A stretch of 39,565 bases of DNA from the sequence record DRR723986_10154. The stretch is one strand, 5' to 3'. The translations under genes were made by a program, and so were the position numbers. Below, piece after piece: positions 1-39,565 of the stretch. The notes under the pieces are model-generated. The model was not told where the DNA came from. It worked only from the letters and a program-made list of their open reading frames with translations, and ran no database searches. The first letter of the stretch is position 1. Each line of letters begins with the position of its first letter.

Positions 1-1132
1 GAGCCATGAAATTCGCACCCCCATGAACGGAGTCTTGGGTACGCTTGATTTGCTGCTCGACACGGAACTGAAACCCGAGCAGCACCAACTTGCCTCCGCT
101 TCCAAGCGCAGCGCAGCCTCTTTGCTCAGTCTGCTCAACGACATTCTGGACATCTCCAAAGTAGAAAGCGGTCAGATGACACTGCGCCGCAGCCCCTTGG
201 AAATTGCGGATGTACTTGCCGATGTAGAGGCCGCATTGGCCTTTGATGCCCAAAGTAAAAACATTGAACTGCGGTGCCCTGCAGAGGGACTTCCCGAGTC
301 GGTATATGTGGGCGACTCCGTTCGCTTGCGGCAAATTTTATTGAATCTCGTGGGCAATGCCATCAAGTTCACCGATGTGGGGCATGTCAAAGTGACTTGT
401 CGGGAGTTGTCCCGCACAGGGCAAGTGGCCACGCTGGAATTTGCGGTCAAAGACACGGGTGTGGGTATCGCCCCCGAGCACCAGAAGAATCTGTTCAAGC
501 GATTCACACAAGTTGACAGTTCCAGCACACGGCGTGCGCAAGGCAGTGGTCTTGGTTTGGCGATTGTCAAGGAACTGGTCGAACTGATGGGTGGGCAAGT
601 GCGCCTGCACAGCGAGCCTGGCAACGGCACTGAAGTGGTGTTCTCCTTGAAACTGGGTTTGCCAACGCTGAGTGATTCAACCGAGCGCGATCAGTTTGCC
701 CCACCTGCGCCGGCAGCAATCCAAACTGAGACCATCCCGCCCGTTCAGCAATTTCATGGAAAAATTCTGGTGGTCGAGGATGCCGCCATGAACCAGATGG
801 TGGTGTGCAAGGTACTGGAGCGCCTTGGCCTGGCCAGCAAGGTGGCCAACAATGGTCAAGAGGCAATTGAGCTTCTTGCGACAGAGCAATTTGATTTGGT
901 GCTCATGGATGGCCAAATGCCCGTGATGGATGGTTATGAGGCCACCGCGGTTATTCGCAGTGGCACTGTGCCGGGTGTTAATCCGGACATCCCGGTGGTG
1001 GCGCTGACCGCGCATGCCATGGTGGGGGAAGATCAAAAGTGTCTGAATGTCGGCATGAATGATTACCTGACCAAACCTTTGGACCGTGCCAAATTAATCG
1101 AGGTCCTGGGCAAGTATCTGCCAAAAGCCTGA
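1..1132 (+). CDS. Hybrid sensor histidine kinase/response regulator, 5'-truncated by the window edge
   Basis: Frame is open from base 2 and reads SHEIRTPMNG (H-box). Also N-box LLNLVGNAIKFT, G1 DTGVGI, G2 GSGLGL and a C-terminal receiver (LVVED, DLVLMDGQMP, KP). No Hpt domain. Confidence 0.95.
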   Translation, partial: SHEIRTPMNGVLGTLDLLLDTELKPEQHQLASASKRSAASLLSLLNDILDISKVESGQMTLRRSPLEIADVLADVEAALAFDAQSKNIELRCPAEGLPESVYVGDSVRLRQILLNLVGNAIKFTDVGHVKVTCRELSRTGQVATLEFAVKDTGVGIAPEHQKNLFKRFTQVDSSSTRRAQGSGLGLAIVKELVELMGGQVRLHSEPGNGTEVVFSLKLGLPTLSDSTERDQFAPPAPAAIQTETIPPVQQFHGKILVVEDAAMNQMVVCKVLERLGLASKVANNGQEAIELLATEQFDLVLMDGQMPVMDGYEATAVIRSGTVPGVNPDIPVVALTAHAMVGEDQKCLNVGMNDYLTKPLDRAKLIEVLGKYLPKA

Positions 1133-1149
1133 TCGATTGCAGGTCGTGC

Positions 1150-1506
1150 TCAAGCGGCCTGCATGCTTTTTCTCAAGGCGAGAATGTAGCGCGCAACGTC
1201 GTGCAGGGAATCCAGTGTATGAATGCAGCTTGACGCATCCCCTTCCTTGGCGGCCTGCTCCAGTTGTTTAACGCCGGGGTGAAATCTCTCCAGCCCCAAA
1301 TTCTGAGCGGCACCCTTGAAGTAATGCGCCTTGCTGGCCACACCCGCATAATCGCCCGCCTGAACCCGGCTCACCAAACTGTCATGTTCACTGAGAAACT
1401 CGTCCAGAAACATATCGAGAATTTCAAGCAACAAAGCCGGGTCCCCGCACAGGCGATCCAGTGTGGTTTCCAGGTCAATTTCAGTCGACAAATTGCTCAA
1501 GTCCAT
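1150..1506 (-). CDS. Stand-alone Hpt phosphotransfer protein
   Basis: 118 aa helical protein with the Hpt motif AHYFKGAAQNLG. Confidence 0.9.
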   Translation of the reverse strand: MDLSNLSTEIDLETTLDRLCGDPALLLEILDMFLDEFLSEHDSLVSRVQAGDYAGVASKAHYFKGAAQNLGLERFHPGVKQLEQAAKEGDASSCIHTLDSLHDVARYILALRKSMQAA

Positions 1507-1515
1507 GGCCAGAGT

Positions 1516-1989
1516 TTACTTCAAATTGTTCATGCGCTCTTCATGTTCTTTGCGCAATTGTTTTCTGAGCTCGGCGTTGGCGTGTCGCTTCTTTTCTTCA
1601 TCGGTGGCGGGCTCAAGCGGTGGTACTTTTCCCGGTGTGCCGTCTGCATTCATGGCCACCATGGTGAAAAAGCAACTGTTGGTGTGCGTGGCGATTCCTT
1701 TGTGGATGTCCTCAGACACCACTTTGATGCCCACTTCCATGGAAGTATTGCCGGTGTAATTGACGCTGGCCAAAAAAGTCACCAGTTCGCCTACACGAAT
1801 GGGCTGACGAAACAAAACCCTGTCCACTGAAAGCGTAACCACATACATGCCCGCATATCGGCTTGCACAGGCGTAAGCCACCTGATCAAGTAACTTCAAA
1901 ATATGCCCGCCGTGCACTTTGCCGCTGAAGTTGGCCATGTCGGGGGTCATCAGCACGGTCATGCTGAGCTGGTGGTTGGGAAATGGCAT
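1516..1989 (-). CDS. Acyl-CoA thioesterase (HotDog fold, YciA-like)
   Basis: Motifs MANFSGKVHGGHILKLLD, VTLSVDRVLFRQPI and TGNTSMEVG. Start is ATG 1989 or 2001; the longer ORF-track extension overlaps the opposite-strand gene. Confidence 0.9.
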   Translation of the reverse strand: MPFPNHQLSMTVLMTPDMANFSGKVHGGHILKLLDQVAYACASRYAGMYVVTLSVDRVLFRQPIRVGELVTFLASVNYTGNTSMEVGIKVVSEDIHKGIATHTNSCFFTMVAMNADGTPGKVPPLEPATDEEKKRHANAELRKQLRKEHEERMNNLK

Positions 1990-2059
1990 GGTGCGGGGCA
2001 TACAAGAGTCGTCGAAGAAAACAGTGTAGCGCGCCTTCGCGCGCGGTAGCACGTCTACA

Positions 2060-2884
2060 ATGAGCCTTGACTCATTTGCGGAGAACACTGTGGCTGCCGA
2101 GCTGACCAAGTACGCCATTTGGCTGTTAAGCCCCCTGGGTTTGTGGATCGTGCTGACCGCGTTGGCAGCTGCGGGATTTTTCGGGCGAAGGCAGTGGCGT
2201 GTCCGCATGGTGGTGTTGGCGCAACTGCAGTTGCTGGCCTTCAGCTTGCCCTGGGTAGGAGATACTTTGCTGGGCCAGCTTGAAGACGAAGCCCTGGTGC
2301 TGGAGGCCAACCGGCCTTTGCCGCCCAAAGTAGACGCGATTGTGGTCTTGGGCGGTGGTTTGGAGGGGCGGTACGACGGCGTGCGTGCACTGCCCGATTT
2401 GAACGACGCTGGCGACCGGGTGTGGCAGGGCGCACGCCTTTACAAACAGGGTGTGGCTTCGCGGATCGTGTTAAGTGGCGGGCAGTTTGAGGCTGACCCG
2501 CGCAAGGAGGCGGAAGCTCCCGGCATGAAAATGTTCATGCTCGACATGGGGGTGCCTGAAGAGGCTTTGGTGATTGAAAGCAATTCCCGTACTACTTTTG
2601 AAAATGCCTTGCGTACGCGAGAATTACTCGGTGAGGACTCCAGCAATATTGCATTGGTGACCTCTGCTTTTCACATGGGTCGTTCACTGTTGTGGTTTGA
2701 AAAAGCGGGTTTCACTGTGTACCCGGTGCGCGCCGATATTCGTGTGCTCAATGAAAGCCGCGCATTTTGGGAATACTTGCCCAAGCCACAGGCACTGGAC
2801 GAAAGTACCATTGCGATCAAAGAATACCTTGGCCGCTTGCAGTTGAAAGTCAGTGGCGCTTATGAGACAAGGGGAAGCCAGTGA
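2060..2884 (+). CDS. YdcF/ElyC family (DUF218) envelope protein
   Basis: N-terminal TM helices, then IVVLGGG, IVLSGG, ESNSRTTFENA and LVTSAFHMGRS. Confidence 0.9.
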   Translation: MSLDSFAENTVAAELTKYAIWLLSPLGLWIVLTALAAAGFFGRRQWRVRMVVLAQLQLLAFSLPWVGDTLLGQLEDEALVLEANRPLPPKVDAIVVLGGGLEGRYDGVRALPDLNDAGDRVWQGARLYKQGVASRIVLSGGQFEADPRKEAEAPGMKMFMLDMGVPEEALVIESNSRTTFENALRTRELLGEDSSNIALVTSAFHMGRSLLWFEKAGFTVYPVRADIRVLNESRAFWEYLPKPQALDESTIAIKEYLGRLQLKVSGAYETRGSQ

Positions 2885-3912
2885 AGGTACTCAAACTGTT
2901 GGCAACTGGTTTGTTGGGCTCTTTGTTTTGCTTGTTGTTAACCGGTACTGCACACGCAGGCCCAGTGCTGAATGCCATCTACAAACGCGATGCAGTGCGT
3001 TGCGGCGTGAGCAGTGGCGTGGCTGGTTTTTCGGCCCTGGGCAGCGATGGGCAATGGCGCGGGCTGGATGTTGATGTGTGTCGGGCCGTTGCTGCGGCCG
3101 TGTTGGGCGATGCACGGAAAGTGCAGTTCACCCCCTTGAGTTCACAGCAACGTTTTGCTGCTTTGCAGGCCAATCAAATTGACATTCTTTCCCGCAACAC
3201 CACATGGACCCTGGGCCGTGATGCAGGTTTGAACGCACACTTTGCAGCCATTACGTATTTTGACGGTCAAGGCATTTTGATGCACAAACGCTTTGGCGTA
3301 AAAAGCGCCAAAGAATTGAAGGGCGCCGAAATTTGTGTGCAATCGGGCACCACCAACGAGAAAAACCTGAGCACTTATTTGGGCTCGCAAGGCATCACCG
3401 CCAAAGCCATTGTGTATGACAATTTTGAGGCCGCGTACAAAGCCTTTTTCAGCGGTCGTTGCCAGGCTTTCTCAACGGATGTGTCGGCGCTGATTGGTTT
3501 GAAAAGCAGCCAAAGTGGCCGTCCTGAAGATTATGTGGTGTTGCCGGAAGTTTTTTCCAAAGAACCCTTGGGTCCCGCAGTGTTGCGTGGGGATGACGAA
3601 TTTTTTGCCATCGTGAAATGGACTGTGTTTGCGATGATTGAGGCTGAAGAGCTGGGCGTTGGACAAGCAAATCTTGATCAAGCTTTGAGTAACAACAACC
3701 CGGCAGTTCAGCGCCTGTTGGGGGGTGCGGAGAACCTGGGCAAACCGCTGGGCTTGCCGCGTGACTGGGTGGTACGCATTCTTCGGCAAGTGGGCAATTA
3801 CGGTGAAGTGTTCGATGCCAATTTGGGCAAACATTCGCCCTTGAAACTTGAACGTGGTTTGAATGCGCTTTGGACCCAAGGCGGGCTTATGTACGCCCCA
3901 CCTTTGCGGTGA
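2881..3912 (+). CDS. aapJ: General L-amino-acid ABC transporter substrate-binding protein (AapJ/BztA-like)
   Basis: Signal peptide, GLDVDVCRAVAAA, LSRNTTWT, SKEPLGP, and the C-terminus RGLNALWTQGGLMYAPPLR typical of AapJ. GTG start overlaps the upstream stop. Confidence 0.9.
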   Translation: MKVLKLLATGLLGSLFCLLLTGTAHAGPVLNAIYKRDAVRCGVSSGVAGFSALGSDGQWRGLDVDVCRAVAAAVLGDARKVQFTPLSSQQRFAALQANQIDILSRNTTWTLGRDAGLNAHFAAITYFDGQGILMHKRFGVKSAKELKGAEICVQSGTTNEKNLSTYLGSQGITAKAIVYDNFEAAYKAFFSGRCQAFSTDVSALIGLKSSQSGRPEDYVVLPEVFSKEPLGPAVLRGDDEFFAIVKWTVFAMIEAEELGVGQANLDQALSNNNPAVQRLLGGAENLGKPLGLPRDWVVRILRQVGNYGEVFDANLGKHSPLKLERGLNALWTQGGLMYAPPLR

Positions 3913-3918
3913 AGGGGC

Positions 3919-4752
3919 TTGCCGGTGAACTTTGAATTTCTCAATGACCCTGCCGGTTTTGGCCTCAGTGAAGGCTGGCTGCAGGTGGCATTCAGTTCAC
4001 CCTACTGGCAAATACTGCTGGCGGGATTGTTCAATACCTTGAAAGTTGCCCTGCCCGCCCTGTTCTTCAGCACCGTGCTGGGCCTGTTCATTGGTCTGGG
4101 CCAATTGGCACAGCACCCTTTGTTGAAAGGGCTGTGCAGGGGCTACATTCACCTGTTTCGCAATGTGCCTTTGTTGCTGCAACTGTTGGCGATTTATTTT
4201 GCCATTACCCAGTTTCTACCCATCGCCAGCCAGGCGTGGTCGCTGGGCGACCATGTGTTTTTGAGCAAAAGTGGCTTGGCGTTTCCCTCGTTTTCAGAAG
4301 CGCCGGTGCGTGGGCGGTTTTCGATTGAAGGCGGCTGGGCACTAAGCCCGGAATACCTCGCTGTGTTGCTGGCGCTGGTGGTTTACACGGCCGCTTTTGT
4401 GGCCGAAATCGTGCGCGCGGGCGTGCAATCCGTGAGGCCCGGCATGCGTCAGGGCGCGCTGGCCTTGGGTCTGAACAATGCACAAACCACCCGCCACGTG
4501 GTGTTGCCGTTGGCCCTGCGTGTGGTGGTGCCTTCACTGTCGAACCAGTATTTGAATCTGTTGAAAAATGCGTCACTGGGCGTGGCGGTGGGTTACCCGG
4601 AATTGGTATCCGTGGCCAACACGGCAATTAACCAAAGCGGAAAAGCGGTGGAATGTGTGTTCATCATATTGGTCACCTATGCCTTGCTCAGCGCGGTGGC
4701 TGCCAGCCTGATGAACGTGCTCAATACCCGCGTCAACAGGGGGGCCTTGTGA
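3919..4752 (+). CDS. aapQ: Amino-acid ABC permease (AapQ/BztB-like), short N-terminus
   Basis: GLFNTLKVA, FRNVPLLLQL, EAA-like AEIVRAGVQSV, NQYLNLLKNASL and VGYPELV. Confidence 0.85.
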   Translation: MPVNFEFLNDPAGFGLSEGWLQVAFSSPYWQILLAGLFNTLKVALPALFFSTVLGLFIGLGQLAQHPLLKGLCRGYIHLFRNVPLLLQLLAIYFAITQFLPIASQAWSLGDHVFLSKSGLAFPSFSEAPVRGRFSIEGGWALSPEYLAVLLALVVYTAAFVAEIVRAGVQSVRPGMRQGALALGLNNAQTTRHVVLPLALRVVVPSLSNQYLNLLKNASLGVAVGYPELVSVANTAINQSGKAVECVFIILVTYALLSAVAASLMNVLNTRVNRGAL

Positions 4753-5735
4753 ACCCCAGCCTTTTGATCAATCGTTTTTTGTGGCTGGCCCTGCCACTGC
4801 TGTTGGCCCCGTTGGCGTGGGGCCTGCTAGATTGGGCTGTGCTGAGTGCGGTGTTTCGTCCTGATTTGCAAGCTTGTCAACTGGCAGCAGGCCAGGGCGC
4901 CTGCTGGGGGGTGGTGGCTGAAAAATGGCGGGTTATTGTGTTTGGCCGTTATCCAGTGACTGAACAGTGGCGCGCAGCCACTGTGTTGGTGTTGTGGTCA
5001 GCATTGCTGTTTGCCACGGCTGCAAGGGTATTCAAAAGCAAAACCGCATTCTCGCTTTGGGCGCTGTTGCTGCCTGCCAGTGCAGTGTTGCTGCATGGTG
5101 GTTTTGCTGATTTGGCCGTGGTGCCCACCCACCTGTGGGGCGGCCTGCCGCTCACGCTGATTTTAAGCACTGTGGGCTTTGCCATGGCCCTGCCGCTGGC
5201 CGTGCTGCTGGCCTTGGGGCGGCAATCTGAATTCGCACCAATTCGACAGTTTTGTGTGGCCTACATTGAACTGTTGCGGGCCTTGCCACTGGTCACAGTC
5301 TTGTTTCTTGCCGCCTTTGTACTGCCTTTGTGGTTGCCTGGTGAGGGTTTGGACCTCTTCACCCGTGTGTTAATCACCATCGCATTGTTCAGCGCCGCCT
5401 ACCTGGCGGAGGTGTTGCGTGGCGGTTTGCAGGCAGTGCCAGCCGGTCAGGGACAAGCTGCCAAGGCACTGGGTCTGAATGTGATACAGCGCAATGTGCA
5501 TGTGGTATTGCCACAGGCAATTCGAGCCTGTTTGCCCAGCCTCACCAACAGCTTTGTCACTTTGTTCAAGGAATGCTCACTGGTCACCATCGTGGCTTTG
5601 TTTGAGTTGACTGGCGCCCTCAGCCTGGCCCTGGCCGGGGATGTGCAATGGCGCAGCTTTTACCTGGAGGGGTATTTGTTCATTGGCCTGGTGTACTGGG
5701 CCTATTGCTTTGGTTTGTCGAAAACGGTCAAATAG
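4749..5735 (+). CDS. aapM: Amino-acid ABC permease (AapM/BztC-like)
   Basis: GACWG..FGRYP..EQWR, WGGLPLTL and AYLAEVLRGGLQA. Likely GTG start at 4749 overlapping the upstream TGA. Confidence 0.85.
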   Translation: MNPSLLINRFLWLALPLLLAPLAWGLLDWAVLSAVFRPDLQACQLAAGQGACWGVVAEKWRVIVFGRYPVTEQWRAATVLVLWSALLFATAARVFKSKTAFSLWALLLPASAVLLHGGFADLAVVPTHLWGGLPLTLILSTVGFAMALPLAVLLALGRQSEFAPIRQFCVAYIELLRALPLVTVLFLAAFVLPLWLPGEGLDLFTRVLITIALFSAAYLAEVLRGGLQAVPAGQGQAAKALGLNVIQRNVHVVLPQAIRACLPSLTNSFVTLFKECSLVTIVALFELTGALSLALAGDVQWRSFYLEGYLFIGLVYWAYCFGLSKTVK

Positions 5736-5786
5736 AAATCGACAGTTGCTGACTAGAGTGGAATTTCTAGCGCAGCAAAATAATTA

Positions 5787-5804
5787 AGTGTACATTTGTA
5801 CACT
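5787..5804. promoter_or_regulatory. 18-bp palindromic operator AGTGTACA-TT-TGTACACT (FabR/DesT-like TetR site)
   Basis: Perfect 8-bp arms in an AT-rich intergenic region 40 bp upstream of the hydrolase ATG. Resembles the FabR consensus AGCGTACAnnTGTACGCT. Confidence 0.65.
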
Positions 5805-5844
5805 AATAAAAACACACCGTCGAATTCCGATTCGGAGACACCGC

Positions 5845-7128
5845 ATGAGCAAAAAAGAAGAACCCAGCACCGGCGAGAAACTGGAAGGCACACTGATGTT
5901 TGTGGGTGACACCATTGCGCAGGCCACCACACGGGTGCATGAATTTCACCGCGCCATTAGCGACATGCCATTCAAGGCGGTGGGTGCTGCCACGCTCAAT
6001 GCCAGCAAACCTGTTGAATCGGTTCACAACGAAATTACTGATTTGGTTTACAGCGCCGTTCGAGAGGCGGGCAAAGGCGTATTTTCGGGTGCAGCCTGGG
6101 TGGTTCGGCAAGCCAACCAAAGCCTGGCCTCGCCTCAGGTGATTGACCAGGCCATGGGTGGCGAACTCATGGACGATGTGGACCACTTGCCTGTACCCGC
6201 CATGCCGAATGCGAAAACCGACAAACGGGTGTCGGCGATTTCCAGCGCGATCAACGGAGTGTTTGGCGACCATTTGGCCGCCACGCGCAACCCCATGCAA
6301 GTACACATGAATCTGTATGCCAATGGTCAGCTGTTGCAGGCTGACCAGGCTGCGTTGATGGCACAGTTTCCCAACGCTCAAAATCACTTGGTCATTTTCG
6401 TACATGGGCTGTGCTGCAACGAAGACAGCTGGCAGATGTACTACAACCCCAGTGAACCCGCCACTCGCCCTTATGGTGACAAGCTGGAAGACGATTTTCC
6501 GGTCACAGCGCTTTACCTGCGATATAACACCGGCCGCAACATTGATTCCAATGCCCGGCAATTCAAGCGCATGTTGAACAAATTGGTGCGCAACTGGCCA
6601 GTGGCGGTGGAAGGCATTACGCTGGTGGGCCACAGCATGGGTGGCTTGGTCAGCCGAGCGGTCGTTGAGGCACTGACTGACGATGACATTATTTTGAAAC
6701 GTGCCATTCGCGATGTGGTGTGTTTGGGTTCACCCCATGCCGGTGCACCGCTTGCTCGGCTTGCAGCGGCGGGTGAGCAATTGTTCAGCAAGTTTGAATT
6801 GGCCAGGCCGATTGGCCGGGTGCTGGGTGTGCGTTCACGCGGCATCCGCGATCTTGATCATGGCCTGGGTGCCTTGCAAACCCGCGATGGTCGGGAAGTG
6901 ATGTTTCACCTGATCGGGTCAACGATTGGTGACCACACTTCCTCTTGGTTGAACACCACTGTGGGTGACGGGTTGGTCACTCCCGATTCTGCACTGGCCG
7001 ATGACACTGGCAAAGCGCAACGCGTCACATTCGCGCAAAAGCACCACATGACTTTGCTCAACGATCCTGACGTGTTTCTGGAACTGAAAATGGTGTTGCG
7101 CCAACACCTGCGCCCGCGCTTGGTTTGA
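5845..7128 (+). CDS. Alpha/beta-hydrolase, PGAP1/lipase-like
   Basis: Oxyanion FVHGL, nucleophile GHSMGG, LGSPHAGAPLA, GDGLV (Asp) and HHMTLLN (His). GGAG SD precedes ATG 5845. Confidence 0.85.
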   Translation: MSKKEEPSTGEKLEGTLMFVGDTIAQATTRVHEFHRAISDMPFKAVGAATLNASKPVESVHNEITDLVYSAVREAGKGVFSGAAWVVRQANQSLASPQVIDQAMGGELMDDVDHLPVPAMPNAKTDKRVSAISSAINGVFGDHLAATRNPMQVHMNLYANGQLLQADQAALMAQFPNAQNHLVIFVHGLCCNEDSWQMYYNPSEPATRPYGDKLEDDFPVTALYLRYNTGRNIDSNARQFKRMLNKLVRNWPVAVEGITLVGHSMGGLVSRAVVEALTDDDIILKRAIRDVVCLGSPHAGAPLARLAAAGEQLFSKFELARPIGRVLGVRSRGIRDLDHGLGALQTRDGREVMFHLIGSTIGDHTSSWLNTTVGDGLVTPDSALADDTGKAQRVTFAQKHHMTLLNDPDVFLELKMVLRQHLRPRLV

Positions 7129-7143
7129 AACCTGGCAGCGCGA

Positions 7144-7710
7144 TTAAAAGTTGTAGGTGGAAGTTTTGCTTTCCTGCAAAAACACACGTTGCGTGGTGAG
7201 CAGGTAATTCACCAGCAGGTCGGCGTAGGTGCGCTTGAATTTCGATTCGCGCATGCCTGTTTCAACCAGGTTCAGGCCGTAGTACTTCAAGGCCAGGTGG
7301 GCTTGCTGACATTCTTTGGTCCAGCAATCCAGCGGTTCCAGAATCTGGTTCACAGCATCCTGAAAACCGGTGGTGAAGTTCAGGAAGTCTGCTTCGTTCA
7401 TGTCTTCGATCATTTCCAGCGCATTGTGCTCTGCATGCATGTGCTGAGCGTGCACGCCATTGCGTGGCCGGGTTTGAAATACATTCAGGAATTGAAACAG
7501 CAAGGGCTCCGGCAAATGGGAGCTGGGCACGCCGTAGAGTAACTGCACACGGCTCAAATCAATTTGCAGCTGCATCGCAAACAGGCCACTGATGTTACGT
7601 GAACTCAAAGCCCAACAGGCACCCAGCGTTTCAAAAAACACCTCGCGCTCGAAGGAGTATTTTTTGTAAGGGCTGCTGTGCAGCACTTGATAGGGTGCTC
7701 GAATGGTCAT
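7144..7710 (-). CDS. Hypothetical protein
   Basis: 188 aa ORF filling the gap between genes with coding-like composition; no family recognised. Confidence 0.65.
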   Translation of the reverse strand: MTIRAPYQVLHSSPYKKYSFEREVFFETLGACWALSSRNISGLFAMQLQIDLSRVQLLYGVPSSHLPEPLLFQFLNVFQTRPRNGVHAQHMHAEHNALEMIEDMNEADFLNFTTGFQDAVNQILEPLDCWTKECQQAHLALKYYGLNLVETGMRESKFKRTYADLLVNYLLTTQRVFLQESKTSTYNF

Positions 7711-7781
7711 GCTGAATCCAGTGCCTTGCCGTTCATCGTGTAAGTATTGTCGACTGCATTACCAAGGTGTGGCATCGCATA

Positions 7782-7836
7782 GGTGAGGGTTCACCGTTTG
7801 CGGGGAGGTTCACCATTTCAGGGGGTAGGTTTCCCC
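7782..7836. repeat. Three imperfect GGKGA-N3/4-TCACC-type palindromes at about 20-bp spacing
   Basis: GGTGAGGGTTCACC (7782-7795), GGGGAGGTTCACC (7802-7814), GGGGTAGGTTTCCCC (7822-7836). Confidence 0.5.
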
Positions 7837-10682
7837 TAGGTGGGGGTGGCCTTCTCGACTAGTTCGGAATACTTCTTCACCAAAGCAGGCCACACGGTTC
7901 GTATCTGGTCCAACACTTCTTTGGCATCGATGGTCTGGTTGTTCAAGCCTTGCTCAAAATCCCGGAATACATGGTGCAAAGCCTGTTCGCCCAGCAAGGC
8001 CAACAAGCTGACCATGGAATGTATTTCACGCACAAAGGCGACTTCATCCAGCTGCTCCAGGTGGCCGCGCAACTTGGCTGGCAGGTCGGCACAGTGTTCC
8101 ATGAACAAATTGGGCAGGGCAGGTGGTGTGGGCAAAGGTGAAGGTGTTTCGGCGTGCAACAGATCGGCCAGTGTGGCGTACAGCACGCGGGCTTCCACGG
8201 GCTTGGCGATAAAGTCATCCATGCCCAAATCCAGGCAACGGTTTCGTATTTCTGAAAAAGCGTGTCCGGTCAAGCCCACCAAGGGGGTGTCCATCCATCG
8301 TGTTTGGTCGCGTAGCCAGGCCGTGAATTCATAGCCGTCCATCACCGGCATTTCAAGGTCGGTGATGATGACATCAAAGTGAGGCGCGTCGTCAGGGTCC
8401 AACAACTCCAAAGCCTCCTGACCGTGCTCACACACAGTCACCTGCATGCCTGCCGCCTTCAGGTACGAAGCCACCAGTTCCTGATTCACCGGGTGATCTT
8501 CCAGCACCAAGGCACTTTTTCCTTGAAGGGTCGAAGGATACTCCCGGGCTGCACCAGGCTGTGGCAAATTTGGCAGGTCCAGGCGCGGCGCTGCGCAGAT
8601 GTCTTGCATCAACACCGGGTGCGCAAGATGTATCAGTTGTTTGGTGAGTTCAGAGGGCAAGAGTTGCAGCAGCGCACTGTCGGCAGAAAGCAGATCACGG
8701 TCAATGGCCACTACCCGCAAAGCCGGGTTGCTCAGGTGCTCCAGGAGTTCGGCAGGCAGCGGCTCACTGGGGTCCAGCAAATCCGATTGAATGAATACCC
8801 AATCGCAAGTGTTTTCATCCAGGTGGTCTATGCACTGCCCCAGCGTACTCACCAGGGTGGCTTGCATGCCAGTGGCGTTCAGCACCGACATCACGCAGTC
8901 GGCCACTGGCCCTGGCTGGTGAAACAGCACGCCATGCTGGTAACCCAGTGGCAGGGGTTCAATCAAGATGTCGCTGTCATAGACCACAGGCACCGAGAAC
9001 CAAAAACAACTGCCCACGCCCGGTGTACTTTCGACTGAAATTTGTCCACCCATGCGGATCACCAACTCGCGGGCAATACTCAAACCTAAACCTGTACCGC
9101 CATACACTCGGCTGATGCTTGAATCGCCTTGCGCAAACTTTTCAAAAATTCGCTCAACTTGTGACTTGCTCAAACCCGAGCCGGTATCGTGCACCTCAAT
9201 TCGCAGGTCAAGCCCGGTGTCCGAACGGGTCTGCAGTTTAGAGAACACCCTGACGGAACCGCTTTCCGTGAACTTCACCGCATTGCTGAGCAGATTGCTC
9301 AGCACCTGCCGCAGCCTTGACGGATCCCCCACCAAACGTTGGCCCAGCTGGTTGGAGTAACCCGGTGCAACCTCGTTCAACAGCATCAGTTTGCGGCTGG
9401 CCGCCTGACTTTGCACTGCAAGAAATGAGTTGGCCAGCACTTCATCGAGCGTGAAAGGAATGTGCTCGAATTCAACCATGCCCGCTTCGGCCTTGGAGTA
9501 ATCCAGGATGTCGTTGAGTAAACCCAGCAACGATTTCGCGGCATCTTGTACTTTCAGCAAGTAGTTGCGTTCCTGCTCGGGCAGGTCTGACTTCAAGGTG
9601 AGCGCGGTCATCCCCAGAATGGCATTCATGGGTGTTCTGATTTCATGGCTCATATTGGCCAGCAACATACCGCGTGCCTCCACTTGTGCTTCGGCACGTT
9701 CCCGGCCCATTTTGGCTTCGAAGGCAATCAATTCAGCTGACCTTGCAGCCTCGCCCTGTTCCAGTTCGCGCTTGAATGATCCGATCATCAAGGCAAAGCC
9801 CTTTACCAAATTGCTCATTTCGGTCACAAAGCGGGGATTGGGTAGGGTAACGCTGTAATTACCCTGCGCAATTTGTTTGCTCACCTTGTTCAGTTCTCGA
9901 AGCGGTGCCACCACAAAGCGTTGCAACACGGCCAAGCCCACCAGGGCCATCAAGGTAACGAGCAAGCCCAGGTACAGGTCGAAATTTGCAGTGGCTTTGA
10001 TGTTGTTGGCCTGGGCAGCTATCACGGTTTGAAAGCCGAGTTCCACTGCGCGAATTCGACCCTGAATTTCAGCGCGAATGGCGTTGCTCATGCCCAGGTA
10101 TTCTTCCGAGAACAGCATTTGAATGGCAAGGTCGTCGCGCACAGGCGCTTCTGATACATATTTGCCCGCATCCGGGTCGTACAAGCCTTGGGTCAGTGCA
10201 AACACAATTTGTTCACGTTCTCGCAAACGTTTACTGAGGCTCAGGATATTTTCGACCGATACTTTTACATCTACGCTGAGGTTGGGCGCCACATTTTGTG
10301 GCGAAAGCAAACGGCTTTCAAGCGTTTCACCTTCGGCGGGCACCAGCGGTACCGCCTCGGTGTTGCCCGCGATCAGTTTGCTCCAGTAGACATTGTCGAC
10401 AGGCTGGGCATATTTGCGCGCGCCTGCGTGGGCGTCCAGCAGCTCGTAATAATTCACCAGGTGTTGGCTGTTTTTGCTGACCACAAAAGCGGCCACCAGG
10501 GTTTGCAGTGCATCGAATTCGGATTGCAGCAAGCGCAACTCATTGATGGCATTCAAGCGGGCGGTGAGCAGCGCTGTCTGCGACGTTTGCAATTGGTCTG
10601 CCCGTTCGCCCATCCACACATTGGAGGCCAGGCCGAGCAAAGTGGCAAACAAGACAAAACGAAACAGGGCTGCCAGCTTCAT
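7836..10682 (-). CDS. Hybrid sensor histidine kinase (periplasmic sensor, HAMP, HisKA, HATPase, pseudo-receiver, receiver, degenerate Hpt)
   Basis: Two TM helices, HAMP (PLRELN..IAQGNY), MSHEIRTPMN, NLLSNAVKFT, GGTGLGL, receiver DVIITDLEMP, and C-terminal EIHSMVSL. Confidence 0.93.
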   Translation of the reverse strand: MKLAALFRFVLFATLLGLASNVWMGERADQLQTSQTALLTARLNAINELRLLQSEFDALQTLVAAFVVSKNSQHLVNYYELLDAHAGARKYAQPVDNVYWSKLIAGNTEAVPLVPAEGETLESRLLSPQNVAPNLSVDVKVSVENILSLSKRLREREQIVFALTQGLYDPDAGKYVSEAPVRDDLAIQMLFSEEYLGMSNAIRAEIQGRIRAVELGFQTVIAAQANNIKATANFDLYLGLLVTLMALVGLAVLQRFVVAPLRELNKVSKQIAQGNYSVTLPNPRFVTEMSNLVKGFALMIGSFKRELEQGEAARSAELIAFEAKMGRERAEAQVEARGMLLANMSHEIRTPMNAILGMTALTLKSDLPEQERNYLLKVQDAAKSLLGLLNDILDYSKAEAGMVEFEHIPFTLDEVLANSFLAVQSQAASRKLMLLNEVAPGYSNQLGQRLVGDPSRLRQVLSNLLSNAVKFTESGSVRVFSKLQTRSDTGLDLRIEVHDTGSGLSKSQVERIFEKFAQGDSSISRVYGGTGLGLSIARELVIRMGGQISVESTPGVGSCFWFSVPVVYDSDILIEPLPLGYQHGVLFHQPGPVADCVMSVLNATGMQATLVSTLGQCIDHLDENTCDWVFIQSDLLDPSEPLPAELLEHLSNPALRVVAIDRDLLSADSALLQLLPSELTKQLIHLAHPVLMQDICAAPRLDLPNLPQPGAAREYPSTLQGKSALVLEDHPVNQELVASYLKAAGMQVTVCEHGQEALELLDPDDAPHFDVIITDLEMPVMDGYEFTAWLRDQTRWMDTPLVGLTGHAFSEIRNRCLDLGMDDFIAKPVEARVLYATLADLLHAETPSPLPTPPALPNLFMEHCADLPAKLRGHLEQLDEVAFVREIHSMVSLLALLGEQALHHVFRDFEQGLNNQTIDAKEVLDQIRTVWPALVKKYSELVEKATPT

Positions 10683-10730
10683 CAGGCAAAAAGGCGAGTG
10701 TGGACAAGCCCCTATTCTTACCGGAAAAGC

Positions 10731-11507
10731 TTAGTGCGTGTGCAGTGATTGCAAAATGAGCCAGAAAGCAGCAATGATCATGACTGCTGCAAAACTTCGG
10801 CGCAGGGCCTTTTCAGGCAGGTAGTGGGCGATGGCCACACCCGCCGACACAGTGAACAGCCCGCCAAAAGCCAGGGGCAAGCCCAATTCCCAGTTGACGC
10901 GGTGGGCCTTGGCGTAGGTGCTCAGTGCCATCACCGAGCTGGGGGCCACCAAGGCCAGCGACAAAGCCTGCGCCGTGGTTTGGGTGTGTTTGAACACGGT
11001 CGTTAACAGGGGTGTGGCCACCAGGCCGCCCCCCATGCCCAGCAGGCCCATGCTGGTGCCACCCAATACACCAACGATGGGCATGGTGGCAGTGCGAGGT
11101 TGATCGCTGTTGTTTGAATCCGCGCTGGGGTTTTTTCGCAGCATCAACATGCGCAGGCCCACCATCAAAATGAACAGGTTGAATATCCAGTGCAGTATGT
11201 CTTGATCAAGGCGAACAGCCAGTTTGGCGGTTAACCAGGTGGTTGCAGTGGCGGTGATGCCAATGGCAGCCACAGCCAGCCAAGGCAGCCTGTGATGCTG
11301 GTTGTAACGCCACCAGCCAATCAGCAAATTGGGCACCATCAGCACCAGTGCGGTGCCTTGGGCCAGGGCCTGGTCCATGCCAAACCCGATAATAAAAAGC
11401 GGGACGGCAATAATGCCGCCCCCAATACCAAACAGCCCACCGAAGAAACCCAAAGCCGCGCCCAACGACAAAACAAGGAGCAAATCAGGAAGAGCGAGCC
11501 AAGACAT
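10731..11507 (-). CDS. Sulfite exporter TauE/SafE family membrane protein
   Basis: Duplicated motif GLFGIGGG / GLLGMGGG with AQGTAL / AQALSL; about 8 TM segments. Confidence 0.9.
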   Translation of the reverse strand: MSWLALPDLLLVLSLGAALGFFGGLFGIGGGIIAVPLFIIGFGMDQALAQGTALVLMVPNLLIGWWRYNQHHRLPWLAVAAIGITATATTWLTAKLAVRLDQDILHWIFNLFILMVGLRMLMLRKNPSADSNNSDQPRTATMPIVGVLGGTSMGLLGMGGGLVATPLLTTVFKHTQTTAQALSLALVAPSSVMALSTYAKAHRVNWELGLPLAFGGLFTVSAGVAIAHYLPEKALRRSFAAVMIIAAFWLILQSLHTH

Positions 11508-11624
11508 GGGGTGGTGTGCCGTAGATGTGGAAGCGCTCAGTGTATTCGTTATAAAAATATCTACAATGATTCAATATTTAAAATATTATTAACAAATACG
11601 CACGAATCTTTGTTGGAGCAAGTT

Positions 11625-12530
11625 TTGAAGCAGTTGTCTGATCTCGCTTTTTTCAGCGAACTGGTGCGCCATGAAAGCCTGGCCAGCGCTGCCATGGCCT
11701 TTGATGTCACACCACCTGCCGTTAGCCGCCGTCTCGCGGCACTGGAAAAAAGGCTGGGCGTTCGCCTGCTTCACCGCAGCACACGGCGCATCGGTTTAAG
11801 TGCTGAAGGTGAACGTTACCTGGCGGAGGGCGCCAATATTCTTCGCCAAATCGATGTATTGGAGGCCACTTTGCGTGCCGGGCAAGACACCCCGCGTGGA
11901 CTGTTGCGTGTTAACGCCAGTCTGGGTTTTGGCCGCAAGCATGTGGCCAACGTGGTGTCGGCCTACCATGCCGAATTCCCGGCGGTGGAAGTCATTCTTG
12001 AACTGACGGACCACCCGATTGATTTGATTGAGGGTGGTTTTGATTTGTCGGTGCGCTTTGGCGAGCCACCTGACCAAAGGCTGATTGCCCAAAAGTTGGC
12101 CAGTAACCGGCGCATCTTGTGTGCAGCGCCTTCCTATTTGGCTGCGGCGGGTGAGTTGACCACACCGGGCGACTTAACCCGACACGACTGCCTGGTGATT
12201 CGGCAAGAGAACCACACGTTCAACAATTGGCAGTTGCGCAACGGCAAGCAGGAAACCACCGTGAAAGTGCACGGGCCCGTGAGTTCAAATGACGGTGATG
12301 TGTCTGTGCAATGGGCCTTGCAGGGCAAGGGTGTACTGCTGCGTTCCGAATGGGACATTCAGCAGGAACTGAAGACCGGCGCGTTGGTGCGTGTCTTGCC
12401 TGACTGGGCGGGTGCACCGGCCGATATATTCGCCGTGTGCCCCTACGCCAACCCCATGCCCGCCAAGACCCGCGAATTTATTCGTGTTACCCGCGAGGTG
12501 TTGGCCAGCCAAGCGGGGTTTATTGTTTAG
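11625..12530 (+). CDS. LysR-type transcriptional regulator (CrgA/DmlR-like), divergent from tauE
   Basis: HTH SLASAAMAFDVTPPAVSRRLAALEKRLGVRLLHRSTR and DLIEGGFDLSVRFG. A TTG start at 11625 after GGAG gives 301 aa. Confidence 0.92.
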   Translation: MKQLSDLAFFSELVRHESLASAAMAFDVTPPAVSRRLAALEKRLGVRLLHRSTRRIGLSAEGERYLAEGANILRQIDVLEATLRAGQDTPRGLLRVNASLGFGRKHVANVVSAYHAEFPAVEVILELTDHPIDLIEGGFDLSVRFGEPPDQRLIAQKLASNRRILCAAPSYLAAAGELTTPGDLTRHDCLVIRQENHTFNNWQLRNGKQETTVKVHGPVSSNDGDVSVQWALQGKGVLLRSEWDIQQELKTGALVRVLPDWAGAPADIFAVCPYANPMPAKTREFIRVTREVLASQAGFIV

Positions 12531-12541
12531 TTTTTAGCTGC

Positions 12542-15500
12542 TCACTTGTTGACAGCCACACCCAATTCCATTGGCACGGTTTTGTCATCATTGGCTTTGG
12601 TTTCTTTGGGCGAATCGGTTTTGACGCGCTCGGCGGGCACACCCGCTGAAGTCAGCCCGGTGCTTACCAAGTGCTGGCGTTGTGTGGCCAAGGCCTGCAG
12701 TTGTGCAGTGCTCACTTCCTCTGAGTCTTGCAGCTTTTGAGCCAGCACGGCGTAGAAATTTTTGCCTTTCAGTGCATTCACTTCAGCCTCGCTCAGCTCG
12801 CGCGTGTCTTTGAACAAATTGGTAATTTGCCCCAAGGCCTTTCCCGCCATACCTTGTTCCAGCTGGCCCGGGTTGGCCTTTCTGAAACCGGTTTTCATCG
12901 AGGCCAGTTCACCGCCACTGAAACGTTTTTCAAACAACGCCTCAATCGCTTTTTGGGTGGCCTCATTGTTCAGGGCAAGGGGGCCGGGGTTTTCACCGGG
13001 CTGCAATTTTTCGCCCGCTTGGGCGGCCACGGCGCGGCGCATTTGAAGGTTCTGGATGGCGGTTTTGTCGACCGGCGCCCAAGTGCCTTGCACGGTTAAA
13101 GCCAGGTTGGGGCGAGTGGTCAGTGCTTCGCCCAGCTTTTTCAAACCCTCGCGTTGTGAGGGGCTCAGCGTATTGGCCCCGGCGGTGAATTCAATTTTGC
13201 CCAGCTCATCGGCATCGCCGCCGCCAAACAAGGCACCCAAGGCCCGGAAGGGTGCTGTCACAATTTTCGTGAGCACATTGCCAATGGCTTTCCACACAAT
13301 GGCGCCGTAGCTGAACTGCGGGTCGTTCAAGTCGCCAGTGATGGGCAGGCCCAAATCGATACGGCCGTTGCTGTCCTCAAGAATCGCGATGGCCAACTCC
13401 AGGGGCAGGTCGCGACCTTGCGGGCTTTGCACACGTTCCCCCAGTTTCAGTTTGTCGACAATCACCTGGTTGCTGCTGTTGAGCTGCTGGTTTTCAATGT
13501 TGTACACCAGGTTCAGCGACAATTTGCCCGATTCAATTTTGCGGTTGGCAAATGTGCCGGAATAAGGCGTCAAATTGCGCATTTCCACATTGCTGAATTT
13601 CACGGCAATGTCCATGTAAGCCGTGGGGTCCAGCAGGTTGAGGGTGCCTTGTGCATCGGCTTCGCCAAATTCATCCACTGCGCCTGTCAACGCAAGCTCG
13701 CCGCGCGTCCCAGGCTTGTTCGACAAGCCGTTCAAAACACCCTCCAGGCTGTGAATGCGAGTGCCGAAAGGGATGAACAGCGACTCATCGGCAAAGTCCA
13801 GTTCACTGTCCGCAATGCTGAAGCGATCAATGTTGACTGCAAATGCGGGGGGTGCATTTGCAGCTGGTGTTGCAGGTTCAGCTTGTTGCTGCGTGGCCGT
13901 TGTCGGTTCTTCCTTGTTCACCAGAATTCGGCTGATGTTGGTTGATTTGTCTTTCGCAATCAACAGCGCTGTATCCAGGCCTTCAAGCGTCAGGCGTTGA
14001 ATATTCAAGCCTTGGGCATTGACACGCAGGCCGGGGGTAAACAGCTTTTTGAATTCGAAAAACGAATTGTTGGTGCCCGCTTCATTCAGCCGCAAGCCCG
14101 CCACAGTGAGGCTGCCGGCATAGCCTTGTTCCTTGGCGTTGTAGGTGGCTTTGCCTTTGGTGTAAATAGCGCCGCTGACCAGGTTCAGTTTGGCAAATTG
14201 GCCGATGAAGGGCTGTGCAGGTTTCAAGGCCAGCGCATTCACCTCAATGTTCATTTGAGTGGCTGCGGTACTGGGGTTGATGTCGCCATTCACAGCAATG
14301 CTTCCACCACTGGCCACATTCAGGCTGGCTTTCAGTGGCAGGGTTTTGGAAAGGTCTTGTGTCACACCGCTGGTTGATACCGCAATACTGTTCAAGCCAA
14401 TGTTTAACGCGGGGCTCACTGTTTGGTCTTGAATGTTGGCATTAATGCCGGAAAGGTCGATGGTGTTGACTGCGTAGGTCCAAGGTTTTGCAGGTGCCTC
14501 GTCGATTGTTTCAGGCGTGTTCTTGTCCGCTGGTTTCTTGGCAGGAACCCAGTCGTTGATCGCTGCCATCAAATCGAGTTCACCTTGGGCGTTGCGCTTC
14601 ACATTTACAGCGCCACCTTTCACTGTGGCGGCGTCAACCTCTGCATGTTGTTCGGCAAGGTCTACGAGGATAGGGCCGACTTCAATCGTATCCAGGCCAA
14701 TCGCCTTGGCCTTGCTGGCATGGTTTAACTGAAGGCCAGCCAGCACAATTCCAGTGAGTTCAGCTTTGTTGGCCTGCAAATCAAAGCTGGCGTTGTTGAT
14801 ATTCAGCTTGCTGAATTGGGCAGCAGCACTGGCACCCTGTGGCTTGGCGGCCATGCTGAATTCGCGCACTTCTGCGTTGATGTTGCTGATCAACACTTTG
14901 GGTTGTGCGGCTTGATTGGCTGGGGGGTCACCATCTGCGGGGGCGGTCTCATTGGCCTGCGATGCAGTGGCCTCTTCCTTCAGGTTCACATCAAAGTTCA
15001 AGGCCAGGTCGGCGCTACCAGCAGGTGGTGCTGTGGGCAAAAGCGGTGCCAATAGGGGTTCAAGTTTGGCGAGGTTCAAACCAGTCAGCGAGAATTCACC
15101 CGTGGCCGAAGGGTCGGCCAACTGAATTTGCGCGCGCAGTTCCAGTTCGGCGTCCAGCCCTGTCACGGCATTCAGCACAAAGTCGCCGTCGGTTTCGGAA
15201 CGGGTGGCCAAGTCGCGCAGCTCCAGGTTCAGCGGCGCAAAGCGGGTTTTCAGGCCATCGGGTTTGCGGCGGTCTTCAAAATCAATCGCTGCATCGCTAA
15301 TCAGCAAATGGCTTAACAAAAACGCAGGTGGCTCGGTGTTTTCCTCTTCAGGCTCTTCAGTTTTGAAAGCATCCAGAAGCGCGGTGAAGTTGTTCTTGCC
15401 CCCGGGCAGCAGCGCCACATTCAGGTTCAGGTTTTTCAGGTCAATTTGATCCAGCGCAACAAGGCCAGTGAACAGGTCAGTGCCGGAAACGTCCACAAAC

Positions 15501-15778
15501 AGTTGATCAAACGCCACCAGCTGCTCGCCCTCGGGCGTGGCCAGGCTCAGCTTGGGGATCCGAACGGTCAGCTTGAAGGGGTTGACCTCGGGCAAGTCCA
15601 TTTTCAGCACATGGCCGGAACGTTCAAGCACCTGCTTTTCAGCCTGCCAGTGCACCAAGCGAGGCAACCCGGCCCATGCAAACAGGTAAATAAAAACAAG
15701 GATGAACAGGGGTATCAACACCACTTTGGTGCGAAGAATATTGGCGATTTTCATTTTTATTGGTTGTACGGTGGACAT
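12542..15778 (-). CDS. DUF748 domain (AsmA-like) envelope protein
   Basis: N-terminal TM anchor, long beta-rich repeats, LPLELAIAILEDSNGRIDLGLPITGDLNDPQFSYG and KIVTAPFRALG, followed by an OmpA-like segment. Confidence 0.85.
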   Translation of the reverse strand: MSTVQPIKMKIANILRTKVVLIPLFILVFIYLFAWAGLPRLVHWQAEKQVLERSGHVLKMDLPEVNPFKLTVRIPKLSLATPEGEQLVAFDQLFVDVSGTDLFTGLVALDQIDLKNLNLNVALLPGGKNNFTALLDAFKTEEPEEENTEPPAFLLSHLLISDAAIDFEDRRKPDGLKTRFAPLNLELRDLATRSETDGDFVLNAVTGLDAELELRAQIQLADPSATGEFSLTGLNLAKLEPLLAPLLPTAPPAGSADLALNFDVNLKEEATASQANETAPADGDPPANQAAQPKVLISNINAEVREFSMAAKPQGASAAAQFSKLNINNASFDLQANKAELTGIVLAGLQLNHASKAKAIGLDTIEVGPILVDLAEQHAEVDAATVKGGAVNVKRNAQGELDLMAAINDWVPAKKPADKNTPETIDEAPAKPWTYAVNTIDLSGINANIQDQTVSPALNIGLNSIAVSTSGVTQDLSKTLPLKASLNVASGGSIAVNGDINPSTAATQMNIEVNALALKPAQPFIGQFAKLNLVSGAIYTKGKATYNAKEQGYAGSLTVAGLRLNEAGTNNSFFEFKKLFTPGLRVNAQGLNIQRLTLEGLDTALLIAKDKSTNISRILVNKEEPTTATQQQAEPATPAANAPPAFAVNIDRFSIADSELDFADESLFIPFGTRIHSLEGVLNGLSNKPGTRGELALTGAVDEFGEADAQGTLNLLDPTAYMDIAVKFSNVEMRNLTPYSGTFANRKIESGKLSLNLVYNIENQQLNSSNQVIVDKLKLGERVQSPQGRDLPLELAIAILEDSNGRIDLGLPITGDLNDPQFSYGAIVWKAIGNVLTKIVTAPFRALGALFGGGDADELGKIEFTAGANTLSPSQREGLKKLGEALTTRPNLALTVQGTWAPVDKTAIQNLQMRRAVAAQAGEKLQPGENPGPLALNNEATQKAIEALFEKRFSGGELASMKTGFRKANPGQLEQGMAGKALGQITNLFKDTRELSEAEVNALKGKNFYAVLAQKLQDSEEVSTAQLQALATQRQHLVSTGLTSAGVPAERVKTDSPKETKANDDKTVPMELGVAVNK

Positions 15779-15830
15779 ATGCCGTCAGTATCCTAGATCC
15801 CAGCGCTGGTGTACACTAACGCCTTCTTGC

Positions 15831-15906
15831 GCGGCTGTAGCTCAGTGGATAGAGTATTGGCCTCCGAAGCCAAGGGTCGTGGGTTCGATCCCCGCCAGCC
15901 GCGCCA
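15831..15906 (+). tRNA. tRNA-Arg(CCG)
   Basis: Acceptor stem GCGGCTG/CAGCCGC, D-arm, anticodon arm TTGGC-CTCCGAA-GCCAA, T-loop GGTTCGATCC, and encoded CCA. Confidence 0.97.
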
Positions 15907-15997
15907 TTTCTTATTCTCTCCGAAGGCCCGCCATTTGGGCGTTTCCGTCGGAAACCAGTTTTCTCTATCCAAAAATTTCTTGTTTCGCGCAGCATGT

Positions 15998-16077
15998 TTG
16001 TGCCCATTCTGTGCCCAAAAATTTTGGGCACGATGGGCACAAGAGTATCGGTTTGAAATAGGGCACACTTGTGCCCA
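15998..16077. repeat. Six copies of (T/C)GTGCCC(A/T) in direct and inverted orientation; putative integrase arm-type sites
   Basis: Forward at 15999, 16010 and 16070; reverse at 16025, 16034 and 16060. The first four form a near-perfect hairpin over 15998-16042. Confidence 0.75.
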
Positions 16078-16290
16078 AATTATTCGCTTGTTTTGATTTA
16101 GTAACCGCAATTCGGCCAAAGCGGACCATAAATTGGTAATTGACTCTGGCAGCAATTTAACGATAAGCCTACGTTCAGTCTGGTGTTCGTATGATTTACC
16201 GAGAGGGTATTAGCTAAAATGAGTCAGCGAACTGGATCAACGGGATCGCCAGCTCTCAAGTTCATGCGAGCAAGCCTGTAGTTGAGAGCA

Positions 16291-16683
16291 TCAAATGTTT
16301 AGGGAAGCCTTAATAATTTCACATTCTCCTATCGTACTGTGCCCTAAACATTTCGAACGCAAGCGTTGTAATTCACTTTTCAGTGCTTGAAGTTGACTGA
16401 GCCTTTTATCGATTTCGGTCAATTTATTGTCGATGGCATCGTTGATTGGCTCGCATGACACGCTGGGTGAATGTTTGAGTTTCAGTAAGGAGCGTATTTC
16501 ATCTAGCGATATGTCAATGTTGCGACAAAACACAACGAACGCTAAATCTTCGAGATGATGCTCGCCGTAAACCCGGTAGTTGGAGGCGGTTCGGTCTGGT
16601 GCACAAAGCAGGCCTTCCTTCTCGTAATAGCGTATTGCCTCCACCGTTATTCCCAACTTCTCGCTTAACTCACCGATTTTCAT
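16291..16683 (-). CDS. cadR: Cd(II)/Pb(II)-responsive MerR-family regulator (CadR/PbrR-like)
   Basis: MKIGELS..IRYYEKEGLL..RTASNYRVY, with three metal-binding Cys (VSCEPIN, KCLG, ECEII). Confidence 0.88.
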   Translation of the reverse strand: MKIGELSEKLGITVEAIRYYEKEGLLCAPDRTASNYRVYGEHHLEDLAFVVFCRNIDISLDEIRSLLKLKHSPSVSCEPINDAIDNKLTEIDKRLSQLQALKSELQRLRSKCLGHSTIGECEIIKASLNI

Positions 16684-16699
16684 CAATTTCTCCTCGGGG

Positions 16700-16730
16700 T
16701 TGACTCTAAAGCTACTTTAGGGTTTTTAAT
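16700..16730 (+). promoter_or_regulatory. MerR-type promoter/operator
   Basis: -35 TTGACT (16700-16705), 19-bp spacer, -10 TTTAAT (16725-16730). Dyad ACTCTAAAG-CTA-CTTTAGGGT at 16703-16723. Confidence 0.88.
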
Positions 16731-16761
16731 GAATGTATTGCAATTTCACGAGGAGATCAAG

Positions 16762-17385
16762 ATGCCAGGATGTTCAACATGTCACGACCATCAGCCGGCC
16801 CAATCAGTTTCACCAACCTATAAAAAAGTGTTATGGGTTGCTCTGGTTGTGAATTTGGGTATGTTCATCGTTGAGGTGGCTTCAGGTTTGAAGGCGGGCT
16901 CTGTCTCCCTGTTGGCGGATTCACTTGATTTTTTTGGCGACGCAGCGAACTACGCTGTTTCCCTTTTTGTGTTGGGCATGGCGCTGTCGATTCGTGCCAA
17001 AGCGGCCCTTGTTAAAGGTGCCACACTCGGAATTTTCGGGGTAGGCGTTTTGGCCTACACGGCGTATCGCCTTTGGACAGGGCAAGTTCCTGAACCTTTG
17101 ACCATGGGCGTGGTAGCGGTGTTGGCACTCGTTGCCAATGTGGCTGTAGCTTTGATGCTTTACAAATGGCGTGAAGGCGACTCGAACATGCAATCAGTGT
17201 GGCTTTGCAGCCGCAACGATGCCATAGGAAACGTAGCCGTGGTTGCAGCCGCCGGCTTGGTTGCCTGGACCGGCAGTGCATGGCCTGATTTGGCGGTAGC
17301 GGTGTTGATGGCCACTTTGGGTATTACCGCAGCTAGAACCATCATCACTCAAGCATGGCGCGAATTGAACCAAACCAGTGTGTGA
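16762..17385 (+). CDS. Cation diffusion facilitator lacking the C-terminal cytosolic domain
   Basis: N-terminal GCSTCHDH, SLLADSLDFFGDAANY, NMQSVWLCSRNDAIGN and WPDL; 207 aa; AGGAG SD. Confidence 0.88.
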   Translation: MPGCSTCHDHQPAQSVSPTYKKVLWVALVVNLGMFIVEVASGLKAGSVSLLADSLDFFGDAANYAVSLFVLGMALSIRAKAALVKGATLGIFGVGVLAYTAYRLWTGQVPEPLTMGVVAVLALVANVAVALMLYKWREGDSNMQSVWLCSRNDAIGNVAVVAAAGLVAWTGSAWPDLAVAVLMATLGITAARTIITQAWRELNQTSV

Positions 17386-17398
17386 TACTCTTACGCTC

Positions 17399-17764
17399 AT
17401 GAAAAATTTTTTCCTTGTCCTTCTTATGTTGGTACTACCGCTTCAAGCAGCGCTTGCAGCGGTGGAAGCCTATAACGGACACGGTGCAGAGCATGAATCT
17501 GCGATTGAGGCAGTGCTTCATACCCACGATGGGCATGATCACCACGCCGCACATCAGGCCACTCAGGACCAGCAGCAGGACAACAAACAGCAAGACCAAA
17601 CCTGCGATGGTGATCACCACCATTGCCATGCCCACAGTGTGAGCGTGCTGCCCAGTTTGTTGACTTTCGCCACACTTCCCAATGCCTTGGACCAAGCACC
17701 TGAAGAGTTCAACGGCTTTCAATCTTTCTCGTCAAACCGCATAGAACGCCCGAAATGGGTCTGA
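17399..17764 (+). CDS. czcI: CzcI-like His-rich periplasmic protein
   Basis: Signal LLMLVLPLQAALAA, His clusters (HTHDGHDHH, DHHHCHAH), C-terminal IERPKW, and position directly before the OMF gene. Confidence 0.65.
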   Translation: MKNFFLVLLMLVLPLQAALAAVEAYNGHGAEHESAIEAVLHTHDGHDHHAAHQATQDQQQDNKQQDQTCDGDHHHCHAHSVSVLPSLLTFATLPNALDQAPEEFNGFQSFSSNRIERPKWV

Positions 17765-17850
17765 ACAAAACCTGAATTAACCACCCTTTGATGCCTTTTT
17801 GTGCAGGCTAAAAAAGGACAGTTCATCTGTTTTGTTTGGAGAAATACCCC

Positions 17851-19098
17851 ATGAATTCACCACATCGTGTGGTGTCTACTTGCCTGGCTTTATTGTTTTT
17901 AAGCGCTTCTCCTGCTGCGTTTACTCAGCAAGCCATGCCTGTGGAAACCACTGTGACGGTTCAAGATGTCTTTGAATCGGCCTTGAGCATTGATCCAGAA
18001 GTGCAGTCGGCACTGAAGCGCATTGAAGCATTCAAAGCGAGAAGGAGTGCAGCCAGCGCCTTGACTGCCCAACCACTTTCACTGGAAGGGTCGTATCGAT
18101 CGGACCGGAACTACAACAACCAGGGCTTGCGAGAAATCGAGCTCGGTGTGTCCGCACCCATCTGGAACTGGAATGAGCGGGCGCGTACCCAATCATTGCG
18201 AGACACCGAAATTGAGTTGGTGCAGTTGCAACTTGAACAGAAAAAACTTGAGCTCGCTGGTCTTGTTCGCCAAGTAGTGTGGAATACGCTGGCTGCCAAT
18301 CTCGATGCCGAAATTGCACAGGCGCGACTTAAATCCGCGAAAGAGTTGATGGTGGATGTTGAAAAGCGGGTGAAGGCTGGTGATTTGGCCCAAACCGATT
18401 TTTATCAGGCTTCTGCACTGTATGAACAGACCCGAGCAGAATTTGCGCGAACTCAAAGCGCTTTAAGTGATGTGAGTGCAGATTATGCGGCCACCATCGG
18501 TTTGCCTGTTTCAGTGCTTTCACAGATTCAAACCGAGAGCACCGACATTCCCAATGGGCTGAAACCGCTGGATCACCCCGCGATCAAACTGGCGCAGCTT
18601 CAGGTGTTGGCCCAGCAGCAACAAAGCGATTTGGTGCAAACCCAGGCGCGAGCAAATCCTGAGGTGGGTTTGGCCATCATCAGCGACCGTGGTGCATTCA
18701 CCTCGGCCAGCGAGAAGTCTTTGGTGGTCTCCACGCGAATTCCTTTGGGTAACTCGTCGGAATATCAAAGCCGGGTGCTGCAGGCAGAAAGTGAAAGTAT
18801 TGCTGCCGAAGCGGCACTGACAAAAACCCAGCGGCAAATCGTTGTTCTTGGCCGTGCAGCCGAGAGCAACTTGGACCTGTTCGCGCAAATCAGGGTGTCA
18901 GCCCAAGAGCAGGCCAAGCTGGCCGCAAAAACCTTCGAGTTGTACAAAAAATCCTTCGATTTGGGTGAAACCGATTTGCCCACTTTGTTGATTGCCGAGC
19001 AAAAGGCCTTTGAGGCCGACAAACTGGCTCGGAAATCTGCCATTGAATATGCCGCAAAAGTTTCAGCCTACAAACAGGCCTTGGGACTTCTACCATGA
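17851..19098 (+). CDS. TolC-family outer membrane factor (CzcC-like)
   Basis: Signal peptide and two OEP repeats (RVKAGDLAQTD; SFDLGETDLPTLL). Confidence 0.9.
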   Translation: MNSPHRVVSTCLALLFLSASPAAFTQQAMPVETTVTVQDVFESALSIDPEVQSALKRIEAFKARRSAASALTAQPLSLEGSYRSDRNYNNQGLREIELGVSAPIWNWNERARTQSLRDTEIELVQLQLEQKKLELAGLVRQVVWNTLAANLDAEIAQARLKSAKELMVDVEKRVKAGDLAQTDFYQASALYEQTRAEFARTQSALSDVSADYAATIGLPVSVLSQIQTESTDIPNGLKPLDHPAIKLAQLQVLAQQQQSDLVQTQARANPEVGLAIISDRGAFTSASEKSLVVSTRIPLGNSSEYQSRVLQAESESIAAEAALTKTQRQIVVLGRAAESNLDLFAQIRVSAQEQAKLAAKTFELYKKSFDLGETDLPTLLIAEQKAFEADKLARKSAIEYAAKVSAYKQALGLLP

Positions 19099-19673
19099 AT
19101 AATATTGAGATCAACGTCATGAAACAGAGCAAATTTTTAACCAATGTATTGTCAGCCGCAGTGTTGGCCGGCTCGCTCATCTTCTCCACGACAGCTTACG
19201 CAGGCCCGGGTCACGACCATGGCGATGAAGCACCGGTTGCGGTGGGTGAAGCGTCGCCCCGCGTGGTCATGGAATCGGAATTGTTCGAGGCGGTTGGCAT
19301 TTTGAAAGGCCGCATGCTTGAAATTTACATTGACCATGCAGCCACCAATGCACCCGTACAAAACGCCAAGTTGGAGCTTGAACTGAATGGTCAACAAGTG
19401 CCTGTTGAACTGCACAGTGAAGGCGAATTTGATGCGCAGTTGCCCGAGGGAATCGAGGAAGGCACTGTGGCTGTCAGCATGACTGTATCCGCAGGCGACA
19501 ACATTGATCTTTTGGCGGGTGACCTGATTGTGGGTCATCACGATGACCTCGATAGTGTTGAAGAAGTGCAGTCACGTCTCTGGACAATAGTCTTGTACGG
19601 GATTGGTGGATTGTTGATTCTCGCGGTGATCGTGATCGGATATGTTCGTCTTAAATCAAAGGGAGACAAATAA
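19095..19673 (+). CDS. Periplasmic His-motif accessory protein with C-terminal TM anchor
   Basis: Signal peptide, then GPGHDHGDEAP, a beta-rich domain (SELFEAVGIL..IYIDHAATNAPV) and a C-terminal TM helix. ATGA overlap with the OMF gene. Confidence 0.75.
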   Translation: MNNIEINVMKQSKFLTNVLSAAVLAGSLIFSTTAYAGPGHDHGDEAPVAVGEASPRVVMESELFEAVGILKGRMLEIYIDHAATNAPVQNAKLELELNGQQVPVELHSEGEFDAQLPEGIEEGTVAVSMTVSAGDNIDLLAGDLIVGHHDDLDSVEEVQSRLWTIVLYGIGGLLILAVIVIGYVRLKSKGDK

Positions 19674-19675
19674 TC

Positions 19676-20788
19676 ATGTTGAAAAAACAGTTTGTTCTCT
19701 CTGTATTGGTATTCAGCTTGTCAGCACCGCTTTCTGTGTACGCGGGCCCTGGGCACGATCACGGCGACGAAGCACCTGTTGCAAGCACTGGGGACGGTCC
19801 CAAGCGACTTGCCACAGGCGAGGTGTTCCTGCCAAAACCTGCACAGCGGCAATTGGACCTGCGAACACAAGTTGTGCAAGTAAAACCGCAGGCCAAAGTA
19901 ATTGAAATGAACGGTCAAGTGGCACTGGATCCTCAATCAGGTGGGGTCGTGCAAACAATATTGGGTGGTCATTTTGTACCTGTTGACTCGGGCGTTCCTC
20001 GCTTGGGAGAGAAGGTCACCAAAGGGCAGGTCCTGGGTCACGTGCACATGCATCAAGCACCGCTGGAACGAAGCGGTCAACAGGCCCAAATTGCACAGAT
20101 CAATTCGGAGCTGACGTTGGCTAAACAAAGATTGGAAAGGCTCACCTTACTTTCCGACACTGTTCCCAAGAAAGAAATTCAAGCTGCTCAGGCACAGGTC
20201 AACAGTTTGACAGGGCAGGTGTCTGCCCTGTCGGGTGGTATCAGTTCACGCGAGGCGCTAAAAGCACCAACAAGTGGGGTTGTTGCGTCTACAGCCGCTG
20301 TATCGGGCAAAGTATTTGCCGAAGGTGATGTGCTGTTTGAAATCGTGAATCCCAAAGTGGTCCGAGTTGAAACCACTTGGTTTGAACCAAATGCCGTACC
20401 AGAATTTTTGTCTGCCCAGGTTCGCGCAGGCGAGAAGACTTTGAAACTCAACTATGTGGGTGCAGCCAGTAGCGTAAAAAATCAGTCGCTGTCTTTGGTG
20501 TTTGAAGCCCGCAACGTTGACGGTCCGCGGTTTCCAACAGGCCAGCTCTTGACCGTTTACGGTGAATTGGCCGAGAAGCTTGACGGTATCGCCATACCCA
20601 GTGCGGCCGTGGTTAAAAATGCGGCCAATCAAACCATTGTCTGGGTCAAGAAAGAGCCAGAACTGTTTGAGCCCAAGGTGGTGTTAACCGAGCCGCTGAA
20701 CGGCGTTGAGGTGTTGGTAAGAAGAGGCCTGACCGGTGATGAACGCGTGGTTGTTCAAGGCTCGACCTTGATCAACCAGGTTCGATAG
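19676..20788 (+). CDS. RND periplasmic adaptor (CzcB-like MFP)
   Basis: Signal plus GPGHDHGDEAP, lipoyl halves (GEKVTKGQVL; LKAPTSGVV), AIPSAAVV and GLTGDERVVVQG. Confidence 0.9.
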   Translation: MLKKQFVLSVLVFSLSAPLSVYAGPGHDHGDEAPVASTGDGPKRLATGEVFLPKPAQRQLDLRTQVVQVKPQAKVIEMNGQVALDPQSGGVVQTILGGHFVPVDSGVPRLGEKVTKGQVLGHVHMHQAPLERSGQQAQIAQINSELTLAKQRLERLTLLSDTVPKKEIQAAQAQVNSLTGQVSALSGGISSREALKAPTSGVVASTAAVSGKVFAEGDVLFEIVNPKVVRVETTWFEPNAVPEFLSAQVRAGEKTLKLNYVGAASSVKNQSLSLVFEARNVDGPRFPTGQLLTVYGELAEKLDGIAIPSAAVVKNAANQTIVWVKKEPELFEPKVVLTEPLNGVEVLVRRGLTGDERVVVQGSTLINQVR

Positions 20789-20800
20789 GGGGGCGTCGAC

Positions 20801-23800
20801 ATGTTTCAAATGTTATTGGACAGCAGCCTTAAAAACCGGCTGCTGGTACTACTCGGCGCGCTTATTTTGACCGTGTATGGGGCATATACGCTGACCCAAA
20901 CACCGGTTGATGTATTTCCTGATCTGAACAAACCAACGGTGACCGTGATTACTGAAGCGGGTGGTATGGCTTCGGAGGAGGTCGAACAATTAATTACGTT
21001 TCCTTTGGAAACAGCTTTGAACGGCCTTCCGGGTGTGGAGGTCATTCGCTCGGTATCCAGTGCCGGACTCTCGTTCATTTACGTGACTTTCAATTGGGAC
21101 ACTGAGATTTATCGTGCGCGTCAAATGGTGTCTGAGCGGCTTTCCAGCCTGGAAGAATCCATTCCTGCTGGCGTGGCGCCGGTGATGGGGCCGGTTAGCT
21201 CGATCATGGGCGAAATCATGCAAATTGCCATACCGATTGATTCGAGCAAGACCACACCCATGCAAGTGCGCGAGTATGCAGATTGGGTGCTTCGGCCTCG
21301 ATTGTTATCGATTCAAGGCGTGGCACAGGTGATCCCGATTGGTGGCGAAGTACGCCAGTTCCAGGTTCAACCAGATTTGCAGCGGATGGTGGATTTGGGC
21401 ATTACGATTGAGGATCTGCAGCAGGCCTTGAGCGGTTTTGCATCCAATACATCGGGCGGATTTTTGGCACTCAATGGCCGTGAGTACTTGATTCGAAACC
21501 TTGGAAGAACGTCGTCTTTGGAGGACCTTGCCAAGGTAGCCGTGGGTTCAAAAGATGGTGTGCCAGTGCTGCTCAAGCAAGTCGCCAAGGTTGATTTTGC
21601 GGCTGCAGTTAAACGGGGTGACGCCGGGTTTGAGGGCAAACCCGCTGTAATTTTGGGTGTGCAAAAGCAGCCAAGTGCCGACACCATTGCCTTGACCAAA
21701 AGGATTGAAGAAGCCCTGGTTTCCATGGGCAGCAGCTTGCCAGAAGGTATGGAAACGCCGCGTGTGACTTTCAGGCAGGCCAGTTTCATTGAAGCCTCAA
21801 TTTCTACCCTGCAAGGAAAGCTGATTGGCGCGTCGATATTTGTCGCTGCTGTGCTGTTTTTCTTTTTGGGTACGATTCGCCCGACCGTGATTGCACTGGT
21901 TGCCATTCCCGTGTCTATTTTCATCACGGCACTGGTGTTTGAGTATTTCGGGCTGTCCATCAACACCATGACGCTTGGCGGTTTGGCCATTGCCATTGGT
22001 GGTTTGGTCGATGATGCCGTGGTAGACGTAGAAAATATTCTTCGCCGCCTGAAGGAGCAAAGGGCCAAACACCCTGGTGTTGCTTTTGACCTGGTGGGCC
22101 TTGTGCGCAAGGCGTCCTTGGAAGTACGAACCGGCATTGTGTACGCCACGGTCATTATTGTGCTGGTGTTCATTCCACTGTTCGCATTGCCCGGTATTGA
22201 AGGCAAGTTGTTTGTTCCGCTGGGCATTGCATTTATCGTGTCTACCCTCGCATCGCTGGTAGTTTCGGTCACAGTAACGCCTGTGCTGTCTTATTACCTG
22301 TTGCCAGGCATTAAGGATCTTGACCATGGCGATACTCGCGTGTTGGCTTGGTTAAAGTCCAAGTACCAGGTTGGCTTGTCTGGAGTGCTCAATAACCCGA
22401 AAGCGGCAATCTGGGCGGGTGTGATTGCGGTAATTGTTGCAGGCGCATCTGTACCATTTTTCGCTAAAACATTCCTTCCGCCTTTCAATGAAGGCACCTT
22501 GCTGATCGGCATGCGCCTGAACCCTGGCGTAACCCTGGATGAATCCTCGAAATTGGCCTCACAGGCTGAAGTGTTGCTCAAAGACATTCCAGAAATTACG
22601 CACATCGGGCGGCGCAGTGGGCGTGCGGAGCTGGATGAGCATGCAGAGGGTGTGCATGTGTCCGAACTGGATTTGGGTTTGATTCCAGCCGGTGACATGA
22701 CACGACCCATGGCGGAGTTACAAGCGGAAATACGCGAACGACTCCAGAACTTGCCAGCGGCTATTGCTGTGGGGCAGCCAATCTCTCATCGAATTGACCA
22801 CATGCTCTCAGGTGTACGTTCGCAAATTGCGATCAAGGTGTTCGGGGAAGACTTGGATACCTTGCGTGGCACCGCTGAAACTCTGCGCGCAGAGTTATCA
22901 ACAATTGATGGGCTGGTTGACCTTGAAGTTGAGAAGCAGGTACTCGCACCAGAGATCAAGGTGCGGATTAACTACGATGCCGCATCCCGGTATGGTGTGT
23001 CTTCATCGGAAGTGTTGCACTCTCTACAGGCTTTGATTGAGGGCGAGAAAATCACTCAGGTGGTTGAAGGCAATCGTCGGTTTGCCCTGGTTTTGAAACT
23101 GGCAGAGAAAGACCGTAGCTTGGAGCAACTCAAGACCCTGCTGATACCGACCCCCTTGGGAGCAATTCCGCTGTCTGTTTTGGCGGACATTGAAGACAGT
23201 GATGGTCCCAACCAGATCAGCCGGGACGACGGGAAACGGCGAATTGTGATTTCTGCCAACGCCCAAGGCAGAGCGCTTTCTGAAGTGGTTGAAGACATTC
23301 GTACCACAGTTGCAAACACTGATTTGCCAGAAGGCTATTTCATTACCTTGGGCGGCCAGTTCGAAGCACAAGAAGAAGCCACACGGTTGGTGGGTTTCTT
23401 GTCCATTATTTCCCTGGTCCTGATGTTTGCGGTGCTTTACAGCCGTTATCAGTCGGTGCGCTTGTCGGCCATCATCATGGGCAATATTCCATTGGCCATG
23501 GTGGGCGCGGTTCTTGGCTTGTGGTTATCCGGACAGCCTTTGTCAGTGGCGGCGCTAATCGGGTTTATCACCCTGGCGGGCATTTCGGTACGAAACGGCA
23601 TTTTGAAGGTGAGCCACTACATCAACCTGATGCGATTCGAACACGAGCAGTTCACCCAGTCCATGATTGTGCGCGGATCGATGGAACGGTTAAGCCCCGT
23701 GTTGATGACGGCACTGGTTACTGCATTTGCCCTTGCACCTTTGCTGTTTGAAGCAGAGCGCCCGGGTACTGAAATTTTGCACCCGGTTGCAGTTGTAATT

Positions 23801-23920
23801 TTTGCTGGTCTGATCAGTTCAACCTTGCTGGATACCTTTTTAACGCCAGCATTGTTTTGGGTTTTTGGACGCAAAGACGCCGAAAGGTTAATGGAGCAAT
23901 CCGATGCTCAAGCACTGTAA
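20801..23920 (+). CDS. CusA/CzcA-family heavy-metal efflux RND permease
   Basis: PVDVFPDL, EEVEQLITFPLE, TM4 GLAIAIGGLVDDAVVDVEN, FLPPFNEG and ERLSPVLMTA; 1039 aa. Confidence 0.95.
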   Translation: MFQMLLDSSLKNRLLVLLGALILTVYGAYTLTQTPVDVFPDLNKPTVTVITEAGGMASEEVEQLITFPLETALNGLPGVEVIRSVSSAGLSFIYVTFNWDTEIYRARQMVSERLSSLEESIPAGVAPVMGPVSSIMGEIMQIAIPIDSSKTTPMQVREYADWVLRPRLLSIQGVAQVIPIGGEVRQFQVQPDLQRMVDLGITIEDLQQALSGFASNTSGGFLALNGREYLIRNLGRTSSLEDLAKVAVGSKDGVPVLLKQVAKVDFAAAVKRGDAGFEGKPAVILGVQKQPSADTIALTKRIEEALVSMGSSLPEGMETPRVTFRQASFIEASISTLQGKLIGASIFVAAVLFFFLGTIRPTVIALVAIPVSIFITALVFEYFGLSINTMTLGGLAIAIGGLVDDAVVDVENILRRLKEQRAKHPGVAFDLVGLVRKASLEVRTGIVYATVIIVLVFIPLFALPGIEGKLFVPLGIAFIVSTLASLVVSVTVTPVLSYYLLPGIKDLDHGDTRVLAWLKSKYQVGLSGVLNNPKAAIWAGVIAVIVAGASVPFFAKTFLPPFNEGTLLIGMRLNPGVTLDESSKLASQAEVLLKDIPEITHIGRRSGRAELDEHAEGVHVSELDLGLIPAGDMTRPMAELQAEIRERLQNLPAAIAVGQPISHRIDHMLSGVRSQIAIKVFGEDLDTLRGTAETLRAELSTIDGLVDLEVEKQVLAPEIKVRINYDAASRYGVSSSEVLHSLQALIEGEKITQVVEGNRRFALVLKLAEKDRSLEQLKTLLIPTPLGAIPLSVLADIEDSDGPNQISRDDGKRRIVISANAQGRALSEVVEDIRTTVANTDLPEGYFITLGGQFEAQEEATRLVGFLSIISLVLMFAVLYSRYQSVRLSAIIMGNIPLAMVGAVLGLWLSGQPLSVAALIGFITLAGISVRNGILKVSHYINLMRFEHEQFTQSMIVRGSMERLSPVLMTALVTAFALAPLLFEAERPGTEILHPVAVVIFAGLISSTLLDTFLTPALFWVFGRKDAERLMEQSDAQAL

Positions 23921-23946
23921 GTTTTTTTAACAAAAAGGAGATGAAA

Positions 23947-24339
23947 ATGAAATCAATCAAATTGCTGACAACAACTTTCGGTCTAGTTTTGGCCTTGAGT
24001 TCAGGTTTTGCTGTGGCACAGGAAAAAGATGAACACAAACTTGAGCCCAAACATGGCGGTGTAGTTGTTGAATCCAATCACATCGAGTATGAATTGGTGG
24101 TGAAGCCGGAAAATGTTCAATTGCATGCAGTTGATCACGGCAAGGTGATGGACTTGAGCAAGGCCAAGGCCAAAGTGGTGTTTCTGGTCGCTGGTCAAAA
24201 AATGGAAAGAACACTGGCGGGTCAGGGGGCGCTGTTGTCGGGTGAGGGTGTTGACTTGAAGGGCTCCGCCTACACCGCAGTGGCCACTGTGGAATTTGCC
24301 AACAAGAAGAAAGCCACAGTTCGATTTAAAACAAACTGA
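23947..24339 (+). CDS. Small periplasmic protein of metal-efflux clusters
   Basis: AAGGAG SD (ATG at 23941 or 23947), signal peptide, HKLEPKHGGVV motif and beta-rich body. Confidence 0.75.
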   Translation: MKSIKLLTTTFGLVLALSSGFAVAQEKDEHKLEPKHGGVVVESNHIEYELVVKPENVQLHAVDHGKVMDLSKAKAKVVFLVAGQKMERTLAGQGALLSGEGVDLKGSAYTAVATVEFANKKKATVRFKTN

Positions 24340-24348
24340 GTTTGGAAA

Positions 24349-24678
24349 ATGGAATTAATCAAATTTTCTGCATTGTTTGCAGTTACAGCCGTTTCTGAAA
24401 TTTTGGGCTGCTATTTGCCTTGGCTTATTTTGAAACAGGACAAGTCCCCATGGTTGTGGCTCCCAGCCATTGGGTTTCTTGTTCTGTTTGCCTGGCTGTT
24501 GACGTTGCACCCTTCGGCTGCCGGCCGCACGTATGCCGCCTATGGTGGCATGTATATTACGGTGGCTTTGCTCTGGCTTTACTGGGTTGAGGGGGTCAAT
24601 TTGACCCGATGGGATATTGTAGGCGCAGGCTTGGCCTTGGCGGGTATGGCGGTTATCATGTTGCAACCAAGCCCGTAG
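24349..24678 (+). CDS. ynfA: YnfA/UPF0060 family small membrane protein
   Basis: [30 protein letters not shown] and WDIVGA. Confidence 0.92.
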
Positions 24679-24679
24679 C

Positions 24680-24709
24680 GCGGGATTGAGCGCCAACTTT
24701 CAATCCCGC
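24680..24709. terminator. Hairpin closing the metal-efflux operon
   Basis: 10-bp stem GCGGGATTGA/TCAATCCCGC immediately after the ynfA stop; no clear U-tract. Confidence 0.45.
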
Positions 24710-25029
24710 CAAACCCCGAAGGCGGGTCAGTTACTTCAGATTTATTCAACGTCGGCTCAAAGCCAATTTGAAGGTTTTCTATGTTGAAGATATCTTGTTT
24801 ACTCTAGGAAATCAGACGAATTTTGTTCCGAAGTATTTTGGTTGCACGTCCCATAGCCATTTCCCGCAGAAAAGAACGATGTTCAAAAAACCTTCTTCCG
24901 TGGCAGGATTATCGATCGAAGCTGCCGGATAAGCACTTTAGCGAATACGGCGGCTTCGGCCGACAAGCGGAAGTAGTAATCAATGCATTAAGCTCATTTA
25001 TTGCTTTAAAGGTCGTTCTTTCGCGGGCG

Positions 25030-25731
25030 TTATTCAGGTTCGAACTGGTCAATCAGGCCCTTGGAATCAATCCTATTCTTCCCAACACCACTAACGCCAA
25101 ATCCTACAGCATGAAAATTCAAGTCGTCGCTACTAGAAATAAGTTGCCTTAGTGCTTTCACATCTTGATTCTTTGGATCTAACCACACAGCCCAATCCTC
25201 TTTCGAAATCATCACTGGCATGCGGTCGTGAACCCGCTTCAGTTTTTCGCTAGGTTCTGTTGTAATAATTGCAGTGCTCATGACAAGTTCACCACTCGTT
25301 TTATCGATCCAGTGATCACAAACGCCAGCCATCGCGAAATAGGGTGTTTCTTCGGGGTAAATGTAAAAGGGCTGTTTGCGGTTTCCACTCCCTTCAGGCG
25401 GTGCTTGCCATTCGAAGTAGCCACTTGCGGGAATTAAACAGCGAAACTTTTTGAAAGCTGTCCGAAAAGACGGTTTCTCATGAACAGTTTCTCCGCGAGC
25501 ATTATTCAATTTCGCACTTCCAAATTTATCTTTTGCCCAATGGGGAATCAGTCCCCAAACATGGTTGAGAATTACCCTTTCACCTTCTCGATTTATTCGC
25601 ACCACAGGTACCCATGTAGTGGGTGCAATGTTGTAGCTGTTCTTGAAGGGGCTCTCTTCTTCCGTATAACGTGCATCGAAATGTGCTGTTAACCGGGAAA
25701 CTGGTCCTTCAAGAACATACCGACCGCACAT
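25030..25731 (-). CDS. SOS response-associated peptidase (SRAP; YedK/HMCES family)
   Basis: Starts MCGRY (catalytic Cys2), then YNIAPT, WGLIPHW, NARGET, RCLIPASGYFEW and HDRMPV. Confidence 0.95.
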   Translation of the reverse strand: MCGRYVLEGPVSRLTAHFDARYTEEESPFKNSYNIAPTTWVPVVRINREGERVILNHVWGLIPHWAKDKFGSAKLNNARGETVHEKPSFRTAFKKFRCLIPASGYFEWQAPPEGSGNRKQPFYIYPEETPYFAMAGVCDHWIDKTSGELVMSTAIITTEPSEKLKRVHDRMPVMISKEDWAVWLDPKNQDVKALRQLISSSDDLNFHAVGFGVSGVGKNRIDSKGLIDQFEPE

Positions 25732-25735
25732 AGCG

Positions 25736-25945
25736 CTAATCCCGCTCGTCCACCAATTCAAATAAGTCGCCCACTTTGCAATCGAACAGCTTGCATAGGG
25801 CCTCTATTGCTGCCAAATCAACCCTCGTTGCGGTCTCATTGTAGAGCAAAGTAATCGTATTTCTGTTCAGTCCAGTGGCTCTCGCTACGTCTATGACTTT
25901 CAATTTTTGCTCGCCCATGAGCCTTGATAAGTGGCATTTAATCAT
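25736..25945 (-). CDS. XRE/Cro-C1 HTH repressor, 69 aa
   Basis: MIKCHLSRLMGEQKLKVIDVARATGLNRNTITLLY..IEALCKLFDCKVGDLFE; no peptidase domain. Confidence 0.88.
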   Translation of the reverse strand: MIKCHLSRLMGEQKLKVIDVARATGLNRNTITLLYNETATRVDLAAIEALCKLFDCKVGDLFELVDERD

Positions 25946-25959
25946 TTTAGATATCCAAA

Positions 25960-26047
25960 TGTCATTCAAGATGACAAAAATGCTTGACATATGTACTTTT
26001 AGATGGCAATATGTCACCCAGGATGAAGAAAAATCATCTGAAGTACA
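25960..26047. promoter_or_regulatory. Divergent control region with sigma70 promoter and 3-4 operator-like repeats
   Basis: TTGACA (25984-25989), 17 bp, then TGn-CAATAT (26007-26012). Repeats TGTCATTCAAGATGACA (25960), TGTACTTTTAGATGGCA (25992), TGTCACCCAGGATGAAG (26012) and a reverse copy at 26032-26047. Confidence 0.7.
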
Positions 26048-26072
26048 GAAAGTTTAACGCAATGGAGGCTAT

Positions 26073-26285
26073 ATGTCACAAACTTTTTTAACCACTGAAG
26101 AGCTATCGACACGGATCAAATATGACGTGCGCACTATCCGCGATCGTTTGAAAGATTCTGTTTTGCTGGAAGGTCGCCATTATTTTCGTCCTTTTGGTGG
26201 CCGCAAGATTTTGTATGTTTGGGAAGTGATTGAAGCTGATATGCAGAAAGCGGCGTCTACCAAATTGATGGCTTCGGGCTTCTAA
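26073..26285 (+). CDS. Excisionase-like winged-helix DNA-binding protein
   Basis: 70 aa, FLTTEELSTRIKYDVRTIR..EGRHYFRPFGGRKILY, GGAGG SD, directly upstream of the integrase. Confidence 0.75.
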   Translation: MSQTFLTTEELSTRIKYDVRTIRDRLKDSVLLEGRHYFRPFGGRKILYVWEVIEADMQKAASTKLMASGF

Positions 26286-26294
26286 GGGGACATC

Positions 26295-27749
26295 ATGGGA
26301 AGCGTACGCGCAAGAAAAGACAACGGTCAGCTTTTCCTTGATTTTAGATATCTTGGTGAGCGCTGTAGAGAACGATCTGTTTTGCCTGATTCGAAACAGA
26401 ATCGATACAAGCTTGAACATCTGATGAACCAGATTGAGTCTGAGATCAAAGCAGGGCAGTTTCGCTACAGAAATTACTTTCCAGGTAGTAGTCTGCTGGA
26501 AAAAATCGAAGCCCTTGAAACTCAACAATATCAACCGACTTCGCCAATGGTTTCCATTCCAATGGCCAACCAGTCGTTGCGCCAAGCGGTTGATAATATT
26601 TCCTCAGCAGGTCATCCCACCTTCACTGAATTTGCTCAGAAATTCATTGAAGAAAACGAATCGCTCTGGAAACGCTCGAACATCCGCACCAAGCGGGACA
26701 TTTTGGAAAAGTGGTTGATCCCACAGTTTGGAAAGAGGGTGATCAGCAGTATCACCAAACAGGACCTTCTGGAATTTCGCTCAGTTCTCGCCAAAGCCCC
26801 GGGCAAAAAACCAGGAACAACAATGTCAGCTTCACGGATAAATCATGTAATGACGTCTGTGAAGCAAGTCTTAGATGAAGCCGCTGATCGATTCAACTTT
26901 ACCACTCCGTACCAGAATATCAAACGGATGCGGATCAAAAAGACGGATGTCACACCCTTCACGATTGAAGAGGTGGAGATGATTATCAAGTACTGCCGCG
27001 AGGACTTTCGGGATTACTTCACGGTGAAGTTTTTCACGGGCATGCGCCCAGGCGAAATCCATGGGCTGAAGTGGAAGTACATCGATTTCGAAAAGCGCCT
27101 GATCACCATTCGCGAAACCATTGTGGATGACTATGAGGAAACGCCAAAGACAGCCGATTCCAACCGGGACATTCAAATGGCACCGCAGGTGTATGAAGCC
27201 CTCAAAACCCAATGGGAAGTCACTGGCAAAAGGTCGCCCTATGTATTTGCCAACGGCAACGGTGGCCCACTGACCAACCGCAACATGAGTAACCGGGTGT
27301 GGTATCCCATGCTGCGCTCACTGGGGTTAAAACTCCGCACACCCTATCAAACCCGGCACACCTTCGCCACGTTGATGCTGGCCGCAGGTGAATCACCGGA
27401 GTGGATCGCATTTCAGATGGGGCATTCGTCCACAGAAATGCTGTTCAAGGTGTACTCACGTTACGTACCCAATTTGACCCGTCGTGATGGCTCAGCGTTT
27501 GAGCGGATGTTGGCTGCCAACTTGGGTCCCGGTGTATCACCGCCGATTGCTCCGAGTTCTGTGGCGGTGGCGGAAAAGTCCTCTGTTTCGGAGGCCCTAG
27601 AGCAAGCCCAGCCACCACGAGTAGCCAAACCGGCACCCACATCCGCCGCGCCTGTTACCGGCGTGAATCAAGCTTCCAAACCTGCCATTCAAAGCCCATG
27701 GCTGCAAATGTTTGAAAGCTACCAAAACAAGAACACTCAGGGAGAATAA
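26295..27749 (+). CDS. int: Tyrosine integrase with N-terminal arm-binding (DUF3596-like) domain and long C-terminal tail
   Basis: LFLDFRYLGERCRE..IKAGQFRYRNYFPGS, then catalytic TGMRPGE, TPKT, YQTRHT, QMGH and KVYSRY. Confidence 0.93.
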   Translation: MGSVRARKDNGQLFLDFRYLGERCRERSVLPDSKQNRYKLEHLMNQIESEIKAGQFRYRNYFPGSSLLEKIEALETQQYQPTSPMVSIPMANQSLRQAVDNISSAGHPTFTEFAQKFIEENESLWKRSNIRTKRDILEKWLIPQFGKRVISSITKQDLLEFRSVLAKAPGKKPGTTMSASRINHVMTSVKQVLDEAADRFNFTTPYQNIKRMRIKKTDVTPFTIEEVEMIIKYCREDFRDYFTVKFFTGMRPGEIHGLKWKYIDFEKRLITIRETIVDDYEETPKTADSNRDIQMAPQVYEALKTQWEVTGKRSPYVFANGNGGPLTNRNMSNRVWYPMLRSLGLKLRTPYQTRHTFATLMLAAGESPEWIAFQMGHSSTEMLFKVYSRYVPNLTRRDGSAFERMLAANLGPGVSPPIAPSSVAVAEKSSVSEALEQAQPPRVAKPAPTSAAPVTGVNQASKPAIQSPWLQMFESYQNKNTQGE

Positions 27750-27751
27750 TC

Positions 27752-28903
27752 ATGATCAATCCAAAACTTCAAACCGGTAATATCTCTCTTAGCGCTCAAG
27801 CCGATAAAAAAACAGTCCGTTCAAGCCAAGGTATTCACGCCAACAAAGTTTGTGTTCAGAAAATGGTTCGCATCAATCCAGATGCTAATCAGCTTTTCAC
27901 TGGTGCTTTCTCTGGTCTGAATATGCCGCAGTTCGCAAAACTTGGTACTGGCATTTGCGTGGCCAAACATGGCTATGTTTCGCAAAGACAGCAGCGTGAG
28001 GGCGTAACTTACGTGAAGCTTGGTATACCGGTTTACGCTGCGGCTGATCAAATCTACCAAGGAATGCTGTTTGTAAACCTAGCCTGTAGTGGCGCAGATG
28101 GCCTGGGAGATCACTCGGTCGTGAAGGTTGTTCCCTCGTTGTGGGCCCGTGCTGTTGATGATGGTAAGAACTGCTGGGTGTCGGGATTGAGCCCAGCTGA
28201 GGGTGAGCCTGAATACAATCCTTTCGACTACGCAATAGCTCAATTGCCTTCCACGTTGAATCAAGCTGCAAGCACGGCAATCTGCGCTTCAAGTCTGTGC
28301 GAGTTCTTGAGTGAGGCGTTTCGATTGCTAACCCCCGAGGATCGTTCCCTTTATTTGGGAATCATGTTGCAGAGCAACCGCTTCTCCAGGTTCCTAAAGT
28401 ACGCGGCTTCAACACGCAGTCATCACAATGGCGATCACGGACTTGTGTTGCACACAGCAGAAACTGTGGCCAATGTTTTGCTTGGCTTTTTAGCGGCGTC
28501 GCCGTGGCAACGCAGCATAGGTAAACCCGCTTTTGACTTAAGTCTGACACTTCTTGCAGCACTCTTACATGATGCCGCCAAGGTGGACGATTACTACCGT
28601 CTTGCGCCAGACGTCTATTCTACAAATCTAAATTGCAAACTACTTGGCCATGAGCAAACCATGCTCAAGTGGATCGCAGCGGCTTGCTCTAATTCAGGGA
28701 ATTATCCACTTAAGCGTGAACTACAGCTTGAACATGCCATCTGCGCCGTGAAGCGACAGCATGATCAGTCGGGTGCTCGAAAGCGTAAAACTCCCGAGAG
28801 CTTTGTGTTGCACGAAGCTGATTGCGCAAGCGCGCGTGCATTCGATAAAGGTGAGAAAAGTGTCTTGCTGGCCCATCATTTTGTACGTGGAGAATCTGCA
28901 TGA
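27752..28903 (+). CDS. YhaM/CBF1-like HD-domain protein
   Basis: AASTRSHHNGDHGLVLHT, LLHDAAK, LLGH and KTPESFVLHEAD follow the YhaM motif order. The N-terminal ~150 aa is beta-rich and unassigned. Confidence 0.75.
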   Translation: MINPKLQTGNISLSAQADKKTVRSSQGIHANKVCVQKMVRINPDANQLFTGAFSGLNMPQFAKLGTGICVAKHGYVSQRQQREGVTYVKLGIPVYAAADQIYQGMLFVNLACSGADGLGDHSVVKVVPSLWARAVDDGKNCWVSGLSPAEGEPEYNPFDYAIAQLPSTLNQAASTAICASSLCEFLSEAFRLLTPEDRSLYLGIMLQSNRFSRFLKYAASTRSHHNGDHGLVLHTAETVANVLLGFLAASPWQRSIGKPAFDLSLTLLAALLHDAAKVDDYYRLAPDVYSTNLNCKLLGHEQTMLKWIAAACSNSGNYPLKRELQLEHAICAVKRQHDQSGARKRKTPESFVLHEADCASARAFDKGEKSVLLAHHFVRGESA

Positions 28904-30351
28904 ATAACCAGGGGCAGGGCAGCAAATATCCATTTGGTGAGACCGCTTTCCTACGGAGAGGGATTCCCCAACAGGAAAGTGTAGTTTGCAGTGAGTACTA
29001 CTACAGCGACTTGTGTGAAATTCTCATTCCTAGAAATCGACAAGAAGAGCTGCAAAGCAGAATGCAATTGCTTTCCAAGGATAAATTTATCAGGCAACTT
29101 AACAGTCTAGATTTTCATGAAGAACTTCATGATTTTTTTGACTCTCAGCGATTCGAAGAATTAAAGAAGAAGTGGTCTGACAATCCGAACGAGCACCCCA
29201 GTTGGGTATTTCAAGATGGTGGGGAGAAGAAAAATCACTCTCAAAAGGCGTTGAAAAAAGCAGAGAATCTCAAAGTTCCAGACTCTACGAGCTTGTTTCT
29301 TAAGCACTTGAAGGAGTGCATGAGTGATAGCAAAGCATACCTAAGGGCATATAAGGGTATGGCTCGGATCTTTACAGCCAGAGCCACATCAGAATTTGTC
29401 GAACAAATTGGTGAGGACCGTGAACGTATTGGTCGCTCCTGGCGGCTGTTTGTTTCAATGTCTCAAAACAACGGCTTTAGAAGAATTATCAAGCCCAGCA
29501 CGCCGATTGAAAAGCGGCTGCAAAACCTGCGATCTAACTTTCCAAATTTTGCACATGTCGTGGATCACGTGCTTAGGCAGATGCGAATCTGGTCTTTAAA
29601 AAGCTCTCATGAGCGAAGGCTCAAGCCAATTTTGCTGGATGGACCAAAGGGGACAGGTAAAAGCGCATTTGCTCGCGAATTGGCCGAGGCTCTGAACACC
29701 CGCTACGCGTATATAAACATCTCGGCCACATCAATGGGTGGGGTGCTGACAGGTACATCCAACAAATGGGGAAACGGTCAGACGGGTTTAATTTTCTCTG
29801 AATTGGCAAGAAGTGAAACAGCCTCGCCCCTTATTCTTCTCGATGAAATCGACAAGATGTCCTCATTTCAGCAGCACCCTGTTGAGGGGCCGTTGCTTGC
29901 AGCACTGGAGCCACAAACCGCCCGCGAATTGCGAGATGAATATGGGTCCATTGAGTTCGACGCTTCAAGGGTGATCTATGTCGCGACTTCGAATAATTTA
30001 AGTTCGGTTTCGGCCCCTCTTAGATCTCGGTTTGACGTATTTGATATTTCTTACCCTGATCGCAGCCAGAGATTGATCATTATTCGCAGCATGCTGGCGA
30101 AGGCCTATCGCAATGTCGATTTCGCACCGCAGGCTTTGAATTTTCTGGCAAGACAAGAAGGTGATCTTCGTTTGCTTCAGTCGATTTTGGATCGTGTGGT
30201 TGCCTGCCATGTTGATTTAACTCTTGCTCAGATGGGGTTGGGGCGAGGTGCAACGCTTCGTGGAAAACAGTTAATTCAGGAGCTCACGGTGAGGATCGCT
30301 TTGGAACAGATGGGGGCCAAGGTCAGGTTCTTTGATCACATTGAGGTGTGA
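28900..30351 (+). CDS. Lon-type AAA+ ATPase without protease domain
   Basis: Walker A GPKGTGKS, Walker B PLILLDEIDK, LLAALEP..DEY..FDASRVIYVATSN and Arg finger PLRSRF. Ends after the lid with no Ser-Lys protease domain. Confidence 0.88.
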   Translation: MNNQGQGSKYPFGETAFLRRGIPQQESVVCSEYYYSDLCEILIPRNRQEELQSRMQLLSKDKFIRQLNSLDFHEELHDFFDSQRFEELKKKWSDNPNEHPSWVFQDGGEKKNHSQKALKKAENLKVPDSTSLFLKHLKECMSDSKAYLRAYKGMARIFTARATSEFVEQIGEDRERIGRSWRLFVSMSQNNGFRRIIKPSTPIEKRLQNLRSNFPNFAHVVDHVLRQMRIWSLKSSHERRLKPILLDGPKGTGKSAFARELAEALNTRYAYINISATSMGGVLTGTSNKWGNGQTGLIFSELARSETASPLILLDEIDKMSSFQQHPVEGPLLAALEPQTARELRDEYGSIEFDASRVIYVATSNNLSSVSAPLRSRFDVFDISYPDRSQRLIIIRSMLAKAYRNVDFAPQALNFLARQEGDLRLLQSILDRVVACHVDLTLAQMGLGRGATLRGKQLIQELTVRIALEQMGAKVRFFDHIEV

Positions 30352-30468
30352 AGGCCGAGTGATCTCAGCGATGATCCGCGTTCGATATATCAAAAAAACT
30401 GTCCTCCCCTGATGCTCTGAAAAACGGAAGTGCATGGGGGAGGACTCAGTTCAGTAAGGAAGATTACG

Positions 30469-30882
30469 GTGAACAAAAAAACCGGCTCATCTGATAAAAC
30501 TAGCAATGAAAGGTTTGCACAGGAAAACCAAAAGTCGTCTACGCAAATTAAACAGGCGTACCAGTGGGGGGTCATTAAATATATCGACAAAGAAGGAGTG
30601 GTTTATCGATTGGTTTCGGCGCCTCATGATGGTGAAGATGCTGTCTGGAGTCTGAACTCCGGCATTCTTAGCTTCGAAATTCAGGATGGCTTCGTGGACT
30701 TTCACGGGTTTTCAGGGTCGATTTATCGTTGCAAATTTCAGGATCAAGGCTTCAGTCAGCAGATGTTAATAACCATCTTGGGCTGGAGGGCGACGGAGCT
30801 CGAGCTAGGAAATGATCTTGATTTGATGCCTTTCGCGTTGTTCTTGAGAGAGTGGGAGGCAAAAACGCCAAGGGTCATGTGA
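30469..30882 (+). CDS. Hypothetical protein, phage-like conserved motif
   Basis: AAGGA SD before GTG 30469; motif W.VIK..YR..WSLNSGI..FHGFSGSIYRC. Confidence 0.65.
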   Translation: MNKKTGSSDKTSNERFAQENQKSSTQIKQAYQWGVIKYIDKEGVVYRLVSAPHDGEDAVWSLNSGILSFEIQDGFVDFHGFSGSIYRCKFQDQGFSQQMLITILGWRATELELGNDLDLMPFALFLREWEAKTPRVM

Positions 30883-31174
30883 AGTTAAAGAATTCAAAGT
30901 TGGTATCCACCGAGCACAAGAAGCCGAAGAAGCTGCACAGGAACCTGCGCAGCATGTCCGGGATTTGGTGGCCTTGGGCTTTACCGGGTCTATGACCGGG
31001 TCAGGCAGTGGAAAGATTTCGAGTAGTTCAAGGCAAAACATCGGGCAAGGGTTGTTTTGCGTATTTTGGTCGAAACTGGACACTGATTCCAGCATAAACT
31101 GGAAACCTAAAATCGCTCGCTGATAACCGTGGCGCCTTGCTTGGTTTTTTAACCAAACAACAGCGGCCACACCA

Positions 31175-31483
31175 ATGCCTAACCGGAGGTTGTCCATGAG
31201 GAAGATTTTAGAAACACTGCGGCTGCGCGAACGGCTTGGGTTCACCAATCAGCAAATTGCTGAGGTCATCAAAGCCGGCCCCATCACCGCGTGAGACTAT
31301 CTGTGACGGGCCGAGATGGCCGCTATCGATTATTCAATTGGCGTTAAAATAGATGAGCAGCGCTTGTTTCCTCCTGCTTTGCCATCAAGCGTGAAGCGCC
31401 CACAACCGAACTCGGCTTTCATTCACAGCGAATTGAAACGCAAACACGTCATACTCGATTTGCTGTGGCGCGAGTACAAGTAA
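31175..31483 (+). pseudogene. istA: IS21-family transposase istA N-terminal fragment
   Basis: MPNRRLSMRKILETLRL..TA*DYL*RAE.. then frameshift to ..RLFPP..IHSELKRKHVILDLLWREYK*. Matches the IS408/IS1162-type IstA N-terminus, with stops. Confidence 0.85.
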
Positions 31484-31484
31484 A

Positions 31485-31574
31485 ACAGGCAACGAAAGTT
31501 ACCGCTTCAAACACAGTTCAACGCAAAACAGGAAGGAGGAAAAACAGATCTAAAAACTGAAAATCGAGACATAA
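31485..31574 (+). pseudogene. istB: IS21-family helper ATPase istB C-terminal fragment
   Basis: TGNESYRFKHSSTQNRKEEKQI*KLKIET* resembles the IS1326-type IstB C-terminus. Confidence 0.75.
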
Positions 31575-31660
31575 TTCTGACCCCAAGGGGGGGCAAAATT
31601 CAATGCAAACCCCAATTCAAATCTGGGTGTAAATCAACAGAATGCCGTTGGCACTGTTAT

Positions 31661-32689
31661 TCAGGAGGCAAGTTCAGTGTTTTTTCGAATAGCAAGGGGA
31701 GAGCGCCCAAAGTGACGCCTGCAGAATCTGACTAAAGTGGCCTGTTCGGAAAACCCTAGGATAGAGGATAGGTGAGACATAGAAACTTCCGTCTCGGTGA
31801 GATATCGAATCGCTTCTTGACAAATGATTTGTGTCTTTATTTGATCAAAAGAAGTGCCTTCATCAGACAAATGCCGTTGCAAAGTTCTTGGGTGAATCGC
31901 CAACAGGTTAGCAACTGCAGATTTGTCGCACACTGTTCTTCCAAGTATTTTTTTGATTACTTGGGCAGTCCTCGCTGAATAAGTTCCACGGAGGCTTCGG
32001 AAATTGGTTTGAATGTGTAGATCTACGATGTGACTAAGCTCAATATTGGGCTTATCGAGCCGAGTTGCCAGAGTCGAATTACTCAAGAGTAGTGCTGCTT
32101 TGTCACGATCAAACTCAACAGGAGCACCAAAGAATCGATCATAAACTTCATGGTGATTTTTCGAACCATGAGGCAAGATTACTTTAGTCAATTGATAATT
32201 ATCGCCTGCCAGAATCTTTATAAAACGGTGAAGATTGCCCAAGCAAATATCCAAGGTTTGTGTGTGGACTATCGGCTTTCCCAAATTAATTGAAATACTT
32301 ACCCAGCTATTGAACGAGGACCTTTGAGGCAGTGACGGTTCCGGAAAACTGTCAATCTCAATTGCTGGGCTCATGATGTCAATATGTTTGGCTGCGTATT
32401 CAACTGCCTCGCGCACTGTGGGCAAATTGCTGATTACCAGCGAAAGCGGGCCTAGGATGCTGATGTCGTGATACGGAGACATGCTTAAACCGAGACAGGG
32501 AAGATTCTTCGCTCTGGCGGCGTATTCGAGCATCTTGACAAAGTCATCTATCGGGACGAACTCGTTGTCTTGATTCGCAAGGTCTAGGTCCAGACCAAAC
32601 CGCGAAGCAATTTCGCGAGCATCACTACCACTACTGCTCAATACCTCAAGAAATCCCAACATGACCGTCGATCTAAGTAAAAGACTCAT
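31661..32689 (-). CDS. AraC-family regulator (OruR/ArgR-like, ~340 aa)
   Basis: LGPLSLVISNLPTVREA, FFGAPVEFD, and double HTH (VANLLAIHPRTLQRHL; LGFSEQATLVRFCRRHFGRSP). Confidence 0.92.
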   Translation of the reverse strand: MSLLLRSTVMLGFLEVLSSSGSDAREIASRFGLDLDLANQDNEFVPIDDFVKMLEYAARAKNLPCLGLSMSPYHDISILGPLSLVISNLPTVREAVEYAAKHIDIMSPAIEIDSFPEPSLPQRSSFNSWVSISINLGKPIVHTQTLDICLGNLHRFIKILAGDNYQLTKVILPHGSKNHHEVYDRFFGAPVEFDRDKAALLLSNSTLATRLDKPNIELSHIVDLHIQTNFRSLRGTYSARTAQVIKKILGRTVCDKSAVANLLAIHPRTLQRHLSDEGTSFDQIKTQIICQEAIRYLTETEVSMSHLSSILGFSEQATLVRFCRRHFGRSPLAIRKNTELAS

Positions 32690-32690
32690 T

Positions 32691-32727
32691 TGTCTCCAAA
32701 GGTCAAAAAATAGTCTTCAATGGTCAA
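32691..32727 (+). promoter_or_regulatory. Tandem AraC-type binding repeats, 21-bp period
   Basis: TGTCTCCAAAGGTCAA (32691-32706) and AGTCTTCAATGGTCAA (32712-32727) lie between the divergent araC and binding-protein genes. Confidence 0.7.
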
Positions 32728-32791
32728 GAGTATATGTTTTTACCAATGTAATAATCAAATGAAATATTAAAACCATATGGAGACAATAACG

Positions 32792-33850
32792 ATGAAATTT
32801 ACTACCCGCGTTGGCCGCAAAAAACTTTGGGCAATTCTGCTCGCAAGCTCATTCAGCTTATCCGCCCAAGCACAGCAGGGTAATCAAAAATTATGTGTAT
32901 ATGATCTTTTAGGTGCTGCGGGTGATATTTTTGCCATGGCTAAAGACTATGAAGTTGCCTCTAAAGCTTGGGGCGGCAACGTCAAAATTCATGCTTACAC
33001 GGATGAGCGAATTGCCACTCAAGACTTTATCGCGGGTGAATGTGATGCAGTGTTTGCGACTGGTTTCCGTACCCGTCAATTCAACGCCATCACTACATCT
33101 ATTGACTCACTGGGCGCATCCTCAATCGTCAAAGACGGCAAGGTGGACATGAACGCCAGTTACGAAGTAGTACGTCGCGCAATTCAGGTATTTTCCTCAC
33201 CAAACTCCACAAAAACCGCAATCAATGGAAAATTTGAGATCGCCGGTATTATCCCTTTTGGGACGGCTTACCCAGTGCTGAACGATCGAAAAATCCAGAC
33301 CGTTGAAGATCTTGCTGGCAAGAAAATTGCAGCTTTTGACTATGACAAGGCACAGGCCGTGATGATCCAGAAAATTGGTGCTCAACCAGTTTCTGCAGAT
33401 ATCACCAACTTCGCCAGCAAGTTCAACAATGGCATTGTTGACATGATTGCAGCACCAGCCGCCGCATATAAACCGCTAGAACTCTATCGAGGCATTGGCA
33501 CCAAAGGTGCTATCAATCGTTTTCCGATTGTGATCTTGAGCTATCAGATGGTGATCAACACCAGCAAGTTTCCGGTCGGCTTTGGACTTGAGTCAAGAAA
33601 GTATTGGAGCGGTCAGTATGATCGTGCTTTGAAATTGATTCTTCGAGCAGAGCAAACAATTCCAGAGAAAACATGGAGTGACCTGACCCCTGAAAACATG
33701 ATTAAGTACACCATCATGTTGAGGGAAAGCAGGGGGTCGATTGTCGAGCAAGGCATATACGACAAGCAGGGTTTGAGCATCATGAAGAAAATCCGGTGCA
33801 GTGTGAATCGGGCGGACTCAGAATGCACACCTGACAGCAAAACGTTCTGA
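32792..33850 (+). CDS. Putative periplasmic solute-binding protein (DUF6091/AdeT-like, DctP-like fold)
   Basis: Signal peptide, LCVYDLLGAAGD, AYTDERIA..F.AGECDA, FASKFNNG..D..AAP..Y.PLELYRG and C-terminal KIRC..EC. Confidence 0.75.
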   Translation: MKFTTRVGRKKLWAILLASSFSLSAQAQQGNQKLCVYDLLGAAGDIFAMAKDYEVASKAWGGNVKIHAYTDERIATQDFIAGECDAVFATGFRTRQFNAITTSIDSLGASSIVKDGKVDMNASYEVVRRAIQVFSSPNSTKTAINGKFEIAGIIPFGTAYPVLNDRKIQTVEDLAGKKIAAFDYDKAQAVMIQKIGAQPVSADITNFASKFNNGIVDMIAAPAAAYKPLELYRGIGTKGAINRFPIVILSYQMVINTSKFPVGFGLESRKYWSGQYDRALKLILRAEQTIPEKTWSDLTPENMIKYTIMLRESRGSIVEQGIYDKQGLSIMKKIRCSVNRADSECTPDSKTF

Positions 33851-33862
33851 TAGTTGACCAGT

Positions 33863-33899
33863 CCGATATGTGACGAGAAAGGATCATATCGGCCTTTTT
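33863..33899 (+). terminator. Possible intrinsic terminator
   Basis: Stem CCGATATG/CATATCGG followed by CCTTTTT after the binding-protein stop. Confidence 0.45.
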
Positions 33900-34044
33900 A
33901 TCTCCTGGTCTCAACCCACCCAAGCCACTCAAATCAGTCTCTGTAAGCATCTTGAGACTGCCGCTTGTTGGCGATATACAAAAGCTGGTTTATGTCTTGC
34001 ACTCAGTGAAATGCAATACGACCTCATTTCCCGACGGATATAAC

Positions 34045-35532
34045 ATGAACAAAAAAATACAGTACTGCCCAAACTTCAAGATGCTAATTGTAGGCGCATT
34101 GACAGCAACCCCAATTCTATCTTTTTTGTCGAGCAAAGCATATGCGGGAGGAACCGCATTTGATGCAACCTCAATCAGTTCTATGGGAAGTGCCAATGCG
34201 GGGATGGCTGCCGAAGCAGGTGACGCATCTGTTCTATTTGCGAACCCTGCTGCATTGACCAGACTCAAAAGAGCGGAAGTTGTACTTGGCGCTGCATTTG
34301 TTGGTATCAACACCTCTTACACCTCCGGTCAAACACCGGATGGATCTCCAACGAACAGCGGCACTACAGGCAGCGCTGGGCAGGAATTCAATCGAAAAAG
34401 TGGATACGATTCAACTGCCCTTGCGCCCAACCTGTTCGTAGCAATTCCAATTACTAAAAAACTCGTTGTTGGTTTCGGAGGGGCCGCCTCCCATGCACTG
34501 ATTGTTCGCTACGATGAAAATTTTCCGGGACGCAACCAAGGCCGCGATATTGACTTTAAGGTCAGCCGGGCAAACCTTGGGTTTGGCTACAAACTTACTC
34601 CGACTTTGTCGATTGGCGCCAATGGATCTTATGAGCGATACTTTCAATCCCTTAAGCTGAAACTGAACTATCGGGATGCCGTTGATGGGCTGTTGAACAA
34701 TGGGTCAACACTTCTTGATGGGTTGAATGCCGCTGGGCTGGCACCGCCTATTCCTGAAGAAGCTGATTTAAGTTTGCGAATGTTCGGTTGGGCATTCAAT
34801 GCACAAGCCGGCGCGCTTTGGGAACCCACGATCAATACACGAATTGGTATTTCCTATCGACCGAAAACGGAATTCACCGGTATGCGTGGCAAACTGAAAA
34901 TACAGGAAACAGCGGAGGGTGCTGAGTTCAGGGAGTTCCTTAATGGAGGACTGATCGGGGTATCAGGTCCTTTACTCGGTGTGAACGGACCGCAGGCTGC
35001 TGGCGACTTGCTTCCGGAGCAACGAATCAAGCAAGACATCACGTTGCCGGATGAGCTTCGCTTGAGTATTTTTCATCATGCTAGCCCCAAACTTGATCTA
35101 ATGGCCAGCTACACGCGTCAGGACTTTTCGGTGACAAATCTTAAATTTGTTCGGGAATCGAATGGGCGGGTACTTCAAGAGATTCAACAAAATTATGTAG
35201 CAGCCAACAGCTATCGCGTTGGTCTTAATTATAAAGCATTCAAACGCCTCGTTTTAAAAGCTGGCTACGCAGTAGAGAACAGCGTAATTGATGATGACAC
35301 ACGAATTACACTGTTACCCGACTCAGACAGACAATACTTTGGCTTAGGAGCACAACTTGAGTTGCGACGGGATACCACACTGAATTTCTCATATATGAAA
35401 TTTGACCTGGAGCCAGGCGCAACCGGTGCCAACGGGCAAGTCAGCCCTGCTGAAGTAAGGGGGGGCGATTTTCAGGGTACAACCAAACTTGACATCGACT
35501 TTTTTGGTGTAAGCATCACCGAGCGATTCTAA
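34045..35532 (+). CDS. OmpP1/FadL/TodX-family outer membrane transporter
   Basis: Hatch motif SMGSANAGMAAEAGDASVLFANPA, ITLPD, LPDSDR and terminal Phe. Confidence 0.88.
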   Translation: MNKKIQYCPNFKMLIVGALTATPILSFLSSKAYAGGTAFDATSISSMGSANAGMAAEAGDASVLFANPAALTRLKRAEVVLGAAFVGINTSYTSGQTPDGSPTNSGTTGSAGQEFNRKSGYDSTALAPNLFVAIPITKKLVVGFGGAASHALIVRYDENFPGRNQGRDIDFKVSRANLGFGYKLTPTLSIGANGSYERYFQSLKLKLNYRDAVDGLLNNGSTLLDGLNAAGLAPPIPEEADLSLRMFGWAFNAQAGALWEPTINTRIGISYRPKTEFTGMRGKLKIQETAEGAEFREFLNGGLIGVSGPLLGVNGPQAAGDLLPEQRIKQDITLPDELRLSIFHHASPKLDLMASYTRQDFSVTNLKFVRESNGRVLQEIQQNYVAANSYRVGLNYKAFKRLVLKAGYAVENSVIDDDTRITLLPDSDRQYFGLGAQLELRRDTTLNFSYMKFDLEPGATGANGQVSPAEVRGGDFQGTTKLDIDFFGVSITERF

Positions 35533-35547
35533 AGGGCAGGCATCGAC

Positions 35548-36579
35548 ATGATAGTGATACAAAAACTGACAAAAAAACTCTTGGTCTTTGGAACTGCAGC
35601 AATATTGACTGGTTGTTCCAGCATTCAGGGCGGCATCACAAACTTTGCTATTGACATCGTGGAAGACCGAATTGTGCCACCTATTCTTGAACTGAACGAT
35701 GTAGACATGGGTTGCCAGTTTGCCACCAGCGGCTTTCCTCTAATATCAGGTGCCACGCGAGCGTTCTATGGCGACCCAGCGTTATTGGAATCATTGTTGT
35801 ACACCACATCCGCAGTGTGTTCTGAGAAGCGCTCTGTTGATGAGGAACTTCGTTATCTGCGAGCCACACGCGCGAATCAAATTTCAGATGCACAAGATGC
35901 CCGAATTGCACAAAAGCGCCTTCTTGAGATCACCGCAAGACGACAGTTCTCGGCATTCAAGGTTATGCGCAGTCATTTGGAGGAGAAGTATGATTTTGAA
36001 TACGGCAAAACATGCCCAAATTTTGAGCGTGATTACGATGAACTTACCTTCATATTAGGGACAGTCGCAGGCCTGCAGGCAGTGATCAACGACATCGCAT
36101 CTCAGCAAATGGTCGGCGTTCCAACTGATATAGCACCATTGTCTGAACGGGCCTTGAAATGCGTTTCCAACACCAAATGGTGGGGGGTCCCTCTCGCAGC
36201 AAGATCTGTCGTTTGGAACATCCTGCCTGGCGGGGCAGAAGGCAAAGACGTCTGGGGCAGTTTCAATCGCTCAATGTTGATTGGCGAGCGAAGCGGTGTG
36301 CGATTGGCACACGTGATGTACGCAATATCGGCGCAGGCGGCTGGGGACGAAAAGCGTTTCAGGGATGCTACTAAACGTTGGGCAGCGGCGCAGAATTTTA
36401 AGCCGAGCAAGCAGTATCGCTTGGTCGAGGACATATCCACACTCACGATGATTAATCTTTCAGATCGCTACTGGTCAGCAAATATCGGTACACGTACACC
36501 GATAGCGTCAATTGGAACTTACTGGGACGAATCAAATTCTGCCGCCCAAGATATTGATTTGGGAGACCTGCTTGAGTAA
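35548..36579 (+). CDS. Conserved hypothetical helical lipoprotein
   Basis: Lipobox ILTGC; helical body with several Cys; motifs D.DMGC, KWWGVP and SDRYW...GTRTP. Confidence 0.75.
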   Translation: MIVIQKLTKKLLVFGTAAILTGCSSIQGGITNFAIDIVEDRIVPPILELNDVDMGCQFATSGFPLISGATRAFYGDPALLESLLYTTSAVCSEKRSVDEELRYLRATRANQISDAQDARIAQKRLLEITARRQFSAFKVMRSHLEEKYDFEYGKTCPNFERDYDELTFILGTVAGLQAVINDIASQQMVGVPTDIAPLSERALKCVSNTKWWGVPLAARSVVWNILPGGAEGKDVWGSFNRSMLIGERSGVRLAHVMYAISAQAAGDEKRFRDATKRWAAAQNFKPSKQYRLVEDISTLTMINLSDRYWSANIGTRTPIASIGTYWDESNSAAQDIDLGDLLE

Positions 36580-36660
36580 CAAAAATGAAGTCTCTGCAAC
36601 TTGTTGCTTAAAATGTTAGCTTTACAAATCAAAAAGAGTTCAGATAAGTTGACAGACTTC

Positions 36661-37686
36661 CTACAATTTGGACGGTGGAAAACCATACCAGCGGGTAAAC
36701 GCCCTCCTAAAATTTGCGATATCGCCATAACCCAATAGATAGGCTGTTTCCTTTACACCCAAATGCATCATCTTCAGGTACTCATGAGCAAGGCGGCAAC
36801 GTACCTTGTTTAACACATCTCGATACGAGGTTCCATTCTCCCGAAGCCTTCGGTGAAATGTACGAGGAGTCATATTCAGCGTCTGAGCGCATACATGTTG
36901 ATTTGGAAATTCTCCTTGTTTACTTTTCAATAACAACCGTTCAAGACGGGCTGCAATTGAATGGTTCGATTCAAGGCGCTCCAGGTCTCGCTGACAAATT
37001 GATAGCGCTTCGGACATAACCAGCGCATCGCGATGACTCAGCGGGTTTAATACTTCCGAATAATTGAGGGAGATGCCTGTCCACGATTGCCCGTAAAGCA
37101 CTTCGCAACCCAACAATTCCCGGGAAAGGGCTGCATGCGAAGGTTCAGACATCGAAAATAGAATACTTTGGCATGGACTATTGCTAGCCACTGTTGCATC
37201 TATTATGTTCTTGACTGTCCCCAACGCAATTTCAGCAACGACATTGCCAATTTCTCCAAGTCCTGGTATCGGTTCAAACACCACTCGAAATTCATCGTTG
37301 ACTGTTTCAGATCGAATAGCCAGTAATGACGTCCGCAACGGTACGTACCTTTCCACGATTTGCATTGACTCCTGTATGGTATTTGCTGACAACGCGGCCA
37401 ATCCAACATTTCCATGCGCGCTCGGTACGAGGTTACACCCCAATCTCAAGCCAAGCCCACTGTCGCCTGTCAACTCAATGGCCTGTTCCAGCAATGCACT
37501 ATAGGCTGCAACAGGTACTTCATAACCGGGTTTAGTCAAACAGGTTACATCAAGCCCAACACCCGCAAGCCAACCAAACACGTCAAGTCCTTTGGTGTTC
37601 AGTTGTTCGGCGATCTGTGGAATGTAATGAATTACCGTGTTTCCCAAATTAGTCGGGATAGGGTAGGGGTTATCCTTTGAGCGCAT
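36661..37686 (-). CDS. AraC-family regulator (OruR-like)
   Basis: LTGDSGLGLRLG, HGNVGLAAL, and HTH LNMTPRTFHRRL / LLGYGDIANFRRAFTRWYG. Confidence 0.92.
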   Translation of the reverse strand: MRSKDNPYPIPTNLGNTVIHYIPQIAEQLNTKGLDVFGWLAGVGLDVTCLTKPGYEVPVAAYSALLEQAIELTGDSGLGLRLGCNLVPSAHGNVGLAALSANTIQESMQIVERYVPLRTSLLAIRSETVNDEFRVVFEPIPGLGEIGNVVAEIALGTVKNIIDATVASNSPCQSILFSMSEPSHAALSRELLGCEVLYGQSWTGISLNYSEVLNPLSHRDALVMSEALSICQRDLERLESNHSIAARLERLLLKSKQGEFPNQHVCAQTLNMTPRTFHRRLRENGTSYRDVLNKVRCRLAHEYLKMMHLGVKETAYLLGYGDIANFRRAFTRWYGFPPSKL

Positions 37687-39448
37687 TGATGAAAATTCCC
37701 GGTAATTTCCAAACCGAAGGAAGGTAATAAAAATAGGTTAATAACCGTCCAAGGATGTGTTGTTTACCGTTTGTTATAAACCATGGTGGTCGAGGTAATA
37801 GGCTAAAATTCAAAGACAATAAATTCCTCGGAAAAGGACGCCAAGGCGCTTGAACAACTGTTTTTTCAGTACGCTCTAGCATCCAGGTGTTGTGCACCGT
37901 ACCTATGCCCGATCCTGGTTTTTTCAAACTGGCACCGGGAAAGGCACCCCAAGGGCAGGCGTTGAGAAGAAAGGCTAATCCAGTCCATGTATTAATCGCG
38001 ATGGTGCCATAACGAAGTTGGCCTAGAAGCGATTCAAATTTTTCACGTCCAATTTTTTTAATGGTTGCAGGGTGGATCACGATGTTCGCCCCTAAAGTAC
38101 CGTGTAATTTTTCATTCGCGAAATCAATGGCTGAGGCCAGGTAGTTTTTGGGGCATTCACCTGACAAAAATTTGATTGTGAAGGCAGGAGCAAACACTTC
38201 ATTGTTGGCCAGCCATTCAGATTCGCCCTGATCAAAGTCGGCCACCAAAAAGGTCAGCCTTCCAAATTGATCAAAAGACTCTATGCCACCATGCGCTCGA
38301 AAATCAGCGCAGCGCTGTTGACTGCCAGGATAATATTGCTCACGTCCACCGTGGGATGTCATGATGGACTTTAACTCACGAAGTAGTACCTCTGTTCCTT
38401 CCCACCCCTCTGGCACTATGAGCGTTTGCATGGCCACGCAGTTGTAACCGGAATTTTGCATTTTTTGTGTCGCAATCTGCTCAGCCTGAAAGCGAATGTC
38501 CGCTTTTGTCCATGAACCAGGCACCACAATGGTCGGGCAAACTGCACCTAGCTCGGAAGTAATGCGCCGGGTATTACGCGGTTTGTCGTTTTTCCTGTTG
38601 TTGTCTGCCTCCTTCCCCTCACCCCATACGATCAGGTCATGCGTGGCGGCAGCGCCCGTAATGTGAATGCTCTCCACTAAGGGATGTTCTACCAAATACG
38701 CCCCCAGTTGGTTTCCGCCGCGCACAATCCGAAGAGCATTGCGGTCAATTAATGGTTTGAACGCAGCGTGCAAATAATCAAAAAGATAATCATTGATCGG
38801 GTTGAGTTTAAGCAACACGACCTCGTTTTCAACAAAGAGTTTGTGGAGTGCGTCCAATGGACTGATCGCTGCCACATTGCCTGCTCCTAACACCAAGGCC
38901 AGTTTTCCAGATCTTTCACCGGCTGGTAGATCATAGGCTGAGGCAGCTTCAATCGAAACTTCATTTACGCCGCGCTGCATCCAAACCTCTGCCTTCACAC
39001 CTGATAAAAGAAGTTTGTCCCAAAGGGTATGCGGGAATACTTTCAAAGCAAGTTGACCTTTCGCGACTCGGCGATAGGGTAGTTGCGCTAGAAAGGCCTT
39101 GTTTTCCATTTTGGAGAGTGTTTCAATAAGGCCATTGCAAGTGGCCATTACTGGCAACGGACCTGCTAACCATTCTTCCCCTTTCAATGTAGAGCTTGCA
39201 GGTAAACGCTTGCGACGTGCTGCAATTTCAGCCCAGCCCTCAGATTGTTGAAGAAGCGCAGTCTTGATTTCTTGAAGAATGAAAATGCGAACGGTACAGT
39301 CGGTACGGGCCCATTCATGTTTGTTCCCATCGAGAACCAACAAAGCGTCGTCACAGCGTTGAGTCTCTTCGGAAGCAGTTTTCTCTCCAGGTATAAGGTT
39401 TTGAACGGACATCTGCTCTATCGATAAATTACCTAACGACTCAGACAT
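37670..39448 (-). CDS. Aldehyde dehydrogenase family protein
   Basis: VLGAGN, LKLNP, IHITG, catalytic Glu TSELGAVCP, catalytic Cys GYNCVA, and EVFAP. Confidence 0.9.
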   Translation of the reverse strand: MSESLGNLSIEQMSVQNLIPGEKTASEETQRCDDALLVLDGNKHEWARTDCTVRIFILQEIKTALLQQSEGWAEIAARRKRLPASSTLKGEEWLAGPLPVMATCNGLIETLSKMENKAFLAQLPYRRVAKGQLALKVFPHTLWDKLLLSGVKAEVWMQRGVNEVSIEAASAYDLPAGERSGKLALVLGAGNVAAISPLDALHKLFVENEVVLLKLNPINDYLFDYLHAAFKPLIDRNALRIVRGGNQLGAYLVEHPLVESIHITGAAATHDLIVWGEGKEADNNRKNDKPRNTRRITSELGAVCPTIVVPGSWTKADIRFQAEQIATQKMQNSGYNCVAMQTLIVPEGWEGTEVLLRELKSIMTSHGGREQYYPGSQQRCADFRAHGGIESFDQFGRLTFLVADFDQGESEWLANNEVFAPAFTIKFLSGECPKNYLASAIDFANEKLHGTLGANIVIHPATIKKIGREKFESLLGQLRYGTIAINTWTGLAFLLNACPWGAFPGASLKKPGSGIGTVHNTWMLERTEKTVVQAPWRPFPRNLLSLNFSLLPRPPWFITNGKQHILGRLLTYFYYLPSVWKLPGIFINALKG

Positions 39449-39565
39449 AACTCATCTCCTTCTCATTAATCTGAGGGCTTGTACTTGTTTTGGTGATTCG
39501 ATTCTTACCGAGGATCATGTCAGCCGCTTTTTCGGCAATCATGATTGAGGGTGCATTTGTATTGC
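39441..39565 (-). CDS. GMC oxidoreductase (choline/alcohol dehydrogenase-like), C-terminal end only
   Basis: Minus strand reads NTNAPSIMIAEKAADMILG..EMSYV*, the GMC C-terminal signature. Its stop overlaps the ALDH start. Not in the ORF track. Confidence 0.88.
   Translation of the reverse strand, partial: NTNAPSIMIAEKAADMILGKNRITKTSTSPQINEKEMSYV

Follow-up and report, generated by a model that had tools for sequence, protein, structure and literature searches.

What do an HD-domain protein and a Lon-type AAA+ ATPase contribute to an integrase operon? Most genomic islands have, to our knowledge, no known means of movement beyond the integrase, and the Limnobacter island considered here places genes for both proteins directly behind an xis-like gene and int (positions 26073-30882). 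The window, by which we mean the whole stretch of DNA analysed, comprises 39,565 nt of record DRR723986_10154. The HD-AAA integrase operon is a conserved arrangement that has not yet been described. As argued below, we tentatively regard it as the core operon of tRNA-integrating Burkholderiales islands, for which the likeliest role, put forward at rather less than even confidence, would be excision-coupled processing of ssDNA.

The operon and its island

The features of the window are as follows.

15831-15906, plus strand: tRNA-Arg(CCG), the integration target and left end of the island (ARAGORN)
15907-24957: variable cargo slot from the tRNA to the conserved module (homology break against L001/L002)
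25030-25731, minus strand: SRAP (YedK/HMCES-type) gene directly behind the XRE gene (Pfam SRAP, E 2.5e-65)
25736-25945, minus strand: XRE/Cro-type repressor candidate (Pfam HTH_26, E 3.3e-20)
25946-26072: divergent control region, a 127-nt spacer with a 36-nt direct repeat
26073-26285, plus strand: xis-like small protein of 70 aa, ATG start (position and conservation)
26295-27749, plus strand: tyrosine integrase with arm-binding domain, 484 aa (Pfam, PHROGs)
27752-28903, plus strand: YhaM-like OB + HD metal-dependent nuclease candidate, 383 aa (fold, profile, motifs)
28900-30351, plus strand: LonA-type AAA+ ATPase without protease domain, 483 aa (sequence, fold, motifs)
30430-30882, plus strand: small ORF closing the cassette, 150 aa from GTG 30430 (ORF list)

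The island is a real insertion, because G013 and G005 show empty sites in which the tRNA flank directly meets the gene found past the far end of the island in G001; in the latter genome the tRNA 3' end is repeated over 25 nt ~39 kb away. L001-L003, L005-L007 and L018 have a tRNA-Arg(CCG) gene as well, at 0.3-9 kb from the XRE gene. Homology to L001/L002 ends at 16121 and restarts at 24958, and the cargo slot holds, in the window, a CDF transporter (Cation_efflux at 16729-17385) and a czc-type RND efflux operon. The same slot is occupied in L001 by an OLD nuclease, Bflower and Peptidase_U49, and in other loci by ORC-CDC6-like plus PRTase-CE genes, UmuDC, RelA_SpoT or Mrr.

An earlier note on this DNA had seen no relaxase, T4SS, capsid or Rep gene, and this proved true of the rest of the island as well: no such gene, and no coupling protein, was found among the window ORFs scanned or in L001 and L010, which together represent the G001 island. 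Also, no origin, oriT or iterons were found beside the genes. Since the island is without replication, relaxase, T4SS and capsid genes, the HD protein is the only candidate DNA-processing enzyme in its core besides Int. A 98-aa TrbM fragment was present in L006 only. The island shares its tRNA 3'-end target, direct repeat and XRE switch with P4-like islands, PICI-like islands and pipolin-type defence islands (PMC11551731), and these likewise have an RDF-like gene by int and a hot spot for defence or resistance cargo. It differs from them in having no primase/replicase, PolB, packaging or capsid-redirecting genes; PHROGs matches were limited to integrase, regulator and clamp-loader-like AAA families, with none to primase/replicase, capsid or packaging-hijack genes. 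It also differs in that its core carries an OB-HD nuclease candidate, plus, in Limnobacter, the Lon-type ATPase.

The ORF coordinates place the xis-like gene, int, HD and AAA+ in one tight operon, divergent from the XRE gene. The spacing that had been claimed for them is exact, with 9 nt between xis and int (26286-26294), 2 nt between int and HD (27750-27751) and a 4-nt overlap between HD and AAA+; since the AAA+ ATG at 28900 overlaps an HD stop that ends at 28903, that stop must be TGA (ATGA). Contigs from RNA libraries cover parts of int, HD and AAA+, one of them crossing the HD/AAA junction, a weak signal to which DNA carry-over may contribute. With regard to control, the earlier proposal of a single XRE-controlled promoter goes beyond what could be observed: the XRE/xis spacer has TTGACA at 25985, and a minus-strand promoter-like site occurs at 26079-26051, but in the consensus scan promoter-like and terminator-like sites were no commoner than in shuffles. 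The two copies of the 36-nt direct repeat (25945-25980 and 25997-26032, 75% identical) are candidate operators. The XRE gene, which may alternatively extend to 26017 from an upstream GTG, adjoins xis in all loci having upstream sequence.

The xis-like protein, which is always directly 5' of int and is 60-99% identical across related loci, gave no match in Pfam, NCBIfam or PHROGs; its atlas neighbours include HTH_17 and excisionase clusters (score 0.94), which we treat as a lead only. Int was matched by Pfam Arm-DNA-bind_2 (5e-21), Phage_integrase (4.5e-19) and SAM-like, and by the PHROG_1 integrase family (1.4e-67). The small ORF probably starts at GTG 30468, to give 137 aa as in L015. Its description as phage-like found no support, there being no family match in Pfam, PADLOC, NCBIfam or PHROGs; the copies in L001, L014 and L015 share 89-99% identity with it, those in L003, L004 and L017-L020 share 36-38%, and homology to L015 stops exactly at its end, 30882. 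In L003, L017, L018 and L019 the cassette is followed by a DEDDh exonuclease gene, which is present in L004 as a shortened copy.

Relationships of the HD and AAA+ proteins

The HD protein scored below the cut-off for Pfam HD (19.1 bits against 22), and by sequence it matched YhaM (PDB 9h3f) with a phmmer E of 0.0038. Its fold model (pLDDT 75, pTM 0.80) gave the same YhaM structure as best PDB match (Foldseek E 9.4e-07, TM 0.67), and comparison with an OB-HD YhaM-like profile by hhalign gave 100% probability (E 3.2e-40) over 269 columns spanning OB, linker and HD. The metal-binding motif is complete, its ligands H234, H273, D274, H300 and D357 being invariant in 16 sequences, and S220, H224, K277 and Y281 are invariant also. 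In the aggregate, fold, profile and intact metal ligands bear out the earlier assignment of this protein as YhaM-like. At the N-terminal side, the fold model has a five-strand beta region at residues 68-125 (pLDDT 84-91), and the hhalign alignment to OB-HD proteins begins at residue 72; Foldseek matches to the OB proteins AspRS and RecO were weak (E 0.025-0.1), and Pfam tRNA_anti-codon was not matched. We rejected orthology with YhaM on the basis of the NCBIfam equivalog PRK13480 (15.4 bits against a cut-off of 460), and regard the protein as a distant relative.

Like YhaM of B. subtilis and Cbf1 of S. aureus, the HD protein combines a predicted N-terminal beta-barrel with a C-terminal HD domain and an extended metal motif. 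It differs from YhaM in its unstructured N-terminus, in the motif QSGxRKRKTxE, which is specific to the family, and in a beta-hairpin with the invariant Y281, and unlike the housekeeping yhaM gene it is encoded in the integrase operon of a proteobacterial island. One report (PMC12107432) describes B. subtilis YhaM, a 3'-to-5' ssDNA/RNA exonuclease, as an ssDNA-specific 3'-deoxyribonuclease that forms a metal-dependent hexameric ring and is needed for the processing of incoming ssDNA.

A second relationship bears on whether the HD protein might be a nickase or relaxase of an unconventional HD type, similar to the HD-based catalytic core of MOBH TraI, the islands then being integrative mobilizable elements (IMEs) that use a conjugative helper. 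In IMEs a mob gene usually neighbours int and xis, a layout that would apply here; an OB fold would suit ssDNA; and the nearest genome, G001, has a true TraI_2 relaxase elsewhere (C11), possibly that of a helper. By hhalign, the HD protein matched TraI_2 (96.8%, E 2.3e-10) through a shared PAS-x-HH...GL-x-H-T-x-E...LHD-x-GK core, corresponding to the N-terminal half of the catalytic HD core, with HD-x-x-K and a Ser/His cluster of 'alternative 3H'-like type. TraI requires these motifs for oriT cleavage, for which a hydrolytic mechanism has been proposed (PMC6736028). Yet the match covers only 71 of ~320 columns, ordinary YhaM-like proteins match TraI_2 at least as well, and Pfam did not match the protein to TraI_2 at E 0.01, or to TraI_2_C. 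The residue that aligns with the TraI Y212 position, as read from the alignment, is not tyrosine, and no oriT-like inverted repeat was found beside the HD gene. Also, the protein is without the disordered linker and C-terminal domain of TraI, and its fold and full-length profile match are to exonuclease-type YhaM proteins. We consider a relaxase role very improbable.

The AAA+ protein matched PDB Lon chains over residues 223-399 (phmmer 6.7e-21), and its fold matched LonA and LONP1 (Foldseek E ~1e-12), while its score against TIGR00763 lon was 85.8 bits against a cut-off of 608. It shares with LonA the alpha/beta and small helical domains, a preceding helical region and the motifs GPxGxGKS, LLDEIDK, ATSN and PLxSRF; invariant residues are Walker A K254, Walker B D315/E316, N365, R377, R424 and pore-loop W290. 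In contrast to LonA, it starts with 220 residues of its own (with disorder at 1-28 and 98-114 in the fold model), has no LON N-terminal substrate domain (Pfam PF02190 not matched), and ends at residue 483, ~80 residues past the AAA+ module, without a protease domain (Pfam Lon_C, PF05362, not matched). The earlier reading of a protease-less Lon-type ATPase thus agrees with sequence and fold. The Lon pore loop contains Tyr; here this loop is NKWGNGQ.

Conservation and diversification of the operon

In Limnobacter-type loci, int is directly 5' of HD in 19 of 20 cases and AAA is directly 3' of HD in all 18 that could be assessed; in one locus, L023, HD follows an XRE-like gene, and no xis or int was detected. 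The order XRE|xis-int-HD also occurs in 8/8 loci of five further Burkholderiales genera, for a total of six genera, although int there is only 47-51% identical; by the ORF coordinates of these loci, int and HD are either overlapping or separated by 12 nt. None of these 8 loci has AAA+. Because the arrangement recurs across the related loci examined, it is far beyond chance, and because XRE|xis-int-HD recurs outside Limnobacter without AAA+, HD is a broadly conserved partner of the integrase; AAA+, found only in Limnobacter-type loci, is therefore not essential to the basic function. The coupled, conserved four-gene unit of the earlier note stands with this qualification, that its members are not equal: xis-int-HD recurs widely and AAA+ does not. 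The int-HD linkage is specific to this clade, since 0/75 loci of ordinary YhaM-like genes have such an integrase nearby. This strict linkage favours a core role.

Other neighbours suggested that HD, with AAA+, might be an excision-coupled stabilisation/addiction factor or a DNA-damage-tolerance accessory that acts outside recombination or transfer. The SRAP gene, whose MCGRY start is 5 nt past the XRE stop, is coupled to XRE and is kept in L001, L002, L006, L008, L015 and L019-L022; UmuDC occupies the adjacent position in L005 and L007, and UmuD-UmuC lies directly 3' of HD in L118. Among 55 remote relatives scanned, 4 are fusions of OB-HD to an S24 LexA/UmuD-type peptidase. B. subtilis yhaM is a member of the SOS regulon, and toxin-antitoxin modules show type-wise diversity as well. 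Against this, there is no conserved antitoxin-like partner, the small ORFs 3' of HD or AAA+ being unrelated between genera, and a cargo role leaves the translational coupling to int over large distances unexplained. We judge this explanation improbable.

HD and AAA+ diversify together in at least five discrete types, and do so much faster than Int: between types they are 36-61% identical, versus 66-91% for Int, and their identity matrices are near-identical to each other (Mantel rho 0.88, p 2e-4). The HD-AAA(-orfX) cassette reassorts against Int, with a homology break exactly at the int/HD junction, and where a genome has two islands, their types differ (L004 and L005 in one assembly, L002 and L008/L009 in another). 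Such fast divergence and reassortment are typical of genes for conflict or specificity and unusual for a recombinase partner. Outside Limnobacter, the nearest relatives of AAA+ (29-36% identity) adjoin a calcineurin-like phosphoesterase (Metallophos) in 3 of 4 loci inspected, and that neighbour matches half of the model of the PADLOC candidate PDC-S10 (E 1e-8 to 1e-17). The type-wise co-divergence and the pairing of AAA+ relatives with another phosphoesterase favour a conflict role, and the abundance of defence genes in the surrounding cargo and the DEDDh exonuclease noted above are consistent with it.

By this serious rival explanation, HD and AAA+ would form an induced module, a nuclease effector with an ATPase sensor or regulator directed against phages, plasmids or rival islands. 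Switched on with excision, it might serve defence, counter-defence or competition between islands that share the tRNA site. We hold both the module and its switching to be possible, though somewhat doubtful, for the following reasons. No PADLOC model (PADLOC-DB 2.0, library of 2023) was matched by HD proteins from the window or from other genera, and AAA+ gave only generic matches in the P-loop region (TRIP13 1.6e-07, PDC-S01 1.6e-05, IetA ~1e-3); as the earlier note had surmised, no named system was matched here, and none was found in the literature searched. Collections of 50,697 phage and 72,556 plasmid records gave no match. Also, the adjacency of HD and int is constant across six genera, in contrast to true defence cargo, which varies, and HD and AAA+ sit in the xis-int operon behind the repressor rather than under a promoter of their own.

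A putative role in excision-coupled ssDNA processing

Returning to excision-coupled ssDNA processing, the reading that we tentatively prefer, we infer the following for the substrate and timing of HD, its contact with AAA+ and its benefit to the island. Lifting of the repressor would let Xis and Int excise the island, and HD, being translationally coupled to int, would be made in the same burst. Like YhaM, HD would act as an Mn2+/metal-dependent 3'-to-5' nuclease on ssDNA, and could process the island's own single-stranded intermediate, arising from replication or from helper-driven transfer. In Limnobacter, the LonA-type ATPase, which would have lost its protease domain, is coupled behind HD, and the two evolve as one cassette; as a hexamer, the ATPase may use ATP to remodel either the nuclease ring or the recombinase-DNA complex, by loading, unloading or restraining it.

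A bolder and, we think, unlikely version makes the YhaM-like ssDNA nuclease a hitherto unrecognised third core part, beside Int and Xis, of a tyrosine-recombinase mobility module, with, in Limnobacter, the Lon-derived ring driving or gating the nuclease ring. The excised island would then depend on the nuclease for its conversion into an ssDNA transfer or replication intermediate, or for its recovery from one, and the Lon protease would have been replaced in trans by a nuclease, to yield an ATP-powered nuclease-unfoldase machine of element-specific types.

If HD is needed for excision, maintenance or transfer, these islands would have a new kind of core, and the gene would be a marker with which to find them. 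If HD and AAA+ are instead an induced nuclease-ATPase conflict module, they would constitute a new defence or competition system with expression tied to excision. On either reading, the Limnobacter pair is a natural example of a Lon ATPase re-used without its protease. One enzyme family is tied to an integrase gene across six genera, and the islands so linked carry metal-resistance, catabolic and anti-phage cargo.

Organization and expression of the presumed integrase operon

The genes of the conserved module and its control region are listed here together with the tRNA gene discussed below.

15831-15906: tRNA-Arg(CCG)
25030-25731, minus strand: SRAP (YedK/HMCES-type) gene, whose protein begins MCGRY
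25736-25945, minus strand: XRE gene (Pfam HTH_26 at 3.3e-20)
26073-26285, plus strand: xis-like gene, encoding a 70-aa protein (ORF listing)
26295-27749, plus strand: int, tyrosine integrase gene (ORF listing)
27752-28903, plus strand: HD, YhaM-like protein gene (ORF listing)
28900-30351, plus strand: AAA+, Lon-type ATPase gene (ORF listing)
30430-30882, plus strand: small ORF (ORF listing)

The earlier note had placed 9 nt between xis and int, 2 nt between int and HD, and a 4-nt ATGA overlap between HD and AAA+, and these spacings match the ORF coordinates. In a consensus scan, the count of internal promoter-like and terminator-like sites was not above that of shuffled sequence, so that transcription of xis, int, HD and AAA+ as one operon is plausible. 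The spacer between the XRE and xis genes carries a 36-nt direct repeat. On the minus strand, XRE and SRAP form a coupled pair (XRE stop at 25736; SRAP start at 25731, 5 nt behind), which was found again in many related islands; in loci L005 and L007, the place of SRAP next to XRE is taken by a UmuD-UmuC pair.

Nearly the whole 5-kb stretch of the module was present in 13 DNA data sets, which come from 12 studies. Contigs from RNA libraries (two metatranscriptomes of one study, and one transcriptome) covered pieces of int, HD and AAA+, and one such piece, 28721-29165, spans the HD/AAA+ junction. These observations lend weak support to transcription of the three genes, because the data are contigs and DNA carry-over is possible. 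The segment 24916-26217 (SRAP, XRE and the start of xis) had no contig cover in RNA libraries X14, X15 and X18, a gap from which no conclusion follows. Some RNA-library contigs have loose ends at the tRNA, but these stem from other organisms with the same tRNA and are no evidence on excision.

Int has arm-binding, SAM-like and catalytic domains. The 70-aa protein had no match in any family library searched; HTH_17 and excisionase clusters were among its Atlas neighbours, which we take as a lead only.

Relationships and proposed roles of HD and AAA+

The description of HD as YhaM-like was borne out by sequence, fold and profile comparisons. HD scored under the cut-off against Pfam HD, and a phmmer search matched YhaM 9h3f (E 0.0038). 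For a structure model built on 15 homologues (pLDDT 75, pTM 0.80), YhaM was the sole significant PDB match (E 9.4e-07), and the N-terminal beta region of the model gave weak matches to OB-fold proteins. In profile-profile alignment, the HD family and OB-HD YhaM-like proteins match along 269 columns (E 3.2e-40); the family's metal ligands do not vary, nor does a Ser/His cluster. When 1.84 billion representatives were searched with the HD profile, 593 proteins matched at E <=0.001 and just 10 at <=1e-30; neither the plasmid nor the phage collection yielded a tblastn match to HD.

Among 55 remote matches scanned with Pfam, most contained an HD domain, 4 contained a tRNA_anti-codon OB fold, 4 were fused to an S24 peptidase, and 12 showed weak TraI_2 matches, all within profile positions ~15-118. 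When compared directly with the MOBH TraI_2 profile, the HD family aligned over 71 columns only (E 2.3e-10), and ordinary YhaM-like proteins are related to TraI_2 at the same level. Membership of HD in the MOBH relaxase family was rejected, the similarity being confined to these 71 columns, and we consider a relaxase-like role for HD unlikely. G001 has a TraI_2 gene on contig 11, that of a resident MOBH element. The 4 fusion proteins (P0234, P0255, P0283 and P0285) are YhaM-like OB-HD proteins with a C-terminal S24 (LexA/UmuD-type) peptidase domain, a fusion that hints at DNA damage control of the YhaM-like nuclease family. That HD itself serves in stabilisation or damage tolerance appears quite improbable.

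According to PMC12107432, YhaM is a ssDNA-specific 3'-deoxyribonuclease that assembles into a hexameric ring, and transformation depends on it for the processing of incoming single strands. The island HD enzyme retains the ligands of YhaM and probably its architecture, and would be made together with Int on excision, and for these reasons we tentatively favour excision-coupled processing: HD would act on a single-stranded form of the island, and the Lon-derived ATPase would be a lineage-specific remodeller.

AAA+ matched Lon ATPase modules by both sequence and fold, and neither Lon_C nor the LON N-domain was found in it with Pfam, in agreement with its initial description as a protease-less Lon-type ATPase. 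Across 17 sequences there is no variation in Walker A, Walker B, sensor 1, sensor 2, the arginine finger or a pore-loop tryptophan. Other Lon-like AAA+ proteins that lack the protease, 391-419 aa long and with 29-36% identity to that of the window, are encoded at L137:1082-3026, L138:112-2453 and L140:157-2392, where each gene adjoins one for a calcineurin-like phosphoesterase that partly matches the PADLOC candidate PDC-S10; in L137, a gene with a Swiss-Army-Knife HAD domain comes next. The AAA+/phosphoesterase pair may constitute an undescribed two-gene module.

Conservation and reassortment of the module

HD relatives were present in nine genome records, every one of them Limnobacter, which correspond to eight loci, L008 and L009 being two parts of a single locus cut at contig ends; close relatives occur in twelve metagenome loci as well. 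By tblastn with the window proteins, the gene immediately before HD is int in 19 of these 20 Limnobacter-type loci, and the gene immediately after HD is AAA+ in all 18 that reach far enough, although near-duplicates (L001/L002/L014, L003/L018, L019/L020, L021/L022 and L006/L007) make the independent lineages fewer than these counts. In the exception, L023 (6926-8130), an HD of the same clade (55% identical) directly abuts an XRE-like gene; tblastn did not detect xis or int in this locus, whose contig breaks off within HD or shortly past it.

Among 401 sampled genomes of the order, an HD relative at E <=1e-15 occurred in 8, which represent six genera and five families. We compared eight non-Limnobacter loci from six genomes. 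All eight have the XRE|xis-int-HD arrangement, with int 47-51% identical, and none has AAA+ downstream of HD; that position is taken by a type I R-M system, UmuDC, a Fic protein or unrelated small ORFs. The absence of AAA+ rests on inspection of these loci, since the AAA+ profile search of the 401 genomes, in which 3 candidates were scored per genome and partial AAA matches arose in 76 genomes, is unfit to count absence. Thus, of the four-gene order put forward for survey in the earlier note, xis-int-HD holds across genera, and AAA+ holds in all assessable Limnobacter-type loci but in none of the eight from other genera. The neighbourhoods of 75 ordinary YhaM-like genes contained no island genes. 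The small ORFs that follow HD or AAA+ show no relationship between genera and were rejected as a conserved component. In L120 (1441-2453), the gene for HD that follows int is in two pieces, ORFs of 127 and 220 aa, which may reflect a frameshift or an assembly error.

Pairwise identities at 13 loci placed HD and AAA+ in the same five groups (Mantel rho 0.88). Between groups, identity is 36-61% for HD, 36-53% for AAA+ and 66-91% for Int, and the Int grouping disagrees in places with that of HD-AAA+. The Int proteins of L004 and L021 are ~90% identical to that of the window and their HD proteins just 54-57%; L015 has an Int closest to L019/L020 and an HD-AAA+ pair closest to the window. L025 carries a still more distant pair (HD 32%, AAA+ 39%) behind a 73% identical Int. 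DNA homology of the window to L003, L004 and L021 falls off a short way into HD, at 27763-27771, and that to L015 extends to 30882, where the small ORF ends. In one HD-AAA type, the small ORF is followed by a DEDDh (RNase_T family) exonuclease gene (L003:13025-13597, L017:3757-4365, L019:11014-11631, L004:13211-13597), a second 3'-5' exonuclease in the operon of that type.

This co-divergence, type by type, is what would be expected of the main rival reading, in which HD and AAA+ form an induced nuclease-ATPase conflict module, as are the setting rich in defence genes and the pairing of AAA+ relatives with a metallophosphoesterase resembling PDC-S10. Against it stand the fixed position of HD next to int and the lack of any PADLOC system for HD-AAA+, and we regard the conflict module as somewhat less likely than excision-coupled processing. 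The full-text literature searched, with subscription journals outside its scope, describes neither an integrase-YhaM-like nor an integrase-HD-Lon-type-ATPase module, in line with the earlier note, which did not recognise the four genes as a named system. The tRNA-integrating island is known as a kind of element; the new feature is a YhaM-like nuclease in its conserved core, plus a protease-less Lon ATPase in Limnobacter.

Target tRNA, island ends and cargo

In the other genera, the module adjoins tRNA-Pro or tRNA-Arg, with its XRE side toward the tRNA. The window and L001 differ in sequence between 16121 and 24958. The slot from the tRNA to the conserved module (15907-24957) holds a czc-type efflux operon in the window, and that of L001 (1982-7207) an OLD-family nuclease, Bflower and Peptidase_U49. 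This tRNA-XRE slot is a cargo hot spot; further instances are L004:569-7556, L005:3449-7389 and L008:1519-6975, and other cargo comprises ORC-CDC6-like, PRTase-CE and methylase genes, UmuDC, or RelA_SpoT, DUF4238 and Mrr. The tRNA and the XRE gene are 0.3 kb apart in L003 and L018. Shortly after tRNA-Arg, at 15998-16081, come six copies of GTGCCCA, direct and inverted. The window, L001, L002 and L006 have this cluster in common; because L003 and L018 lack it, it does not characterise the family as a whole, and we rejected it as integrase arm sites.

Searches of the window for a right-hand att site (direct repeats; the tRNA 3' end with <=3 mismatches; short-word BLAST) found none. In the nearest genome, G001, the tRNA 3' end recurs as a 25-nt copy ~39 kb away from the tRNA, a position beyond the window. 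The tRNA flank in genomes G013 and G005 abuts the gene found past this repeat, and these are thus empty sites.

The right arm (31661-39448, and L010) encodes AraC regulators, a FadL/TodX porin and an aldehyde dehydrogenase, to which G001 adds P450, ferredoxin, reductase and desaturase-like genes; it is a hydrocarbon-oxidation cluster, with no conjugation, replication or capsid genes in the arm. In genomes G012, G014 and G026, the cluster is situated away from tRNA-Arg. Immediately to the right of the conserved module, at 31197-31483, inspection of the sequence by eye suggests two short frames similar to an IS21-family transposase N-terminus, probably an IS remnant.
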